Assembly (NCBI GenBank): GCA_018817405.1
Contig: JAHITZ010000032.1
Location: 1-63,491, forward strand
Origin: Nanobdellota archaeon
Lineage (GTDB): Archaea > Nanobdellota > Nanobdellia > Pacearchaeales > GW2011-AR1
Length of the DNA stretch: 63,491 bases
Reading direction: 5' to 3'
The notes beneath the pieces are model-generated. The model had not been told where the DNA came from and did no database searches. It worked only from the letters and a program-made list of their open reading frames with translations. A program made the position numbers and the translations under genes. Shown piece by piece: positions 1 through 63,491 of this stretch. The first letter of the stretch is position 1. Every line of letters starts with the position of its first letter.

Positions 1-150
1 TCGTAAGAAAGTAAATGCAAATCTTGACTGTGCTCAAGACCCCAAGAATTCCTTACAGTAGAATTCTTGGCTGCGTTCAAGAATCTTCGATTCTTGACGA
101 CCCGAGGCACGCCCTGGACTTTAGTCCGAGGGTTCTTGACATTGTAACAA
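1..150 (+). repeat. Multi-hairpin repeat family A, copy 1 (left part cut by window edge)
   Basis: nt 1-136 align by eye with 30587-30722 (about 5 substitutions plus a 4-nt indel); consecutive short hairpins built on CTTGA/TCAAG and GAATTC cores. Confidence 0.8.
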
Positions 151-239
151 ACGAATTAATAAATGTCTAATGCCCTTAATCAAACTCTCAATTATACACA
201 TATCGCAATCTTTATATTCCGACCTCTCTTGTTCTATTT

Positions 240-698
240 ATGTTAAGACGCACACATCTTGCCCTCGGATTAGCAATAGGACTTTATTTTGTGTCCCACA
301 TTAAAAGCAATAAGTGGGCATTTTTAGCAATTGTTTTAATCTCCAGCGTTTTGCCTGACATTGAATCAGGTTTTTCCGCTCCAAAGCGACACCGCCTTCT
401 AAGTTTTCAGCAAACTAAGTGGGTATTCCATAGGAATTTTCTCATTCACACCTACACAATTCTTATCCCTCTTACAATAGTATTCACGTTTTTTTATCCG
501 ACAATGGCTTTTCCTTTCTTTTTAGGCTACTCCTTCCATTTATTCCTGGACACTTTCTCGCCGCAAGGCATTAGACCTTTTTGGCCGCTAAAAGGAAAAT
601 CAACAGGTAGCATAGTCCCAGGTGGAAGAATCGACAAAGTCCTATTCTATGTTTTCGTAATCTTTGATTTTGCCTTGCTTGTTAAGCTATTTATCTAA
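240..698 (+). CDS. Membrane-bound metal-dependent hydrolase, YdjM/DUF457-like
   Basis: 152 aa, multi-TM; pattern H..LG...S.LPDIE...HR..IHT...G..FHL.LD resembles the DUF457 family. Confidence 0.65.
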   Translation: MLRRTHLALGLAIGLYFVSHIKSNKWAFLAIVLISSVLPDIESGFSAPKRHRLLSFQQTKWVFHRNFLIHTYTILIPLTIVFTFFYPTMAFPFFLGYSFHLFLDTFSPQGIRPFWPLKGKSTGSIVPGGRIDKVLFYVFVIFDFALLVKLFI

Positions 699-785
699 AA
701 AATCGCTAATATTATCACTCCCCCACAACAAAATTTTAATAGTGTCAAATACTTTTAGGTAGATAAAAACTCTTTTCTTATCAAA

Positions 786-1850
786 ATGGAGAAAAAAGAA
801 GTACAAAAGAAAATACTCGAGAAGGCAAAGAACAACAATGCAACAGAAGAAGAATTCGTATCGATTCTAAGGTCTGTTGCTCCTGGGACACATCTCAGAT
901 CATCACTCGACGGAACCCTCAGAACAGGCAAAGGGGCACTAATCATAGTCGAAAATGAAAACACTTTTGACATTTTTGACGGAGGTTTCTGGTTAAACAC
1001 TCGTTTCACTCCACAAAAACTCGTAGAGCTATCGAAGATGGATGGTGCTATAATTTTAAGCAAAGACATGAAGCGAATCAGCTACGCAAACGTCTTATTA
1101 ACACCAAGTAGCAAAATATCAACAAACGAAACAGGAACAAGACACAAAGCTGCAGAGCGCTCCGCTAAGCAAGCAGGCACATTAACAATTGCAATATCAG
1201 AAAGAAGAAACGAAATCACAATCTACTACAAAAATCTCAAATACCCTCTAGTTCCAACCGGAGACTTGCTAAGAAAAGCAAACGAAAACATCCAACTTCT
1301 AGAAAAACAAAGAGCCATATTCGATAAACAAGTTGAAAAATTAGACACTCTCGAATTGTTAGGTTCTTCAAATCTGAGACAAACAATCAATGTAATCCAA
1401 AAAGGAAGGATAATAGTGAAGTTAGCAGATGATTTAAGCAGATATTTAATTGAATTAGGAAAAGAAGGCACTCTCCTAAGAATGCGTCTCAAGGAAATCA
1501 CCATAGGGGTAGAAAAAGAAACAGACCTCGTTGTCAAGGATTATACTCAACTAGATTTGAAGAGATCAAAAAATCTTTTACACAATTTGTCATACGATTC
1601 TGTCTTGGATGAAGAATCAATCGCGAAGATCTTGGGTTACGAAGGAACAATTACAACACAAGAAATAAAAGGTTGGAGAATCCTCTCCCGAACCTGCTTG
1701 TCTGATTCAGAGATAGCTTCATTAATAAAGGAAAAGGCAACCCTAGTTGAAGTGTTAGATTTAAAACAAAACACTTTTGTAAACCTGTTTGGTGAAGAAA
1801 AAGCCCGAACACTAAAAGGAGAATTAGATAAGATTTCTACCAGCGTTTAA
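786..1850 (+). CDS. disA: DisA-like diadenylate cyclase (DNA integrity scanning protein)
   Basis: 354 aa; DAC-domain motifs GALIIV, DGAIIL, GTRHKAAER, then a long helical linker and C-terminal domain, as in DisA. Confidence 0.8.
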   Translation: MEKKEVQKKILEKAKNNNATEEEFVSILRSVAPGTHLRSSLDGTLRTGKGALIIVENENTFDIFDGGFWLNTRFTPQKLVELSKMDGAIILSKDMKRISYANVLLTPSSKISTNETGTRHKAAERSAKQAGTLTIAISERRNEITIYYKNLKYPLVPTGDLLRKANENIQLLEKQRAIFDKQVEKLDTLELLGSSNLRQTINVIQKGRIIVKLADDLSRYLIELGKEGTLLRMRLKEITIGVEKETDLVVKDYTQLDLKRSKNLLHNLSYDSVLDEESIAKILGYEGTITTQEIKGWRILSRTCLSDSEIASLIKEKATLVEVLDLKQNTFVNLFGEEKARTLKGELDKISTSV

Positions 1851-1859
1851 ATATCAATA

Positions 1860-2306
1860 TTATTCAACAACCCAAGTCTGAATAACAATTACCACGATAG
1901 CAATCACTGCAATAATTCCCTTAACTGCTAAAAAGCCAGATGCTTCAATTCTTACAGCAGGAATAGAGAACACGCCTGTTAAAACAGCGAGAACACCGAT
2001 TATAACAGTGATTAATTTTGTAAAGTTTTTTGGTGTAAGACCCTCATGTTTCATCCTCCCAAGTTTGGTAATTTCCCCTTCAACAACAAAACCAAGCCCA
2101 ATAATTATCATCAACATAGCCTCTACATAAAAACTCATATCAAAGTTAAACAAAGTAGCACTGATAATTCCCAAAAACCCAACAATGCTTACTAACGCCA
2201 GAGCTATGACAAACTTGTGCGACGCTGTTGTCATTTTCCTCTCATTTTTTTCTCGCGTCAATTTCCTTACAATTTTATTTTCTTTGCTATATCTTGCACC
2301 AGCCAT
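1860..2306 (-). CDS. Small multi-pass membrane protein (true start possibly the internal Met at 2234)
   Basis: Four hydrophobic segments; the first 24 codons overlap the upstream gene. Confidence 0.5.
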   Translation of the reverse strand: MAGARYSKENKIVRKLTREKNERKMTTASHKFVIALALVSIVGFLGIISATLFNFDMSFYVEAMLMIIIGLGFVVEGEITKLGRMKHEGLTPKNFTKLITVIIGVLAVLTGVFSIPAVRIEASGFLAVKGIIAVIAIVVIVIQTWVVE

Positions 2307-2608
2307 GTTTCTTTCTTTTCTCCAGACAGAGCATTAATCCACGCAATTAGCCACAAAACAAACCAAAACACCCACAAAAGAGGCTCAATAATATTCCCAA
2401 ATAACGGAGTCGATGAAACAAACGCTATAATAATTTGCCCAATAAAAAGCACAAGACCCTGCTTCGCGTAGTACATCACATACTCGTCATCCCGCTTTAC
2501 AATCAGCGCAATAATAAAACCAATTATCGTCAGGAACGTAGCAAGCCACGCAAACGTCTTGCTCTCACTCTTCTTACTTGATGTTTTCTTCACACTCTTT
2601 TTCGGCAT
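2267..2608 (-). CDS. DUF4870-like membrane protein
   Basis: 113 aa; basic N-terminus, TM helices, YYAKQGL motif typical of DUF4870. Confidence 0.5.
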   Translation of the reverse strand: MPKKSVKKTSSKKSESKTFAWLATFLTIIGFIIALIVKRDDEYVMYYAKQGLVLFIGQIIIAFVSSTPLFGNIIEPLLWVFWFVLWLIAWINALSGEKKETWLVQDIAKKIKL

Positions 2609-2676
2609 GTCTAATTATAAGAAAGGGTGTTTAAAAAAGTTTGGGGATGCTCCCCGTTAGTTAACTCATAGATCTA

Positions 2677-2922
2677 CTAATAAACATTCTTCCTAAAACC
2701 TATCCTCACCACAACAATTTTATTTGCAGAAACAATAACATCAACAATTGCTCTGTAATCTCCTATTCTTAACCGCCATAACTTTTGCCCCTGAAGTCTT
2801 TTGAGAAACCTAAATGGGTTGTCCCTAATCGAATAAATCTTTCTCAAAACTATCTCTGCATCTTTTTTTGGCAATTTCTTAAGGGAATTTTCAGCATTTT
2901 TTTCAATTTGGATCGAATACAT
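2677..2922 (-). CDS. relE: RelE/ParE-family toxin
   Basis: 81 aa; LPKK...NP....K.L.G...WRLRIGDYRAI..I......V..IG.RKNVY pattern. Confidence 0.8.
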   Translation of the reverse strand: MYSIQIEKNAENSLKKLPKKDAEIVLRKIYSIRDNPFRFLKRLQGQKLWRLRIGDYRAIVDVIVSANKIVVVRIGFRKNVY

Positions 2923-2923
2923 T

Positions 2924-3160
2924 CTAAGTTAAAGAAACGCCAAGTTCTTTTGCTACTTGTTCAATTGGCTTTACCTTTCCCCTTTTAACATTCTCTAAGG
3001 CAATCTTAATATCTTCAACCTCCTCCTCGCTTAAACTTTCTTCCTCAATATTGTCCACTAAATTATTGAGTAGTTCATCATAGGATTGTCTGTCAAAATT
3101 CTTCAACGCCTTTAGACGCCCAAGAGTGTTTGTATTTATTTGGATGGTTGTCTTTTCCAT
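2924..3160 (-). CDS. Cognate antitoxin (family unassigned)
   Basis: 78 aa acidic protein directly upstream of relE with a stop-1nt-ATG junction. Confidence 0.6.
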   Translation of the reverse strand: MEKTTIQINTNTLGRLKALKNFDRQSYDELLNNLVDNIEEESLSEEEVEDIKIALENVKRGKVKPIEQVAKELGVSLT

Positions 3161-3381
3161 GTTATATGATAACTATAATTAGTATATAATTGTTTCGTTT
3201 ATGCCCTGGACGCGAAAACAATAATACATTCGCGTTTGCTATCGTAGTTCTTGCTAATGCTCCCGCCGAGCAAGTGACCATCTTGGCGTCCTCAAGGGAT
3301 GTCTGTTTATTTTAACATAAACATTCCTTTCAGACTGTTTTGATTTAAAAATATTGTCGAGGTTGAGTATATCGATAAAAA

Positions 3382-4065
3382 CTAAGCCCCAACTATTCTA
3401 TTAACCGCCTCTGGAACTTCCCTGAGCATTTGTTCAACCATGTCCAAGTATGCATTCTTACCCTTACCTAAGACTTTCTTTATTTCTGATTTAGAATCAC
3501 CAGTAGCTAATTGGCTCAAAACAGAAATTGTGGGATCATATTCTATTCCAGAATACATCTTCGAGACCCTTGCATAATTTTCTTTGTCGACTGGTAAAAC
3601 AGCAATAACATCAAATCTTGGAACTGTTTGGTCTTTTCCATCTTTTACAGAACCTTTAATCCCATATTTTTCTATACATTCGGCAATATACCTTTTTCCA
3701 TCTGCCATAAATGCTGCCTCAGCCTTACTAAAAAGATGATTAAATAACCCATGCATACCTCCAGTTATTTGTGCTATTTCTAACGCTGCTTTATCAGATT
3801 GATTGTAGACACCACCCCTCTTAAATGCTAATCGATACAATTCATGCCTTTCATCAGATGAATATTCCTCATCAAACATTGCATTAGCCATTGTCCCACT
3901 AGAAATAATCCCATATTCTCCTTCTGCGCCGATTTCAACTAAATGGTTTCTTCCAATTAGTTCTACAAGTGGAGATCTACAATTATTAGTAGTGCATACA
4001 GCTTCAATTAGTTTTCTTGCCATTTCATCTGTCCTCCCAAATAGCTTTTTGTCTGTAAAACTCAA
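3382..4065 (-). CDS. Hypothetical protein, 227 aa, no family recognised
   Basis: Long ORF with non-host-like composition; its start overlaps the upstream ORF by 41 nt. Confidence 0.5.
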   Translation of the reverse strand: MSFTDKKLFGRTDEMARKLIEAVCTTNNCRSPLVELIGRNHLVEIGAEGEYGIISSGTMANAMFDEEYSSDERHELYRLAFKRGGVYNQSDKAALEIAQITGGMHGLFNHLFSKAEAAFMADGKRYIAECIEKYGIKGSVKDGKDQTVPRFDVIAVLPVDKENYARVSKMYSGIEYDPTISVLSQLATGDSKSEIKKVLGKGKNAYLDMVEQMLREVPEAVNRIVGA

Positions 4066-4372
4066 CTACTTCATCATCGCTAGGAGTTCCTGCAGAGATT
4101 ACTGGACTTCTAATACAAACGCTGTAACCCCAAGTAGTGTCTGGATGACCATCATTATCTGTGTCTTTTACATCTCTTGCAAGAGTGTAGGGAGTATTGC
4201 TCTCAATTCCTTCTCTCCCAACGATTTGTGCACTGTCAAAATTATCATAATTTCTCAAAGCTCCTCCGATTAATCCTGGAGCTAAAAAGACCCCCACTGT
4301 TGCTAGGGCTGTTAATAAGCCATTTCTTATTGTTTTCATTTTTTCTTTTTCCTCCTTACACTTTGTTTTCAT
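4025..4372 (-). CDS. Small secreted or membrane-anchored protein
   Basis: 115 aa; N-terminal hydrophobic segment LLTALATVGVFLAPGLIGG after a basic stretch. Confidence 0.45.
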   Translation of the reverse strand: MKTKCKEEKEKMKTIRNGLLTALATVGVFLAPGLIGGALRNYDNFDSAQIVGREGIESNTPYTLARDVKDTDNDGHPDTTWGYSVCIRSPVISAGTPSDDEVVEFYRQKAIWEDR

Positions 4373-4443
4373 AATATAGTAGTAAAATATAGCATATATA
4401 AAACGATAATATTAAATAGTTAGCACTATGCTATAATAATACT

Positions 4444-5481
4444 ATGGATAATAGCATTAAGCTAGATAAGAAGGATCTACAACTTCTAAGGTTGTTAGGA
4501 GAGAATTGCAGATTTCAACTTTCTACCTTAGCCAGAGCGCTTAATTTATCTAAAGATACAATAAGAAACAGAATTAAAGCCTTGGAGAAAAATCGCACCA
4601 TAACCCATTATAATACCCTATTAAATCCGAGACCGCTCGGATACTCAAAGTTCCAAATCCTAATAAAATTCAAAAGCGATATAAAAAATAAACAAGCACA
4701 AATAGAAAAATTAACTAAGCAGAAATCAATAAGTTTCATCAACACACTTATAGGAAAATATGATATTCATATCATTATAGATTCAGAGAATATTTTTTCG
4801 TTTGATAAAGCAAAATCTGAAATATTTGAGATATTAAAAAACTCAATCCAAAGTTATACTGTGCTCACCTTTTTCAATGATATTAAACACACGAATTTAA
4901 TTCCCGAAACATCAATGGATGTAAAAGTTCAAAAAAATCTTGACACTTCTTTCTCGTCATTACTCTCTCCAACCTTTGAAGTTGAACAAACAACACCAGA
5001 TTATACCCCTGATTCTCTTGATATTGAAATACTAAAAATACTAACAAAAAACCCCAGAGAAACATTGGTGCAGATAAGCAAGGATCTAAAGTACAATAGA
5101 GAAACAATAAAACAAAGGATTGTCAAATTAATCAAGAACAGAGTAATTATGAATTTCGGAGCAAATCTCTCTTTTGATTCATTTAATTACACCACCTATT
5201 TCATATTAATCAAAACTAACAGGGGCGTCGATGAAAGAGACTTGAAAAATTCTTTCAAAAGCGTAGACAATCTCTTTTACTGTGCAAAGACCTTGGGAGA
5301 TTATTCTTTAATAGCCTACATACTTGCAAAATCTCCCACACAATTGAAAGAGACTATTAAAAAAATTCAGGAGATTCTAGGAGACAGCATGTCAGAGTCA
5401 GATCTTCTTATCTTTGATGAATTACTCCTCTACAAACAACTGCCTCCAAACTTACTTGAAGAGATTAGAAAAAATGACTAA
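4444..5481 (+). CDS. Transcriptional regulator with two tandem Lrp/AsnC-type winged-HTH modules
   Basis: DKKDLQLLRLLGENCR..STLARALNLSKDTIRNRIKALE and a second copy DIEILKILTKNPRETLVQISKDLKYNRETIKQRIVKL. Confidence 0.65.
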   Translation: MDNSIKLDKKDLQLLRLLGENCRFQLSTLARALNLSKDTIRNRIKALEKNRTITHYNTLLNPRPLGYSKFQILIKFKSDIKNKQAQIEKLTKQKSISFINTLIGKYDIHIIIDSENIFSFDKAKSEIFEILKNSIQSYTVLTFFNDIKHTNLIPETSMDVKVQKNLDTSFSSLLSPTFEVEQTTPDYTPDSLDIEILKILTKNPRETLVQISKDLKYNRETIKQRIVKLIKNRVIMNFGANLSFDSFNYTTYFILIKTNRGVDERDLKNSFKSVDNLFYCAKTLGDYSLIAYILAKSPTQLKETIKKIQEILGDSMSESDLLIFDELLLYKQLPPNLLEEIRKND

Positions 5482-5684
5482 ACCGTTTTGATCTAAACAT
5501 CTTTCCCCTTCCGCTTACACAAAAACAGCAAAATAGGCAAAACCTCCTGATTTTTTTCGAGATCTGAAATTTCTTTTTTCATATCTTTATAAGACCTATT
5601 CATAACCATAAAATATCCAAAACTCCCACGCTTTTCTTTTAATTGTGGATATTCCTGAACAATCTCCAGCAAACACACCACCTA

Positions 5685-5723
5685 TGTAGACAAAATTGTA
5701 GAAAAGTTTAAATATGTAGACAA
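5685..5723 (+). promoter_or_regulatory. Iteron triplet TGTAGACAA / TGTAGAAAA / TGTAGACAA upstream of fic
   Basis: Three same-orientation 9-mers at 5685, 5697, 5715 (spacing 12 and 18 nt), 14 nt before the fic ATG. Confidence 0.6.
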
Positions 5724-5736
5724 GCATTGTATTGCT

Positions 5737-6675
5737 ATGTATATCGAAAAAAGAAAGTATTATGGCAAGACAAAGTATTGGCTTTCTCACTCATTCAGGG
5801 AAGGAGGCAAGATACATAAAATAAGAAAATTACTGGGCGTAGATTTAACTAAGGATAAATTAGAAGAAAGAAAAGAAAGGGCTGAGAACCTCATCTTAGA
5901 AGAAATTAATAAGTACAAAATAATAAAAGATCCCCTCCATGATAAGATATCCAAAGAAGAAATTGAATTTATTAAAAGGTTGCAAGCAGAAGCAAATCTT
6001 AAAGTAATTCACCTATCTGAAAAGCAGTGGAAAACTTTCTCTGAAATTTTTAGTTATAATACTAATGCGATAGAAGGCAGCGAATTAAGTAAAAAAGAAA
6101 CCAAGGAAGTCATAGAAAAAGGAGTTTGGCCAGTTGAAAAGTCTAAAGAAGATATCGCAGAAGCGTTAGGTGTGAACGAAGCCATAAAACTTATTAGAAA
6201 AACAAAAGAACATATTTCTTTAGACTTAATTAAGCAAATCCATTATATTGTTTTCAAAAACTCTAAAGATTTTGCAGGAGAATTGAGAAAGTTAGGACAA
6301 GAAGTAGTTGTTAGAACTGGAACAGGATTTATTGTTCACGAAGGCGCGCCTTCCTCGAGAGTTATTACTTTGCTCAATGAACTAATCAAATGGTATAATA
6401 AACACAAATCAGAATATCCTGGAATTCTGTTGGCTTCTGTCATACACAATCAGTTTGAAAATATACACCCCTTTGCAGATGGCAATGGAAGAGCCGGCAG
6501 AATTTTATTGAATAATATTTTATTAAAAAATAATCTTCCACCAGTCAATATAGATATAAAAAACCAAGCTGAATATTATCAGACTTTGCAATCTTATGAA
6601 AAAGATGGAAACATAAGGCCAACTATAGAACTCATATTAAAAGAGTACAAAAGTCTAAGTAAAATAATAAAATAA
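5737..6675 (+). CDS. fic: Fic-family protein (AMPylase-type), with N-terminal inhibitory motif
   Basis: HPFADGNGRAGR active-site motif; TNAIEG matches the (S/T)xxxE(G/N) inhibitory helix. Confidence 0.85.
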   Translation: MYIEKRKYYGKTKYWLSHSFREGGKIHKIRKLLGVDLTKDKLEERKERAENLILEEINKYKIIKDPLHDKISKEEIEFIKRLQAEANLKVIHLSEKQWKTFSEIFSYNTNAIEGSELSKKETKEVIEKGVWPVEKSKEDIAEALGVNEAIKLIRKTKEHISLDLIKQIHYIVFKNSKDFAGELRKLGQEVVVRTGTGFIVHEGAPSSRVITLLNELIKWYNKHKSEYPGILLASVIHNQFENIHPFADGNGRAGRILLNNILLKNNLPPVNIDIKNQAEYYQTLQSYEKDGNIRPTIELILKEYKSLSKIIK

Positions 6676-6687
6676 TAGAATTCTACG

Positions 6688-6725
6688 TGTAGACAATATT
6701 GTAGACAAGATTAATTTGTAGACAA
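6688..6725 (+). promoter_or_regulatory. Second iteron triplet TGTAGACAA x3 downstream of fic
   Basis: 9-mers at 6688, 6700, 6717 (spacing 12 and 17 nt); about 80 percent identical by eye to 5685-5723 over about 40 nt. Confidence 0.6.
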
Positions 6726-6782
6726 AGGCGCCCCACCGAAATGCCAAAATGTTATAATTCTCCTGTGGAACCTTCTGCTCTA

Positions 6783-6950
6783 TGCTCCTACCGGGATTCG
6801 AACCCGGGCCTTCGCCGTTCTCCATGCCTTTCAATCTGAAAGACACTTAAATAAAAGTGCCTGCCTCAAGCGAGACTGAAGGTATTAGATCACCTCAGCA
6901 ACCTCCGGCAATCGAGAGGGCGATATCCTTAACCGCTAGACAATAGGAGC
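6783..6950 (-). tRNA. tRNA-Glu (anticodon CUC inferred) with an intron of about 95 nt (about 6818-6912)
   Basis: Acceptor GCTCCTA/TAGGAGC; D arm GTCT..GGAT; anticodon stem TCGCC/GGCGA pairs only if about 95 nt after position 37 are removed; T arm CCGGG-TTCGAAT-CCCGG. Confidence 0.75.
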
Positions 6951-6986
6951 TTATTTCATAAGGTAATGTTCACTATAAAAGATTTG

Positions 6987-7322
6987 CTAATCTCCAGAAA
7001 GGGTTCTTTCTAAATTCTTAAAACCTTCTCCTAAATAATAAGCATCTTCATTAGACAAACCAATTATCAGCAGAGACATTCTGTGGTCATCGAAGTTTAA
7101 ATGTCTACAAGCTTTCCAATGACAATAAGCCTCCAGCGGCCTCATTCCAGCATGTAATTTAAATTCTCTCTGTTGCTCTTCTCTTGTCTGAGAGCTATCA
7201 ACCCATCCTAAACTTTCTGCATAATCTATTGCTTCATCTGAAACATAGGGTTCTTCCGCTAACATCCCCTCAAGCATGCTATCCATTATCAAAGAAGGCG
7301 CATCAAATTCACCACATTCCAT
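6987..7322 (-). CDS. Orphan ORF with atypical composition, acidic, 111 aa
   Basis: ORF next to tRNA-Glu; shares LERTLS-D and CxnCR motifs with ORF 30173-30412. Confidence 0.4.
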   Translation of the reverse strand: MECGEFDAPSLIMDSMLEGMLAEEPYVSDEAIDYAESLGWVDSSQTREEQQREFKLHAGMRPLEAYCHWKACRHLNFDDHRMSLLIIGLSNEDAYYLGEGFKNLERTLSGD

Positions 7323-7975
7323 AGCATATAATCAAATAGAACCCTATATAAAAATTATCGCAACACAGTTAATCGATTTCAGAAAGATTTAAATACGGAA
7401 ATGGTTGAGCGTTTTTATGGATCCAGAAAAAATGTACAAATTGAATGTAATATACTCGCCTACAACACCCAGAGGAGAAAGTGATAGACTAATTAAGCAG
7501 TCTAGCAGAGGACTTCAATATTCTTTATTCAAATAATGTTTTACCAGAAGATGCTGAACCAAGAGATAGGGTGGGTGCACAAAGAGCGATGGCAGAGCGA
7601 GGTGCAGCTTCAGGGTTTCCAATGGGGGTTGTACGATTTGGAGCCTTGCCTTATGACCAATTTAGAAGTTTAACACTCAGGGTGATGGATGAATTGGATG
7701 TTAGATCGTTGGATCCAAGTCCGATTAGTTAGTAATCAAACCGATAAAAGTAATTACTGAAAAAATTATTACCAAGCTTAAAACCCTCAAAGACTTCATC
7801 TAAATTACTCCAAACCCCCCAATACCAGAGCAATTATTATCGCAATCCCTAAAATCCATAATATAATACCTATCCAATTATTTTTATTCGCTATTCCATT
7901 AATTAACACTAAAACTATTTAATCTTTTCTCCGCTTGCGCAGAAACAAATATGTTGATTCTCACTCAAAACCCCT

Positions 7976-10150
7976 TTACTGATTCTCACTCAAACCCTTC
8001 CTCTCGCGAATTTTCTTAATCACGTTCGGCTGTAATTCAGCAGGCATTTTCTGAAAAGTCTGGTCCATTAAGCTAGAAATACCGCGACCTTCTGTTGCAG
8101 ACCGTAGGTCATTGCTCCACCCAATCATTTCTGCAACAGGTATTCTTGCTTGAATCACAACACTTTCTGATTCTTGTTGAACATCTAGCAACTCTCCTCG
8201 TTTAGAGCTGATTAACTGCGTCACAGTCCCCATAAATGAAACCGGAGCTTCAACTCTGTGGGTTTGTATTGGTTCTAATAAAGCAGGCCCTGCTTTGCTC
8301 ATTGATTCATGTATCCCTTTTCTAACAGCAGGATAAACCTGCGCCGGTCCGCGATGCATATGGTCAACGTGAATTTTCGCATCATGCAATATAACTTTTG
8401 TTTTCATCAACGGCTCTTTTGACAAAGGACCTCCATTAACAATCAGCCTCCAACCATCCATAATTGAATCTATGAGTTCTCCGAGTAAAACAATCCCCCT
8501 TGTCCTGTCTTCAAAAACATTGCCTTTGTAAATCTCTTTTATCTGACGAGCTTCTTCATTTGACATGCCCACTTCAGCAAGTTTTGTCCAGGCCTGCTCA
8601 GCTCTTTTCTTCATCCTTTCTTCTGGTAACTCTCCAGAAACAATTGCATCATAAACATCATCTTCCAATGGCTCAATACTAAAAAACAAGATGTTGTGTC
8701 CATTAGGCGTTCTGCTCTCAACCATAGGACTATCTTTTGTCACAGTTTCTCTATAAACAACAATCGGCGAACCAGTTTTAACAGCCAGCCCTTTTTCACT
8801 TTTTATTCTGTTTTCAATAACCTCCAAATGCAGTTCTCCCATTCCAGACATCAGATTTTCACCAGTCTCTTCATTAATTTCAATTTTTATATCTGCATAT
8901 TCTTTAGCAATTTGTCTTAATATTTCAACAAGTTTAGGTAAGTCAGCTGGCTTTGTTGCTTCAATACTCTTTGTAACAACTGGCTCAAAAATATGTTTAA
9001 TAGATTCAAATGGTTCCATCGCGTCAGAACTTACTGTCTCGCCAGCAAAAACATTTTTTAAACCAACAATACCAACAATGTTCCCGCCGACAACTTTGTC
9101 CATTTGTATCCTCTTTGCCCCCTTGTAAATAGAAACTTGCTGTAAGTTCAGCCTTTTCTTTGCCTGATTCATATAAACAGAATCACCCTGCTTTAGTGTT
9201 CCAGAAAACAATCTTCCTGCTGCAATCTCGCCTGCGTTTTTGTCAATTACAACTTTAGTGCAGATAAACGCCGGCTCTCCTTTTTCATTACAATTAACTA
9301 AGTCTTGTCCTGTCTTGCTGTCTAAATCCCCGTGCCAGATTTTTGGTATTCTATAAGGCTGAGCTTCTTTTGGAGAGGGGTGGTGGTGCACAACCATGTC
9401 AAGAATAACCTTGTGCAATGGTGCTTTTTTAGCTAACTCTTTGTGAGCATCTTCTTGAGAATTATACGCTTCAATTACATCTTTAAATGTTATACCCTCC
9501 CTTTGCATAAATGGAAGACTTAAAGCCCAGTTATGATACGCAGAACCAAAACCAACACTTCCTTCTTGGACATTGACCTGCCACTTCTCCCCGTACCCTT
9601 CTTCTGCAATATGTTTAATTAACTCGTTAACTTTATTGATTATACTAATAAAACGCTCCTGCATTTTTTCAGGAGTCAATTTAATCTCACGAATTAAGCG
9701 GTCAACTTTGTTGATGAACAAAATTGGTTTTACTCTTTCGCGAAGAGCCTGTCTTAAAACAGTTTCTGTTTGAGGCATGATTCCCTCGCTTGCACAACAC
9801 AAGACAATTGCTCCGTCAACAGCTCTCATCGCTCTTGTAACATCTCCTCCAAAATCAACATGCCCCGGAGTATCTATGAGATTAATTAAATAACCCTCTC
9901 CTTCTACATTGTGAACCATTGAAACATTTGCAGCATCAATTGTAATTCCTCTTGTCTGCTCGTCCTCATGAAAATCCAATGCTAGTTGTTTTCCAGCCAG
10001 TTCCTCAGACATCATCCCCGCCCCAGCCAATAGGTTATCTGAAAAAGTTGTCTTCCCGTGGTCAATGTGCGCAGCTATTGCTATGTTCCTAATCTTCTCT
10101 GGCTGAGACATTAGCTTTGTTACTTTTTCTTCTGTTTTATCTGTTGGCAT
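7976..10150 (-). CDS. fusA: Translation elongation factor aEF-2
   Basis: 724 aa; IRNIAIAAHIDHGKTT, DTPGHVDF, diphthamide-region HRGPAQ. Confidence 0.95.
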   Translation of the reverse strand: MPTDKTEEKVTKLMSQPEKIRNIAIAAHIDHGKTTFSDNLLAGAGMMSEELAGKQLALDFHEDEQTRGITIDAANVSMVHNVEGEGYLINLIDTPGHVDFGGDVTRAMRAVDGAIVLCCASEGIMPQTETVLRQALRERVKPILFINKVDRLIREIKLTPEKMQERFISIINKVNELIKHIAEEGYGEKWQVNVQEGSVGFGSAYHNWALSLPFMQREGITFKDVIEAYNSQEDAHKELAKKAPLHKVILDMVVHHHPSPKEAQPYRIPKIWHGDLDSKTGQDLVNCNEKGEPAFICTKVVIDKNAGEIAAGRLFSGTLKQGDSVYMNQAKKRLNLQQVSIYKGAKRIQMDKVVGGNIVGIVGLKNVFAGETVSSDAMEPFESIKHIFEPVVTKSIEATKPADLPKLVEILRQIAKEYADIKIEINEETGENLMSGMGELHLEVIENRIKSEKGLAVKTGSPIVVYRETVTKDSPMVESRTPNGHNILFFSIEPLEDDVYDAIVSGELPEERMKKRAEQAWTKLAEVGMSNEEARQIKEIYKGNVFEDRTRGIVLLGELIDSIMDGWRLIVNGGPLSKEPLMKTKVILHDAKIHVDHMHRGPAQVYPAVRKGIHESMSKAGPALLEPIQTHRVEAPVSFMGTVTQLISSKRGELLDVQQESESVVIQARIPVAEMIGWSNDLRSATEGRGISSLMDQTFQKMPAELQPNVIKKIRERKGLSENQ

Positions 10151-10256
10151 TTTGACTTTTAATTCTAATAAATTAGAATAAATGGTGATACAAATTTGAG
10201 TTTTTAAAGTTTTACTTATGCGAAAAGATTATTAATTCAAGATTCCTAAAGAAACA

Positions 10257-10514
10257 ATGGTGCGGGCATTCATAGATATCAGACCAGGAGACACTATTTC
10301 TATCAAGCCAAATAATTTAGAGCTAATGATTTTAAATTCAAATAGCCAAACCCTGAATCTACAAATATCTGGCGGGAGAAAGTTATCAATACCAGAAGGA
10401 GCAAACGCTCATCTCTCAACAGGCATATCACTGCACAACTATGGACACAGGGGCATGGGGAAGGCATATCACATAAGATTAACTTGCACACCAATAATCC
10501 CTTATACAAGATAA
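10257..10514 (+). CDS. Hypothetical small protein
   Basis: 85-aa ORF, no recognisable motif. Confidence 0.3.
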   Translation: MVRAFIDIRPGDTISIKPNNLELMILNSNSQTLNLQISGGRKLSIPEGANAHLSTGISLHNYGHRGMGKAYHIRLTCTPIIPYTR

Positions 10515-10607
10515 CAAGAACCCGCAAGGGAAAAGCAAATAATGTGGGGCTTGGATAAATCACAAGGTTTCGATAACTCTTTTAAACCCAGTTTCCTCAA
10601 CAGACAT

Positions 10608-11864
10608 ATGGCATTTTTCGATTTTTTAAGACGTTCCAGTAAGAAAGAAGAACAAAAACAATTAGAAGAAATAAATCTAAATGAAATTCCTGATTGGATA
10701 GGTTCTAAATCAAATAAGATATTTGAGAATCTAGACTCTGAATTTGAAGAAATAAGAGAGAAAATATCTCAAGAAAAAATAGCTCTCAAACAAAATCTTA
10801 AAAATCTAGAACAAGCAGAACTCAAGAATAAGGATATTCCTGATAGAATGAAGCAGATAATGGAAGGAAACAGGAGAATATATGTCCATAAAATTAATAG
10901 TTTTATAAGAAAAATTAATTTTCCTAGCGACACTGATGAAGCTTTAAACTTCGCAGTTTCTTTTGATTCAGAATTAGATAAGTTTGATAAAAGCATAGGG
11001 AAAAGCCACAACATCCTGGAAGAATTTTTCCCTGAAAAAGCAAATCTTGTCTCAACAAACGTGAAAAATATAGACAAATTAGTCAAAGAGGCAAAATCTA
11101 AAATAAAAAATTCTGAGGTTGAAAAAGTAAACGAACTAAAAAACCATGTTTCTTCAACATTAAATAAAATAAAACAAAAAGAAGAAGGCCATAAAAGGTT
11201 AAAACTGCTTGAAGAAGATTTGAAATTCCATAAGGAAACAATAAACAATAAGGAAAGTAGGTTAGAACAACTCCAACAACAAGAGACATACAAGAAAATA
11301 ATAGAGTTAATGGAAACGAAAGAACAACTAGAACAGAAAATTAAAGAAAACGAATCTAAATTTGTACATTCTTTTTCAGAGATTGAGACAGCCCTTAAAA
11401 AATATGAAAACCTCTCGGAAAATAAACTGGCAAAAAGATATTTGGAAGATTCTTTAAATGCTTTGCTAGGAGATAAGGATTTGGAAATTTTAGGCTTGTT
11501 AGATGCAATAAAAAAAGCAATTGCAAGCGGAGATATCACCTTGAAGGACAAAAAGAAAGATAAGGTGATAAAAGAATTGGACAGCCTAGATAAAGATTAC
11601 ATTGAAAGTTTCTTGCAAACTCACACAAACTCAAATAAAGACCTCTCTGAATTAGATTCTAAAATTAGAAGTTCCAATATCCTCAAAGAGATTGAAAATC
11701 TCAAGGATGAATTAAAACAAGACAACACAAATCTTGAAAAAGACAAGTTCAAGATAGGTAAGATGAAAAAAGAGACAGAGGGGATTGATGTTTCTCAGTT
11801 AATTTCAGGACTTGAAGACAAAATTAGAGAGAATACAGGAGAGGAAGTTAAAATCAACAATTAA
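10608..11864 (+). CDS. Coiled-coil protein (K/E-rich)
   Basis: Start placed at internal Met MAFFDFL; long heptad-like K/E/L/N-rich sequence. Confidence 0.6.
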   Translation: MAFFDFLRRSSKKEEQKQLEEINLNEIPDWIGSKSNKIFENLDSEFEEIREKISQEKIALKQNLKNLEQAELKNKDIPDRMKQIMEGNRRIYVHKINSFIRKINFPSDTDEALNFAVSFDSELDKFDKSIGKSHNILEEFFPEKANLVSTNVKNIDKLVKEAKSKIKNSEVEKVNELKNHVSSTLNKIKQKEEGHKRLKLLEEDLKFHKETINNKESRLEQLQQQETYKKIIELMETKEQLEQKIKENESKFVHSFSEIETALKKYENLSENKLAKRYLEDSLNALLGDKDLEILGLLDAIKKAIASGDITLKDKKKDKVIKELDSLDKDYIESFLQTHTNSNKDLSELDSKIRSSNILKEIENLKDELKQDNTNLEKDKFKIGKMKKETEGIDVSQLISGLEDKIRENTGEEVKINN

Positions 11865-12463
11865 CGAGCACTATCTGCTTGTTTCTCTGCCTCGTTCTTT
11901 TTTGAAAGAGCATAACTTTCCATATTCCCCTCTGAAGCTTTGATTATCTCCTCAGCAAGTGATTGTACCATCTTCTTTTTCTTTCCAAAACATCTTTGAT
12001 ATGCTCCCTGAACCATCCATCTCAACGCAAGGTCAACCCTTCTTGTAGGAGAAGTGTCAATTGCCTGTGGATATCTTGCTCCACCATGTTCAATAACAGT
12101 GATTTCGTCTCTTGGCGAACAATTTTCAATCGCAGTCACAAGAATCTGGACAGCATTTTTCTTTGTTCTTTGTTCAATAAGATTCATTACCTCTATCACA
12201 GTAACCATATTTTTGTTATACTTTCCAGAAGCCCAGCTTGTAATTATTTTGTGCCTCTTTCCGACATGTCCTGGTGTTGCAATCCTATTTGCAAGTCTCT
12301 CTAAGATATTCACTCTTGCCTTGCCAAACTTCCCAACATTCCTCCCCTGCGACTTCAAAAGCAACTTTGGTTCAACATTTATATAAGGCTTCAAAGCAGG
12401 ATCCTTTATCTCAATGTCAGAGACATCAAATATGTCGAAGAGTTTTATTTCTTGTTCAGCCAT
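11861..12463 (-). CDS. rps7: 30S ribosomal protein S7
   Basis: Start at MAEQEIKLFD, preceded by GGAGG; conserved S7 core (RVNILERLANRI, ENCSPR). Confidence 0.9.
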   Translation of the reverse strand: MAEQEIKLFDIFDVSDIEIKDPALKPYINVEPKLLLKSQGRNVGKFGKARVNILERLANRIATPGHVGKRHKIITSWASGKYNKNMVTVIEVMNLIEQRTKKNAVQILVTAIENCSPRDEITVIEHGGARYPQAIDTSPTRRVDLALRWMVQGAYQRCFGKKKKMVQSLAEEIIKASEGNMESYALSKKNEAEKQADSAR

Positions 12464-12683
12464 CCGCAATCCTCCTTGTTTTTTTATATTTTTTCCCAGC
12501 AGGAGTAAGCTTAACGCGCGGAACAGCAGAGTCCACAAACACTTGTGCATAACCTGTTGTTGTTAATTCTCCCTGAACCCTATCATACACATGGGCATCT
12601 AAACCACTAAAATCTACATGTCCCCCATTGTCATAAGCTTTTGATACAATTTCTTGTGTCGCGTCACTTAATTCTCTTGTCAT
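12456..12683 (-). CDS. Orphan ORF (75 aa) inside the rps12-rps7 operon
   Basis: TAA-A-ATG junction with the upstream ORF; overlaps the rps7 ATG by 8 nt. Confidence 0.5.
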   Translation of the reverse strand: MTRELSDATQEIVSKAYDNGGHVDFSGLDAHVYDRVQGELTTTGYAQVFVDSAVPRVKLTPAGKKYKKTRRIADG

Positions 12684-12684
12684 T

Positions 12685-13026
12685 TTATCTCATCTCCTCC
12701 AACTTAATCCCACATTCTTCAAACATTTTTAAAACTCTCTCAACTCTCACATCTGGATTTCCCAAACTTTTAGTATTAACACAAAGCACACATCTCTCTG
12801 CTTTACCATCCAAACCAATAGGCTCTCTTGTATGAAAATGTGGTGGATTTTCTTCTAATTCTAAACCATTATCTTTACGCAAACTATAATGCTGTACACC
12901 ATTCAAATATTTTCCTCTGGCAACTTTTCCTGATCTATTCAATCTTTCAAACAAATCCTGCATGCCCTCGCTATCTGCAAGAAAACAATATACAGCATCT
13001 TTAATCGTTTGAGTTCCAGTTGTCAT
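12685..13026 (-). CDS. Orphan ORF (113 aa from the internal ATG) inside the rps12-rps7 operon
   Basis: TAA-A-ATG junctions on both sides; contains PPHFHTREP and CVLC. Confidence 0.5.
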   Translation of the reverse strand: MTTGTQTIKDAVYCFLADSEGMQDLFERLNRSGKVARGKYLNGVQHYSLRKDNGLELEENPPHFHTREPIGLDGKAERCVLCVNTKSLGNPDVRVERVLKMFEECGIKLEEMR

Positions 13027-13027
13027 T

Positions 13028-13378
13028 TTACGCCGGGACCTCTGCCGCTCGGCTTTGAGATTGTGCAGATTCCACAATTCTTTTCAGTTTAGCTGAAAAG
13101 CTCAAAGAGGATCTATCCTCAGGACAATAAACATTGGCTGTGTACTGAGTGCCAACTCGCACCCCCTCATTGCCATAACCAGACACTGATTCAGATAATA
13201 AAAAATACTCTCCCCCCAATGTCAGTGCAGTTACTCTGGGAGTTGTCTCCAAATCGGTTGAGTGAACAATTTTCCTATGTTTAGTCCCACGAATAAATTC
13301 CCCAACGCCCGCTACAACTGCCTCAATCATTAGACCATCATAACTTCTCACATTAACTCCCTCAAATTGATTCCACAT
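13028..13378 (-). CDS. Orphan ORF (116 aa from the internal ATG) inside the rps12-rps7 operon
   Basis: TAG-A-ATG junction with the rps12 stop. Confidence 0.5.
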   Translation of the reverse strand: MWNQFEGVNVRSYDGLMIEAVVAGVGEFIRGTKHRKIVHSTDLETTPRVTALTLGGEYFLLSESVSGYGNEGVRVGTQYTANVYCPEDRSSLSFSAKLKRIVESAQSQSRAAEVPA

Positions 13379-13379
13379 T

Positions 13380-13802
13380 CTATCTCCTCCCCTTCTCAAT
13401 CTTCCCGCTCACCAATCGCGACAAAGGCTGATCATTTACTTTAATTACTTGGAACCTGATTCCTCTGATATCTCCTTTCGAACGTCCCTGCTTTCCTCCA
13501 ATTCTTTCTATCACAACTTCATCGTGTTCATCAATATACTTTTGCGCAAGGTTTCCAGGAATAAATGCCCCAACTTGAATTGCATTCTTAACAAGTTGAA
13601 CCTTACAGCATTTCCTCATCGCAGAGTTTGGCTGCGCAGCTTCTTTTTGAAATTTTTCTATAACAATTCCTTTTGCCTGGCTAGCCCTCCCAAGCGGGTC
13701 TGACTTAATCTTAAGATTTTTCATCTTAGTATTGTAAGTCTTATCAGCCCATCTAAACTTGCTTCTTTTCTTTGACAATTTTCTAGCACTTAATAGTCCC
13801 AT
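13380..13802 (-). CDS. rps12: 30S ribosomal protein S12
   Basis: 140 aa; [18 protein letters not shown], typical S12 core. Confidence 0.95.
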
Positions 13803-13840
13803 GTTATATCTTTGAAGAAAATGGTTTTTAAACTTTCTTA

Positions 13841-14059
13841 TTAACGAACCTTCCCTTCATTCTTTCTAATCGCTCTTAAAATCCAAACAACAATCCAAGT
13901 GACAATTATCAGCCCAAGAGCAATAGGGCCATAAAAAGAGATGTAAAGAGCCATCCCCAGATTCACCCCAAATACGAACGCTCCATAAATCAAGAAACCA
14001 AAAAACAATAAAACTACAATCACACTAATAATCCAGCCAACTTTAATCTCATTTTCCAT
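13841..14059 (-). CDS. Small two-TM membrane protein
   Basis: 72 aa, host-like composition; TAA-A-ATG junction with the nusA stop. Confidence 0.5.
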
Positions 14060-14060
14060 T

Positions 14061-14477
14061 TTAAATAATCTTCAAATCCAAATGATAAAAATCCTGCAGA
14101 ATCTTCTTCAACTCCAGGTATCTTCTTTTATTCCTACCAATTAATGAAGCTTTGTTTTGATTGTTCCCTGCTGTTATTACAATGCACCCTTCTTTAACTT
14201 CCACAGACTTCAGTCTCACCGGAGAAACAATATCTTCAATAAATCTTTTAACATCATCAAGACCCTCATCTTCTCTTATTATCCTCACTTTTTTCCCTAT
14301 CTTTTCCTGTATGTTTTTGATATTAGATGCTGCAGGTCCAATTGCTCTTGAAACTGATTTTCCATTCACGGCAAAAAACAGGATATTATTATGGACAAAG
14401 CACTTTCTAGTTTTAACTTTTGCTATTTTATCTAAGAGATTGATATATCTCATCGCTCTCATATCTATAACACCCAT
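14061..14477 (-). CDS. nusA: Archaeal NusA-like KH-domain protein
   Basis: 138 aa; two KH-like modules (GPAASNIKNIQEKIGKKV, LIGRNKRRY); canonical position upstream of rps12. Confidence 0.8.
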   Translation of the reverse strand: MGVIDMRAMRYINLLDKIAKVKTRKCFVHNNILFFAVNGKSVSRAIGPAASNIKNIQEKIGKKVRIIREDEGLDDVKRFIEDIVSPVRLKSVEVKEGCIVITAGNNQNKASLIGRNKRRYLELKKILQDFYHLDLKII

Positions 14478-14865
14478 GTTAAACCTTTTTAAGAATACTT
14501 CCTTTCACAACTATCCTTTTTCAATGTAGTTTATAAATTTATCTCTTCTTTACTGCTTTGTTAAATAAGTGGTGTTTGTTAAAAAAGCCGATTCCTGAAA
14601 TATTGAAAATAAAGAGTCAAGCCAGATAAAATTATAGTTGTTATTGCTAAAACCCAAGTAGCCCATACGAGCCTTATATTTGTTCTTTCAATTCTATAAG
14701 CAATATATGATTGAAATACTTTATCATTCAGGGTATTTATTTCTATTAAATCATTATTTTGTATTTTAGGGTTTTGTTTTTTAGCATTTTCCCTTTCAAT
14801 GTAAATAGCAATTTTTTTGTAATCTTTAAACCATCTTTTAAAACTCAGTGTATACTTCCTACCAC

Positions 14866-17800
14866 TTAACTTTTCTTCCCTTCATCTTTCCTAACCAAAG
14901 GCCCAGTCACTTTAACCAGCAAACCAGGCAAGCCAGTGCCAACAGGAATTGGCTGGTTCAATAAAATATTTTCAATCACAGATTTCAGTTCGTCTTCAGA
15001 ACCTTTAATTGTTGCATTAACAAATTGCTTATCTGGTGTTTCAAAAGTCGCCCGTGCCAAAATACTTGCTTTATCAGTTATGATTCCCATTCTTGTCACA
15101 CCTTTAACAGTTCCCGAAGAAGTCATAGCATCTGCTACAAGAGTCAAATGCCTTTTGTTAATGTCAAGTCCCTGGGTTTCAATAACATTTTTAATTTCAT
15201 TTATTATTGTTTGTCTTGCCGCCTCTATTCCGAGAATTTCTTTCACGTCGTGGATATCATTAGAAAAAACTTTATCTCTGTTAATCCCTTTGACCTCTAA
15301 GGTCTCCATAAGGTTGGAGCCACTTGTGAGAATAACATACTCTCTGTCTTTCTTAGAAACAACGACCTGGGGCACGCCCTTAATTCCAGAAACAACTATC
15401 TCTTTTAACTTCTCCTTTAGTTTATACATTTCTTTGAATCCATGTTCTGGAAGAGCAATAACGATTCTCATACCACTCAGCGTAGCTTTGAATTTTTTAT
15501 CTGTTAATTTATCTGCAACTTTTTGTGGGCCGATGTGGGCACCTTTTAACGCCTTTGAATCTAACTCTATTTCTATTTTATTATTCCCAAAATCAATATT
15601 TATCTCTGAGAGGATTTCTTTGAGCTTGACCTCTTTTATCTTTTCTGCTATGACTCGGGCATTCTTTTCATTATTATTCTCTCTGTCAAGATAAATTTCC
15701 ATCATTGGAGTAGATGGTTGTTTCCTAGCATCTAAAATTTCTATTAATCTTGGTAAACCAAGTGTAACCTGCATTTGAGCAACACCAGCCATATGGAATG
15801 TTCTAAGTACCATCTGCGTGGATGCCTCTCCAAATGATTGTGCAGTAATAACGCCCACAGCCTCTCCTGGAGAAATTTTGTCGTCTTTTAAGTGCAGCTT
15901 AGCAACATCTTTTCCGTCCTCTCCATAACTAAATTGAACAATATTTTCAGAAGCATCTCTCACCGTGCCGTCATATTCAACTTTCAAATCCTGCAGCGCA
16001 CTAACAAGTCTTCTGTACAAATAACCAGATTTTGGAGTCCTTAAAGCAGTGTCCATCAATGCGTCTCTTCCGGTAATCGCCCCGAAGAAGAACTCGCTTG
16101 GCTTCAATCCTTTAAGAAAACTGGACTTGATGAATCCTCTTGCTTCTGGTTTCAAATCATTTTTCTTGAAGAAAGCCAATGTTCTATCGCTATAACCAAA
16201 GCTAATTCTCTTGTTCCACAACGACTGCTGGCCAACACAACAACCCATCTGAGTAACATTAAGCATGCTTCCGCCGCTGCCTGACTTTATCATCTTATTA
16301 ATACTGCCTTCTGCAGGGAAATGGGACTTCACAACATCACTGACATCTGTTCTCACACTGTTAAGGATTTGCATTATCTTTGTTTCACGAGTTTCTTCCA
16401 TTGTTTTCCCAGGCATAGACTCCAATCTGTCTGCTTCATAATCTTCAATAACCTCAAGAGTTTTTTTCTCAGCTTTAGCTATAATCTCTTTAGTGATTTC
16501 CTTGACTTTTTCAGGGACATCTAAGTCGTGTAAGGACAAAGTGTATCCTTTTCTAGATAAATACACAGTTCCCAGTGTAAATGCCTTACTGATAGAATCA
16601 ACTGCGATCTCTCTTCCAAATTCTTTGTCTATTAACTTGACCATTTCCCCGTCTTCTGCTCCAAATGTATTGCTTCCGTTTATCGTTCCAGGAATGCTGA
16701 TATTAGAACCCTTTGGAATTACCTGTGAAAACACATCAATTCCAGAAACTTCTTTTTTCTTGACATTGTTGATTATATTTAAAGAAAACAACAGTTGGTC
16801 TGCTTCGCTTTTTTCAACAGTGTCTTTTCCTAAAAGATAAGCTCCGGTGACAGCATCTGCAATTGTTCCAACAAGGTTTGTGTTATTTTTGGATGATATA
16901 ATGTTGTTGTTTATATCCAAAAGCACTTTTGCTTCAGACAGCGCTTCTTCATTTTGAGGACTATGTATATTCATTTCATCTCCGTCAAAATCTGCGTTGT
17001 AAGGAGCTGCTGCTGCAGGGTTCAATCTAAATGTTCTTCCTGGAAGAACTTTTACATAATGTGCCATCAGCCCTTGCTTATGCAATGTGGGGTGCCTGTT
17101 GAACAGAACTATGTCTCCGTCTCTTAAGTGTCTCTCAACTTTATATCCTGGCTGTATCTCTGCAACTATTTCTTCTTTCAAATCTTCAGTAATGCGTTTC
17201 CTCCTTCCGTCTATCCTTATCACGTTGTTTACTCCAGGATATGCTGTTCCGTTTCTGATTAAATTCTTTATCTCTTCAATATTGGTGCTTGTGACAGATT
17301 CAGCTACTGTAATGACTTCTGCGATTTGCTGTGGCACTCCGATTTCATTAATTCTCAGGTAAGGGTCTGGCGAAATAACACTTCTCGCAGAGTAATTAAC
17401 CCTTTTTCCTGCAAGGTTGTGCCTTATTCTGCCCTCTTTTCCTTTAATTCTTTCAGTGATTGTTTTTAATGGCTGTCCAGAACGGTGCCTTGCAGGAGGT
17501 ATCCTCGTGACATTGTTATCAAAAAAAGTTGTAACATGATATTGCAATAAATCCCAAAGGTCTTCTATAATAACTTCTGGAGCTCCGGCATTTAGATTTT
17601 CCCATAGTCTTTGGTTGGCTCTTATAATATCACTCAATTTATGAGTCAGGTCATCTTCACTTCTTTCCCCTGTGTCAAGAGTGATTGACGGCCTTACAGT
17701 AACAGAAGGAACCAGCAATAACGAGATAACTGCTCTTTCTGGTCGTGCCGAATGAGTATTTATTCCTATTCTTCTTAGTTCTTCATCAGGGATATTAACA

Positions 17801-18297
17801 AGTCTTTCTCTTATTTCTATAGGATTCAGCCTTTTTTTGTCCACGAAAAAACTGGTTGGTTTTTCAAGTTTCACTCTGTTAATATTCTCGTTACAGTGAG
17901 GGCATTTCTTAGCATCTCTTGCTTTTTTAGCTTTTTTTGCAGGACTCAAGCCTTTTTGTTTTTCTTTGCTCAAAGCTAATTTTCCGCAATAAGGACAAAA
18001 ACTCCTTAAGCAAAGTTCTATTAGAGGAATGTATTTAATATGAAGGATAGGTCTTGCCAATTCAATGCTTCCAGAATGACCAGGACATTCCTTAACACGT
18101 TTCCCGCAAGTTCTGCACCTAACTCCAGGGTCAATTGCCCCTAACCTTAAGTCCATCAGCCCGCCGTCAACAGGAAACCCGTCAATATCATAAAGTTCTG
18201 GAGTCACAACCTTTACAGCGCTAAGTTTTTTAATCTGTTCAGCACTAAGCAAACAAAATCTCACAGACCTTATTTGCTTTCTTGAATGTTTAATCAT
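14866..18297 (-). CDS. rpoA: DNA-directed RNA polymerase largest subunit, A' and A'' parts in one ORF
   Basis: 1143 aa; Zn motif CRTCGKRVKECPGHSG, active site NADFDGDEMN, and A''-type trigger-loop region RTFHMAGVA..TLGLPRLIEILDA in the same frame. Confidence 0.9.
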   Translation of the reverse strand: MIKHSRKQIRSVRFCLLSAEQIKKLSAVKVVTPELYDIDGFPVDGGLMDLRLGAIDPGVRCRTCGKRVKECPGHSGSIELARPILHIKYIPLIELCLRSFCPYCGKLALSKEKQKGLSPAKKAKKARDAKKCPHCNENINRVKLEKPTSFFVDKKRLNPIEIRERLVNIPDEELRRIGINTHSARPERAVISLLLVPSVTVRPSITLDTGERSEDDLTHKLSDIIRANQRLWENLNAGAPEVIIEDLWDLLQYHVTTFFDNNVTRIPPARHRSGQPLKTITERIKGKEGRIRHNLAGKRVNYSARSVISPDPYLRINEIGVPQQIAEVITVAESVTSTNIEEIKNLIRNGTAYPGVNNVIRIDGRRKRITEDLKEEIVAEIQPGYKVERHLRDGDIVLFNRHPTLHKQGLMAHYVKVLPGRTFRLNPAAAAPYNADFDGDEMNIHSPQNEEALSEAKVLLDINNNIISSKNNTNLVGTIADAVTGAYLLGKDTVEKSEADQLLFSLNIINNVKKKEVSGIDVFSQVIPKGSNISIPGTINGSNTFGAEDGEMVKLIDKEFGREIAVDSISKAFTLGTVYLSRKGYTLSLHDLDVPEKVKEITKEIIAKAEKKTLEVIEDYEADRLESMPGKTMEETRETKIMQILNSVRTDVSDVVKSHFPAEGSINKMIKSGSGGSMLNVTQMGCCVGQQSLWNKRISFGYSDRTLAFFKKNDLKPEARGFIKSSFLKGLKPSEFFFGAITGRDALMDTALRTPKSGYLYRRLVSALQDLKVEYDGTVRDASENIVQFSYGEDGKDVAKLHLKDDKISPGEAVGVITAQSFGEASTQMVLRTFHMAGVAQMQVTLGLPRLIEILDARKQPSTPMMEIYLDRENNNEKNARVIAEKIKEVKLKEILSEINIDFGNNKIEIELDSKALKGAHIGPQKVADKLTDKKFKATLSGMRIVIALPEHGFKEMYKLKEKLKEIVVSGIKGVPQVVVSKKDREYVILTSGSNLMETLEVKGINRDKVFSNDIHDVKEILGIEAARQTIINEIKNVIETQGLDINKRHLTLVADAMTSSGTVKGVTRMGIITDKASILARATFETPDKQFVNATIKGSEDELKSVIENILLNQPIPVGTGLPGLLVKVTGPLVRKDEGKKS

Positions 18298-18563
18298 TTT
18301 TTCCTCTTCTCTAATTTATTTTTCAAATCATCAAAGTCTTTTTTTACTTTAACAAAAGACATCTTAACTTCATGCTTAAATTCTTTTGTTTCATCACTAA
18401 TCGCCCAGACCTTAAATATCAAAGTCAGAAACAAGACTATAACAATGCTAAGTTCTGTGGGGCTGTTGCCAAATATTCTCCAAATTACCAATATAACTGC
18501 AATTATCAATGTAATCCAAAATAATATATTAAGTATTTGTCTTTTGTTCATTTTATTGATCAT
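18294..18563 (-). CDS. Small membrane protein encoded between rpoB and rpoA
   Basis: 89 aa, two TM helices plus a K/E-rich tail; overlaps the rpoB end by 11 nt and the rpoA start by 4 nt. Confidence 0.5.
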   Translation of the reverse strand: MINKMNKRQILNILFWITLIIAVILVIWRIFGNSPTELSIVIVLFLTLIFKVWAISDETKEFKHEVKMSFVKVKKDFDDLKNKLEKRKK

Positions 18564-21500
18564 ATTTATTCTTCAATACAAATTTAGTTTGAATGCCCAA
18601 GCCAAGCAGCTCGTCAACAAGCAGTTTAAAGGCATATGAAACTTCAACAGGCTCTGCTTCTCCGCCTCCACAAGATGGACAGACTGTTTTGTTTCTGATA
18701 GCATCTTCATAACCAATACTATCGCACTCCCCACATACATGCACAATTGTCTTGTCTGAATCATACCTTTCTTTCAATAACAAAGATGCACCATGCCCTG
18801 CCAACGCCTGTTGTTCCATTTCTCCTAACCTGAGACCACCGCCTTTTGCACGACCTTCAATTGGCTGTCTTGTCAGCAAAGCGACTTTTCCAGAAGCTCT
18901 TGCATGAATTAAGTTCTTAACCATCCTCTTCAGTTTTAAGTAATACATACTGCCAATATAAATTTTAGCATCCATTTTCTTTCCTGTTACCCCGTTGTAC
19001 ATTGTTTCCTTACCGTCATAACTAAATCCCATTTCTTTCAATTGTTCTTCTAGTTCCTTAACACTTTGTCCTGTAAACGGAGTCCCGTCAACAATCTTTC
19101 CACTTATTGCTGCAGTCTTACTTGCTAGAATTTCTATTAAATAACCTACAGTCATTCTGCTCGGGATTCCATGTGGATTAAACATCAAGTCAGGAGTAAT
19201 TCCACTGCCTGTAAATGGAACATCATCAGGATTTGCAATCATCCCAACAACTCCTTTCTGTCCGTGTGGCGAAGAAAATTTATCTCCAACCTCGGGTAAT
19301 CTTGAGTCTCTTGTCCTTACATCAACAATCTTGTTTCCCTCACTATCGACACTGATAAAAGAAGCGTCAACAGTCGCTCTTTCTCCCTGTCTTATCACAG
19401 AGCTGGCTTCTTTTTTCGCCTGAATGCTTAAATCCCTTGCCTCAGACAAGAATTTAGGAGGAGTTACCTTGCCTATCACAACCTCTCCTGCCACCATGTC
19501 TGCTTCAGGGTAAGCAATTCCATCATCTTCTAAAAATTTATAAACTTCTTCAGTTCTGTAACTCGAGACATCTTTGTCCGGAATAGTAATTTCATCAGAT
19601 AGTCCTCCAGCATACTGCAATTCTGTTGCAGAGTATGGTCTAAAGTATGTGCTTCTGCCCATCCCCCTGTCTATACTCGCACTATTCAAAACAATAGAAT
19701 CTGCTATATTATAACCTTCAAAAGGCATTATCGCCAAGACAATGTTTTGTCCTGCAGGATGCACCTTGAGTGTGTCATAAATAAAACTCCTTACTAACGG
19801 TCTTTGAGGATAATGCAAGATTGAAACATCTGTATCAACCCTTACCAAATAATTTGCAGCATAAATTCCCAAGCTCTGTTTTAATGTCTTGCTTCCTCTA
19901 TTCAATCGAGAGCTCTGGTCGTGGTTGGCAAAAGGCACTAAAGAAGTAATCAAACCAAACACATCAATAGGGTGAATTTCAAGATGTGTATGTTCGCCTG
20001 TGATATCTTCTTCATTTAAAGCAATAAATGTGTTTTCTTCCTCACCAGCATCAATATATTCAATAATCCCTTTATCAACAAAATCAATCCATTTTATCTC
20101 CCCCTGTTCAAGTAAAACAAGGTCTTCGTCGTTTATTTTTGAAGCTCCATTTTCCACTATGACTAATGGTCTTAAGACTCTTCCCACCCCTGAAAGAATT
20201 ACAACACGTTCAAGAATATCATCATAAGACACGCTGACTTCGTGGGGAATTTCTTTCTTCCTTCTTAACTCCCTCAACTTTTGAGAAAACTCTTTAGGAT
20301 TTTCAATAAAACCAATAAACCTTCCGTTAAGAAAAACATCTGTGCCATTTTGATCTTCTTTTCTTAATCCAAATGATTCAAATTTTTTAATTGCACTATT
20401 CTCGTCAAAATCAATTGCTGTTGAAATTTTAGCTAGAAGTGAGAGATTTTTTCTTAAACCAATCTCAGTCCCTTCCGGAGTTTCTGTAGGGCAAAATCTC
20501 CCATAATGTGTCGGATGCAAGGTTCTTGCCTTAAAATTTTCTTGGTCTCCTGGAAGAAGACTTGTAACCCTCTGCAATTGTGATAGAACATCAAGGTAAT
20601 TAGTTTTTTGCATGTTTTGTGTAACCCCACTTCTTTCGCCTATCCAAGATCCTGTAGCTATCGCACTTTCAACTCGATGTGTGAACAAGGTTGATTTAGC
20701 AATTGTCTTTAATGAATAGAACTTTTTTCTTTTAGATATCTTTTGTAAAGAATACTGAATATCTCTAACAAGAATCTTCAAATTGACACGGAACAAATCA
20801 GCCATAAGGTCTCCAGAAAGTTTTACTCTTTTGTTTGAATAGTGGTCTTTATCTGTTCTTATTCTCTTATCATCTTTTGCTCTCAGATACAATCTAACAA
20901 TTCTGCACAGCGTAAACGCTTTATCCGCCCTTGAACTTTTGTTCATGCCGATGTTCGGGAGCAAAAAAGAATCAATTCTTTGTTTTACCCTGTCCAAGAT
21001 TTCTTTTTTTGTTCCTTGTATCCCTGACTTTTCAGCAATATACATCATAGCATCTTCAGCACTTTGCAAATTTGCAAACTCATATAGGTTAACAATCAAA
21101 CAGTCATTTTCAATCCCAATCCTTTTTGCAATCTCCTCTTCCTTTACCATTCCAAGGGCTTTAAGCAAAACCAAAATAGGGACATTTCGCAATCTGCTGA
21201 ATGTCAATTCTAATATCCCTTCATTTGTTTCACTGACTGTTGTGGGAATCCTGTACGAGCCTCTTTCTGAAAATATCCTTAATGTAAGGTCTTGTTTGCC
21301 TTCTTCAATAAATGGTTGATTCGGAGCTAAGTCTTCAGACATAACAATGACTCTTTCGTTTCCCTTAATAATAAAATAACCTCCCTGGTCAAGAGGGTCC
21401 ATATAATTCTTCCGCAATTCTTCTTTGTTCATGCCATGAGTGTTACATTTAGCACCCCTTACAATTACAGGAATTCTGCCTATTTCTACTTCAGCACTTT

Positions 21501-21807
21501 CTGTTTGGTTTTCATACTTCACGCTTAGTTCAACATGCACCGGTGCCGCATATGTAAGATTTCTCAATTTGGCCGTAATAGGAGTAATATTGTTAATACT
21601 TCCGTCTGCCTCGATTATATTCGGCTCTCCTATCTTTATTTTACCAAATTTTATTTCAACATCCTGGTCTATCAAACTTTCATTAAGCTCTTCGACAATT
21701 TGTTGAATTCTATTTTCTATGAAACCATTGAAAGACTTAATGTTAGATTCCACTAGCGAGTGTTGTTCAAGATATTTCTCAATAAGGATATTTTTTTTCT
21801 TATCCAT
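18553..21807 (-). CDS. rpoB: DNA-directed RNA polymerase subunit B (unsplit)
   Basis: 1084 aa; GQKGV, RMTVGYLIE, C-terminal Zn ribbon CGECD..CPSCGG. Confidence 0.95.
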   Translation of the reverse strand: MDKKKNILIEKYLEQHSLVESNIKSFNGFIENRIQQIVEELNESLIDQDVEIKFGKIKIGEPNIIEADGSINNITPITAKLRNLTYAAPVHVELSVKYENQTESAEVEIGRIPVIVRGAKCNTHGMNKEELRKNYMDPLDQGGYFIIKGNERVIVMSEDLAPNQPFIEEGKQDLTLRIFSERGSYRIPTTVSETNEGILELTFSRLRNVPILVLLKALGMVKEEEIAKRIGIENDCLIVNLYEFANLQSAEDAMMYIAEKSGIQGTKKEILDRVKQRIDSFLLPNIGMNKSSRADKAFTLCRIVRLYLRAKDDKRIRTDKDHYSNKRVKLSGDLMADLFRVNLKILVRDIQYSLQKISKRKKFYSLKTIAKSTLFTHRVESAIATGSWIGERSGVTQNMQKTNYLDVLSQLQRVTSLLPGDQENFKARTLHPTHYGRFCPTETPEGTEIGLRKNLSLLAKISTAIDFDENSAIKKFESFGLRKEDQNGTDVFLNGRFIGFIENPKEFSQKLRELRRKKEIPHEVSVSYDDILERVVILSGVGRVLRPLVIVENGASKINDEDLVLLEQGEIKWIDFVDKGIIEYIDAGEEENTFIALNEEDITGEHTHLEIHPIDVFGLITSLVPFANHDQSSRLNRGSKTLKQSLGIYAANYLVRVDTDVSILHYPQRPLVRSFIYDTLKVHPAGQNIVLAIMPFEGYNIADSIVLNSASIDRGMGRSTYFRPYSATELQYAGGLSDEITIPDKDVSSYRTEEVYKFLEDDGIAYPEADMVAGEVVIGKVTPPKFLSEARDLSIQAKKEASSVIRQGERATVDASFISVDSEGNKIVDVRTRDSRLPEVGDKFSSPHGQKGVVGMIANPDDVPFTGSGITPDLMFNPHGIPSRMTVGYLIEILASKTAAISGKIVDGTPFTGQSVKELEEQLKEMGFSYDGKETMYNGVTGKKMDAKIYIGSMYYLKLKRMVKNLIHARASGKVALLTRQPIEGRAKGGGLRLGEMEQQALAGHGASLLLKERYDSDKTIVHVCGECDSIGYEDAIRNKTVCPSCGGGEAEPVEVSYAFKLLVDELLGLGIQTKFVLKNKYDQ

Positions 21808-21809
21808 TT

Positions 21810-22019
21810 TTATAAAACAACAACCCTAAAGTAGTTTACAATTTTATCTCCTTCTCTTCTTTCTACCTTAAATACATCTCCAGGAGTGCATTCTTCTGGA
21901 ATTACTGGGTCATCAATCCGTATTCTTGGCAGTTGTGAAAAAGAGAGATTGTATTTATTAAGTAACTTTTTTACCTCATCAGGCTTCAATTTTGTGTGTT
22001 TGGGCTGTAATATGTGCAT
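21810..22019 (-). CDS. rpoH: RNA polymerase subunit H (Rpb5-like)
   Basis: 69 aa directly upstream of rpoB; LPRI...DPV....PGDV.K..R pattern. Confidence 0.85.
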   Translation of the reverse strand: MHILQPKHTKLKPDEVKKLLNKYNLSFSQLPRIRIDDPVIPEECTPGDVFKVERREGDKIVNYFRVVVL

Positions 22020-22141
22020 GGCTTTGCGTTATTGTTTAATATAAATATTTAATTAACGACTGGACGATGATAAAAGAAATTTGTGAAAGATGGTTTTTAA
22101 ATCTTTCTACTTTCTGGAATTTGGGGTAAAATAAGAAAAAA

Positions 22142-22239
22142 TGGTCCCGACGGGATTTGAACCCGCGACACCTAGGTTTCTTTTACTTTTAGTTCAATAC
22201 TAAAAGCCTAGTGCTCTAACCAGGCTGAGCTACGGAACC
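22142..22239 (-). tRNA. tRNA-Lys (UUU) with an intron of about 22 nt
   Basis: GGTTCCG/CGGGACC acceptor; GCTC-AGCCTGGTTA-GAGC D arm; anticodon stem CTAGG/CCTAG restored after removing about 22 nt; T loop TTCAAAT. Confidence 0.8.
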
Positions 22240-22288
22240 AATGTATAAACAAAGAAAAAATTACTTTTTAAGGTTAACTAAAAGACAA

Positions 22289-22657
22289 CTAACCTTTCGC
22301 CCTAGTTTCAGCAGGGATCGTCACATGAGATTTATCATAAAAACGTATTTCAACAGAAAAATCTAATCCATCAATAGAAGGGGTTCTCACGCTTCTTGGA
22401 GTTTCTCCGAGCTCAACAAGCCCCCCCCACAGTATTTGATCATTTGGAGTGTAAGCTGCTGCCCCATGTTGCCTGCTTGACACCATATGGCTAATTATTC
22501 CTCTTTCAACTTTTTCAAATGAAGTTGCTAAATCATGCCCTCTTGCAGAAACAGGCAGTTCCAAACATTCTGCAACTATATAATTGGGAGGGTCTCCTTC
22601 ACCAACATCAGATCTGTACGAAACAACCCTAAACACTTCAGTCACTCTACTAACCAT
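22289..22657 (-). CDS. Orphan ORF with atypical composition, 122 aa (weak HicB/UPF0150-like N-terminal pattern)
   Basis: YIVAECLELPVSARGHDLATSFEKVERGI loosely resembles the HicB-type Y.A..PELPG....G.T.EEA pattern. Confidence 0.45.
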   Translation of the reverse strand: MVSRVTEVFRVVSYRSDVGEGDPPNYIVAECLELPVSARGHDLATSFEKVERGIISHMVSSRQHGAAAYTPNDQILWGGLVELGETPRSVRTPSIDGLDFSVEIRFYDKSHVTIPAETRAKG

Positions 22658-22691
22658 AAAAAAACAAACATAAACGAGTATTAATAGTTTT

Positions 22692-23012
22692 CTACTTAAT
22701 CTCCTTCAACTTCTTCTCCAACTCATCCTTAGAAGTAACACCCATGGTTCTATCAACCTGCTTTCCATCTCTAAAAAAAATCAACGTCGGGATACTCATC
22801 ACCTGAAATCGCTGCGCCAGCTCACTTTGTTTATCAACATCAACCTTACCAAATTTTGTCTTATCTTTCAATTCATTAGCAGTCTCCTCAAAAACAGGAC
22901 CCATCATTTTGCAAGGTCCGCACCATGTAGCCCAAAAATAAACAACAATCTTATCATCTTTAATGAATTTATCAAAATTTTTAGAGTCCAAATCAGTAAT
23001 ATTCTTAGCCAT
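22692..23012 (-). CDS. trxA: Thioredoxin
   Basis: 106 aa; WCGPC active site. Confidence 0.9.
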   Translation of the reverse strand: MAKNITDLDSKNFDKFIKDDKIVVYFWATWCGPCKMMGPVFEETANELKDKTKFGKVDVDKQSELAQRFQVMSIPTLIFFRDGKQVDRTMGVTSKDELEKKLKEIK

Positions 23013-23091
23013 TATAATATCTGAAAAACTTGATTAATAAAGGTTTTGTTAATAGAGTTAATATTAATAACCTCTTGCCCTTTTTAATAAC

Positions 23092-23694
23092 ATGGACAAA
23101 CCCCAACTCCTTGCTTCACTAAAAGCCCAAGGCTTCCCACAAAAAATCCTCCAAGCATTTGCAAAAGTCCCTCGTGGATATTTCCTCCCCCAAAACCTCC
23201 AAGCCTATGCATACGAAGACCAGGCCTTACCCTTAGAACAAGGAGCCACAATCTCCCAGCCCTATACAATCGCCTTTATGTTAAACCTCCTAGACATAAA
23301 ACCCTCCCAAAAAATCCTAGAAATCGGAAGCGGATGTGGTTATGTCCTCGCCATTCTCTCCAAGCTCTCACCCTCATCAAAAATCTACGGAATTGAAGTA
23401 ATAAAATCACTTGCAGAAAAATCAAAACAAATTATTTCAGAATTGAAATATAAAAATGTCAATGTACTCGACGGCAATGGTTTTCAAGGTCTAAAAGAAA
23501 AAGCACCATTTGACAGAATCCTAATCAGCGCAGCAGCTGACAAATTGCCAGAGCATCTCTACCCTCAACTTTCTAATGATGGAATTATAGTCACGCCAGT
23601 TCTCGGATCAATTGTTCAGATTAAGAAACAAAAAGGTAAAATAAAACTCAAAGAGTTTCCAGGGTTTGTGTTTGTGCCTTTAGTCAGGGCTTAA
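23092..23694 (+). CDS. pcm: Protein-L-isoaspartate O-methyltransferase
   Basis: 200 aa; ISQPYTIAFML, LEIGSGCGY SAM-binding motif. Confidence 0.85.
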   Translation: MDKPQLLASLKAQGFPQKILQAFAKVPRGYFLPQNLQAYAYEDQALPLEQGATISQPYTIAFMLNLLDIKPSQKILEIGSGCGYVLAILSKLSPSSKIYGIEVIKSLAEKSKQIISELKYKNVNVLDGNGFQGLKEKAPFDRILISAAADKLPEHLYPQLSNDGIIVTPVLGSIVQIKKQKGKIKLKEFPGFVFVPLVRA

Positions 23695-23890
23695 CACTAA
23701 TCAAAATAAACAACGCTAACCCGATAATAATAAAAATCCCCATCATCAACGGAGAGGCATTTGCCAATAAATTCAACCCAGCAGACATCTCGCCTTCTTC
23801 AACAATCATTGAATTTGTCCACGATGAAAACATAAATAAAGAAACCAAGGCTAGAATTAACACAGCCAATAAAATTATGTTTTTTTTCAT
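23684..23890 (-). CDS. Small two-TM membrane protein
   Basis: 68 aa, hydrophobic. Confidence 0.4.
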   Translation of the reverse strand: MKKNIILLAVLILALVSLFMFSSWTNSMIVEEGEMSAGLNLLANASPLMMGIFIIIGLALFILISVKP

Positions 23891-23953
23891 GAGAAAAAAA
23901 GGAAGAAGGATTATTTATGTGTTTTGGACAGTAACAATACCGAATAAAATGTT

Positions 23954-24112
23954 TAACGGTATCGGGCTATACGAAGTCGGCGTAAGCCGATTTGGGTGGA
24001 GAAACCTGCAAGGTTTCGGAACCGTTAAATTCCTGTTATGCTCTCCCGACGACTGGAAGGAGGAGAGCGCAGCGGGGCAAAATCCAAAGGATTTTGAGTT
24101 CAGAATTCGGGC
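23954..24112 (+). ncRNA. GC-rich, structured-RNA-like segment (left copy), identity unknown
   Basis: Clearly GC-richer than its surroundings; stems AACGGT/ACCGTT, TCGGC-GTAA-GCCGA (GNRA loop), GAAACC/GGTTTC, CTCTCC/GGAGAG; 43 nt identical to 24513-24555. Confidence 0.35.
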
Positions 24113-24195
24113 GTCATCAATATTAACTTCAGAGTAGTAAAAGAACCGAAAGATTTATGAATATGCTCTTTATTCTAATCCTAAGGAGATAAAAA

Positions 24196-24462
24196 ATGTC
24201 AGAAAGAAGAGGATTAGGATTTTTTGAAACTGTCTGTGCAGTAGTAGTTGGAGCTTCATTAGCGACAATTCCAGACTACGTCAGACAAGGAAACATAGAG
24301 AATAAAGTTGACCAATTACTTCAAAGACCCGCAATTGAATTAAGAACAGAAAATGTTATTGGTGGAAATGCACCTGAGAAATTCTATGAAATTGCTGGGA
24401 AAAGAGTATATTTAGAAATAGATGGTCAACCAGTAGATAACTATGTTCAAAATAGAGAATAA
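24196..24462 (+). CDS. Small protein with a type IV pilin-like N-terminus
   Basis: AGGAG 8 nt upstream of the ATG; MSERRG-LGFFETVCAVVVGASLA gives basic residues, Gly, Glu at +5 and then a hydrophobic helix. Confidence 0.4.
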   Translation: MSERRGLGFFETVCAVVVGASLATIPDYVRQGNIENKVDQLLQRPAIELRTENVIGGNAPEKFYEIAGKRVYLEIDGQPVDNYVQNRE

Positions 24463-24491
24463 ATCTTTCGGTTTCTATAATTTTACATTTA

Positions 24492-24645
24492 GCCCGAATT
24501 CTGAATTAGACATAACGGTATCGGGCTATACGAAGTCGGCGTAAGCCGATTTGGGCGAACGGGGTGAGCCGTATAGCCCGTGTTATATGACCGAGCCGAA
24601 GGCGGGGCAAGGAGCGAAGCGACGCAGAGTTCCGAACCCCACCAT
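24492..24645 (+). ncRNA. GC-rich, structured-RNA-like segment (right copy), identity unknown
   Basis: 11-bp stem CGGGCTATACG/CGTATAGCCCG enclosing a TCGGC-GTAA-GCCGA hairpin; shares CGGGGCAA and GAGCG.AGCG strings with the left segment. Confidence 0.35.
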
Positions 24646-24647
24646 AT

Positions 24648-25244
24648 TTATTTTGTCTGAGTGCCACCTATAACTTCATTAGTGTTTTTATCCACATAAA
24701 CTACCAGATGACTACCTTCAGCAGGACCAGGATAATAAAATTTGACAATCCAACATGAATGTTTTGATGGCGATTTTATTGGCTCCTTGTCCCAGTTCTC
24801 CCAATAATGATTTGCTTCACATTCGTCTTCAACAACTTCCACTTTTTTCACCATAGAGAAAAAGTCAACATTGGGAAACGCATTATGAACATATTTTTGT
24901 AAATGCTCTTTGGCAATACTTTCTACTAAAGGAGTAGATGATTCAATACAAGCATTATTCACACAACTGCACCCTTCTGGAATCAAACACTTCCAACGTG
25001 GCTCTCGAAAACAATAACTTTTCAGATTATTGTACTTAGATACTCCTTCTAAATTCACACACTGTCCGCATCTTACTACCTTACAATCGCTATCTGAAGT
25101 GCAATATTTATAGTTCTTTAATTCTTCATTTGCCAATGTATGAAATTTATTTTCGCAGTATATGAATTGCCAGTACGCAATTACGAAAACAATCAGTATC
25201 AAAATTCCAATTCCAATTAAGATTTTTTTATTGTTTTTCATCAT
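24648..25244 (-). CDS. Membrane-anchored Cys-rich extracellular protein
   Basis: 198 aa; N-terminal TM, Cys-rich middle region, PepSY-like C-terminal pattern VVYVDKNTNEVIGG. Confidence 0.55.
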   Translation of the reverse strand: MMKNNKKILIGIGILILIVFVIAYWQFIYCENKFHTLANEELKNYKYCTSDSDCKVVRCGQCVNLEGVSKYNNLKSYCFREPRWKCLIPEGCSCVNNACIESSTPLVESIAKEHLQKYVHNAFPNVDFFSMVKKVEVVEDECEANHYWENWDKEPIKSPSKHSCWIVKFYYPGPAEGSHLVVYVDKNTNEVIGGTQTK

Positions 25245-25501
25245 AATTTATTATTGTTTTATTTTATTAAAATGTTTTGTTTTTTCAAAGGGGTTCGGAA
25301 TTTCATATAACAAGGTATTATGTCTACTTTCCCCAAACTAAAAAACCATTCCACTTATCGCACCCACTCCTCCTCTCGCTCACCACCAAAATTAAAGTTA
25401 CCCATCGCTCAGCAACACCAGCCACCTCTCACTTTGATATTTATCTGCCCCCTACAACCATTCCCCACACCCCCTACCTTCTCGCTCACCACCACCCCAC
25501 A

Positions 25502-28393
25502 TCACTCGCCACACCCACTCCTCGTCGTCTGCCGACAACTCGTGCAAAGAATTTCACAATTCCCTATACGTCGTGCAACACCTCCGCAAATCGGGCACGC
25601 AATGCCTTCATCTTGTTCAAATTCTTCAAGCGAAGCCTGTTGCTCTTCTGCTTGCTCCAGGTCCTTCAGTTCAATATGAACTCCTCCTTCACTTTCGCCA
25701 AAATTGTTCATCATAAACTGGGCAACATAATCAACAATTGAAGAGGCTGTTCTGATTTGTTTGATTTGGTCATCAACCTCGCCACCGACAACATGTTTCA
25801 CAAAACCAGCCGGCTCAAACTTTTGATGCCTAAACCTCTTAAACAAGTTCTTTATAGAAACACCATACTGCAAATTTACCGAAACAGAAGTTGCCCATGC
25901 ATCCAGCAAGCCCCTTATTGTTGAACCCTGCTTGTGCATCGTCACAAAAATTTCCCCTGGTTTTCCGTCGTCATATAACCCCACAGTTAAATAACCTTCA
26001 TGCCCCGATATTTCAAATTTATGTGTGATGGACCTTCTTGTTTGCGGTAACTTTACCCTGTCTCCAGCAAATCCTCCTGCATTTTTCTTAACAATCTCTC
26101 CTTCTGTTTTTTGAGTGTTCAGCGGTTGACTTCTTTTACTATTCTCTCTGTAAATCGCAACAGCTTTCAAACCCTGCTCCCAGGAAAAAATATATGCCTT
26201 TGCAATATCTTCAACTGTAGATTCTTCAGGCATATTTATTGTCTTAGAAATCGCCCCGGAAATAAATGGCTGAACAGAACCCATCATTTTGATATGTCCT
26301 TTGTAATTTATTGCCCTCTTGCCCTTGGCAGCTTTAAACGCACAGTCAAACACCGGCAGGTGCTCTTGCAATAAATGCGGCGCTCCTTCTATGGTTTCGT
26401 TTTTATCTATGTATCCAACAATATCCTTAATTTGTTCCTCGTTATAGCCTAATCCTTTCAAACCTTGTGAAATGCTGCCATTAACAATCTTTAACATTCC
26501 CCCGCCAGATAAAACCTTGTATTTTACAAGAGCAATATCTGGTTCAATTCCTGTTGTAGAGCAGTCCATCATAAATGCAGTTGTTCCTGTAGGAGCGAGA
26601 ACAGTTGTTTGTGCATTTCTGTAGCCGTTTTTTTCTCCAAGCTCAACAGCATCTGTCCACGAATCCCACGCATCATTTATTAAATAACGCAAATTAGAAG
26701 GTATTGCTTCAACATCAATTTTCTTGACAGCATTTTGATGCATCTTCATAACCTCAAACATTGACTCTTTGTTCTTCATAAACCCTGGGAACGGTCCAAC
26801 CAACCCTGCTAATTCTGCAGATGTTCTATAAGCCTCGCCGCACAGTATAGATGTAATTGTAGCAGCAACTGCCCTGCCAGCGTCTGAATCATAAGGAAGG
26901 CCAAGAGCCATTAACAACGCGCCAAGATTAGCATATCCCAACCCCAGCGCCCGGTAATCATGAGAATTTTGAGTAATTTTTCCAGTCGGATAACTTGCCC
27001 CATCAACAATTAGCTCCATTGCAATGATAAAGGTTTTTACAACTTTTTTGAATTTTTCTACGTCAAACTTTTTATCTTCTTTCAAAAACTTCAGCAGATT
27101 AATTGACGCGAGATTGCAGGCAGAGTCATCAAGAAAAATGTATTCACTGCAAGGATTACTCGCATTAATCCTCCCAGAATTTTTACAAGTATGCCACTTG
27201 TTTACTGTTGTGTCAAATTGTATTCCAGGGTCGCCGCAAAGATGAGTCCCTTGTGCAACTTTCTCAAGTATCTCCTTTGCCTTGAAAGTTTCACAAACTT
27301 CCTTTGTTTTTACATATCTTGTTTTCCATTCTCCGTCTTTTTTTACAGATTCCATAAATTCATCTGGTGCGCGAATAGAAAGATTGCAATTCTGGAAGAA
27401 AATACTTCCATAAGCAGGCCCGTTCAGGCCACCACCATAACCTTGCTCAATCAAGGCCCATGCTTTTTTTTCTTCATCAGGCTTTGCATTTATGAATTCA
27501 AATATGTCAGGATGGTCAACATTTAATATTTCCATCTTTGCTGCTCTTCTTGTTTTCCCCCCTGATTTTATAATCCCGGCATAAGCATCATAACCTTTCA
27601 TGAAACTTACAGGACCAGAAGCTTTTCCGCCGCCAGTCAAAGTTTCTTTAGAACTCCTTAATGTAGAGCGGTTTGTGCCAGTTCCAGATCCAGCTTTGAA
27701 CAAGTTTGCTTCAGCAACTTGGACAGCCATTATTGAGTCCATATCATCTTCAATGCTTTGAATAAAACATGCAGAGCACTGAGGTCTGTCACTTTTCTTT
27801 TCACTTTTCACAACTCTTTTTGTTGTAGAATCCCAAACGTAAGCTGAAACCCCTCCAGCATCTTTGTCATAGTCTTGTATTCCTGCATTAAACCAAACAG
27901 GAGAGTTAAACACTGCAACCTGGTTTAAGCAGATAGCAGCAATCTCATCTCCCAATATCTTTGCCCGCTCTTCATCAAAATATCCTTGTTTCAATGCTTG
28001 CCTTTCAAAAAATCTTGAAACTCTGCCAACCAGCTGCTCTACAGAATTTTCTCTTTCTCCTTTATTTTGATTTCCCCAAAAATATCTGCTTGCCACAACT
28101 TTTATAGCAAGTGAAGACCAAAAGTCCGGCCTTCTTACTTTTGGTTGCATGAAAATCGTCTTGCCAGAATCATCAGTAACACTTACATCTTCTGCAATCC
28201 AGTTAATAGAATTTCCATATAAATCAAATTCAAAAGGGTTTTTCCCCTCCTGTGTAAAACAACGCCCAATTTTCATAGAACTCAAGGCCAATTCAGGGTT
28301 TACCACATGATCAGGATGTTTTTCCCCTTCAAGACCATTGCCATTTTCCCAGTAATTATATTCATTACCATTTTCATTAAATCCATTCACCAT
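25502..28393 (-). CDS. nrdJ: Class II (adenosylcobalamin-dependent) ribonucleotide reductase
   Basis: 963 aa; NPCSEYIFLDDSACNLASINL, C-terminal Cys cluster CPICGG..CTSC. Confidence 0.9.
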   Translation of the reverse strand: MVNGFNENGNEYNYWENGNGLEGEKHPDHVVNPELALSSMKIGRCFTQEGKNPFEFDLYGNSINWIAEDVSVTDDSGKTIFMQPKVRRPDFWSSLAIKVVASRYFWGNQNKGERENSVEQLVGRVSRFFERQALKQGYFDEERAKILGDEIAAICLNQVAVFNSPVWFNAGIQDYDKDAGGVSAYVWDSTTKRVVKSEKKSDRPQCSACFIQSIEDDMDSIMAVQVAEANLFKAGSGTGTNRSTLRSSKETLTGGGKASGPVSFMKGYDAYAGIIKSGGKTRRAAKMEILNVDHPDIFEFINAKPDEEKKAWALIEQGYGGGLNGPAYGSIFFQNCNLSIRAPDEFMESVKKDGEWKTRYVKTKEVCETFKAKEILEKVAQGTHLCGDPGIQFDTTVNKWHTCKNSGRINASNPCSEYIFLDDSACNLASINLLKFLKEDKKFDVEKFKKVVKTFIIAMELIVDGASYPTGKITQNSHDYRALGLGYANLGALLMALGLPYDSDAGRAVAATITSILCGEAYRTSAELAGLVGPFPGFMKNKESMFEVMKMHQNAVKKIDVEAIPSNLRYLINDAWDSWTDAVELGEKNGYRNAQTTVLAPTGTTAFMMDCSTTGIEPDIALVKYKVLSGGGMLKIVNGSISQGLKGLGYNEEQIKDIVGYIDKNETIEGAPHLLQEHLPVFDCAFKAAKGKRAINYKGHIKMMGSVQPFISGAISKTINMPEESTVEDIAKAYIFSWEQGLKAVAIYRENSKRSQPLNTQKTEGEIVKKNAGGFAGDRVKLPQTRRSITHKFEISGHEGYLTVGLYDDGKPGEIFVTMHKQGSTIRGLLDAWATSVSVNLQYGVSIKNLFKRFRHQKFEPAGFVKHVVGGEVDDQIKQIRTASSIVDYVAQFMMNNFGESEGGVHIELKDLEQAEEQQASLEEFEQDEGIACPICGGVARRIGNCEILCTSCRQTTRSGCGE

Positions 28394-28394
28394 T

Positions 28395-28838
28395 TTATTT
28401 GGTAATCAACTCCTTTATCTCTTTTTTAAAGTCATCTAATTCTGTAAAATCCCTGTATACAGACGCAAATCTAATGTAAGAAACCTTGTCTATTTTTTTC
28501 AATTCAGAAACAAGCATATCACCAATAGCAGTGGATTTTATCTCTTTCCCTTTTTTTCTCAGCCTATCTTCAACTTTCGCAAGCATTTTGTTTATTTTCT
28601 CTGAACTCACAGGCCGTTTTTCACACGCCTTCATAACCCCTTTTTTTAATTTTTCATAATCAAAGCTCTCTCTTCTGCCGTCTTTTTTTATCACCCTCAG
28701 GTCAACTCTATTAACTATTTCTTGTGTATTAAATCGCTTGGCGCACTTAAGGCACTCTCGCCTCCTTTTTGACAATCCTTCAATGTCTCTTTTGTCTATG
28801 ACTTTCGTTTCACTATGAAGGCAATATGGGCAGAGCAT
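28395..28838 (-). CDS. nrdR: Transcriptional repressor NrdR (Zn ribbon plus ATP-cone)
   Basis: Start at MLCPYC; CPYC..C..C Zn ribbon, then ATP-cone; TAA-A-ATG junction with nrdJ. Confidence 0.85.
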   Translation of the reverse strand: MLCPYCLHSETKVIDKRDIEGLSKRRRECLKCAKRFNTQEIVNRVDLRVIKKDGRRESFDYEKLKKGVMKACEKRPVSSEKINKMLAKVEDRLRKKGKEIKSTAIGDMLVSELKKIDKVSYIRFASVYRDFTELDDFKKEIKELITK

Positions 28839-29073
28839 TGTTCGTTTAACACCACCAGATGTAGTGGTTTTCCTCTTTTTTAACACAATTCCTTGTGTTT
28901 ACGCGTGTTTTTAGTTTCAGCCTTATTTAAATACTTCTATCCTCTTTTTTTTATCGTCGGTAAAATATCCAAAACCAAAAGTCTTACTTTCCGAGTGATA
29001 AAAGGAGGAGTTCGGGTAATCTGATTTCTCAAATAGGGTAAACTTTTATAAACACTCTTTCATTAATCACCCC

Positions 29074-29328
29074 ATGGCACTAGAATCCTTCGGAACATGG
29101 TATACTTCTCTGCCTGTATGGCTAGTTCTTATTATCACGGTTTGGTCTTTGGTTTGGAAAGGCCTTGCTTTGTGGAAAGCAGCTGCTAAAAATAAAAGCC
29201 CGATTTGGTTTATTGTTTTGTTGGTCGTAAACACGATTAGTTTATTGGAAATTCTTTACATTTTCATATTTTCAGAAATGCGTGGCAAGTCCAAAACGGC
29301 CGAACCAAAAGTTAAGAAGAGGAAATAA
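29074..29328 (+). CDS. Small membrane protein (DUF5652-like)
   Basis: 84 aa; WKGLALWKAA..WF pattern, two TM helices. Confidence 0.5.
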   Translation: MALESFGTWYTSLPVWLVLIITVWSLVWKGLALWKAAAKNKSPIWFIVLLVVNTISLLEILYIFIFSEMRGKSKTAEPKVKKRK

Positions 29329-29339
29329 CTAATTCAAAA

Positions 29340-30140
29340 TCACCCACTCAAATTCCCATTTCTCGTGAAAACCTTTTTGCTACTCTCCTCCTTGCCCAAC
29401 CCATGCAACTTCTTGTAACTGCACCAATCACAAAACGCCTTCCCACAAGCAGACCACTCTGTCGTTGATTCAATCTTCTTAATCAATTCCAAAGTCTCTT
29501 CCTTCAATTTATCCAACTGCTCCTGCGTTCTCTTTGAATGAATCTTCTTATCAAACGCAAGAAAATGCCAAACAAGTTTTACCTTTATCTCCTCGTCAAA
29601 CAACGCCTGTAATCCAAGTTGATAAAAAGCCAACTGCCTGTCCTTATCAATCTCTTCTTGCGACTTCAGGAATGAATTTGTTTTATAATCATGAACCTCA
29701 TACTCTCCTTTTTCATTCAAAACAATTCTATCAATATATCCAACTATCGCGTAGTTTTCGTCAAGAGGAAACAAAATCTTCCTCTCAGTTTCAATTGTAT
29801 TTTCAGAAAAAGGCTTGTTGCTTTGAAAGTAATCAACTAAAAACTTTACACCCTTGTTAAAATAATCTCCTTCCTTATCTCCGACAGGAATCCTTACACA
29901 CAGAGTATACTGTTTATGCCAATTTTCTGCAAAATGTTTTACCAATTCATCGAGCTCAACAGTTTTTCCGCTTTTAATTTCATTATAAAGAAATTCCAAA
30001 CTTTCATGAACCATGCTTCCCAAAAATGCATGAACACTAGACGGCAATTCAGGAAATGTCCTGTCAATGTATTTAATTTTGTAAGCTTCTGGACAATTTT
30101 CATACAGCCAAAGTCTAGAATTTGAATATATCATCACCAT
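29340..30140 (-). CDS. PD-(D/E)XK nuclease, Cas4/RecB-like with C-terminal Cys cluster
   Basis: GYIDRIV...EVHDYKT nuclease motif; N-terminal Cys and C-terminal CGKAFCDWC. Confidence 0.7.
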   Translation of the reverse strand: MVMIYSNSRLWLYENCPEAYKIKYIDRTFPELPSSVHAFLGSMVHESLEFLYNEIKSGKTVELDELVKHFAENWHKQYTLCVRIPVGDKEGDYFNKGVKFLVDYFQSNKPFSENTIETERKILFPLDENYAIVGYIDRIVLNEKGEYEVHDYKTNSFLKSQEEIDKDRQLAFYQLGLQALFDEEIKVKLVWHFLAFDKKIHSKRTQEQLDKLKEETLELIKKIESTTEWSACGKAFCDWCSYKKLHGLGKEESSKKVFTRNGNLSG

Positions 30141-30172
30141 GCGAGGTAAAAAAGAGAGGAGTATAAAAAGTT

Positions 30173-30412
30173 TTAGGCTTTGTTTTTCATATCTTTAATG
30201 AATTTAGCCACCCTTCTCCTTTTTTCAGGCCATCCCTTTTCGTCTTCTGATAATGTCCTCTCGAGCAAAATAAGAAATCGAACCTCTTCACGACAAGGTT
30301 CACAGATTTGAGTAACATGTCTAGCCAAATCCGGCGCCGTTTCAGGACTAAATCCAGTTAAAGCTTGTAATTCACGGTCAGAGTCATAGTCTCCCCTTTC
30401 ATAATCGTTCAT
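30173..30412 (-). CDS. Orphan ORF (79 aa from ATG; frame stays open 43 codons further upstream, to the repeat edge)
   Basis: No stop between 30413 and 30541 in this frame; shares motifs with ORF 6987-7322. Confidence 0.4.
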   Translation of the reverse strand: MNDYERGDYDSDRELQALTGFSPETAPDLARHVTQICEPCREEVRFLILLERTLSEDEKGWPEKRRRVAKFIKDMKNKA

Positions 30413-30541
30413 TAAGGCATAGCTAAGAAATTCAAAGATAATCGGGCCAGTTATATCAGACCTTGTTTGACAAACATAATTCTTTATTTTCTCATCATCC
30501 CTTATTTTATCAAATGCGTCCAGTATAAAAGTATTTTGATG

Positions 30542-30722
30542 TTAATACATCAAGATTTGCATTTTACGTAAACTCCCCACTTTAGTTCGTGAGAAAGTAA
30601 ATGCAAATCTTGACTGTGCTCAAGACCCTAAGAATTCCTTACAATAGAATTCTTGGCTGCGCTCAAGAATCTTCGATTCTTGACGACCTGAGGCACGCGA
30701 TTTTAGTCCGCGGGTTCTTGAC
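30542..30722 (+). repeat. Multi-hairpin repeat family A, complete copy 2
   Basis: Five consecutive hairpins: CAAGATTTGCATTT..AAATGCAAATCTTG, CTTGA..TCAAG, AAGAATTC..GAATTCTT, TCAAGAATC-TTC-GATTCTTGA, CGCG..CGCG. Confidence 0.8.
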
Positions 30723-30860
30723 AATTTAAAGGGGTGGATAATATTGAAGCTATATTTTTCTAATCATAAACCTTTACCAAAAATTATTTGCTAATTTTAC
30801 TACTTTCTTAGAAGATAAATTGTGGAGAAAGTTTAAATATCTGGGAAGTATGTAAAAGGA

Positions 30861-33137
30861 ATGAAAAAGAGTGTGTTTATTCTTCTTGGGTTGGTGATTG
30901 TTTTTAGTTTTTTGGGAGTTGTTAGTGCTGAGTGGCAGGAGAATTTGAATGAAGGATTAATTTCTTACTATCCTTTCGATGAAAGTTCTGGAGTAATGGC
31001 AGAAGATGTTATTTCTGGAAATGATTTAACTATATATCGGGGGAATTTTGCAGATGGAGGAATTCTTGGAAATATGTTGAATGCTTCCATTATCGGTGAA
31101 TTAGAAGCAACATCAATTGAAGAAGTGGATGCTTCAATTTTAGGCAATAATCCGAGAACAATAAGTTTCTGGTCATTTACAAATTCTCCAAATAGCATTC
31201 ACACACAATATTTAGTTTCCTATGGCCTATGTAGCAGTAATCAAAAATTCTCAATTGCGAGGTCGGCGAATACTGGGTATTGGTTGGTACAATCTTGCGG
31301 GAGTGATTGGACTTCTGATGTGAGCGCAACTCGTGAAATGAATCATCATGTAATAACTCACAACGGAACCACTATGACTTATTATCTAAATGGGGAAGTG
31401 ATCGGAACCCCTTTTAGAACATATAACACTTTTTCTGCACAATTATACGTTGGAGATTGGTATGGTGGTGCTGGTGAATTATACAACGGCACAATGGACG
31501 AGCTAGGGATATGGAACAGGAGTTTAAGTGAGGAAGAAGCTTTACAACTTTGGAATAATGGGACTGGTTGGGCATATCCTTTTACTTTTAGTGCACCAAC
31601 AATCCAACCTATCGATGACATATTCGCCAATGAAAATGAAACACTTGTCGTTACTATTAATGCGACCCATCCTGAGAACGAAACAATGACTTATTTTATT
31701 CTTCCAGAAGGATACTTTGAGCAGGATGATAATATCTTTACGTGGCAAACAGACTTCGAAGATTGGGGCAATTACACCTTTGAAGCTCAAGTCAGTGATG
31801 GTTATTTTACCAATAGTACTATTTTTAACGTAATTATCTCCAACGTAAACCGCCCACCTTTCTTCTTTCCAATCGGAGACCAAATAGTCAATGAAAATGA
31901 CACACTAACCTTTCCAATATCTTATTCAGACCCTGATAATGAAAACAATGTAACTAACGACGACAATATTCTCACCCTTTCTTCACCCAATCTCCCACCA
32001 GGAGCCCAACTTATCGATGACATATTCACCTGGACACCAAACCACTGGCAATCAGGATTTTACTATCCAACATTTATTGTCTCTGACGGAGAATTTGAAG
32101 TTAATGAAACAATTACCATCGAAGTAATCCAAGTAGATGCAACAGACCTTACCTTAACAAACGATGATATTACCTTCAGCGATGACACACCGATTGAAGA
32201 CCAGACAATTTATATTACAGCGGTTTTCTATAATGTACTGGAGATTAACCCTCCGAGCATTGATGTTGGATTTTATGATGGTAATCCAGAAGATAATGGG
32301 ATACTGATTGACATTGTTACTGTAACTACTCGAGGTGATAGCTATTTTGCTCAGGTAGAATGGGTTGCTGAAATAGCAGGGGAACATGACATTTATTTTT
32401 ATTTAGACCCTGATAATGAAATCTATGAAGGTGATGAAACAAATAATATTGCTTTTAGGTCAATTACAGTAACGCCTGCTCCTGATTTAATGATAAGAGA
32501 ACAGGATATTGGTTTTACTAATCCTTTTCCAGAAGAAGGTGAAGAAATAAACATCCTTGCTATGATTCACAACATCAACTCAGGTGTGGCTGAAGAATTT
32601 AATGTTTTATTTTACTTGGATGATATTTCAAATGTGATTTGGGAGGAGACGTTAAGCATGGGAGGATATAGCACAGAACTTTTAGTAGTTCCCTGGACAG
32701 CTGTACAAGGAGAACATTTGATTCATGTTCTTGTTGATTCAGAACAGGAGATTGAAGAGCCAGATGAATCAAATAACGAAGCATGGAAAACAATTTTTGT
32801 AGAACCCGGGCTGAATAACCCGCCTGTATTAGACCCTGTGGGTGATAAGACAGTTTATGCAATGCATCTTCTGACTATTGACCTTAATGCTTCTGACGCT
32901 GACGACGACGACCTTTTGTATGGTATAACTTCCCATATCTTGCCTTCGAAATTCAATTTTGATCCATTGACAGGAATTTTTGAATGGAAACCTGAAAGAG
33001 AAGACATTGGATTGCATGAAGTTACATTTAATGTTACTGATGGAATTGATTATGATGAAGAAACTATAAACATTAAAGTTCTGCATTCTCCATGGGACTT
33101 CACAGGAGATACACCTGCAAACATACCTTCCCCTTAA
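30861..33137 (+). CDS. Secreted LamG-like / cadherin-like / CARDB-like surface protein
   Basis: Signal peptide; MDELGIWNRSLSEEEA LamG-type motif; repeated PP.F.PIGD..V.E...L modules; APDL..........G....I...I.N.G CARDB-like modules. Confidence 0.75.
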   Translation: MKKSVFILLGLVIVFSFLGVVSAEWQENLNEGLISYYPFDESSGVMAEDVISGNDLTIYRGNFADGGILGNMLNASIIGELEATSIEEVDASILGNNPRTISFWSFTNSPNSIHTQYLVSYGLCSSNQKFSIARSANTGYWLVQSCGSDWTSDVSATREMNHHVITHNGTTMTYYLNGEVIGTPFRTYNTFSAQLYVGDWYGGAGELYNGTMDELGIWNRSLSEEEALQLWNNGTGWAYPFTFSAPTIQPIDDIFANENETLVVTINATHPENETMTYFILPEGYFEQDDNIFTWQTDFEDWGNYTFEAQVSDGYFTNSTIFNVIISNVNRPPFFFPIGDQIVNENDTLTFPISYSDPDNENNVTNDDNILTLSSPNLPPGAQLIDDIFTWTPNHWQSGFYYPTFIVSDGEFEVNETITIEVIQVDATDLTLTNDDITFSDDTPIEDQTIYITAVFYNVLEINPPSIDVGFYDGNPEDNGILIDIVTVTTRGDSYFAQVEWVAEIAGEHDIYFYLDPDNEIYEGDETNNIAFRSITVTPAPDLMIREQDIGFTNPFPEEGEEINILAMIHNINSGVAEEFNVLFYLDDISNVIWEETLSMGGYSTELLVVPWTAVQGEHLIHVLVDSEQEIEEPDESNNEAWKTIFVEPGLNNPPVLDPVGDKTVYAMHLLTIDLNASDADDDDLLYGITSHILPSKFNFDPLTGIFEWKPEREDIGLHEVTFNVTDGIDYDEETINIKVLHSPWDFTGDTPANIPSP

Positions 33138-33394
33138 TTAAATTAAAGAGTAAATGGTAGTGATTAGCACAAAAAACAACTAATAATTAAAATGTCTGAA
33201 CATAAAACCATTATTATTAATCTCTTTACAATATGTTTTGAGTTCTAATTGTGGTTTTTGATTGTGTCAAATTAAAATCCTCCCTCCCCATCAAACCTCA
33301 TATAATTTATAATAATTAATTCGTTTGTTGCAACATCAAGAACAGTATTATTTGTTATGTCCTTCTGATAAAACAGCGAACTGGTTTTTGTGGA

Positions 33395-34663
33395 CTACTC
33401 CCCATCAAACCTCACAATAGAAAAGACGTTCCTCCCAGATAATTTATCTCTGCCTTTGAGGTCTGGCAGTTCAACTATGAATGCTACTTCGGCTACTTTG
33501 CCCCCGAGCCTTTTTATAAGATTGCAGGCAGCGCAGGCGGTTCCTCCTGTTGCAAGCAAGTCATCTATAATCAAGACGTTTTGCCCTGGAGAAATTGCGT
33601 CTTTGTGGACTTCAACACAGTCTGTTCCGTACTCTAGAGAATATTCTTCTTTGACTGTTTCACCAGGGAGTTTTCCTGGTTTTTTTATTGGGACCAGAGG
33701 AAGTTTAAGTTTATCCGCTAAAATTCCCCCTAAAATAAATCCCCTGCTTTCTATTGCAGCAATAACATCAATCTCTTTGTTTTTGTATCTGTTATAAAAA
33801 ATTTCAATTACTTTCTGCATCCCCTCAGGGTCTGCTAACAAAGTTGTGATGTCTCTGAACAGAATCCCTGGCTTGGGAAAGTTTGGTATTGTTCTTATCT
33901 TTCCCTTTATGAAGTTTTCATCTTGGTTTGACATTTTTGGGATGACCTCCAACAAAAGTTTTTTGACTTTGTCTGCGTTTTCTTTCATTCTTTCTAGAAT
34001 TATCTCAAAAGTCACTGGTTCTTCATCTTGTTTCCAGCAGTCGTAGTCAGTGGACATTGCAATGCTTGCGTATTCCAAGCCAAGTTCTTTTGCGAGGGTA
34101 CATTCTGGAACAGTTGTCATGCCGATTATGTCTGCAAGGTTCCGGAACATATGGCTTTCTGCTTTTGTGGAAAACCTCGGGCCTTCGATGACTACAATGG
34201 TTGCTTTTTTGTGGTGTTGCAGGGAGAGAGCTTCGGCATTTTGGATTAAAATGTTTCTTAGTTCTTTTGAAAAAGGCTCTGCCATCTCGGTGTGTTTGAC
34301 CTGACCGATTGTGTCATGGAATGTGTTTTTTCTGTGCTTAGTAAAATCAATAAACTGGTCTGGAAAAACCAAGTCTCCTGGTTTGATTTCTTCTTTAAGA
34401 GAGCCGACAGCGCTTGTTGTTAATATGTGTGTGCAACCGAGTGTGTTTAAAGCGTAAATGTTCGCCCTGAAGTTTACTTGGCTTGGAGGGATTTCATGGA
34501 ATTTTCCATGCCTTGACAAGATACAAACTTCTGTTCCTGAAATCTTGCCGCAGGTAATTTTGGAAGATGTTATTCCGTAAGGTGTATCAACTTCTTTTTC
34601 TTCATGGTCTTGAAGGATGTTTGGGTCATCTAAACCAGAGCCACCGATTATTCCGATTTTCAT
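33395..34663 (-). CDS. Fusion protein: 5'-methylthioadenosine phosphorylase (N-terminal) plus adenine phosphoribosyltransferase (C-terminal)
   Basis: MKIGIIGGSG..MTTVPE MTAP-type half; FPKPGILFRDIT...VLIIDDLLATGGT APRT half. Confidence 0.85.
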   Translation of the reverse strand: MKIGIIGGSGLDDPNILQDHEEKEVDTPYGITSSKITCGKISGTEVCILSRHGKFHEIPPSQVNFRANIYALNTLGCTHILTTSAVGSLKEEIKPGDLVFPDQFIDFTKHRKNTFHDTIGQVKHTEMAEPFSKELRNILIQNAEALSLQHHKKATIVVIEGPRFSTKAESHMFRNLADIIGMTTVPECTLAKELGLEYASIAMSTDYDCWKQDEEPVTFEIILERMKENADKVKKLLLEVIPKMSNQDENFIKGKIRTIPNFPKPGILFRDITTLLADPEGMQKVIEIFYNRYKNKEIDVIAAIESRGFILGGILADKLKLPLVPIKKPGKLPGETVKEEYSLEYGTDCVEVHKDAISPGQNVLIIDDLLATGGTACAACNLIKRLGGKVAEVAFIVELPDLKGRDKLSGRNVFSIVRFDGE

Positions 34664-34894
34664 GTGGTAAAAGAAGAGTTTTGGTTAATAAGGTTTTATG
34701 GTGTGGTTTATCTAATTTAAGCCCCTCAAATAACCCCACAGTACATAAAATCTGCCAGATATCTTGAGTGTTAATACTTATTTCTTAGTCTTTTTTCTGA
34801 ACATTATCTTATTCTTACTTCTCCATTCCACCAATCTATAATATCTTCTTTTATGGGATTTCCTTCTTTGTTGAACACAACGAGCGTTATGTGC

Positions 34895-34916
34895 GCGGGG
34901 GTGCCAGAGTCCGGTC
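34895..34916 (+). pseudogene. Fragment identical to the 5' 22 nt of tRNA-Leu(GAG)
   Basis: GCGGGGGTGCCAGAGTCCGGTC equals 37011-37032; no T arm follows. Confidence 0.7.
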
Positions 34917-35027
34917 GAATAAAGGAAAAGTTTTGTTTGGACTTTTTATGTTTGGTTTAAGATTTAGAGTAGGATGTTCAAGGGGGTAATGTTCTACTAA
35001 GTTTAACATTTTGTAATCTGCTAAAGA

Positions 35028-35468
35028 TTATTTAATTCTATTGCCCCCTCTATCAAAAATACCCGTTATACTCTCAAAGTTAACGTGATATTCTCCATGT
35101 TTAGCGTAACGGTATTGAGTAAACGAGTCGTCTACGTTTACTGAAACACTAAAGCCTGGTTCAATCATAGAGTCTGCTTTAGCTGAATGACTAGTTAATA
35201 AGATGGTTTCTGTACCTGCTCCGGTTCGTAGCGAAAAAATGTAAGGAGAAGAGTTTCCAAAAGGACCCTGGGCTGAATGGAAAGGTATCTCTGCTATGAC
35301 CTTACCAGAAACAATGGAAGATGGTCTTGAGATAGAATGGTCGGCAGACACGTTTTTTCTTCGAGAATAGTCGACAGATAAGACTGTAAAAGTACATAGA
35401 AAACCTGTTAGCGCAACAGCGCCCAGTGTGACCACCAACTGTTTCAAACCATCTAATTGTTTTCTCAT
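35028..35468 (-). CDS. Membrane-anchored orphan protein, 146 aa
   Basis: N-terminal TM VVTLGAVALTGFLCTFTVL; remainder S/G/T-rich, no family recognised. Confidence 0.45.
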   Translation of the reverse strand: MRKQLDGLKQLVVTLGAVALTGFLCTFTVLSVDYSRRKNVSADHSISRPSSIVSGKVIAEIPFHSAQGPFGNSSPYIFSLRTGAGTETILLTSHSAKADSMIEPGFSVSVNVDDSFTQYRYAKHGEYHVNFESITGIFDRGGNRIK

Positions 35469-35970
35469 TTTAAAGGTAGAAAAGGGACCTATAAAAATCT
35501 TTAGATTAAACGAACGTGTGTCGTATCTGATAATTATTTTCCAACGCTAATGTAGACCGGCACGTGAAATTAACAAAAAAGAAGATTGCGAACACGCTAA
35601 GAATCCTTGAAGAAGGTGAAATCTGTAAAGTAGTAGTACACCAATTTAGTGGAGATAGTATAAGAATGCCCTTATTTAGAGAAAAAGCTGGTGTGGGCAA
35701 ATAGTAACCAAGGCCAAGTATGGTGCATGCTATTCCAAGGAAGAGGATTGTTGTTTGTGTTTAGTTTCTAAGGAAATTATTGCAACCTAGAAATAGCATA
35801 ATCATTTTTCCACAACATCCACCCCACCCCACCAAAGATTATTTAACATTATTATCTAAAACCATAAGATTCTAATCTATTGTTTAATATTTATTCATTT
35901 CACCAAGTATGGATTGATGATGTGATAGTTATAATGTGCGTTGTGGAATATTATTGGGTTATTGGGTTTA

Positions 35971-36549
35971 TTAACCAAACTTCATAAAAGGATTCTCTTT
36001 TTTCTCCTCACAGATTGTCGAACTTTTCTTATTCCCATAATCATGGCCGGGATAAACTTCTATGTTGTCTGGAAGTTTAGATAATTTCTTTAGGCTTTGG
36101 AACATTTGTTTTTCATCGCTTTCTGGTAAATCAGTTCTTCCAATACTGTTTACAAATAAAGTGTCTCCAGTAAACAATTTGTTATCAATTAGAAAGCACA
36201 CGCCACCTGCAGAATGTCCAGGAGTGTGCAGAACTTTGATTTTTATTTTTCCTAATGTGATGATGTCGTTGTCTTTTATATTTTCATGCGGGACAGTTAA
36301 GGATTCGTCTTTGTGAACATATACTTTTGCTTTTGTTTTTTCCATTAATTTACCAAGATCGGTAATGTGGTCAAAGTGCGTGTGAGTTAGAAGAATTTTA
36401 GTTATCTTTAGGTTTTGTTCTTTTGCCTTGTTGAGGATTTTCTCGTGCTCAAAGCCTGGGTCAACAACTGCAGCTTGTTTTGTTTCTTCATCTACCAAGA
36501 TGTAGGAAAAATTTTCCATGTTGCCTACTGGGATTTGGTGGAGGAGCAT
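35971..36549 (-). CDS. MBL-fold hydrolase (glyoxalase II-like)
   Basis: Start at the internal Met MLLHQIPVG; HTHFDH motif, HTPGHS, later conserved D and H. Confidence 0.8.
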   Translation of the reverse strand: MLLHQIPVGNMENFSYILVDEETKQAAVVDPGFEHEKILNKAKEQNLKITKILLTHTHFDHITDLGKLMEKTKAKVYVHKDESLTVPHENIKDNDIITLGKIKIKVLHTPGHSAGGVCFLIDNKLFTGDTLFVNSIGRTDLPESDEKQMFQSLKKLSKLPDNIEVYPGHDYGNKKSSTICEEKKENPFMKFG

Positions 36550-36587
36550 ATTATAATGATTAGAATGGAGATTTATTAAGTTTGTGT

Positions 36588-36920
36588 TTAGTATTGAAAG
36601 CCAACTTGCGCAACACCACAGATTACATTGCAAGTGTTGCCGAATATTTCTTCGCGGATTGTGTGGGCGATTAATGTTCTTCCTTTTAATTCCTGCAAAG
36701 AGCCAATACATAAATAAGACAAAAGTCCTTGGATTCTGTTTTTTGTAAATGATGTTGGGCCTTGATAGTGCTGGTTTCTTAGATATAATCCGATTCGTCT
36801 TGTGAAACTCTTAACCTCAACAACCCTTACGCGATGAAGAGATGTTGGACTTGCCATGATTCTCTCTCTATCAGGGTTTTGAAAACACCATTCTGAAGGA
36901 TAAAATCTTTCTTTGGTCAT
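36588..36920 (-). CDS. Orphan ORF, 110 aa
   Basis: ORF upstream of the MBL gene, atypical composition. Confidence 0.3.
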   Translation of the reverse strand: MTKERFYPSEWCFQNPDRERIMASPTSLHRVRVVEVKSFTRRIGLYLRNQHYQGPTSFTKNRIQGLLSYLCIGSLQELKGRTLIAHTIREEIFGNTCNVICGVAQVGFQY

Positions 36921-37010
36921 GGGAGATGTTTGAGCAGAGAGTTTTTAAAGTTTAGGAATACGGATGTTTTAGAGAAACTCTTTTAAGTTATTAATTCTTA
37001 TGTTTTTCGC

Positions 37011-37096
37011 GCGGGGGTGCCAGAGTCCGGTCAAATGGGCTAGCTTGAGGGGCTAGTGGCTTAGTGCCTGCCAGGGTTCGAATCCCTGCTCCCGCA
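37011..37096 (+). tRNA. tRNA-Leu (GAG), no intron
   Basis: Acceptor GCGGGGG/CTCCCGC; anticodon stem CTAGC/GCTAG with loop TTGAGGG; long variable arm; T loop TTCGAAT. Confidence 0.85.
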
Positions 37097-37141
37097 TTAG
37101 GGATTCGAAAGGATTTTAAGTTTGATTTCTCTTAAAAGTAT

Positions 37142-37375
37142 ATGATTAAAAAAAGAATAATTAACGATCCAGTTAGGTATGTTAAATTAAAAGGGATTGG
37201 CTTAAGGATTGATTATTACTTCAATAGGAAAGGTTGCAATAATAAAGAAAGAGGTCATCTCGCTATTGAAGATGGAAAAGTAGTATGTGAAAGACCAGCT
37301 TCAGCTTTAAACGTCTTTATATCTAATGGTTCTCCTTTCTTAAACATCTCTGGTGCTCTTATTCTTCCAATCTAA
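37142..37375 (+). CDS. Hypothetical small protein
   Basis: 77-aa ORF, no motif recognised. Confidence 0.3.
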   Translation: MIKKRIINDPVRYVKLKGIGLRIDYYFNRKGCNNKERGHLAIEDGKVVCERPASALNVFISNGSPFLNISGALILPI

Positions 37376-37397
37376 CTGCACATTTTCCATTGGTATT

Positions 37398-38093
37398 TCA
37401 CTTAACGCCCTTTTCAAAATCATTAAGGTTTTTTTCTAAAGCTTTGACTGCCTCGGCCAAAATATCTTTTGCTGGCATGTTGCCATAGGATTCTATAATA
37501 AAAAGTAATTCGTTGGAATCAGAGAGTGCATTTTTATCAATGTCTTCAATTTGTTTTATTTCTGCTTCGTTTAGGTCACATAACCATTTAGAGCCTTTTT
37601 TTTCTGGTTTGATAAGGCCTTTGGATTTTTCAATTATTTTATCTATCTGCGGAGATGATTTTACTTCAAGAAGATGATGGTAGTAGCATAAACCTGGGAC
37701 GTGTTTTGCGTGTTCTGTTCCTTTTCCTAATCTGGCTGTAGCCATTAATTCTAATTTGTGATTTTCTCTGAGAAGTGTTAAAGGAATTTTTTTGTAGATG
37801 ACTTCTGCAGGACCTTTCAAATCTTCTGAATAAACAGTGCAAGGACCTTTCTTTGACAGTTTGAAATCTATTTTTGTTTTTGCTGTCATGGATTTTTCTG
37901 TCTTCAATGGAATCAGGCCGAACCTGTTTGCAAGAATTTCGTCGTAAAGAGCAGAATCATTTTTGTAAATTTCAACTTCGTCAATTGCAAGGGTTGGGAT
38001 TTCAGAGACGCTTCTGCGAATAGCATTTGCTAAAGGCTCGTTTGCTTCTATTCTCAAGACCAATTTTTCCTTTGTGTTTTGTATTGTTTGCAT
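37398..38093 (-). CDS. rpoD: RNA polymerase subunit D (Rpb3-like)
   Basis: 231 aa; ANAIRRSV.SEIPTLAIDEVEI..N.S.L.DEILA.R.GLIPL; canonical position after rps11. Confidence 0.85.
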   Translation of the reverse strand: MQTIQNTKEKLVLRIEANEPLANAIRRSVSEIPTLAIDEVEIYKNDSALYDEILANRFGLIPLKTEKSMTAKTKIDFKLSKKGPCTVYSEDLKGPAEVIYKKIPLTLLRENHKLELMATARLGKGTEHAKHVPGLCYYHHLLEVKSSPQIDKIIEKSKGLIKPEKKGSKWLCDLNEAEIKQIEDIDKNALSDSNELLFIIESYGNMPAKDILAEAVKALEKNLNDFEKGVK

Positions 38094-38130
38094 TTTTATT
38101 TAACGAATTTTTAGTTTTAAAGGTTTGCTA

Positions 38131-38829
38131 TTATACTCTCCTCCCCCTTCTTCCGCCTTTTTTCTTTGGGCCTCCCCGAGGAACTTTTGTTGTGTCTAGT
38201 ATGCTTATGATGTCAAAGCCTGCCTTGCCAAGACTTTTTACTGCAGAATTTGTACCAGGCCCGTGTCCAAATCGTGTTTTTCCTTTCATTCTTACATACA
38301 GTCTTGTAAAACCTAAATCGCGAGCTCGCTCTGCAGCCCTTTTAGCGACGAACATTGCAATTGTTGGATTTGCTTTTAATCTCGAGTGTTTTGTAATCAT
38401 TCCTCCTGAAACTTTTGAGATTGTACTGCCTGAAAGGTCTGTTATGTGGACTCTTGTGTTGTTTGAGGAGCTTGAGATGTAAGCGATTCCTGTTTTGTCT
38501 TCTTTCCTTTTTGTTTTGGATTCTGTTTTTTGTGGTGTAACTTTTTCTTCTTTAGGTTCTTTTTTCTTCTTATCAACTATTTCTGCAGCAACTTCCTCGG
38601 CAACTTCTTCAGCTACTTTCTCCGCAGCTTCTTCTTTTTTCTTCTTATCAACTATTTCTGCAGCAACTTCCTCGGCAACTTCTTCAGCTACTTTCTCCGC
38701 AGCTTCTTCTTTTTTCTTCTTAGTTTTGGTCTCAAGAGAGGTTGGAATCTTTTTTTCTATTTCTTCTTCTACAATTTCCTTGATTTCTTCCTTTACTTTC
38801 TTCTCAACTTTTTTCTTTTCTTCTGGCAT
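38131..38829 (-). CDS. rps11: 30S ribosomal protein S11 with an N-terminal K/E/A-rich extension of about 100 aa
   Basis: C-terminal 130 aa are a canonical S11 (GIAYISSSSNNTRVHITD...GRRGRRV). Confidence 0.9.
   Translation of the reverse strand: MPEEKKKVEKKVKEEIKEIVEEEIEKKIPTSLETKTKKKKEEAAEKVAEEVAEEVAAEIVDKKKKEEAAEKVAEEVAEEVAAEIVDKKKKEPKEEKVTPQKTESKTKRKEDKTGIAYISSSSNNTRVHITDLSGSTISKVSGGMITKHSRLKANPTIAMFVAKRAAERARDLGFTRLYVRMKGKTRFGHGPGTNSAVKSLGKAGFDIISILDTTKVPRGGPKKKGGRRGRRV
38566..38715. repeat. Perfect 2 x 75-nt tandem duplication inside the rps11 5' extension
   Basis: 38566-38640 and 38641-38715 read identical; encodes KKKKEEAAEKVAEEVAEEVAAEIVD twice. Confidence 0.85.
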
Positions 38830-39119
38830 TATGCTGCTTCCTCTAGTTTACTTACAGAAACGTAAAAATTATGTTCTCTTAGATTTGGTAAAACTGGATC
38901 TTCATTAAATCTTTGAGTTGCTTCGTTGGGAGTAGAGTTGAAAAATACAATTGCTTCTGTCTTATCACGAGTCGAATTATAAGGCATTGCCCAATCATAT
39001 CTTTGTCCAGGGATTAATTGACCGATTGATAAGTTCTGTGCGCTTCTTAATCCTCTTCTTTCTACCACAGACCTAAAAGCATTGTCCACCATAATTAGAT
39101 TTGGATTAAAGGTTGCCAT
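38829..39119 (-). CDS. Orphan ORF (96 aa) between rps4 and rps11
   Basis: TAATG stop/start overlaps on both sides; shares motifs with ORF 39855-40187. Confidence 0.5.
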   Translation of the reverse strand: MATFNPNLIMVDNAFRSVVERRGLRSAQNLSIGQLIPGQRYDWAMPYNSTRDKTEAIVFFNSTPNEATQRFNEDPVLPNLREHNFYVSVSKLEEAA

Positions 39120-39727
39120 TATTCGGTTGCCTCCTTTGATTCTTCCTTTGGGGCTTCTTCTTGAGTTGGTTCTGCTGGCTTAGCTGGTTCGGCCGGAGCT
39201 TCAGCTTGTGGCTCTTGAGCTAGTTGTTCTGCCTGCGGTTCAGCAGCTGGAGCTTCTTCTTTCTTTGGCTTTGGCTTCTTTGCTTTCTTTTTTAGTGTGA
39301 TCTTGTTTTCTTCTGAAAGAGGTACAAGATAGCTTGGAGAGTTTACGACCTTTTTGTTAATTAGAATTTTTTTATGAACTACCATCTGCCGTGCTTGCCT
39401 TGTAGTGTCTGCTAACTTCTTTTGTGCAACCACTGTTGGCAATCTTCTTTTTAAGATATCTTCTACCTGCAAGTCTAAAACATCTGCAATGGTGTTTGTG
39501 TTTAAGCCGAGAGCTTTTAATTTTCTAAACAAAATTTCTTGTTCTTCAAGTGGTTTTTTAGCAAGGGCCTTTGCTCTTCCTCTGCAATATTCAACTTTTG
39601 CCTGTGTTTTCCACAGTTCTTTTTTATTTTTCAAAGCGTATTTCTTCTTTAACTGCTCTTCTTCCTTGATTCTCTCTTTTTCAAAAGGTTTCATTGGTTT
39701 TTTGTAGAGGTTTTTTTTGCGGATCAT
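39119..39727 (-). CDS. rps4: 30S ribosomal protein S4 with a Pro/Ala/Glu-rich C-terminal tail
   Basis: S4 core (S4 RNA-binding domain region RRLPTVV.....A.T..QARQ.V.H..I); about 55-aa low-complexity tail. Confidence 0.9.
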   Translation of the reverse strand: MIRKKNLYKKPMKPFEKERIKEEEQLKKKYALKNKKELWKTQAKVEYCRGRAKALAKKPLEEQEILFRKLKALGLNTNTIADVLDLQVEDILKRRLPTVVAQKKLADTTRQARQMVVHKKILINKKVVNSPSYLVPLSEENKITLKKKAKKPKPKKEEAPAAEPQAEQLAQEPQAEAPAEPAKPAEPTQEEAPKEESKEATE

Positions 39728-39854
39728 TTTATGTTTTGGTTAGTAAATTTAAATTGTTATAATCTGTATTGAAAGAACGATTATCTAAAAAAATAAATGG
39801 TTTGGATAAATAATATTTGACTTTTATTTTATTTGATTTTGTCATTTTAACTTA

Positions 39855-40187
39855 TTACACTCCTCTCCTCAATTCTGGAAACATTTGTTCAAGAGATTTT
39901 AACTCTTGGTATGGTGGTATGAGTAACTTCAAATAATGCTGTGGGCGGGCTCCGAGAGCTACATCTCGCACCATACTTCGAAACGTTCCTCTTGCGTTGT
40001 TATAACGAGGCAGTGCTTCTACAAATAAACTACTTGATGCTAGCTGTTCGGCCTGCATCATATTAGCCTCAAAAACAGAGAGATGAAAATTATGATGTAC
40101 CAAGTTAGAACTTATTGGCTCCCCTACAAACTCGCAGTTTACTGCTGTTACATTTCCCCTTTCTTCTGTTGTCATTATTGCTACCAT
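39855..40187 (-). CDS. Orphan ORF (110 aa from the internal ATG) between rps13 and rps4
   Basis: TAA-A-ATG junction with the rps13 stop; motif sharing with 38829-39119 and 40700-40966. Confidence 0.5.
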   Translation of the reverse strand: MVAIMTTEERGNVTAVNCEFVGEPISSNLVHHNFHLSVFEANMMQAEQLASSSLFVEALPRYNNARGTFRSMVRDVALGARPQHYLKLLIPPYQELKSLEQMFPELRRGV

Positions 40188-40188
40188 T

Positions 40189-40698
40189 TTATCCTTTCTT
40201 CCCCTTACTTGCTTTTTTCTGAACACTAACTGCCTTGCCTTTCTTTCTAAAGTGCGAGCGAGTTCTTTGGCCGCGAACTGGCAGGCCTGCTGTGTGACGG
40301 ATTCCTTTATAGGACTTGATTTTTTTCATTCGGCGGATGTCAAAATCTCTTTTCATTTCCAGGTCTGCTCCAATACAATGCTCTGTTTCCCCTGTTTCTG
40401 GGTCTTTTCTTCTGTTTTTTTGAAAATCTTTAATGTCTGGATTTTTCAAAAATTCCTCGATTTTTTGAATCTCTTCTTTAGAGAGTTCTAAAACTTTTTT
40501 TGTTTTTTGGATTTTTAGTTTTATGCAAGTGGCATTTGCAACTGTCCAGCCAACTCCTTTTATTCTTGTCAGACCTGCGAGAATTCTTTTTGAGCCAGGG
40601 ATGTCATAGCCTGCAATTCTGATTAACATTTCTTCAAGGTCTTCTTTTTCAAAATGTTTTTTTGGTTTTTCAGTTTTAGGTTGGTTTGGGGCTGCCAT
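40189..40698 (-). CDS. rps13: 30S ribosomal protein S13
   Basis: Start at MAAPNQ; IAGYDIPG.K....LT.I.GVG, KGIRH..GLPVRGQRT. Confidence 0.9.
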   Translation of the reverse strand: MAAPNQPKTEKPKKHFEKEDLEEMLIRIAGYDIPGSKRILAGLTRIKGVGWTVANATCIKLKIQKTKKVLELSKEEIQKIEEFLKNPDIKDFQKNRRKDPETGETEHCIGADLEMKRDFDIRRMKKIKSYKGIRHTAGLPVRGQRTRSHFRKKGKAVSVQKKASKGKKG

Positions 40699-40699
40699 T

Positions 40700-40966
40700 T
40701 TATTCTGTTTGCCCTCTTGCTTCATTGTAAGCTTGTCGTGCAGCGTTATAGCGGTTTCCTAATTCTAGGGCTGTTCCTTCTGAAACGCCTGCTGCTTTTT
40801 GTCTAACAATATAGGATTTTAATTCGTTTAGGTGGCTTGAAGCGGAGGCAAGAGACAGTGTTGCGCGCTCAGAGGCACCTAGCTTAGCTGAATACGTTGC
40901 ATTAGCACAAAGATTTTCAACTTCGGCGGCCATTTGGTCTGCTTTTCTTAATTTGCCTTTTCCCAT
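40700..40966 (-). CDS. Orphan ORF (88 aa, predicted helical) upstream of rps13
   Basis: TAA-A-ATG junction with rps13; A/S/L/N/E-rich. Confidence 0.45.
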   Translation of the reverse strand: MGKGKLRKADQMAAEVENLCANATYSAKLGASERATLSLASASSHLNELKSYIVRQKAAGVSEGTALELGNRYNAARQAYNEARGQTE

Positions 40967-40972
40967 TTTATG

Positions 40973-41251
40973 CTACACCCCCCTCTCTTCGATATACGAT
41001 TCAACAGCCTGAATAGAATTATCTGCTTGTAAGTAAAAGGCCTCAATATCTGCATTAGACGTTAAACCCTCGCTTTCTTCTCCGTATACTTCTAAAATGG
41101 CCAGTTGCCATCCTGCACCATCCACAAACATAGTTGCATTACAAAATCTTCCTTCATTAGCATGTTGTCTGGCAAGTCTACAAGTTCTTGCCATACCCTC
41201 TGCGGCGTCTCTTGCGTTTGCTATTAATATTTTATTCCTTTCTTCTCCCAT
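40973..41251 (-). CDS. Orphan ORF (92 aa)
   Basis: Starts 2 nt after the DUF655 stop; C-NAT motif shared with 40700-40966. Confidence 0.45.
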   Translation of the reverse strand: MGEERNKILIANARDAAEGMARTCRLARQHANEGRFCNATMFVDGAGWQLAILEVYGEESEGLTSNADIEAFYLQADNSIQAVESYIEERGV

Positions 41252-41253
41252 CT

Positions 41254-41793
41254 TTACCTCACAAACAGATTAAACCTCTGTCTTACTGTTAACTCTTCTA
41301 TAAATCTCTTTTCAACTGCTTTCTTTGGGTCGGGTATGGATTTCACTCTAGCCTTGATGTCTTCAAAGCTTGCGAATGGTTTTTCTTTTCTTGCTTCCAT
41401 GATCTCCCTTGTGTGTTTTTTACCGAAGCCAGGCAAGAGTTCAAGTTGATGGAGGCGCGTATTCATGGCCTGAGCATTATTGAAGAATTCCACAAAGGTT
41501 TTCTCCTGCTCCCCAACCACTGCCTCAACAAACTCCTGCAGTTGGATCTTTGCAGTCTCTGTAAGCTTCTCTTTATGAAGCCTACCTGCGATGTAGTATA
41601 TCTTATCTCTTTTCTCCGGGCCTATATAAACTTTTTCCTTTGGTGATAATAACACGCCCCTACGTGGAATTAGTTCTAAAAGAGAAAATGTCTTGATGCC
41701 AATGGCTTGAGCTATCGGGTTCGTGTGCTTTTCCATTGGATAACCGTAAGGGAGGAAATCCAGTATGATTGCGTGTTCTTCTTTCTCTGTCAT
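41254..41793 (-). CDS. DUF655 (COG1491) HhH-containing nucleic-acid-binding protein
   Basis: 179 aa; ILDFLPYGYP...LHQLELLPGFGKK; canonical partner of rpl21e-rpoF. Confidence 0.7.
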   Translation of the reverse strand: MTEKEEHAIILDFLPYGYPMEKHTNPIAQAIGIKTFSLLELIPRRGVLLSPKEKVYIGPEKRDKIYYIAGRLHKEKLTETAKIQLQEFVEAVVGEQEKTFVEFFNNAQAMNTRLHQLELLPGFGKKHTREIMEARKEKPFASFEDIKARVKSIPDPKKAVEKRFIEELTVRQRFNLFVR

Positions 41794-41801
41794 TTTTACC
41801 T

Positions 41802-42101
41802 TTAGTATTTGTTAACAATTTCCAGTATTGCATTTGTTTCCTCTTCGGTTAATGAAGTATCTATAAAAATTTTATTAACATCTTCTGCATCTTTCGGCAG
41901 GAAGTCAATAAGTTTTACAATGTGTTCTTCTTTTATTTTCATATTTCCTAAAGATTTAATTTCTTCTTTTAGTTTAAGAGCTTTATCTTTAGAAAGTTTT
42001 GTGAACTTTTTCAAGTAGGCTTTTATTTCCTGCCTTTCTTCTAGTGGTTTCACTATGTCTTGCACTTCTGCTAGTGTTAGTGGGTTTTTGGAGTGGATCA
42101 T
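41802..42101 (-). CDS. rpoF: RNA polymerase subunit F (Rpb4-like)
   Basis: 99 aa helical K/E-rich protein in the conserved position between rpl21e and DUF655. Confidence 0.65.
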   Translation of the reverse strand: MIHSKNPLTLAEVQDIVKPLEERQEIKAYLKKFTKLSKDKALKLKEEIKSLGNMKIKEEHIVKLIDFLPKDAEDVNKIFIDTSLTEEETNAILEIVNKY

Positions 42102-42102
42102 T

Positions 42103-42471
42103 TTATTCTTGTACCTCTATTAATTCTTCACCAAGTAATCTTGAGAGGTCTGCTCTTACTCTTTCAACTTTGTCTTGTTCCCCAATTAAACTTGCTTCTG
42201 GATGATATTGTTCCCCTCCACAAAAAACTCCTGTAACCCCTCCTATAGAATGTAGCACACTTATGCATGATTCTATATAATCTGGAATGGTATGTATCCC
42301 ATATCCCCTCTCGAGAGCTTCGGTTCCAACTCTCTTTTTCTCTATGAAAAATATACTCCAAATATCTTTACCTCTTAATTCATATTTTTTTGTTACTATC
42401 CCTTCTCCTGTTTGTGTTTCTGTTCCTTGAACTGGAATCCTCGGGAACGTTTCTCCAGGTTCTACTGACAT
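42103..42471 (-). CDS. Orphan ORF (122 aa) between rpl21e and rpoF
   Basis: ATG embedded in the last codons of rpl21e; TAA-A-ATG junction with rpoF. Confidence 0.45.
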   Translation of the reverse strand: MSVEPGETFPRIPVQGTETQTGEGIVTKKYELRGKDIWSIFFIEKKRVGTEALERGYGIHTIPDYIESCISVLHSIGGVTGVFCGGEQYHPEASLIGEQDKVERVRADLSRLLGEELIEVQE

Positions 42472-42740
42472 TTTATTTTTCCTCCTGCGTTTTCTATCCT
42501 CTTTAAATGAATTGGTCTAATTAAATACTTTTTTGTTTTGTTTATATCTTTGATTTCTACGTAGTAGGCTGAGCCTCGTTTTTCTATGACTTTGCCCGTT
42601 CTGCCTTGTAGGCGATTAGAATATGCGAATGGTTGGCTTAGTTCCTGAACTACTGCGACAGAGTCGCCTGGCTGGAACTTCTGGAAAAATCTCGTAAATG
42701 AGAACTTTCCTTTTTGTTTTTGTTTCTTGTGCTTTAACAT
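42462..42740 (-). CDS. rpl21e: 50S ribosomal protein L21e
   Basis: 92 aa; F..GD.V.........G.P...F.G.TG.V....G.AY.V pattern. Confidence 0.85.
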   Translation of the reverse strand: MLKHKKQKQKGKFSFTRFFQKFQPGDSVAVVQELSQPFAYSNRLQGRTGKVIEKRGSAYYVEIKDINKTKKYLIRPIHLKRIENAGGKIKCQ

Positions 42741-42892
42741 AGAATTTAGTGAGAGAATTAGTTTTTAAGCTTTGGGGTTTATGAATTTTTAGAATATTTT
42801 ATAGCATTAACAATTATTCAATTAGTTCAGACTTTGCGACCAATGAATTGTTAGAAATAAGTATACGGAAAAGGTTTTGTGTCCTTTGCGTG

Positions 42893-43357
42893 TTAATAAT
42901 TATCTACAAAGAATGCTTCTTCTGATTCTTGTTCTTTTTGCTGTATTTGTTGATGCATTGGCGGCTCTAATTTAACTTCTGATTCTGGCTCTAATGTTTC
43001 TGCTTCGGCAAACTCTGGAAAGGCTTCAACAAGAGGAGGTATGTCTTCTTTTGTTGGCTTTGCTTCTTCAAGGGCTTCTAATTGTTCTTCAACTATATCA
43101 GGTGATTGCTGAGCTTCCTGCTGTGCCAGGGCTTCTTCTGCGATACAACTTAATCCTGATTTTTTAATGGTTTTCTGTGATTGGGAATCTGAAACAGAAC
43201 CTTGGTAGAGGTCTCCTGCTTCTCTTGCTCCTTCCATGTTTTCTACAATTGTGTTGAACATCTTTGAACCCCAAACACCAATACCACATCTTCTGCAAAC
43301 ATCTATGACAGAGTTTCCGTCAATATTAGTTTTACAGTACATACAACTTTTGCTCAT
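42893..43357 (-). CDS. Zn-ribbon protein with a long acidic tail
   Basis: CMYC...CRRC at the N-terminus; E/Q/A/P-rich C-terminal half. Confidence 0.5.
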   Translation of the reverse strand: MSKSCMYCKTNIDGNSVIDVCRRCGIGVWGSKMFNTIVENMEGAREAGDLYQGSVSDSQSQKTIKKSGLSCIAEEALAQQEAQQSPDIVEEQLEALEEAKPTKEDIPPLVEAFPEFAEAETLEPESEVKLEPPMHQQIQQKEQESEEAFFVDNY

Positions 43358-43582
43358 TTCGCCTCTTTACTTAAGATTAGTAGATTTGGAGAGGAAGGTA
43401 TATAAATTTATCTTCTGTTGATTATAGACAGAACATATGAAAACCAGCACATTTGTTTTATCAGAAGGACACAACAAATAATATCTAAACAGTATGGCTC
43501 TAGACAATAATATTATCACAATCTATTTTGGAAGGTTGGAGGGGGTGGGTAAATAATTAATCAATTTCGATGTTGTAACAAA

Positions 43583-43728
43583 TAAATAAATCGCTAAATT
43601 CGCTATCCTCCTGGCAAGACCATTGGGTATTTGCCGCGAATTTCCAAGACGCGATTTCTAATTTTCTTTTTGAAAAAACGCGGCAAGACTGCGGGGTATC
43701 AAACCCCAAAAAGAAAATGAATTAATAA
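43583..43728 (+). repeat. Hairpin-rich repeat family B, copy 1 (long form)
   Basis: Near-identical to 48929-49074; nested stems AAATCGC/GCGATTT, AATTCGC/GCGAATT, ATTTTCTTTTTG/CAAAAAGAAAAT, GGGG/CCCC; GGCAAGAC occurs twice. Confidence 0.8.
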
Positions 43729-43899
43729 TTGTATATGTCGCTTGTTTGGACGTTTGGATGTGCAAAGTTGCATTCGTCCGCGCACTCGAGTGCGCGGTTT
43801 TCTGCAAAGCAAGTTTGGTATAATAGTATGGAAAGATTTAACAATATAAAATGCAATTGTATAACTGACGTATAACTGACAGATTTGAAAGGAGGTAAA

Positions 43900-44676
43900 A
43901 TGAGTGACGAAACAATTACAATAAAGAAAGAAAATCTTTGGAAATATTCTACTTTTGTTTTGGGAGCATTGGTCATAGTGATGGCGCTTGTGATATTTAC
44001 GGGCGACAATAGTTCAGTGACTGGGAATGTTGTTGCAAATCCTCAGCCAAGCCCAAGTCCTAATCAGCAAGCTCCAAGTCCTTCTGCAGAGCAGCAGAGG
44101 TCTCCACAAGTAGATGTTGGTGTTGATGACGACGCTGTTTTAGGAGATGAAAATGCTCCGGTTACAATAATAGAATTTTCTGATTACCAGTGTTCATTTT
44201 GCATGAGATTCTGGAGTCAGACATTGCCACAGATAAAATCTCAGTATATTGAATCTGGAAAAGTAAAATTTTCTTATAGGGATTTGCCATTGACAAGCAT
44301 ACATCCTTTTGCACAGAAAGCTGCAGAATCAACAGAATGTGTGCGCGAGCAAGGAGGAGATGAGGCATTTTGGATGATGCATGACAAGATATTTGAAAAC
44401 CAGGCGGGTTTGAATGATGAAAACTTAAGGATCTGGGCACAAGAAAGAGGATATAATATTGACACCTGTTTGAAGTCTGGCAAGTTTAGAGGAGAAATCC
44501 AGAAAGACATGCAGGATGCGCAAAGAGCTGGCGGAAGAGGAACACCTTACTTTATTATCAACGGAAAAACACTTAGTGGTGCATGTCCGTTCAACGCATT
44601 CCAACAAGCAATTGATGCAGAGCTTGCCGGAAAAGAGTGGTACAGTCCTGGAAGTTGTCAAATAACAGTGATTTAA
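43900..44676 (+). CDS. Membrane-anchored DsbA-family thiol:disulfide oxidoreductase
   Basis: GGAGG 5 nt upstream of the ATG at 43900; TM anchor; thioredoxin-fold CSFC active site. Confidence 0.8.
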   Translation: MSDETITIKKENLWKYSTFVLGALVIVMALVIFTGDNSSVTGNVVANPQPSPSPNQQAPSPSAEQQRSPQVDVGVDDDAVLGDENAPVTIIEFSDYQCSFCMRFWSQTLPQIKSQYIESGKVKFSYRDLPLTSIHPFAQKAAESTECVREQGGDEAFWMMHDKIFENQAGLNDENLRIWAQERGYNIDTCLKSGKFRGEIQKDMQDAQRAGGRGTPYFIINGKTLSGACPFNAFQQAIDAELAGKEWYSPGSCQITVI

Positions 44677-44759
44677 TTTTTTTGTTTTCTGTTTTTTATT
44701 TTGTTTTTGATTTACCTAGTTAACGTAAGTCTTTTAAGGCTGTTTTTATTTATTGTTTT

Positions 44760-45362
44760 ATGAGATTCTCACATCGTGAAAAAAAAGACTTGTTGTATGC
44801 TGGGTTATTGATTTCATTAGCCTTTGCTATTTTGCTTTCTGGAGGATATCGTGCGTTGTTATCGCTTAATTCTTCTTTCTTGGTGATTTTCTTTATTGCT
44901 TTCTTGACCGCTGGCCTTGGTTTTCTGTTGCATGAGATGATGCATAAATATGTTGCTCAGAGTTATGGATATTTGGCAGAGTTTCAGGCGTATTACCGGG
45001 GGCTTTATCTGGCGTTGGCGTTTTCGTTTTTTGGTTTTATTTTTGCTGCGCCGGGCGCAGTTGTTATCCGAAGTTACTCACACATATCGCGTGAGAGAAA
45101 CGGTAAAATCTCTTTGGCAGGGCCTTTGACTAATCTTGTTCTCGCGGTTTTGTTTTTGATTCCGCTTTTGTTAGTTAGTAATGCTGGTTTGTTAGGGGCG
45201 TTATTTAGCTATGGTTTAACGATTAACTCTTTGCTTGCGGCGTTTAATATGATCCCTGTGATGCCGTTTGACGGAGCAAAGATTAAGGATTGGAGTGTTG
45301 GTGTTTATGCGATAACTGTGATTGCTGCGGTTGGGTTGTTTGTTTTGGGATTGGTTTTGTAG
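44760..45362 (+). CDS. Site-2 protease family (M50) membrane metalloprotease
   Basis: HEMMH zinc motif and NMIPVMPFDG second motif, multi-TM. Confidence 0.75.
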   Translation: MRFSHREKKDLLYAGLLISLAFAILLSGGYRALLSLNSSFLVIFFIAFLTAGLGFLLHEMMHKYVAQSYGYLAEFQAYYRGLYLALAFSFFGFIFAAPGAVVIRSYSHISRERNGKISLAGPLTNLVLAVLFLIPLLLVSNAGLLGALFSYGLTINSLLAAFNMIPVMPFDGAKIKDWSVGVYAITVIAAVGLFVLGLVL

Positions 45363-45420
45363 AATTAAATAATTTTAAAAAGGAATATCTCGTGCCGCAT
45401 TGATGGGATGAGACGTAAAT

Positions 45421-45678
45421 TTGCTACCTACGAGAAAGAAAACTGCAAGTAATAGAGCGACAGAATTAGGCTCTGCTAGATATAGAACAAGGCATAAGAT
45501 ATGTGTGTTTAGTGCGCAATATGTTGATAGACCAGAAGAACTCACTTCAGAAAATCACAGTTATAATTCCTCAAGAGTTTTTACAGAAGGAGTAGAAGTT
45601 ATGGTTGATAAAAATTCAGGAGAGTTATATGTTGAGGGAAGAGGGCTGATGATCAAGTTTCAGACTATTCCAAATTAA
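45421..45678 (+). CDS. Questionable orphan ORF (TTG start)
   Basis: 85 codons, non-ATG start, atypical composition. Confidence 0.25.
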   Translation: MLPTRKKTASNRATELGSARYRTRHKICVFSAQYVDRPEELTSENHSYNSSRVFTEGVEVMVDKNSGELYVEGRGLMIKFQTIPN

Positions 45679-45700
45679 TTTTAATTATTCAACTAAAAAA

Positions 45701-47650
<1,950 letters not shown>

Positions 47651-47654
<4 letters not shown>

Positions 47655-47929
47655 TCTCTATCCTCCACCCTCGCAAGAACATCCTTGAAATCAACTATTA
47701 AAAGTTTTTCGCTGTTGAGTTCAAATTCCTCATTGCTGTAGCCGCCGTAAATTACTTTGTCTCCTTTTTTCAGCGGGATGAGGGAGCCATTTTTTAGTGT
47801 GCCAACTTCCTGCACAATGCCTTCTTTTTTTTCTTCAGAAGATTTTGGAAGATAGATTCCTGACTTGGTTCTTTCTTCTGCTTTAACTGGCTTTAAAATA
47901 ATTCTTTCTCCAAGTGGTATGAGTTTCAT
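47651..47929 (-). CDS. groS: Co-chaperonin GroES
   Basis: 92 aa; KLIPLGERIILKP.....KT.SGIYLP. Confidence 0.9.
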
Positions 47930-48023
47930 GGAATTAGTGTAAGATTGAAGTTTATAAGTTTTACTCTACTGGAGTTTATGTGTAAGACAGAGGTATATCC
48001 CATCCCAATAAATTTTATAGATA

Positions 48024-48317
48024 TTATGGTTCTGGATTGAAAGGAAGGTTGTCAATTCTTTTTTCTTTTTCAAGCAAGGCGGATTTTTTTAATCCTGCTT
48101 TTTCTGCAAGCACGTTAAAGGCTGCTTCTGTTGGGTCCCCGATTATTTCATATTCCTCCTTGCCATTAACTTGTTTCTTGATTAAAGTTGAGTTGTTACA
48201 AGCAGAGACTATGTGTAATAATTTGTATAGACGTTTGTTTTCCAGAGGGACAATTTGTTTATTGTTCTGGGAAAATTCCCCCTTGGGTGTCCAGCCGATT
48301 CCAGAAACAGTAATTTT
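48024..48317 (-). pseudogene. Internal fragment of a P-type (cation) ATPase N-domain, no start codon
   Basis: 97 open codons between two TAA codons: VSGIGWTPKGEF...LLHIVSACNNSTL...IIGDPTEAAFNVLAEKAG...RIDNLPFN matches the P-type ATPase nucleotide-binding domain pattern. Confidence 0.6.
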
Positions 48318-48504
48318 TTATTATTTATTGAAATTAATAATAACAGCCCATTAGGGTTAAGATGTTGATGCATACAATTATTTTTGATTAGTTTTTTTTA
48401 TTACTATTTTAAGTTGTATGGAAGGTCTGTGACTACACTAACTTAAAAAAACAAACATATATAAATGAAAATTACATGTAAAGAGTAGTAAAAGGAGGTT
48501 AAAA

Positions 48505-48843
48505 ATGTCTAAAAAACAAACTGGGAACATGCTTGGAAGTTGGGCCTTTTTGATTGGTGTCATCTTGGCATTGGTCTTTGGGCTTTTCGGCAACTTGAGC
48601 CCTGCTATAACATATGTTTTGGTTGTGCTGGGTATTATCATTGGTCTGTTGAACATTGCAGCAAAGGAAGCAATGCCCTTCTTAATGGCAGGCACTGTGC
48701 TTGTTATTGTGGCAACGCTGGGACAGGGTGTTGTTCAGATGGTTCCAATCTTCTATGTAGCTTTGCAAGCGTTGACAATGCTGTTTGTACCAGCAACAAT
48801 TATTGTAGCTTTGAAGCACGTGTTCAGCCTAGCACGAAAATAG
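48505..48843 (+). CDS. Small multi-pass membrane protein
   Basis: GGAGG 6 nt upstream; 112 aa, four hydrophobic segments. Confidence 0.5.
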   Translation: MSKKQTGNMLGSWAFLIGVILALVFGLFGNLSPAITYVLVVLGIIIGLLNIAAKEAMPFLMAGTVLVIVATLGQGVVQMVPIFYVALQALTMLFVPATIIVALKHVFSLARK

Positions 48844-48928
48844 AAAAAGATTTATTTTTTTAATTTTTTACTTATTGGATTTTTATAGTTTTGGGTAGGG
48901 GGAGAGTTATTAAAGAAGAGGATTCTTA

Positions 48929-49074
48929 AATAAAGAAATCGTTAAAATTAACTATCCCCATGGCAAGACACTTGGGTATTTGCCGCGAATTTCCAAGACG
49001 CGATTTCTAATTTTCTTTTTGGAAAAATTCGGCAAGACCGCGGTGTATCAAACCCCAAAAAGAAAATTATAATT
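48929..49074 (+). repeat. Hairpin-rich repeat family B, copy 2 (long form)
   Basis: Aligns with 43583-43728 by eye. Confidence 0.8.
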
Positions 49075-49213
49075 AGAATAAATAACCTTCTTTTTAATTT
49101 AACCTAATCCAAGACCAGAATTATAACTCAAAACAGAATGTAGGGGGGGTATCAGGATATTTATGTGCTCCTTAAAGTAGGTGTAACATTTTATTGTGTA
49201 ATCAAGATAATTA

Positions 49214-49465
49214 TTATTCATCCACAGCTTGTAAAAACTCTTCATCCATCATGACATAAGCGATTGTTTTATCTTCTTTGTTAAGGACTTCAACATGATA
49301 CTGACCGTTTGGAAGGATTACATTTACTTTTCCATTCATTCCTTTTTTTATTGCAAGGGGTTTGCCTGTTTTTTCTGGGTCAAATTCTGGGTCGTACTCA
49401 ATGTATTCTGGGTCTGGATCAATTAGAAGCTTGACTTTGGTGTGGCGTTTGAAGATGGTTTGCAT
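49214..49465 (-). CDS. Hypothetical small acidic protein
   Basis: 83-aa ORF. Confidence 0.4.
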   Translation of the reverse strand: MQTIFKRHTKVKLLIDPDPEYIEYDPEFDPEKTGKPLAIKKGMNGKVNVILPNGQYHVEVLNKEDKTIAYVMMDEEFLQAVDE

Positions 49466-49549
49466 ATTAAGTTTAGGATAATTAATTTAATAAAGGTTGT
49501 TATGCTGCATTATATATATCTTTAAATACTACTTTACTCTCTTATTACT

Positions 49550-49687
49550 ATGCAAAAAATAACAAAAAGTTTTCGAGTTGAGCCAAAACTTTGGACAGAG
49601 GTGAAGGTTTACTGTGCTGGACAAAACCTTGATTTGTCCTCTTTCCTTGAAGACGCTCTGAAAGAGAAACTAAAGAAGGCAAAATAA
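49550..49687 (+). CDS. Possible ribbon-helix-helix (CopG-like) mini-protein, 45 aa
   Basis: ATG at 49550, TAA at 49685; FRVEPKLWTEVKVYCAGQNLDLSSFLEDALKEKL resembles an RHH strand-helix-helix. Confidence 0.35.
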   Translation: MQKITKSFRVEPKLWTEVKVYCAGQNLDLSSFLEDALKEKLKKAK

Positions 49688-49710
49688 ATTTAGGTGATGG
49701 GAAGTATATA

Positions 49711-49968
49711 ATGAAAAATCAGATTATTTCAAAAGAACCTATTACAATATGGATTCGAGGATATGATAAAAGAGTTGTCGAACAACCATATTTGTTGAGG
49801 GCAACCAAAGTGGAATTAATGGGAAATGAGCTATATTTTTGTCTAAAAAAAGAATTAATCTTTAAAATTTGGCTTAAAGAAGAAAAATGGAGAAGCTACA
49901 AGAATATCAACGAAGCCCTAAAAGATGTGGATATTGAGGTTATAGGCAAAGACACTCTTAACTACTAA
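49711..49968 (+). CDS. Hypothetical small protein
   Basis: 85-aa ORF downstream of the RHH-like ORF. Confidence 0.4.
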   Translation: MKNQIISKEPITIWIRGYDKRVVEQPYLLRATKVELMGNELYFCLKKELIFKIWLKEEKWRSYKNINEALKDVDIEVIGKDTLNY

Positions 49969-50240
49969 AAAGTCATACGAAGAAATTTTAAAGGATTACT
50001 ACGATATTTTAAAGAGTTTAGCAAAATGAAAAAAGAAGATAAAATCAAAAAATGCAAGAGAATCTTGAAGCAAGTTGAGAAAGAATTAGCAGAGTTCAGA
50101 GACAAGAAAAAATGGTTTGAAAGGGAACGTGAAACCTATATTAAAAATCTGAAAAGCGAGATTAAGAAATTAGAAAAGAAAAAGTAACAGACTTTTTTTA
50201 CAAGGACTAGTTATTAAACAAAGCATATGCTTTTGAATTA

Positions 50241-50480
50241 ATGCGTGAGCGAGAAGAACCGACATTAAGGGAAAGCTTAAGAGTTATTGGAAGGCAATGC
50301 GTGCTTAAACCTCTGCAATATGTATATACTACCGGAGTGGCAGTACTTTATGTTGGTGCCAGATTACTTCTTTGTGATGACCGCGACCCTGCCAGACCAA
50401 TTGATGATTTTATGACTGTCTTTGAGGCCGGAAGACCCAATTGTCAAGATTTGCATTTACTTTCTCACGAACTAAAGTAG
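50241..50480 (+). CDS. Orphan ORF whose last 12 codons are supplied by repeat A copy 3 (likely truncated gene)
   Basis: The C-terminal CQDLHLLSHELK-stop is encoded within the repeat 50443-50515. Confidence 0.3.
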   Translation: MREREEPTLRESLRVIGRQCVLKPLQYVYTTGVAVLYVGARLLLCDDRDPARPIDDFMTVFEAGRPNCQDLHLLSHELK

Positions 50481-50515
50481 GGAGTTTACGCAAAATGCAA
50501 ATCTTGATGTATTAA
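50443..50515 (-). repeat. Repeat family A, copy 3: first hairpin module only, inverted orientation
   Basis: The reverse complement matches 30542-30614 with 2 mismatches in 73 nt. Confidence 0.85.
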
Positions 50516-50575
50516 TGAAAACCAGATAAAGGTTAATGTATAACTACTATATTTATGGACAACTATTTCTATCTT

Positions 50576-53500
50576 TTAATACCCCTTCCTCTTCCTAATC
50601 CCAAAGTAAATCCCTACAACAATCGCAGCTATTACCACAACACCAAGAACCACAAACAAAATCGTTCCTCCAGTCTTGCCAAGACCAAGAAGACCTTCAC
50701 CTTCTCCAGCAGCTTCTCCCTCATCAGCAGCTCTTCCAGTTACAGGACCTGTTCCTTCTTCTTCACCCTCTTCTTCTTCATCTTCACATATGCTTGAACA
50801 TCCATCTCCATCTTCAGTATTTCCATCATCACACTCTTCTCCAGTATTAATAATCCCATTACCACAAAGTTCTACTAAACCCCCTCCGCCGCTAGAACCC
50901 CCACCAATAACGCCACCATCAGCACCTGCAGTGAACTCATAATATGTGGAAAACTCACAGAATGGAACTTCCCAAACACAATTAGTTGCATCTTTTAATG
51001 TAGCTGATGAAGTCCTATCAGTACAGCTAGTTCCAGCGTCATTACAATGATACAATGTATCGCATGTTCCTGTAAATGGTACCTTAATCCTGCAAACCTC
51101 TGGATGCAAGTTGTTTATTATTTTGTCTCTTGATTCTGAATTCAATCCGACAAGTGTGCTAGTGCCAATAATATTATCATCGGCAGTGGTCAGGGTTCTA
51201 ACCTTGTCATTCAAGCCTGTTTTACTTACGCTTACATTCAAAAATTCAAAGTAAATAGTTCCATCATTTCTAGAAAGTTTTATGTTCATTGCTCTTGCAT
51301 CAGTATAATTTATCTTCATTCCTGCATTTACTCCACATACTTGTCCTTGAGAATGCTCGTAAGTCCCATCGCTATCAGCGTCATATGAAACATTCCATGC
51401 AGACGGTTCTTTCAATCTCAGGACAAAATTGCAATAACCGCAAGTGCTAGTGGTTGTTGTCCTAAACTTGCTGCACTTGCTTAAAGAACATTTGTTATTA
51501 GAATCACAAATTCTCAGTTTGTAGTAATAATCTGTACTAGCATCCAAGGCAGTAACTAATGAAGTTGCGCCATCATCATACAATGCAATTTGCTGCCATA
51601 ACTTGAACTCCCTAACAGTATTATTCTTCCTAATTCCAACGTCATAAACACTCTTGTTCAAAGTTTTACATGTTGAGTCATTCCCATAGAACTTAAGAGT
51701 TCCATTAACTGGTTTGCTTGACTCAAACATTAGCAAGGCAGCATCAGGATATTCCTCTACTCTAACACCTTTTATAACAGGCATAGTTGTATCTCCAAAG
51801 CTGCCATTATTTGTTCCCAAACTATTTGCAACACAATAAGTATTAAACTCACATGCCCAATCAGCGCAATCAACAGCACCATTTTCATCATCATCTACAC
51901 CATTATAACAATCTTCATATCCAACAAATCCTTTTTGTAAAATTTTCTCAAATTTTGCTGTATTTGCACCAAATTCCAATGCTCCTGTAAGCTCAAAATC
52001 AACAGCTCCAGGAGTTGCCCATGCAGGGCCTGCACTATCTGTTGGTGTAGTTATATCTCCAGTATCACCGATAGTTACAACATAAACCCTCATATCTCCT
52101 GTTGAGCTATAAAGTGTTGGGAACCTTGATAATTCACCTTTCTCAATCGCTATCATAGGACCTCCAATCTCATTGCACATCTTCTGTTTCCACGAGTTTG
52201 TTTTAATATCAGCAACTTTCCATTTGCTGTTATCGCACTTGTATGAAGTAAAAGTCTCTGTTGCTTTGCTATTGTTGTTATCCCATACTGAGGAATATCT
52301 TAGCTTAAATTCATATCCTTCTGAACCTGACAAGGATTCTATTGCACAACCATCTACAATACTGCCATCTGTATCAAGATAAACAATATATTTGACAGTT
52401 TCATTTCCATCTCCTGTTTTCTCTAAAGCTGTAGGTCCTCCTTCTTCTCCTCCTCCGCCTCCTTCCATATCCATAACAAACGAACTTATTTTTATCCTAT
52501 TACAAACAGATGAATTTTCAAAATTATAAACACGAGTCCCAAAGCCATAAGTGTCACCCATATCTTTCATGCCAAATCCGCAGATATCAACACTTGCTTG
52601 ACTAATACTCTCTGTTCCACAACCATCTATTCCAATAGGAGTAGGAGCTCCTGTTTCCATTTCGTCAAACATACCCATCATTCCAGTAGGATTGCACCAT
52701 CCAGTAAGCCATCTGCATCCGCTTCCACATGTTGCCTGAGTTGTAGCTGAGAAGCACGTTGGCTCACAACTACCCCAGGTAGTAGAATTACAGTAACTAT
52801 TATTATTACAAGCACTTGCATCAGTTTGCAATGTCGTATTACTCCAGCACTGGTCCATTATATTCGTGCAATAGCTTCCCCAGTCATCACTCTTAAACCA
52901 GCACCCATTTGTAACATTACATCCATCGGCATCACTTGCATATTGCCAACAATCTCCTCCTGCATTCCAATCTACTTCACACCACGGACTTGACTCTGAA
53001 AACCAACTGCAACTTATGTTTATGATTGTGCTATTTGTACAATAAGATTGATTGCCATCATATCTCCAACACTCTCCACCAATTCCTCCGCCACCAGCCA
53101 TTGCTCCAGTGTTAAAACCATCTTTTGGATTGCACCATCCATCATTTCTCCACCTGCATACACTATCTGCATCACAATTGGTCTGGTTATTAGAATTAGT
53201 TGAATTCCAGCAAGTTGCAGATTGTTGCTCTTCACACCACCCAGGATCTGCCATCCAAACACAGCCAGAAACAGCCTCGCATGCAGTACCAGAATTAGAC
53301 ATTGTTTCATTAAAGCAGGCTGGCTGACAATTTCCATCCCCTCCCCCGTATGTTTGCCATGTGCACTCAACAGAAGCACTATCACATTCACTTTCAGTCC
53401 ACACATTCCAACATTCATCATACAAACTACCACACCAGTTATTATTAGAATTCCACCAACAGCCATTAGCTGCTGTGCAATTACTAGAACCATATCCCCA

Positions 53501-56500
53501 GCAATCCATGCTATCTGTCCAGTTCACTTCACAATGTGGCTGAGACCACTCATCAGTGCGCCATGAGCAACCAGTTACATTACAACTAGAATTGCTGCTA
53601 TACTGCCAACAATCCTGCATTACAAAAGAAGAATGGTCACACCAACCCCCATAATTGTCACACCAATCCGTGCCATTTCCTCCTGTACTGCACCATGTAT
53701 CATTTGACCATGCACAGCCAGAACCACTTTGGTTGTTGCATCCACTTTCGCTACTATATCCAAAACAAACTTCTGCTATGCTCCAGTCCTGCTCACACCA
53801 TCCACTCCCACTACCTGCCTGCCATTCGCAAAACTGGGATTCATTCTTGTAATATTGATAAGAAACATTAGTATAGTTCCAAATCATATCCACCATAACA
53901 CTACTGTTAGTAAAATTAATAGTCTGCCTTGTGTAATCAACAGTATAATTCCCTATCAACAGCCCTCCAGTAACATTTGTTATATTTACAGAACCATTAA
54001 CCCAACCAGCACCCGGATAAGCCAGAGTGAGTGTATAAACTTCATTAATTTGATTTCCAATTAGCGACCGCGCCAATGTGATATTTAGTGATTCGTTAAC
54101 TTGAGTAATACTCCTGCATGTAGTCTCGCTACCATCATATCTCCAACATTGACTCCCTCTAAAGTCACACCAGCTTCCCCATCCATCACTAACCCATTCA
54201 CAATTACTATCTACATTACATGTATCTTCAGTATTCCAAACAAAACAATCTCCTGAAACCATTCCACAGAACGAATCTGCATAACATCCAGGGTCAGCAC
54301 AGTCTATCAAAGAATCAGAATCATCGTCTTCTCCATTCCAGCAGATTTCAACATCTCCTGCAATGTTAGCAACACAGCTTCCATCACTATCACCTCCCTG
54401 CCACTTGCAGCTTCCACTCTGGTTTGCAACATTTGTTCTCCCGTCATTAGTGCATGTGCTCTGTGTCTCACATCTGTCACAAGCATCTTTGCATGTTTCT
54501 GCATCTTTACCCAAACAATACCCTCCTGTTGTTGTGCTGTTATCATCCTCCCACTTACATGCAGTTGGATAGTCTTTACACCAACTTTCAGGTGTCTTTG
54601 TTCCATTTGCTCCAGAAGGATCCCCCATAAATGTGCATGCACCACAATTTGCAGTCCCGCACGTTTCAGCTACTCCTGTTGTAAATTCTGTCTTTGCTCT
54701 GCATTTTCCATATCCATTAGTTGCATTGCTATCTTCTGTAAACTCACAGAAACCTAAAAGAGAGGCATAACAAGCTTCTCTTGCAGCATCAGTTGAATTA
54801 TGTGCTGACCCATCTGATTTAGATTCACATGCAAAACACGCCTTATTGCAATTTGTTTCATCATCAAACTTGTGTTCACATCTTCCTGTCGGAACAGAAA
54901 TATTTCCAGCACAATAGTTTTCAGTTATCCATTTACCACCAATAGCCTCACAAGTCTTCTTATTTTCTATTGTAACTAAGCTTTGTGTGTTATTACCCCA
55001 AATATCAGATGTTTTTATTGTACATTTCGTAGGTGAGGTTGAATTGTCCCATTTACAAGGCCAATACCACGGAGTTCCTGCAAGAAGATCGCAATTAGAT
55101 TTAGTTGTGGCATCATCACACGAATCTTCTCCACTTGGCGTTCCATCAACATTGCTCCAACAAGATGCATCAAACTCACTTACCGTACATGTCCCGCTTT
55201 GCCAAGCACAACAAGAGGACAGTGCAGGAATGCTGTTGCACAAACTAGAACTGTTTATTATAGTGCAATTTATGCCATTAGCATTTATTGACAAATTATA
55301 TGCATGAGTTGAGTTAGTATCACACACACCAGTAGAATTATCGCACCCTATAACATAACCACATTCAGTCATATTATTATCAAAGATATAACATCCCGGG
55401 TTCCATTGATTTAATATACTTCCAGAGTCATCCACTGTGCTCCAATCAGGGTCTGTGCAATTCCCCCCCACACTTGGATCACTCCAGTCATTTGCCTGCC
55501 ACCAGCAATACCAACTATCATAGCATTGCATTTCATTTGTATAACTGCTGCAGTTTGTATTAGAAAAATCTGTTTCACACCATCCTATCCCTCCCGACAT
55601 ATTTACCCAGTTGCAGCTTAGCCCATATAAGCTCGCATTACCATTACAAGCTTCTTCACTTCCTCCGCTCCAAGAATCCCATGTCCAACAATTAACTTCA
55701 TCACACCAACCAGAAGTTTCCCAACTATCCCAAATACACTGGGTTCTATTCCCACATGTTGCAGAATCTGTAGCTGTCCAGCAATTATCTTCAATGCAAT
55801 AACCACTGTTCCATGTGCAATCTAGATTGTCAGTTGTATTAGAATTTATACATCCTGTTTGGTTTCCGTCAAAACTCCAACATCCAATTTCCTCACACCA
55901 TCCAGTGCTGGAAGAACCTATCCAATTGCAGTGACTTGCAGCATTGCATGTAGTAATATTATTATATAACTCATAACTCCAGCAGCTATCTTCAATACAA
56001 CTGCTTGAAGTATTTGACCAAACGCAATTCCTTCCATTCCAGGGATCTTTTTTAGCATTGCAAATATCTTCTCCCTCGCTGGTGTAATCCCAACAGCTTT
56101 TTGTCATACAACCTCCCCAAGCACACCCAGTTGTATTTTGACAAAGTGATTGATTATTTCCAATCCCCCAGCAGTCTGCATTTCCTCCTCCAGAACTAAA
56201 ACATTCATCTCTCCATTCACAAGACCTATCATCTGTGTTATTAACACATATAGCTTCGCTAGTTCCATCCCAAGTCCAACAACTTATCTCTTCACAATAA
56301 TACTGCGTCCCCCCGCCTCGCCAAGTACAATTCTTATTGGCAATGCTTGTAGTAGTACAATCATCTTGCGTCCACAAACTCCAACAGTTTAGTTCTTCAC
56401 ACCAACTTCCCCAAGGGTCACTTCTCCAGATGCATCCATTGGGGGAATCACACTGGCCTGTTGCATTGCTTGTGTACAAATAACAATTAGTTGCAGAAAC

Positions 56501-56596
56501 AAAACTCAATGAGAGAAAGAAAACCAATGCTAGTGCGAGAGATAATAGCATCACCCCATTGTTAAGTTTATATTTTTTCACCACTTTTATAAACAT
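50576..56596 (-). CDS. Giant (2006 aa) Cys/Trp/Asn-rich, C-terminally membrane-anchored surface protein
   Basis: N-terminal signal/TM; many copies of a C.W...WC[ED]E..CW module; CGNGIINTGEECDDGNTEDGDGCSSIC repeat; acidic linker, TM helix, RKRKGY tail. Confidence 0.85.
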   Translation of the reverse strand: MFIKVVKKYKLNNGVMLLSLALALVFFLSLSFVSATNCYLYTSNATGQCDSPNGCIWRSDPWGSWCEELNCWSLWTQDDCTTTSIANKNCTWRGGGTQYYCEEISCWTWDGTSEAICVNNTDDRSCEWRDECFSSGGGNADCWGIGNNQSLCQNTTGCAWGGCMTKSCWDYTSEGEDICNAKKDPWNGRNCVWSNTSSSCIEDSCWSYELYNNITTCNAASHCNWIGSSSTGWCEEIGCWSFDGNQTGCINSNTTDNLDCTWNSGYCIEDNCWTATDSATCGNRTQCIWDSWETSGWCDEVNCWTWDSWSGGSEEACNGNASLYGLSCNWVNMSGGIGWCETDFSNTNCSSYTNEMQCYDSWYCWWQANDWSDPSVGGNCTDPDWSTVDDSGSILNQWNPGCYIFDNNMTECGYVIGCDNSTGVCDTNSTHAYNLSINANGINCTIINSSSLCNSIPALSSCCAWQSGTCTVSEFDASCWSNVDGTPSGEDSCDDATTKSNCDLLAGTPWYWPCKWDNSTSPTKCTIKTSDIWGNNTQSLVTIENKKTCEAIGGKWITENYCAGNISVPTGRCEHKFDDETNCNKACFACESKSDGSAHNSTDAAREACYASLLGFCEFTEDSNATNGYGKCRAKTEFTTGVAETCGTANCGACTFMGDPSGANGTKTPESWCKDYPTACKWEDDNSTTTGGYCLGKDAETCKDACDRCETQSTCTNDGRTNVANQSGSCKWQGGDSDGSCVANIAGDVEICWNGEDDDSDSLIDCADPGCYADSFCGMVSGDCFVWNTEDTCNVDSNCEWVSDGWGSWCDFRGSQCWRYDGSETTCRSITQVNESLNITLARSLIGNQINEVYTLTLAYPGAGWVNGSVNITNVTGGLLIGNYTVDYTRQTINFTNSSVMVDMIWNYTNVSYQYYKNESQFCEWQAGSGSGWCEQDWSIAEVCFGYSSESGCNNQSGSGCAWSNDTWCSTGGNGTDWCDNYGGWCDHSSFVMQDCWQYSSNSSCNVTGCSWRTDEWSQPHCEVNWTDSMDCWGYGSSNCTAANGCWWNSNNNWCGSLYDECWNVWTESECDSASVECTWQTYGGGDGNCQPACFNETMSNSGTACEAVSGCVWMADPGWCEEQQSATCWNSTNSNNQTNCDADSVCRWRNDGWCNPKDGFNTGAMAGGGGIGGECWRYDGNQSYCTNSTIINISCSWFSESSPWCEVDWNAGGDCWQYASDADGCNVTNGCWFKSDDWGSYCTNIMDQCWSNTTLQTDASACNNNSYCNSTTWGSCEPTCFSATTQATCGSGCRWLTGWCNPTGMMGMFDEMETGAPTPIGIDGCGTESISQASVDICGFGMKDMGDTYGFGTRVYNFENSSVCNRIKISSFVMDMEGGGGGEEGGPTALEKTGDGNETVKYIVYLDTDGSIVDGCAIESLSGSEGYEFKLRYSSVWDNNNSKATETFTSYKCDNSKWKVADIKTNSWKQKMCNEIGGPMIAIEKGELSRFPTLYSSTGDMRVYVVTIGDTGDITTPTDSAGPAWATPGAVDFELTGALEFGANTAKFEKILQKGFVGYEDCYNGVDDDENGAVDCADWACEFNTYCVANSLGTNNGSFGDTTMPVIKGVRVEEYPDAALLMFESSKPVNGTLKFYGNDSTCKTLNKSVYDVGIRKNNTVREFKLWQQIALYDDGATSLVTALDASTDYYYKLRICDSNNKCSLSKCSKFRTTTTSTCGYCNFVLRLKEPSAWNVSYDADSDGTYEHSQGQVCGVNAGMKINYTDARAMNIKLSRNDGTIYFEFLNVSVSKTGLNDKVRTLTTADDNIIGTSTLVGLNSESRDKIINNLHPEVCRIKVPFTGTCDTLYHCNDAGTSCTDRTSSATLKDATNCVWEVPFCEFSTYYEFTAGADGGVIGGGSSGGGGLVELCGNGIINTGEECDDGNTEDGDGCSSICEDEEEEGEEEGTGPVTGRAADEGEAAGEGEGLLGLGKTGGTILFVVLGVVVIAAIVVGIYFGIRKRKGY

Positions 56597-56654
56597 CTAT
56601 TACAATTTATATACTAATAACTTCCTTATAAACTTTTCGCATGACTCGACGGGT

Positions 56655-59117
56655 TTATTCAACAAAAATCCCAGGCCGACCAGGCTTCACTTTCTTAGAT
56701 TTATTTTCAGGATCATATTTCTTTTTATCATTCACTGCAAAAACATTCACATCTTTCCCAACTCTTTTCGCAATTTCCTCTGCCGAGTAGTTCTCTAATT
56801 CATTAGGCAAAACATAAACATACACCAGCTCACCTTTAGAAACAATCTTCAAAATATTTAAAATATCAGCAACTGTTCTCTCAACAGCTTTTTCAGCCTT
56901 ATCAAATTTTTCATTTATCTTCTTCTCATTACACTTGGGCCAATCTGATAAAGAAACAAATCCTTTTCCTCCAATCCTTGACCAAAGTTCCTCTCCGACG
57001 TGAGGACAAAACACAGAAAATAACTTAACAAAACTCTCCAAGTCTTTCTTCGCCATCTCGCCCTCCAAACTTCCAAACAACCCTCTCAACTTAATTACAG
57101 CCAGATTATACTTAAGATTTTCAATGTCTTCGGTTATTTCCTTCACCCCCTTATTAACTTTATGCTCCACTTTTGCCGAAGATTTCCCTGCATTCCATTT
57201 AGAAGCATAATCAATCACTTTCTCAATAAGCTTTAGAATTCCTTCTGCTCCTTTGTCGCTCCAGTCCCGGTTTTTATCAGGGCCCCCTGTTGAGACCAAG
57301 AATAATCGCACACTATCAACGCCAAATTTTTCACTAACAACCTCTGGCATAACAACATTACCTCTTGACTTTGACATTTTCTCCCCACCTGGGCCGTGGA
57401 CCATGCCCTGATTAAACAACTTCACAGCAGGCTCGTCAAAATCCAACAAACCAATATCTCTCAAAAATTTAGTGTAAAACCTGCAATAAATAAGATGTCC
57501 TGTTGCATGTTCTCTTCCTCCGATGTATATATCAATGGGCATCAAGTGTTTTATTTTCTTCTTGTCAAAAATCGCCTTCTCATTCTTGGCATCACAATAT
57601 CTCAAAAAATACCACGACGAATTTACAAAAGTGTCCATTGTGTCTGTTTCTCTTCTTGCTTTGCCCTTGCATTTTGGGCATTTCACATCCATAAATTTAC
57701 TACAACCAATTAAGGGATTTTTCTTGCTTGTGAATTTAATATTATCTGGGAGTTTGACAGGTAAATCCTTCTCAGGCACACCTTGAATTCCACACCCATC
57801 ACAGTATATAATAGGAATCGGAGTTCCCCAGAATCTTTGACGGGAAATTAGCCAGTCTCTGAGTTTGTAATTGATGGTTTTCTTACCCCACTTATTTTTC
57901 TCAATCCAATTAGCCATTTTAGGCAAGGCTTCACGATTATTCATTCCGCTAAATTCTCCCGAGTTGAACAAGATTCCGTCATTTACAAATGCGTAATCCT
58001 CTCTCATTGCGTCCAACTCTTCCCCATCTTCACTTATAACAAACTTCAATGGAATATCATATTTTCTAGCAAATCTAAAATCTCTTTTGTCGTGAGCATC
58101 ACACATAACAACACCAGAGCCATACATTAAAGCAAAATTAGCAACATAAATCGGGACCTTTTCATTATTAACAGGATTGATTGCATATCTCCCAGTAAAT
58201 ATTCCTTCTTTTTCCTTTTCCTCGTTAATTCGGTCAGCAAACGACTCCTTCGCAAGTCTTTGAGAAAATTCCTTAACTTCTTTTTCCCTATCACTCCCTT
58301 CAACTAACTCGTTAACAAGCGGGCTTTCTGGAGCAACTGCTAAAAAGGTAACACTAAAGATTGTGTCGCATCTTGTTGTGTAGGTAGAAAGGATTTTTTC
58401 TGAGTCTTCCAACTTAAAATAAATATCAGTTCCCTGGCTCTTCCCAATCCAATTCTTCTGCATCGCCTTAATATCCTCTGGCCAGTCTTTCAGTTTTTCA
58501 ATATCTTCATACAGCTCATCAGCATACTTAGTTATTTTTAAAAACCATTGGTCAAGGTGCTTTATCTCGACTTCTGTGTCCTCGTGCAGATAACACCTGC
58601 CATCTTTAACCTGCTCATTCGCAAGAACTGTATTGCATTGGGAACACCAATTTACAGGAGCTTCTTTCTTGTACGCAAGGCCTTTCTCAAACATCTTCAA
58701 AAAAATCCACTGGTCCCATTTGTAAAAATCTGGTTTATGGCATTCCACCATCCTGCTCCAGTCATAGCTCAAGCCAAGGTTTTTCTGTTGCTTGATGTAA
58801 TTCTTTATTGCATCTTCAGTAAATTTCTTTGGATGTGATTTACCTCTGATCGCAGCATTTTCCGCAGGCAAACCAAAAGAGTCATAACCCATTGGGTAGA
58901 GAACATTGAATCCTTGCATTCGTTTAAAACGGGCGTAAATGTCTCCTATCGTATAATTGAAGGCATGGCCAATATGCAAACCAGACGCCGAAGGATAAGG
59001 GTACATTTCAAGAACATAATACTTCTCCTTCTTCCCACCTTCCTTAACCTCAAAAGCTTTAGACTTTTCCCACTTTGACTGCCATTTCTTTTCTATCTTT
59101 GCAAAGTTTATTTTCAT
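56655..59117 (-). CDS. leuS: Leucyl-tRNA synthetase, bacterial-type architecture
   Basis: 820 aa; YPYPSASGLHIGH, FGLPAENAA, KMSKS; collinear by eye with the bacterial LeuS N-terminus. Confidence 0.95.
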   Translation of the reverse strand: MKINFAKIEKKWQSKWEKSKAFEVKEGGKKEKYYVLEMYPYPSASGLHIGHAFNYTIGDIYARFKRMQGFNVLYPMGYDSFGLPAENAAIRGKSHPKKFTEDAIKNYIKQQKNLGLSYDWSRMVECHKPDFYKWDQWIFLKMFEKGLAYKKEAPVNWCSQCNTVLANEQVKDGRCYLHEDTEVEIKHLDQWFLKITKYADELYEDIEKLKDWPEDIKAMQKNWIGKSQGTDIYFKLEDSEKILSTYTTRCDTIFSVTFLAVAPESPLVNELVEGSDREKEVKEFSQRLAKESFADRINEEKEKEGIFTGRYAINPVNNEKVPIYVANFALMYGSGVVMCDAHDKRDFRFARKYDIPLKFVISEDGEELDAMREDYAFVNDGILFNSGEFSGMNNREALPKMANWIEKNKWGKKTINYKLRDWLISRQRFWGTPIPIIYCDGCGIQGVPEKDLPVKLPDNIKFTSKKNPLIGCSKFMDVKCPKCKGKARRETDTMDTFVNSSWYFLRYCDAKNEKAIFDKKKIKHLMPIDIYIGGREHATGHLIYCRFYTKFLRDIGLLDFDEPAVKLFNQGMVHGPGGEKMSKSRGNVVMPEVVSEKFGVDSVRLFLVSTGGPDKNRDWSDKGAEGILKLIEKVIDYASKWNAGKSSAKVEHKVNKGVKEITEDIENLKYNLAVIKLRGLFGSLEGEMAKKDLESFVKLFSVFCPHVGEELWSRIGGKGFVSLSDWPKCNEKKINEKFDKAEKAVERTVADILNILKIVSKGELVYVYVLPNELENYSAEEIAKRVGKDVNVFAVNDKKKYDPENKSKKVKPGRPGIFVE

Positions 59118-59210
59118 GAATGAAAAAGAAAGAGGAGGGATTTAAAGTTTACTGCTTTCGCTCCAACACACATATCACAAAATAGTCATCCACAACCCCT
59201 CCTTTTCCGT

Positions 59211-59444
59211 CTAATTATTTTTCTCTTCTATTTTCTTCACTCGCTTCTTCAACTCCTTAATCTCAGCAAGAATCTCCTCATGCTTCTCCCCGAATTTAGA
59301 ATCCATTGACTTAACAAAATCATTCAAATAAGCATTAAACAAAGTTGAAAGTTTCCCACCAAACAAATCAAGCTTCTTCCGTACCTTTTTCAACAACCTT
59401 GCATCAACTGTTACATTAACTCTCTTTCTTTTCATTGTACACAC
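59211..59444 (-). CDS. Ribbon-helix-helix-like small protein with coiled-coil tail
   Basis: KRVNVTVDARLLKKV strand-helix pattern. Confidence 0.45.
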   Translation of the reverse strand: MCTMKRKRVNVTVDARLLKKVRKKLDLFGGKLSTLFNAYLNDFVKSMDSKFGEKHEEILAEIKELKKRVKKIEEKNN

Positions 59445-59508
59445 AAATACACACCTTAGTATAAAAATCTTTCGCCACAGTTAACTTTAAATACCTTCAA
59501 TAAAACAA

Positions 59509-59889
59509 TTGTTCATGCACAAACTAAGCAAAACAAAATTAAAGTCCCGCACTAAGAAAAAAACAAATCCTGTTTTAGTTGAAACCCTCAACGCTGCAAT
59601 AAAAAACCCCTCATGGAAAGAAGTTTCAAAGTTACTATCAACACCAACTAGAAGATACTCTTCAGTAAACCTGTTCGAAATAGACAAACAAACAAAAGCA
59701 GGCGACACAGTTATCATACCAGGTAAAGTCCTTAGCAAAGGCGAGATGACAAAAAAAGTCAGAATCTGCGCTCTTTCAATATCAGAAAAAGCAAAAGAAA
59801 AATTAAAACCAACAAAATCAGAAATTGTTTCAATCCTTGAGGAGATAACTAAAAACAAAAAAGCAGAGGGGATTAAAATAATTAAGTAA
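59509..59889 (+). CDS. rpl18e: 50S ribosomal protein L18e
   Basis: TNPVLVETL.......W..V...L..P.R....VN...I......G....IPGKVL pattern. Confidence 0.8.
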   Translation: MFMHKLSKTKLKSRTKKKTNPVLVETLNAAIKNPSWKEVSKLLSTPTRRYSSVNLFEIDKQTKAGDTVIIPGKVLSKGEMTKKVRICALSISEKAKEKLKPTKSEIVSILEEITKNKKAEGIKIIK

Positions 59890-59890
59890 A

Positions 59891-60295
59891 ATGCCCTCAC
59901 AAATAATCATCGACGCAACCGACGGAATAATGGGTAGAATCGCAAGCTTCGCGGCAAAACAGTCCCTTTTAGGAAAAGAAGTAGTAATTGTTAATTGCAA
60001 TCAAACTCTAATAACTGGCAGACCAAGAACAGCAATCACAAACTATCAGCAAAAACGCTCCAGAGGTGGCTCAAGCTTGAAAGGACCGCATTTTCCAAAA
60101 TCCCCAGAAAGAATAATGAAAAGAACAGTCAAAGGGATGCTCTCGCATAGACAAGCCCGTGGCCGCGACGCTTTGAAAAGAGTGATCTGCTACAACAAAG
60201 TCCCGGCAGAATTTGAAAACGCAGAAAAAATCTCACTGAAAAGAGAAATCAAAGTAAAAGCCCTCACACTCAAAAAATTAAGTGAGGAATTGTAA
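59891..60295 (+). CDS. rpl13: 50S ribosomal protein L13
   Basis: IIDATDGIMGRIAS.AAK.LL.G..V.IVN; TAA-A-ATG junction with rpl18e. Confidence 0.9.
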   Translation: MPSQIIIDATDGIMGRIASFAAKQSLLGKEVVIVNCNQTLITGRPRTAITNYQQKRSRGGSSLKGPHFPKSPERIMKRTVKGMLSHRQARGRDALKRVICYNKVPAEFENAEKISLKREIKVKALTLKKLSEEL

Positions 60296-60302
60296 AATTA
60301 AA

Positions 60303-60731
60303 ATGACAAAACCAAAAACTCCTTCAATAGAAAAAACAATTTTTTCAGGAAAAAGAAAAACAGCAGTAGCTAAATTAAAAATTAAACAAGGAAATGGAAA
60401 AATCTTTTTTAATTATCTCTCGCACACAGAACTCGGCCTTTTCCACAAACTTGCTCTTTCCGAACCATTAAGAATTTACCAGCAAGTTCTCGGCGAAGAG
60501 CCAAAATTTGATTTCCACATAAAAACCCGGGGAGGAGGAAGAGAATCCCAAATTCAGGCAGCAAGATTAGGAATTGCACGCGCATTGCTTGAAATAACTG
60601 GCTCAGATGTTTTGAAAAAAGCTTATGTAAAATACGACAGAAATATGGTTGTCCAAGATTTTAGAAGAAAAGAAGTTTGCAAACCCGGCGACAGCAAAGC
60701 AAGAGCAAAAAGGCAGAAGAGCTTCCGTTAA
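60303..60731 (+). CDS. rps9: 30S ribosomal protein S9
   Basis: Start at MTKPK; GKRKTAVA...GG....Q..A...GIARAL...D.R..E.KK.G...AR...Q.S.R. Confidence 0.9.
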   Translation: MTKPKTPSIEKTIFSGKRKTAVAKLKIKQGNGKIFFNYLSHTELGLFHKLALSEPLRIYQQVLGEEPKFDFHIKTRGGGRESQIQAARLGIARALLEITGSDVLKKAYVKYDRNMVVQDFRRKEVCKPGDSKARAKRQKSFR

Positions 60732-60975
60732 AATTAAATAATAAATACAATCTCAATTTGCACAGACCAACGACTACTGATTGTCTCATTAAAGTATTAC
60801 ACCAACCCAACCACCAAACATTTTCCGCATAATTATTATCTTGATAAATCTTGTGAGCGTGGTGAACATTTAACATCTGGGCTATTTTCAGTTGTATCTT
60901 GCAAACTAATTTCTCCATACTAAATAATAGTCCTCCACAACAAAACTTAAGAAACCATTTCTGCAAGAAAAACAA

Positions 60976-61323
60976 ATGCCAAAAGTATTAAGGTCAAACC
61001 AAGTCCCCATAGATGTAAGCAGGATTAAAGGAAATATTAGGGGAAATTGTAGACTTCCAGAAGAACTAAAATTAGAACTTTTAGACTGGTATGAGAAACT
61101 TTCTAAAAGAGGAAGAGAAACCATGAAAAGCCACGGCATCTCTCGTTACGAAGTGGTTCTCAAAACAAGACAACTTGACTTTTACCCATACAGAATAATT
61201 CAAACAAGCACAAAAAGACAAGCAGAAAGAACCCACGACAAAGCTCTAAGAAAAATGCAACAAAGCCAATACACCTTACATTTAATCAGCGAAATAGAAA
61301 AAAGATTAGAGTTTGAGGATTAA
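60976..61323 (+). CDS. Hypothetical basic protein, 115 aa
   Basis: ORF; its stop codon abuts repeat B copy 3. Confidence 0.4.
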   Translation: MPKVLRSNQVPIDVSRIKGNIRGNCRLPEELKLELLDWYEKLSKRGRETMKSHGISRYEVVLKTRQLDFYPYRIIQTSTKRQAERTHDKALRKMQQSQYTLHLISEIEKRLEFED

Positions 61324-61400
61324 TTATTCATTTTCTTTTTGGGGTGTGATACCCCGCGGTCTTGCCAAGGGGATAGCGAATTTTAGCGATTTCTTTATAT
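61324..61400 (-). repeat. Repeat family B, copy 3 (short form, inverted)
   Basis: The reverse complement matches the two ends of the long form; the interior between the two GGCAAGAC motifs is missing. Confidence 0.75.
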
Positions 61401-61762
61401 TTGTAATTCAATCCAAAACCCTAATTATTCATCAAAACAGAACAAGTATGATACAAATTAACTCTTTATATGTGCATCGTTAACAGGAGTTTGTCATCAC
61501 TTTTCAACTCCGAACGAGATTTATCTATTAATTTTATAGGTGTATGCAATATTTTTGTGCATCTTATCAATAAACTTCAGAGAACCTCAATCAACAAAAC
61601 CTTTTCAAAAACCTCTTCCTCAAATACAACGCAAACATCCCAAAAAAGCACACAATGCAACATAATCGGGCGTTAATCCAAATTCATGATGTCCACGCTT
61701 ATTCATTCTACAATCCCCCACCATTCAACCTCCCCACCCAGCCATTCTCAAAACCCTCGAGC

Positions 61763-62605
61763 CTATTCACTTTTCCCACTATCTTCCTTAAACAAACCAT
61801 CAAATGGATTCGCAACTTTCTTCAACTGTTCAGAAGAGATATGAGTATAAACTTGAGTTGTGTTTAATGATGCGTGGCCCAACATCACCTGAATAAGACG
61901 AATGTCAACACCCTGCTCAAGCAAATGCGTGGCAAAACTATGCCTTAATGTGTGGGGCGTTGTTTTCTTCGTAATGCCTGCGCGCTCTTTAGTTCCTTTA
62001 ATAATTTTTTGTATATTCCTCGTCGTCAGAGGCTTTGTCTTGGAAAAAACATACTCATTTTCCTTTCCTCTTGTATCAAAGTAATCTTTCAGCTCTTCAG
62101 AAAGATTTTCAGACATAACAAATAATCTGTCTTTGTTTCCTTTTCCCCTTCTCACCCATCCTGTTTTTTCGTCTAAATTCAAATCAGAAACCTTCAGATT
62201 AACAAGCTCAGAAACCCTCAAACCAGTAGAATACAATAACGAAACAATCAACCGCGACTTTATGGTGTCAGTAGACTCAATCAAGTTCCTGACTTCGCTC
62301 TTCGTTAAAACTTCTGGAAGTTTTTTTTCTTTCTTCGGCAGTGGAATGCCCTCAAAATCTTTTTTCAAAACTTCTTTAAAGAAAAACTTCAACGAAGCAC
62401 CGGCAAGCATGATTGTGTTCTTGGATTTTGTGTCAAACATCTCAGAAAGATAAGCCTTAACATCTTCCTTGTCTAATTCTTTTTCTTTTTTGTTTGTTTT
62501 TTTTAAAAATTTATTGACGAAAAAAGTATAGTTACGAACGGTCAACGGAGAAAACCCCCGAATTTTCAACTCTGCTTTTAATTTTTCTAATAACTCCATT
62601 AGCAC
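61763..62605 (-). CDS. xerA: Tyrosine recombinase, XerA/XerC/XerD-like
   Basis: 280 aa; GLRVSE, HTLRHSFATHLL, LGHASLNTTQVYTH. Confidence 0.85.
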   Translation of the reverse strand: MLMELLEKLKAELKIRGFSPLTVRNYTFFVNKFLKKTNKKEKELDKEDVKAYLSEMFDTKSKNTIMLAGASLKFFFKEVLKKDFEGIPLPKKEKKLPEVLTKSEVRNLIESTDTIKSRLIVSLLYSTGLRVSELVNLKVSDLNLDEKTGWVRRGKGNKDRLFVMSENLSEELKDYFDTRGKENEYVFSKTKPLTTRNIQKIIKGTKERAGITKKTTPHTLRHSFATHLLEQGVDIRLIQVMLGHASLNTTQVYTHISSEQLKKVANPFDGLFKEDSGKSE

Positions 62606-62794
62606 CTCTTTAGCATTCTGAATTAAAACGAACCTCTATTTAAAAGTTGTTGCTCTGGCTTATACAACATTATTACATGAGTATTTATATAGTGAACAAA
62701 CTAAATTCTTCAGTTGGTTTAGTATTAGCGGAGTAATTAAATTCGCCGAAAGATTTAATTGGTCTGCTATATACCTAGCACCACTCACAAAACA

Positions 62795-62956
62795 ATGGAA
62801 GAAGACTACAAATTAAAAATGGCAATCATCGCAGGGGCTTCGCACGCCCTAAAATTCAAAGAAAAAAACCCGCACGCAACAGAGCAGGAAGTCCTGCAGC
62901 ACATTACAGAAAAAACAAATGAAATTCTTTCTAAGATTGAAGATGAAGATGATTAA
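62795..62956 (+). CDS. Small hypothetical protein (start at the internal ATG)
   Basis: 53-aa ORF, helical and acidic. Confidence 0.3.
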   Translation: MEEDYKLKMAIIAGASHALKFKEKNPHATEQEVLQHITEKTNEILSKIEDEDD

Positions 62957-63015
62957 TTGAGTAATTAAAAAAATAAACAAAACCCTTTTATACCCTCTTT
63001 AATCTTTATTTAAGT

Positions 63016-63146
63016 GCGGGAGTTCCAGAGTGGTCAAATGGGCAGGACTTAAGACGTCTGTCGTTCATCAGAGCGATATAAGATAGGATTTCGTAAGAGA
63101 TCCTGTGTGCTTAGTGCCTTCGGAGGTTCGAATCCTCCCTCCCGCA
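63016..63146 (+). tRNA. tRNA-Leu (UAA) with a 46-nt intron (about 63054-63099)
   Basis: Acceptor GCGGGAG/CTCCCGC; anticodon stem CAGGA/TCCTG restored after intron removal; loop CTTAAGA; long variable arm; T loop TTCGAAT. Confidence 0.8.
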
Positions 63147-63297
63147 TTTATGTCTTCTCCGAAGACATATCAATTCGCGGTAGCGAATTGTGCCTACGGC
63201 AAACAAGACGAGCAAAGCGAGTTCTATTGTAGTCTTTTGATGCGTACAACTTTTCTTCTAGAAAAGTCGTACTTCGTGATCCTCCCTCCCGCATTTA
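63147..63297 (+). mobile_element. Hairpin-rich mini-insert of about 130 nt, bounded by a 19-nt duplication of the tRNA-Leu 3' end
   Basis: ATCCTCCCTCCCGCATTTA at 63132-63150 and 63279-63297; interior hairpins ATGTCTTC/GAAGACAT, CAATTCGC/GCGAATTG, ACTTTTC/GAAAAGT. Confidence 0.6.
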
Positions 63298-63491
63298 GGA
63301 TTCGAACAGCGGGAAAGGTTCGAAAAGCAAAGACGCAAGAGCGGCTACTTGTTAAAGTCCCGCAAGAAATCCCGTTGCTTTAGCTGTGGGATGAATTGCG
63401 GCAATCTTTTTCTATTTTTATGAATATAAAAAAATGAGCGAGTCGTCGCTCATTGTGTTTACAAACAGGGTGAGAACTGACTTGTTCTAAA

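Follow-up and report, generated by a model that had tools for sequence, protein, structure and literature searches.

What are the two small open reading frames that flank the gene of ribosomal protein S4 in this archaeal contig, and how are they related to each other? We have analysed a whole stretch of 63,491 nucleotides (the window; contig JAHITZ010000032.1 of the Nanobdellota archaeon assembly GCA_018817405.1), in which ORF G lies between the S4 and S11 genes and ORF H between S13 and S4. A preliminary description had taken both for orphan ORFs and, because two blocks of similar sequence occur in them in swapped order, for circularly permuted paralogues. The ORFs, their coordinates and the TAATG overlaps were borne out by our analysis; the permutation was not. 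Judged from sequence, G and H are probably real, lineage-restricted protein-coding genes inserted in stop/start junctions of the S13-S4-S11-RpoD operon of one DPANN population, where they form part of a set of at least 11 orphans spread over three universal operons, and the likeness between G and H would come down to one motif.

Table 1. Features of the window discussed in the text (positions are those of the whole stretch).
Feature	Position	Strand	Description
S11 gene	38131-38829	minus	Pfam match; K/E-rich N-terminal extension
ORF G	38829-39119	minus	Predicted 96-aa orphan gene, S4/S11 interval; TAATG overlaps at both ends
Block 1 in ORF G	38853-38909	minus	Residues 71-89, FNEDPVLPNLREHNFYVSV
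Block 2 in ORF G	39009-39077	minus	Residues 15-37, FRSVV...QLIP; chance-level match
S4 gene	39119-39727	minus	202 aa; Pfam S4 domain
38-codon AT-rich ORF	39729-39845	minus	MTKSNKIKVKYYLSKPFIFLDNRSFNTDYNNLNLLTKT; occupies the H-S4 spacer
ORF H	39855-40187	minus	Predicted 110-aa orphan gene, S13/S4 interval
Block 2 in ORF H	39915-39983	minus	Residues 69-91, FRSMV...LLIP; chance-level match
Block 1 in ORF H	40074-40130	minus	Residues 20-38, FVGEPISSNLVHHNFHLSV
S13 gene	40189-40698	minus	169-aa form, Pfam match; alternative longer call of 178 aa from 40725
88-aa orphan	40700-40966	minus	DUF655/S13 interval; absent in relatives
92-aa orphan	40973-41251	minus	DUF655/S13 interval; absent in relatives
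122-aa orphan	42103-42471	minus	L21e/Rpo4 interval; absent in relatives
113-aa orphan	47313-47654	minus	GroES/GroEL interval
Three consecutive orphans	12456-13378	minus	S12/S7 interval
S12-S7 orphan, 116 aa	13028-13378	minus	Independent gene calls agree
S12-S7 orphan, 113 aa	12685-13026	minus	Independent gene calls agree
S12-S7 orphan, 75 aa	12456-12683	minus	Independent gene calls agree

Pfam identifies S13, S4, S11 and RpoD in the operon that holds G and H. The S13 stop and the ORF H start lie 1 nt apart (GGATAAAATG), and the TAATG stop/start overlaps of ORF G join it upstream to S4 and downstream to S11, with an AGGAGG 10 nt upstream of its ATG. An alternative start of ORF H, the ATG at 40175 that is also used by gene callers, would give a product of 106 aa. 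Between the end of ORF H and S4 there are 127 nt, and the 38-codon ORF found there starts 9 nt past the H stop, ends with TAA-A-ATG at the S4 start and has a coding-frame score of 0.147. An SD-like motif is present in the 3' end of ORF H (GAGGAGAGGAGTGTAA) and none was found upstream of S4; alternatively, S4 could be transcribed as a leaderless mRNA from an internal promoter within the spacer. The conserved genes have their own peculiarities: S4 bears a lineage-specific C-terminal tail, acidic and Pro-rich (the S4 of relatives has 160-189 aa), the extension of S11 holds a perfect 75-nt tandem duplication, and the NCBI call for S13 is the 169-aa form.

G and H are two of at least 11 mutually unrelated orphan ORFs lying within universal operons of the window, which include five orphans plus the 38-codon ORF in the S13-S4-S11 operon, three in the S12/S7 interval and a single one separating GroES from GroEL; as a set they are 75-122 aa long, soluble, lysine-poor and arginine-rich. 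The nearest relatives of this lineage are Woese-/Pacearchaeota MAGs. In nine of them (54-59% identity in S13, 56-65% in S4) the compact L21e-Rpo4-DUF655-S13-S4-S11-RpoD operon is insert-free: genes abut at all of the about 36 junctions examined, 25 of them being of the four junction types occupied by inserts in the window, S13-S4 and S4-S11 abut likewise, and G and H are absent. An assembly artefact was ruled out, as the DNA of this operon recurs with 100% or 99.96% identity in at least three independent assemblies (Logan SRR6514274, Logan SRR27458548 and GCA_018812805.1); the other insert-bearing operons were likewise matched in GCA_018825405.1.

Among 5.8 billion protein clusters G and H each matched only themselves, as did H in an exhaustive phmmer search of 1.84 billion representatives, and neither had a database match beyond the window's own proteins. 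Ten further orphans were singletons in clustering at 90% identity. No orphan matched Pfam, PHROG, PADLOC, NCBIfam or the PDB sequences at curated cutoff or significance, the sub-threshold family matches being DUF7438 (E=0.003, orphan 40973-41251) and Arch_fla_DE (E=0.0012, 6987-7322). The viral contigs of IMG/VR held no relatives of the six orphans scanned, tblastn of the orphans against the loci of relatives gave nothing, and an Rfam scan returned two tRNAs only, with no RNA element in the inserts. The preliminary description had raised the question of whether homologues of G and H flank S4 in other genomes: none were found, and in the nine relatives S4 stands without flanking inserts. Having no homologues, being absent at the syntenic sites and carrying a coding signature (see below), G and H thus appear to be orphan genes. 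Known gene classes that might sit at such places were considered and rejected. Toxin-antitoxin or anti-phage defence genes were discarded since PADLOC and Pfam were empty for both, and free-standing homing endonucleases since no HNH, GIY-YIG, LAGLIDADG or PD-(D/E)XK domain was found in either (an HNH match of orphan 42103-42471, with E=0.24, was non-significant). Neither do G and H look like ribosomal proteins, as they have no Pfam or NCBIfam match, are absent in relatives, and have a pI of 5.7 (G) and 6.4 (H) with 2% lysine, against a pI of about 10 and 19% lysine in S4, S13 and S11.

Are these ORFs genes at all, or is the inserted DNA merely stop-free? The second possibility would fit with the absence of detected homologues and of a confident fold; we nevertheless consider it extremely unlikely. 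The probability that a 96-codon frame exactly fills its gap at 36% GC is, judged from sequence composition, about 1e-3 per insert, and all of the inserts, at least 10 in number, have an open frame on the operon strand. The in-frame codon likelihood of the orphans (0.15-0.32 nats/codon, with 0.218 for G, inside the native range, and 0.160 for H) resembles that of native genes (0.12-0.35), their synonymous codon usage correlates with that of the host (r=0.89), and they follow the native-gene pattern GC1>GC2>GC3. Their composition is rich in E, A and G, unlike a random AT-rich translation, and SD-like matches of at least 5 nt precede 8/10 operon-internal orphans, against 9% of background windows. 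The junctions with neighbours are ATAAAATG or TAATG, with a tight stop/start for most, and no orphan shares the reading frame of the gene upstream of it; these standard coupling junctions account for the layout, and fusions by readthrough or frameshift were set aside.

Concerning the resemblance between G and H, the identities counted in the preliminary description (9/23 in block 1 and 8/26 in block 2) are correct, and of its two blocks the first stands above chance for a single pair while the second does not. The motif common to both proteins in block 1 is F..[ED]P[IV]..NL..HNF..SV, with 9/19 residues identical. Its ungapped BLOSUM62 score was 48, against 24.4 +/- 4.0 in 5000 shuffles (p=6e-4; pairwise p values ranged from about 1e-4 to 6e-4). 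When G or H was compared with 434 chunks of real protein from the window and its relatives, this score was reached in 0/868 cases, the maxima being 41 and 37, and pairwise BLASTP of G against H gave an E value of 3e-4. G-H ranks first among 105 pairs of small unknown or orphan ORFs (z=4.76), with a family-wise p, corrected for these 105 pairs, of roughly 0.01-0.06, and in the window-wide all-vs-all BLAST the match, at E=0.14, belongs to a group of about 8 chance matches of similar strength. Taken together, the shuffling, BLASTP, all-vs-all and family-wise figures make block 1 borderline to moderately significant. With one 2-residue gap it extends to about 36 residues (AI..N...F..P...NL..HNF..SV), the motif occurs in G and H alone when the window and all retrieved loci are translated in six frames, and tblastx among the orphans returned G-H block 1 as the sole match. 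As the preliminary description had maintained, the similarity lies at the protein level and is not a DNA repeat: 32/57 nucleotides are identical, third codon positions agree at 7/19, about chance, and codon identity at matched residues is close to the expectation from host codon bias.

Two explanations start from this resemblance. In the first, roughly 20-36 residues at the C-terminus of G and roughly 20-38 at the N-terminus of H would be one homologous module, without permutation, and the two proteins would be partial paralogues, or else mosaics put together from small genes of a fast-evolving pool. The score of block 1 against both nulls, its first rank among the orphan pairs, its extension through a single gap and its restriction to these two ORFs all speak for this proposal; the family-wise and window-wide values, the codon identity predicted by host bias and the lack of a third family member speak against it, and we regard it as possible, although doubtful. 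Block 1 is significant enough for a real relationship between G and H to be taken seriously, the likeness being limited to one 19-residue motif that is either the remnant of a shared module or due to chance. In the second explanation, that of the preliminary description, G and H would be circularly permuted paralogues, now flanking S4, that arose when an ancestral orphan underwent tandem duplication and then truncation. Circularly permuted paralogues can arise via duplication and truncation, and a permuted pair would be a neat case of protein evolution, if supported. As in such paralogues, two ungapped blocks are swapped in neighbouring genes, with similar inter-block spacings (33 vs 38 residues in the permuted register), and block 1 stands out when a single pair is considered. 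However, permutation requires that both blocks be homologous, and block 2 (FRS...LIP) scored 24, where the second-best block of shuffled sequences scores 20.0 +/- 2.5 (p=0.085), with a DNA identity of 26/69 (38%) and with its common R and S encoded by different codon families (AGG vs CGA, TCT vs AGT). Smith-Waterman alignment of G against H+H, with block 1 held fixed and the remainder shuffled, showed no gain beyond the fixed block (p=0.55-1.0), and the swapped order of two blocks is by itself a coin flip. Furthermore, G is absent from the results of the exhaustive search with H, and no tandem-duplicate intermediate was found. The AlphaFold2 models, built from single sequences (pLDDT 46.3 for G and 56.3 for H), have orders of secondary structure that do not correspond under permutation, although these models are of too low confidence to weigh as evidence; Foldseek of the H model, itself of low confidence, against the PDB gave no match at E<=0.001, the best one (E=0.014, rmsd 25 A) covering a long helix only. 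With block 2 at chance, circular permutation is unsupported, and we judge it to be highly unlikely.

The position of the inserts suggests two other explanations. Since operon neighbours are often functionally linked, and the inserts were found only within the operons of the ribosome, the RNA polymerase and the chaperonin, with whose components they would be co-translated, they might be new lineage-specific components or regulators of these machines. This is improbable, because the inserts are acidic to neutral (pI 4.5-6.4 for most, 1-7% lysine) whereas the ribosomal proteins here are basic and lysine-rich, because they are missing from all relatives that have the same machines, and because the joint appearance of 11 unrelated new subunits in three operons is not to be expected. 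The inserts might also be cassettes belonging to a mobile system, so far undescribed, whose targets would be coupled junctions (ATAAAATG or TAATG) and which would duplicate them. Copies of the same junction motif border most inserts, ATAAAATG occurs about twice as often as expected (14 vs 7.0 +/- 2.6, with 12/14 on the operon strand), the ancestral S4-S11 junction is reproduced at the 3' end of G, and orphan 40973-41251 begins with five codons similar to the ancestral N-terminus of S13. Yet the junction motif is also native here (NrdR-RNR, rpoH-rpoB) and in insert-free relatives; the two flanks of the same insert share 14.4 of 29 nt, against 13.3 for flanks of different inserts (p=0.04), and the 16/29 of the G flanks is matched by 20% of unrelated pairs. 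Target-site duplication was discarded as specific evidence, the flanks of one insert being barely more alike than those of different inserts, and such a mobile system strikes us as a very remote prospect. An IS, a MITE or an integron-like cassette was equally rejected: a repeat scan of 37300-42800 revealed no terminal inverted repeats, nor did direct reading of the ends of 42103-42471, the flank similarity is generic, and no transposase or recombinase adjoining any insert was found, the only integrase being an Xer-like gene that is present in relatives too. The broader idea that this DPANN lineage underwent a burst of precise insertions into coupled junctions, through an undescribed junction-targeting cassette or recombination, with G and H as two cassettes sharing one module, also seems quite improbable; if true, it would mean that streamlined genomes have a new route of gene addition, and it would define a new class of operon-parasitic element.

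We propose that the lineage-restricted inserts, G and H among them, have no promoter of their own and would be transcribed together with the host operon, their translation depending on SD-assisted termination-reinitiation coupling, and that each insert may provide the SD-like motif and the junction for the next conserved gene. Their products would be accessory passengers, not ribosome components. The inserts may persist as deletion-protected passengers, because loss between tightly coupled essential genes needs a near-exact deletion. As for their source, tblastx and blastn of the orphan DNA against the remainder of the window, in every frame, gave no match, and de novo birth out of earlier intergenic DNA is excluded, since such DNA is lacking at the corresponding junctions of relatives. 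The Arg-rich, Lys-poor composition together with a fully host-like GC3 is unaccounted for by simple recent transfer or de novo birth.

Extra genes between conserved genes are known in phages, as morons, which usually carry their own promoter and terminator, and as free-standing homing-endonuclease genes, which encode HNH, GIY-YIG or LAGLIDADG. Like them, the inserts described here are single genes placed precisely between neighbours that abut in relatives, although no nuclease domain was detected in them and their setting is a cellular chromosome. In prokaryotes, 1905 species-specific orphans (ORFans) have been described in operon-like arrangements (Genome Res 2024, PMC11293555), and these share with our inserts their short length, their lack of homologues, a co-directional position among conserved genes and flanking synteny in sister taxa. 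In contrast to those ORFans, the orphans of this lineage sit at zero-spacer junctions of the most conserved operons (S13-S4-S11, S12-S7 and GroES-GroEL), and at very high density, with 4/6 junctions of the S13-S4-S11 operon occupied. Fast-evolving genes of archaea also form 'dark matter islands' (Extremophiles 2014, PMC4158269), for which an origin from mobile elements or viruses is often assumed; like the present inserts, they consist of narrowly distributed, uncharacterised small archaeal genes, but are clustered outside core operons, whereas the present inserts are single dispersed genes inside core operons, with no mobile-element hallmark gene adjoining any of them. Our literature search found no description of orphan insertions within archaeal ribosomal operons.

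The window thus offers a compact and unusually clean case of orphan-gene gain, with at least 11 singletons inserted with zero spacer in operons whose order is conserved among the related archaea examined, in a streamlined symbiont-type genome and with coding signatures and coupling signals in the inserts. How do prokaryotic orphans originate where intergenic DNA is lacking, how do new genes gain expression in promoter-poor genomes, and may the junctions of essential operons act as deletion-protected refuges? In practical terms, the synteny blocks of ribosomal proteins used for MAG phylogeny or quality control can harbour such inserts. The strain differences among the assemblies amount to 0-2 SNPs (clonal), and the only SNP that a second strain shows over 5.3 kb is non-synonymous and lies in orphan 47313-47654.

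Our results show that the insertion of orphan genes (small ORFs without detectable homologues) into core operons is a real and moderately interesting feature of this AT-rich archaeal contig (GC about 37%). ORFs were called on the window, and every named gene was confirmed by Pfam. Two orphans bracket rps4, as the preliminary description had proposed: G (96 aa), which has TAATG overlaps with both S4 and S11, and H (110 aa), which starts 1 nt past the S13 stop (GGATAAAATG). The coordinates and overlaps in that description, and its identity counts for two ungapped G–H matches (9/23 in block 1, 8/26 in block 2), were correct on re-reading the sequence. In a search of 5.8 billion protein clusters the sole hit of each protein was the protein itself, and H was again its own only hit when compared exhaustively, by phmmer, with 1.84 billion representatives. 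Neither had a match in Pfam, PHROGs, PADLOC, NCBIfam, PDB sequences or IMG/VR contigs. An assembly artefact is ruled out, as the G/H DNA recurs, 100% or 99.96% identical, in two Logan assemblies from different runs and in the NCBI MAG GCA_018812805.1.

Features of the window and position of block 1 in the two proteins
Feature	Position	Strand	Basis or sequence
Orphan after EF-2	6987-7322		
Orphan between S12 and S7	12456-12683	-	independent gene calls agree
Orphan between S12 and S7	12685-13026	-	independent gene calls agree
Orphan between S12 and S7	13028-13378	-	independent gene calls agree
Orphan near rpoH	22289-22657		
RpoD	37398-38093	-	Pfam
S11	38131-38829	-	Pfam
G	38829-39119	-	ORF call
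S4	39119-39727	-	Pfam
Spacer H-S4	127 nt	- (strand order)	
H	39855-40187	-	ORF call
S13	40189-40698	-	Pfam
Orphan between DUF655 and S13	40700-40966	-	ORF call
Orphan between DUF655 and S13	40973-41251	-	ORF call
DUF655	41254-41793	-	Pfam
Rpo4	41802-42101	-	Pfam
Orphan between L21e and Rpo4	42103-42471	-	ORF call
L21e	42462-42740	-	Pfam
Orphan between GroES and GroEL	47313-47654	-	
Block 1 in H	residues 20-38		FVGEPISSNLVHHNFHLSV
Block 1 in G	residues 71-89		FNEDPVLPNLREHNFYVSV

Inserts occupy four of the six junctions of the L21e–RpoD operon. We compared this operon, the sole comparable one, with that of nine relatives, three Woese-/Pacearchaeota MAGs found via S13 (54–59% identity) and six JGI metagenome contigs found via S4 (56–65%). 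It is compact in 9/9: at each of the about 36 junctions seen, the genes abut or overlap and no ORF is inserted. The preliminary description had asked whether homologues of G and H flank rps4 elsewhere; none lies at rps4 in these nine loci. Since the relatives have no intergenic DNA at the junctions that are occupied here, the DNA had to be inserted, and de novo birth from a pre-existing spacer is excluded. The relatives carry lysine-poor small ORFs of their own (K 0–6%), at 8271-8468 (+), 10303-10701 (+) and 11186-11401 (-) in locus L006, one of them immediately after RpoD, and at 2064-2606 (-) in locus L009; this orphan type may be common in the clade but at different sites. The conserved proteins next to G have peculiarities as well. 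S4 is 202 aa long, against 160–189 aa in the relatives, and ends in an acidic, Pro/Ala-rich tail of about 40 residues (EAPAAEPQAEQLAQEPQAEAPAEPAKPAEPTQEEAPKEESKEATE; 39119-39270, -) that they lack, and the lysine/glutamate-rich N-terminal extension of S11 includes a perfect 75-nt tandem duplication (38557-38706, -) encoding AAEKVAEEVAEEVAAEIVDKKKKEE twice.

Besides G and H, at least eight lysine-poor singleton ORFs (75–122 aa) lie in the S12–S7, DUF655–S13, L21e–Rpo4 and GroES–GroEL intervals, separated from their neighbours by spacers of 0–6 nt or short overlaps. Ten of the other orphans are singletons at 90% clustering, none had a family match up to the curated cutoff in searches that included Pfam and NCBIfam, and four had no viral-contig relatives in IMG/VR. 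Lysine makes up 1–7% of the orphans versus 8–19% of native soluble genes, and K/(K+R) is 0.12–0.50 versus 0.57–0.94; isoleucine is low and the pI mostly 4.5–6.4. Their synonymous codon usage follows that of the host (r=0.89), their GC3 is as low as that of the natives, their frame-specific codon likelihood is 0.15–0.32 nats/codon (0.12–0.35 in natives), and they are E/A/G-rich, which differs from a random translation of 36%-GC DNA. From these properties the orphans look like genuine coding sequences, long resident in an AT-rich background; in codon usage, GC3 and composition they resemble neither de novo ORFs nor fresh imports from a GC-rich donor. In a second strain (GCA_018825405.1) the 5.3 kb compared show a single SNP, which is non-synonymous and turns E into K at 47420 in the GroES–GroEL orphan, and such clonal data have no power for dN/dS.

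The preliminary description had read G and H as circularly permuted paralogues, similar at the protein level. The ungapped BLOSUM62 score of block 1 is 48, against 24.4 +/- 4.0 in 5000 residue shuffles (p=6e-4). None of 434 real chunks of 110 aa, drawn from genes of the window and the relatives, reached this score (top score 41 vs G and 37 vs H), and the pairwise BLASTP E was 3e-4. G–H also ranked first of the 105 pairs among 15 small unknown ORFs (z=4.76), the only significant similarity among orphans being that of block 1. The pair had been picked post hoc. When all 159 window ORFs were compared with one another by BLAST, its E was 0.14, comparable with about eight plainly spurious matches; with the top rank among 105 pairs, this places the family-wise p at about 0.01–0.06. 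The resemblance is thus suggestive of more than chance, not decisive, and G and H may share one module. If a single 2-residue gap is allowed, block 1 can be lengthened to about 36 residues, of which roughly one-third are identical. Its DNA is identical at 32/57 positions (7/19 third positions), which agrees with a protein-level likeness and not a DNA repeat; if the blocks are homologous, the G–H split would be old. Block 2 (FRS...LIP) did not withstand the shuffles, scoring 24 where the second-best non-overlapping block of shuffled sequences reaches 20.0 +/- 2.5 (p=0.085). Its DNA matches at 26/69 positions and the common Arg (AGG vs CGA) and Ser (TCT vs AGT) use different codon families, which fits chance better than descent. 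When G was aligned with H+H by Smith-Waterman, with block 1 fixed and the remainder of H shuffled, there was no gain over the shuffles at three gap settings (p=0.55–1.0); the permutation signal is therefore that of block 1 alone, and circular permutation is not supported. Single-sequence AlphaFold2 models were of low confidence (G, pLDDT 46.3, pTM 0.33; H, pLDDT 56.3, pTM 0.51), and Foldseek found no PDB match to this H model at E<=0.001.

How are the orphans embedded in the operons? SD-like motifs precede the operon-internal starts of orphans and natives and lie within the 3'-terminal part of the preceding ORF; a match of at least 5 nt to AGGAGGTGATC at 4–14 nt spacing was present for 8/10 internal orphans versus 9% of background windows. 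Junctions are of the ATAAAATG (TAA-A-ATG), TAATG or ATGA type. ATAAAATG is about 2-fold over-represented, with 12/14 copies on the operon strand; its occurrence at the native NrdR–RNR and rpoH–rpoB junctions and in relatives marks it, by sequence, as a general coupling junction and not an insert-specific one. These motifs and junctions suggest that an orphan would take its SD from the upstream gene and supply a new SD and junction to the next conserved gene. The end of G, GAGGAAGCAGCATAATG, closely repeats the ancestral S4–S11 junction, and H ends in the SD-like GAGGAGAGGAGTGTAA. The H–S4 spacer is filled by an AT-rich mini-ORF of 38 codons (39729-39845, -), which begins 9 nt after H and terminates ACATAAAATG (TAA-A-ATG) exactly at the S4 start. 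No SD-like motif was found upstream of S4, and a ATTTAAAT box read from the sequence lies about 20–27 nt upstream of its ATG. Either the mini-ORF bridges coupling to S4, or S4 is translated from a leaderless mRNA whose new promoter lies in the spacer and could be the ATTTAAAT box.

The orphan at 40973-41251 begins with five codons (ATGGGAGAAGAAAGG) resembling the ancestral S13 N-terminus (ATGGCAGAAGAAAAA), and G finishes with codons that recall the ancestral S4 C-terminus; these likenesses are a weak hint that inserts entered a neighbour gene a few codons from its end, capturing its translation signals. In a target-site duplication test, flanks of the same insert were only slightly more alike (14.4/29 nt) than those of different inserts (13.3/29; p=0.04); the 16/29 of G's own flanks is equalled by 20% of unrelated junction pairs. 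No terminal inverted repeats appeared in a repeat scan of 37300-42800, no transposase adjoins any insert, and the sole integrase is a Xer-like gene also carried by relatives.

Our best guess is that the orphans are accessory passenger proteins, whose source may be mobile or viral gene pools not yet sampled. Their position in highly expressed operons would bring about their expression, and they would be hard to lose because this would need a near-exact deletion sparing coupled essential neighbours. They might instead be new subunits of the ribosome, RNA polymerase or chaperonin; this is less likely, given their acidic, lysine-poor composition, their absence from all relatives and the implausibility of three operons gaining eleven unrelated novelties simultaneously. 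Bacteria are known to contain species-specific orphans in operon-like arrangements (PMC11293555), and fast-evolving 'dark matter' genes have been described from archaea (PMC4158269); the window orphans belong to the same general kind, but are unusual in their zero-spacer junctions in universal operons, their density and their uniform preference for arginine over lysine at fully host-like codon usage. We found no description of such insertions in the open-access literature, which is not proof of novelty.

Other features of the window deserve mention. The RNA polymerase/str operon also has two small predicted membrane proteins as inserts (18294-18551 and 13841-14059, -), one at rpoB–rpoA and one at NusA–S12; they differ from the soluble orphans in being lysine/isoleucine-rich or hydrophobic. 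The usual S12-S7-EF2 order is broken between S7 and EF-2 by two opposite-strand ORFs, one for a 440-aa lysine/glutamate-rich protein (10257-11864, +), coiled-coil by eye and without a Pfam match, and one of 85 aa. The GroES/GroEL pair split by an orphan (45701-47929, -) is bacterial-type in an archaeal genome. A sequence of ~90–140 nt in loci from two other strain assemblies (L019, L020) matches 48928-49067 and 43580-43672, each at about 90% identity, and this common match suggests a dispersed repeat in the two intergenic regions. A 98-nt tRNA (22142-22239, -) between the rpoH-proximal orphan and rpoH was found by Rfam and missed by ARAGORN, so it probably contains an intron. The window also encodes a DisA-like diadenylate cyclase (786-1850), a Fic/DOC protein (5737-6675) and a PD-(D/E)XK (Cas4-like) nuclease (29340-30140) preceded by a small orphan (30173-30412).

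What the first reader, a model, noticed from the sequence alone, without database searches (positions are those of the whole stretch)
50576..56596. 2006-aa Cys/Trp-rich repeat protein: candidate host-attachment surface giant
The architecture is a signal/TM at the N-terminus, then more than 20 copies (by eye) of a module of about 35 aa centred on C-x-W ... W-C-[ED]-E-x2-C-W, with many N-x-S/T sequons. It also has segments like DSLIDCADPGCYADSFC and VDCADWACEFNTYC and a CGNG..GEECDDGN..DGDGC..IC repeat. It ends with an acidic linker, one TM helix and a short basic tail. The window also encodes a membrane-anchored DsbA-like oxidoreductase (43900-44676) and a thioredoxin, consistent with extracytoplasmic disulfide formation. 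I do not recognise the CxW/WCEExxCW module as a named domain.
Basis: partly seen in the sequence, partly recalled or inferred. Interest (0 to 1): 0.7.

Follow-up and report, generated by a model that had tools for sequence, protein, structure and literature searches.

The report
Conserved disulfide-stapled archaeal surface glycoprotein
A 2006-residue membrane-anchored surface protein of a tiny DPANN archaeon is built mostly from an unnamed 33-residue cysteine/tryptophan mini-domain; it is a single-copy, end-to-end conserved family in Woese-/Pacearchaeota, so it is more likely their main envelope glycoprotein than a specialised host-attachment adhesin.

Summary
ORF 50576-56596(-) encodes a 2006-aa type-I surface protein with a signal peptide, a C-terminal TM helix and a basic tail. 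It has 156 Cys, 94 Trp and 67 N-glycosylation sequons, twice the number expected. About 21 "CW" modules lie in two arrays.

The CW module has no match in Pfam, NCBIfam, PDB or BFVD. Only 56 of 1.84 billion representative proteins match its profile.

The protein is not an orphan or a free-running repeat. More than 130 colinear orthologs of about 2000 aa exist, one per genome, in Woese-/Pace-/Nanoarchaeota MAGs. 140 of 156 Cys are at least 90% conserved. The residues between them diverge much faster than in housekeeping neighbours (41% against 65-92% identity). Distant orthologs carry a PGF-pre-PGF stalk. A DsbA-like gene sits immediately downstream in 4 of 73 genomes.

Best reading (about 0.5): the lineage's principal, DsbA-folded, Ca-stabilised, heavily glycosylated envelope (S-layer-like) protein. 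A dedicated host adhesin is the main rival (about 0.3). No publication describing the family was found.

The parts
50576..56596 (-). Whole ORF, 2006 aa, type-I membrane-anchored surface glycoprotein
   Evidence: exact protein also found on two public contigs
56625..56640 (-). BRE/TATA-like element gcgAAAAGTTTATAAg, about 33 nt upstream of the ATG; suggests an own promoter and a near-leaderless mRNA (inferred from sequence only)
56492..56596 (-). Signal peptide, aa 1-35 (Lys-rich n-region, hydrophobic core 16-33, ...FVSA|T); family consensus is VSAxxCW
55565..56485 (-). CW array 1, aa 38-344: 9 contiguous 4-Cys/3-Trp modules (C-W-x-Y-x5-8-C-x4-10-C-x-W-x6-9-[GS]-W-C-[ED]-E). This is the most distal part, and the one expanded in the 2.5-3.0 kaa variants
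   Evidence: AF2 pLDDT 75-93, beta-hairpin plus short helix per module
54353..55564 (-). Central Cys-rich region B, aa 345-748, with three ~60-aa 6-Cys repeats each starting C-x3/4-C-x2-C (aa 583-590, 646-654, 702-709). aa 551-600 is the most conserved 50-aa window of the alignment
   Evidence: no Pfam hit
54266..54352 (-). Acidic double-disulfide repeat 1, aa 749-777; related to the teneurin C-rich Ca-binding domain
   Evidence: NF033662 33.9 bits; 7plp E = 0.31 single sequence, 0.0094 family profile; PMC9058538
52682..54247 (-). CW array 2, aa 784-1305, about 12 modules
   Evidence: AF2
53831..54115 (-). Variable 95-aa insert, aa 828-922, with 11 sequons (12 per 100 aa), lying inside one CW module between its 2nd Cys (827) and 3rd Cys (923); gapped in about 70% of homologs
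51917..52681 (-). Beta-rich domain F, aa 1306-1560, with the conserved YLDTDG...GYEF motif
51833..51916 (-). Acidic double-disulfide repeat 2, aa 1561-1588
   Evidence: NF033662 32.1 bits
50927..51811 (-). Membrane-proximal beta-sandwich domains H and I, aa 1596-1890 (FN3/Ig-like); apart from the short acidic repeat 1, the best-conserved non-Cys/Trp residues of the protein
50666..50926 (-). Variable stalk, aa 1891-1977: Gly-rich linker, one DUF4215 copy, acidic linker. Replaced by a PGF-pre-PGF domain in distant orthologs
50774..50872 (-). DUF4215 / TIGR02232 myxo_disulf_rpt, aa 1909-1941; present in only 3 of 103 homolog stalks
50579..50665 (-). TM helix (aa 1978-2000) plus basic cytoplasmic tail RKRKGY; 101 of 103 homologs have a C-terminal TM helix
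43885..44676 (+). Membrane-anchored DsbA-like oxidoreductase (TM anchor, Pro/Ser/Gln linker, CSFC); the likely folding catalyst
   Evidence: a DsbA-like gene is immediately downstream of the ortholog in L025, L028, L043 and L055

Best explanation
This is the lineage-specific principal cell-envelope (S-layer-like) glycoprotein of a Pace-/Woesearchaeal (DPANN) archaeon.

Shown by sequence:
- A Sec-type signal peptide and a C-terminal TM helix with a basic tail give a type-I topology, with about 1940 residues outside the cell.
- All 156 Cys lie in the ectodomain, and 140 of them are near-invariant in the family.
- Sequons are twofold enriched and positionally conserved.

Inferred:
- A membrane-anchored DsbA-like oxidoreductase forms up to 78 disulfides, two per CW module.
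- The oligosaccharyltransferase AglB decorates the protein with N-glycans.
- Two teneurin-like acidic double-disulfide modules bind Ca2+ and stiffen the junctions between segments.
- The two arrays of CW mini-domains (beta-hairpin plus short helix) act as rigid, chemically robust scaffolds. Their inter-cysteine loops are free to vary.
- The better-conserved membrane-proximal beta-sandwich domains and the central region B carry the conserved contacts, such as self-association or lattice formation. A variable stalk sets the distance from the membrane.

The protein would therefore form the glycan-covered outer coat of the cell. By default it would also be the surface that meets hosts and viruses.
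For: Family and orthology:
- More than 130 homologs, nearly all 1850-2150 aa.
- They are colinear over aa ~20-1890.
- 140/156 Cys are >=90% conserved.
- There is one copy per genome in 73 GTDB species genomes. These include the closed chromosome CP010425.1 and a 1.3-Mb contig.
- Synteny with LeuRS and ribosomal genes is kept at 41% identity.
- An own BRE/TATA-like element lies upstream.

Surface-glycoprotein hallmarks:
- 101/103 homologs have a C-terminal TM helix.
- A PGF-pre-PGF domain at 64-77 bits (cutoff 28) sits in the stalk of distant orthologs.
- Sequon enrichment is z = 7.3 in the query and 6.0 on average in the family. 37 alignment positions carry a sequon in >=50% of members.

Scaffold frozen, surface variable:
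- The giant is 41% identical, against 65-92% for 15 neighbouring proteins (mostly housekeeping) in the same genome pair.
- Non-Cys/Trp identity is 31-35% in the CW arrays and 46-54% in the proximal sandwiches.

Disulfide machinery:
- DsbA-like protein in the window.
- DsbA-like gene directly downstream of the ortholog in 4 of 73 genomes.

Other:
- The Ca-module homology places the conserved Asp residues at 6 of 9 teneurin side-chain ligand positions and retains 2 of its 3 disulfides.
- No cultivated Woese-/Pacearchaeote or identified envelope protein was found in the literature.
Against: - No abundance, localisation or lattice data exist for any member.
- S-layer proteins are usually Cys-poor and smaller.
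- A second plausible envelope protein (CARDB/He_PIG/LamG/Big_9, 30861-33137) is encoded in the same window.
- Universality within the clade was not established: the GTDB scan is pattern-based, and only 97 stretches were confirmed.
- Foldseek gave only generic FN3/Ig matches for the C-terminal half and nothing for the N-terminal part. No structural link to any known S-layer protein exists.
- The model coordinates could not be inspected, so rod shape, disulfide pairing and Trp exposure are all inferred.
Confidence: 0.5

Rival explanations
1. Dedicated host-attachment adhesin. The distal CW arrays and the glycan-rich insert bind a host surface ligand and tether the episymbiont.
For: - Cultivated DPANN are episymbionts that need cell contact, and large extracellular proteins are proposed as attachment factors in Woese-/Pacearchaeota (PMC8204110).
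- The distal arrays are the most variable part.
- The arrays are expanded to 24-38 modules in some lineages.
- The only solved relative of any part is a domain of the cell-adhesion protein teneurin.
Against: - No adhesin, lectin or CBM domain was found.
- The family is single-copy and colinear across a very wide clade that presumably has different hosts.
- There is no paralog family or domain shuffling apart from stalk swaps.
- The gene lies in a housekeeping neighbourhood.
- The attachment candidates named in the literature are a different class, the lytic transglycosylase giants.
Confidence: 0.3
2. Lectin-like glycan-binding array. The conserved Trp residues form sugar-stacking platforms, as in hevein or CBM1-type mini-domains, and bind polysaccharide (host wall, EPS or mineral-associated organics).
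For: - Three conserved aromatic positions per 33-aa module; 69/94 Trp are >=70% conserved.
- The mini-domains are small and disulfide-rich, like some carbohydrate-binding modules (from general knowledge, not tested).
- The module also occurs next to a NosD/beta-helix domain, a fold common in polysaccharide-active proteins, in P0168.
Against: - No CBM or lectin family hit, and no structural match.
- In a 33-aa module with two disulfides the Trp residues may simply form the core. Exposure could not be measured.
Confidence: 0.12
3. The Cys residues are metal ligands (Zn or Fe-S) rather than disulfides. The organisms are often anaerobes, and region B has three C-x3/4-C-x2-C motifs.
For: - Homologs come largely from anoxic groundwater and sediment MAGs (record titles).
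- C-x3-C-x2-C motifs at aa 583-590 and 702-709, and a C-x4-C-x2-C motif at aa 646-654.
Against: - The Cys in CW modules are evenly spaced 5-12 residues apart, with no CxxC knuckles.
- The location is extracellular.
- A DsbA-like oxidase is in the window and adjacent to the ortholog in 4 genomes.
- The Cys count is even at 156.
- The acidic repeats retain 4 of the 6 Cys positions that form disulfides in teneurin (C838-C857 and C852-C863).
Confidence: 0.05

Closest known systems
Archaeal S-layer / cell-surface glycoproteins with a C-terminal anchor (e.g. haloarchaeal CSG; PGF-pre-PGF / PGF-CTERM proteins)
   Same: Sec signal peptide, large N-glycosylated ectodomain, flexible stalk, and a C-terminal TM helix with a basic tail. 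Orthologs carry a true PGF-pre-PGF domain in the stalk. Lineage-specific and fast-evolving but with a conserved architecture.
   Different: The ectodomain has no sequence or fold similarity to these proteins. It has 7.8% Cys (up to 78 disulfides) and 4.7% Trp and is about twice the usual size. The query itself lacks PGF-pre-PGF. Lattice formation is untested.
Teneurin C-rich Ca2+-binding domain (PDB 7PLP; PMC9058538) and NCBIfam NF033662 acidic double-disulfide repeat
   Same: aa 749-777 and aa 1561-1588 share the CxxGxDDDxDGxxDCxDxxC pattern. Acidic residues sit at 6 of 9 teneurin side-chain ligand positions. The first two disulfides (C838-C857 and C852-C863 equivalents) are kept. In teneurin the domain is followed by a beta-sandwich (TTR) domain; here repeat 2 (aa 1561-1588) is likewise followed by beta-sandwich domain H, whereas repeat 1 is followed by CW array 2.
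   Different: Four Cys rather than six, so the third disulfide is absent. The E835 and D856 ligand equivalents are missing. Scores are below the NF033662 cutoff. Ca binding is untested.
DUF4215 (PF13948) / TIGR02232 myxococcal cysteine-rich acidic repeat
   Same: aa 1909-1941 scores above both curated cutoffs (34.2 against 27; 47.1 against 20.8).
   Different: There is a single copy, in the variable stalk, present in only 3 of 103 family members. It is a lineage-specific add-on, not a defining feature.
Eukaryotic rod-like tandem Cys-rich ectodomain modules (laminin-type EGF, integrin I-EGF, TNFR CRD, furin-like repeats, TSR)
   Same: Works alike: tandem 30-40-aa disulfide-stapled mini-domains without linkers build a rigid extracellular scaffold tolerant of loop variation. 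As in TSRs, Trp is prominent.
   Different: No Pfam hit and no Foldseek hit. The Cys/Trp pattern is distinct, and the predicted unit is a beta-hairpin plus a short helix. It is not a member of any of these families.
Other giant DPANN surface proteins (nanohaloarchaeal SPEARE; Woese-/Pacearchaeal lytic-transglycosylase giants, PMC8204110)
   Same: Very large secreted or anchored proteins in reduced-genome archaea, discussed as mediators of cell-cell interaction.
   Different: No shared domains were detected. This family is single-copy, colinear and broadly conserved rather than patchy, and it has no enzymatic domain.

Membership tests
DUF4215 / TIGR02232 myxo_disulf_rpt | HMM score above the curated cutoff | tested here: met
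   aa 1909-1941: Pfam 34.2 bits (cutoff 27), NCBIfam 47.1 bits (cutoff 20.8), when the segment is scanned alone. It is missed in the whole-protein scans.
NF033662 acidic double-disulfide repeat protein | Whole-protein HMM score >= 41 bits | tested here: not met
   36.9 bits for the whole protein and 33.9 and 32.1 bits for the two segments. The E-values of 2e-8 to 7e-8 still indicate homology of the repeat itself. Orthologs score 18-40 bits.
Teneurin C-rich domain | Six Cys in 1-3, 2-5, 4-6 pairing and eight acidic Ca ligands plus one Asn | tested here: inconclusive
   Alignment, mapped onto PMC9058538. Four of six Cys are retained. The D843, N844, D845, D847, D851 and D854 equivalents are acidic, D840 becomes N, and E835 and D856 are lost. 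Profile E = 0.0094.
PGF-pre-PGF (TIGR04213) surface proteins | TIGR04213 domain N-terminal to the C-terminal anchor | tested here: not met
   No hit in the query. Met in orthologs P0052, P0072, P0096 and P0104 at 64-77 bits against a cutoff of 28.
Archaeal S-layer protein (functional class) | Secreted, anchored to the membrane and N-glycosylated | tested here: met
   Signal peptide, TM helix plus basic tail, twofold sequon enrichment. Glycosylation itself is inferred.
Archaeal S-layer protein (functional class) | Most abundant envelope protein, forming a 2-D lattice over the whole cell | not testable with these tools
   No expression, proteomic or imaging data could be linked to the family. 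S-layer genes are among the top-10 expressed Woesearchaeotal genes in PMC11606122, but their identity is unknown.
Known Cys-rich repeat domains (EGF, laminin EGF, TNFR, furin-like, TSR, hevein/CBM, VSG C-terminal domain) | Pfam/NCBIfam HMM match, or a fold match to a solved structure | tested here: not met
   No family at E <= 5 for aa 37-370 or aa 371-748. Foldseek-PDB best E = 1.7 and BFVD best E = 9e-3 with TM 0.05. PDB profile search: nothing for the CW arrays or region B; its only hits were the teneurin C-rich domain on acidic repeat 1 and low-complexity matches to the stalk.
Adhesin / lectin families | A recognisable adhesive or carbohydrate-binding domain | tested here: not met
   None in Pfam or NCBIfam. 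The C-terminal half shows only generic FN3/Ig-like sandwiches.
DGR-diversified surface protein | TR/VR repeat pair and a nearby reverse transcriptase | tested here: not met
   No repeat pair involves the gene. No RT was seen, but only 10 of the other ORFs >=150 aa were domain-scanned.

The most novel reading that the evidence does not exclude
The family is the long-missing envelope (S-layer) protein of the uncultivated Woese-/Pacearchaeota, and it represents a new construction principle for a prokaryotic cell coat. The coat would be a covalently stapled (about 78 disulfides), Ca-stabilised glycoprotein built from a previously undescribed 4-Cys/3-Trp fold. The same mini-domain is shared, by descent or transfer, with surface mucins of choanoflagellates (Savillea parva P0147).
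Probability: 0.25. Interest if true: 0.75.

Novelty: new variant of a known kind. Interest (0 to 1): 0.55.

Why it matters
Woesearchaeota and Pacearchaeota are among the most widespread uncultivated archaea, and nothing is known experimentally about their cell envelope or how they contact partners. A single-copy, clade-wide, 2000-aa surface protein is the obvious first target for several lines of work:
- antibodies and cryo-ET identification;
- metaproteomic quantification;
- studies of host or virus receptors.

Its building block is an unnamed, confidently predicted disulfide-rich mini-domain that could be added to the domain databases. A protein that needs about 78 disulfides, in organisms often found in anoxic habitats and reported to lack Cys and Trp biosynthesis (PMC11606122), is also a physiological puzzle.

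Tried and rejected
- **Whole-protein domain scans.** Pfam and NCBIfam scans of the whole protein miss DUF4215. Only the segment scans recovered it.
- **PDB sequence searches.** The single-sequence and family-profile searches gave only the teneurin C-rich domain, plus low-complexity hits to the stalk.
- **Foldseek.** The C-terminal half against PDB gave only generic FN3/Ig arrays at TM <= 0.13 on the query. The N-terminal part against PDB and BFVD gave nothing.
- **Viral contigs.** The IMG/VR scan found no relative.
- **Conserved operon partner.** Rejected: the neighbourhoods of P0104, P0011 and P0097 differ. The attempt to score LeuRS synteny across the 73 GTDB loci was uninformative, because the flanks end inside the gene.
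- **Recent repeat expansion or DGR targeting.** Rejected: there are no DNA repeats in the gene and no TR/VR pair.
- **Metal-binding Cys.** Judged unlikely (see rivals).
- **Literature.** Eight searches found no description of the family. Castelle 2015 is not held. The Pacearchaeota metaproteome lists only unnamed hypothetical proteins.
Full report
**1. Observation**

The ORF at 50576-56596(-) is real and encodes 2006 aa.
- Composition is extreme: 156 Cys (7.8%), 94 Trp (4.7%), and Gly, Ser, Thr and Asn each at 8-11%.
- A Lys-rich n-region followed by a hydrophobic stretch (aa 16-36, ending FVSA|T) looks like a Sec signal peptide.
- The only other hydrophobic segment is aa 1978-2000. It is followed by RKRKGY, giving a type-I topology.
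- All 156 Cys lie between aa 38 and aa 1937, so all are extracytoplasmic and their number is even.
- There are 67 NxS/T sequons, against 31.7 +/- 4.9 in shuffles (z = 7.3).

**2. The module**

A strict pattern finds 15 modules, against 0.03 in shuffles. Their alignment gives the consensus C-W-x-[YW]-x5-8-C-x4-10-C-x-W-x6-9-[GS]-W-C-[ED]-E-x2, about 33 aa with 4 Cys. An HMM from these finds 19 modules at >=3 bits and 22 at >=0 bits in the protein (shuffles: 0.16 and 0.7). They form two arrays: aa 38-344 with 9 modules and aa 784-1305 with about 12.

The variable 95-aa segment at aa 828-922 carries 11 sequons and is gapped in about 70% of homologs. It is a loop insertion inside one module, between Cys827 and Cys923. 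No DNA-level repeats exist in the gene, so the duplications are ancient.

**3. The rest of the architecture**

- aa 1909-1941 is a single DUF4215 / TIGR02232 copy above cutoff.
- aa 749-777 and aa 1561-1588 are NF033662 acidic double-disulfide repeats (E about 1e-8, but below the whole-protein cutoff).

The family profile's only solved relative is the teneurin-4 C-rich domain, 7PLP (E = 0.0094). That domain binds three Ca2+ ions (PMC9058538). Mapping the alignment onto it, six of the nine side-chain ligand positions are acidic here and the first two of its three disulfides are kept.

Region B (aa 345-748) contains three ~60-aa 6-Cys repeats and includes the most conserved stretch of the family. 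aa 1306-1890 is beta-rich.

**4. Predicted structure**

AlphaFold2 with a 38-sequence MSA gave pLDDT 74 and pTM 0.64 for aa 920-1900. For aa 30-830 it gave pLDDT 70.8, with the CW array at 75-93. Each module is a beta-hairpin (the CxW strand and the WCEE strand) plus one or two short helices.

Foldseek gave only generic FN3/Ig-like sandwich arrays for the C-terminal half. For the N-terminal 800 aa it found nothing in PDB (best E = 1.7) or BFVD.

**5. It is a conserved ortholog family, not an orphan repeat protein**

The window is core chromosome of an archaeon, carrying RNAP A and B, EF-2, RNR, L21e, Rpb4, S13 and LeuRS.

The protein has more than 130 homologs, almost all 1850-2150 aa. They come from MAGs labelled Pacearchaeota, Woesearchaeota, Nanoarchaeota or Aenigmarchaeota.
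- They align colinearly over aa ~20-1890. Only the insert and the stalk/anchor vary.
- 140 of 156 Cys are >=90% conserved, and 69 of 94 Trp are >=70% conserved.
- A GTDB species-representative scan confirmed 97 stretches, of which the best 80 were kept (73 distinct loci). Each lies on a different contig and at most one per genome was seen. These include the closed chromosome of archaeon GW2011_AR15 and a 1.3-Mb contig.
- The slot downstream of LeuRS, flanked by L13/S9 and by L21e/DUF655/S13/Cpn60, is retained in a genome whose ortholog is only 41% identical. More distant members sit elsewhere and share no operon partner.
- In that same genome pair, 15 neighbouring proteins (mostly housekeeping) are 49-92% identical, most of them 65-92%.

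The scaffold is therefore frozen while the surface evolves fast. Non-Cys/Trp identity is lowest in the CW arrays (31-35%) and highest in the membrane-proximal sandwiches (46-54%).

**6. Surface-glycoprotein hallmarks across the family**

101 of 103 homologs end in a TM helix. Stalk length is bimodal. The long form is a genuine PGF-pre-PGF domain (TIGR04213, 64-77 bits). The DUF4215 stalk of the query occurs in only 3 of 103.

Sequon enrichment is family-wide (mean z = 6.0), and 37 alignment positions carry a sequon in at least half of members. A BRE/TATA-like element lies about 33 nt upstream of the ATG.

**7. Disulfide machinery**

The DsbA-like ORF at 43885-44676 has a TM anchor, a Pro/Ser/Gln linker and a CSFC site. 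The thioredoxin at 22692-23033 is an ordinary cytoplasmic one.

In four of the 73 GTDB loci (L025, L028, L043, L055) a DsbA-like gene starts a few hundred nucleotides after the conserved ectodomain ends, on the same strand. This recurs far more often than random placement would give, although three of the four may be related lineages.

**8. Distribution of the module**

An exhaustive HMM search of 1.84 billion representative proteins found only 56 hits at E <= 1e-3. Most are orthologs or N-terminal fragments of them.

Some lineages expand the N-terminal array, reaching 24-38 modules in proteins of 2460-2967 aa. Canonical members have 16.8 +/- 2.3 modules.

Two hits have a different architecture.
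- P0168 has a NosD/beta-helix domain, 3-4 CW modules, an acidic repeat and a TM helix.
- P0147, from the choanoflagellate Savillea parva, has seven isolated modules separated by mucin-like linkers.

The isolated copies argue that each 4-Cys module folds on its own, with two internal disulfides. Whether the eukaryotic copies are homologous or convergent is open.

**9. Interpretation**

The secure part (about 0.9) is this: a Sec-exported, C-terminally anchored, heavily N-glycosylated ectodomain, very probably disulfide-stapled, conserved as a single-copy ortholog across a broad DPANN clade.

The functional commitment is less secure. Several features fit a core envelope (S-layer-like) protein better than a host-specific adhesin:
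- clade-wide colinearity;
- single copy;
- a housekeeping neighbourhood;
- its own promoter-like element;
- the PGF-pre-PGF stalk in orthologs;
- a frozen scaffold with a variable surface.

I put this reading at about 0.5.

A dedicated adhesin (about 0.3) remains viable. The distal arrays are the variable and expandable part, and cultivated DPANN depend on contact. The two roles are not exclusive. A lectin-like role for the Trp-rich modules (about 0.1) and metal-binding Cys (about 0.05) are minor alternatives.

**10. Novelty**

Database names for the family are only "hypothetical protein" or "PGF-pre-PGF domain-containing protein". Eight literature searches found no description. PMC8204110 notes only that many lineage-specific DPANN families are unannotated and membrane-bound or extracellular, and it highlights a different class of giants.

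The kind of protein, an anchored archaeal surface glycoprotein, is known. The building block and the scale of disulfide stapling are new. I therefore rate it a new variant of a known kind.

Noticed in passing
L025:6796-7305, L028:6308-6967, L043:6291-6998, L055:1828-2508: A DsbA-like gene lies immediately downstream of, and co-directional with, the giant's ortholog in 4 of 73 species genomes. In the window it is 6 kb away on the other strand.
   Followed up: partly
P0147 (EukProt EP00038 Savillea parva), aa 81-447: A choanoflagellate mucin-like TM protein carries seven isolated CW-like 4-Cys modules (CF..C..CxW..FGFCE), at 6-15 bits each and whole-protein E = 7e-7. It is unclear whether this is homology or convergence.
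   Followed up: partly
window 43596-43718 and 48945-49067: A 123-nt direct repeat (91% identical) brackets the 5.3-kb block holding the DsbA-like, M50 peptidase, Cpn60 and Cpn10 genes.
   Followed up: no
window 1-112 and 30587-30698: A 112-nt direct repeat, 96% identical, with copies 30.6 kb apart. One copy lies just upstream of the CARDB/He_PIG surface-protein ORF.
   Followed up: no
window 38557-38706: A perfect 75-nt tandem duplication (25 aa, in frame) inside ORF 38131-38829(-), which points to a very recent event.
   Followed up: no
window 63109-63148 and 61763-62605: An 83% copy of the 3' half of tRNA-Leu (37059-37098) lies about 500 nt from a tyrosine-recombinase (Phage_integrase/XerA-like) ORF. 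It could be an att site or an undetected split or intron-containing tRNA.
   Followed up: no
window 22142-22239 (-): Rfam calls a 98-nt tRNA here that ARAGORN misses. It probably contains an intron.
   Followed up: no
window 30861-33137 (+): A 758-aa protein with Laminin_G_3, He_PIG, CARDB and Big_9 domains. It is a second predicted surface protein and an alternative envelope candidate.
   Followed up: partly
window 45701-47311 (-) and the adjacent Cpn10 gene (L001:15563-15841): A Cpn10 (GroES) gene lies about 340 nt upstream of, and co-directional with, the Cpn60 gene (one small ORF between them) in an otherwise archaeal context, which suggests a bacterial-type GroEL/ES in this archaeon.
   Followed up: no
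window 56655-59117 (-): LeuRS is 820 aa here but 939 aa in the syntenic L003 genome, and only about 470 aa align in one tblastn segment. The enzyme may be shortened or rearranged.
   Followed up: no
window 23954-23996 and 24513-24555: A perfect 43-nt direct repeat with copies 559 nt apart.
   Followed up: no
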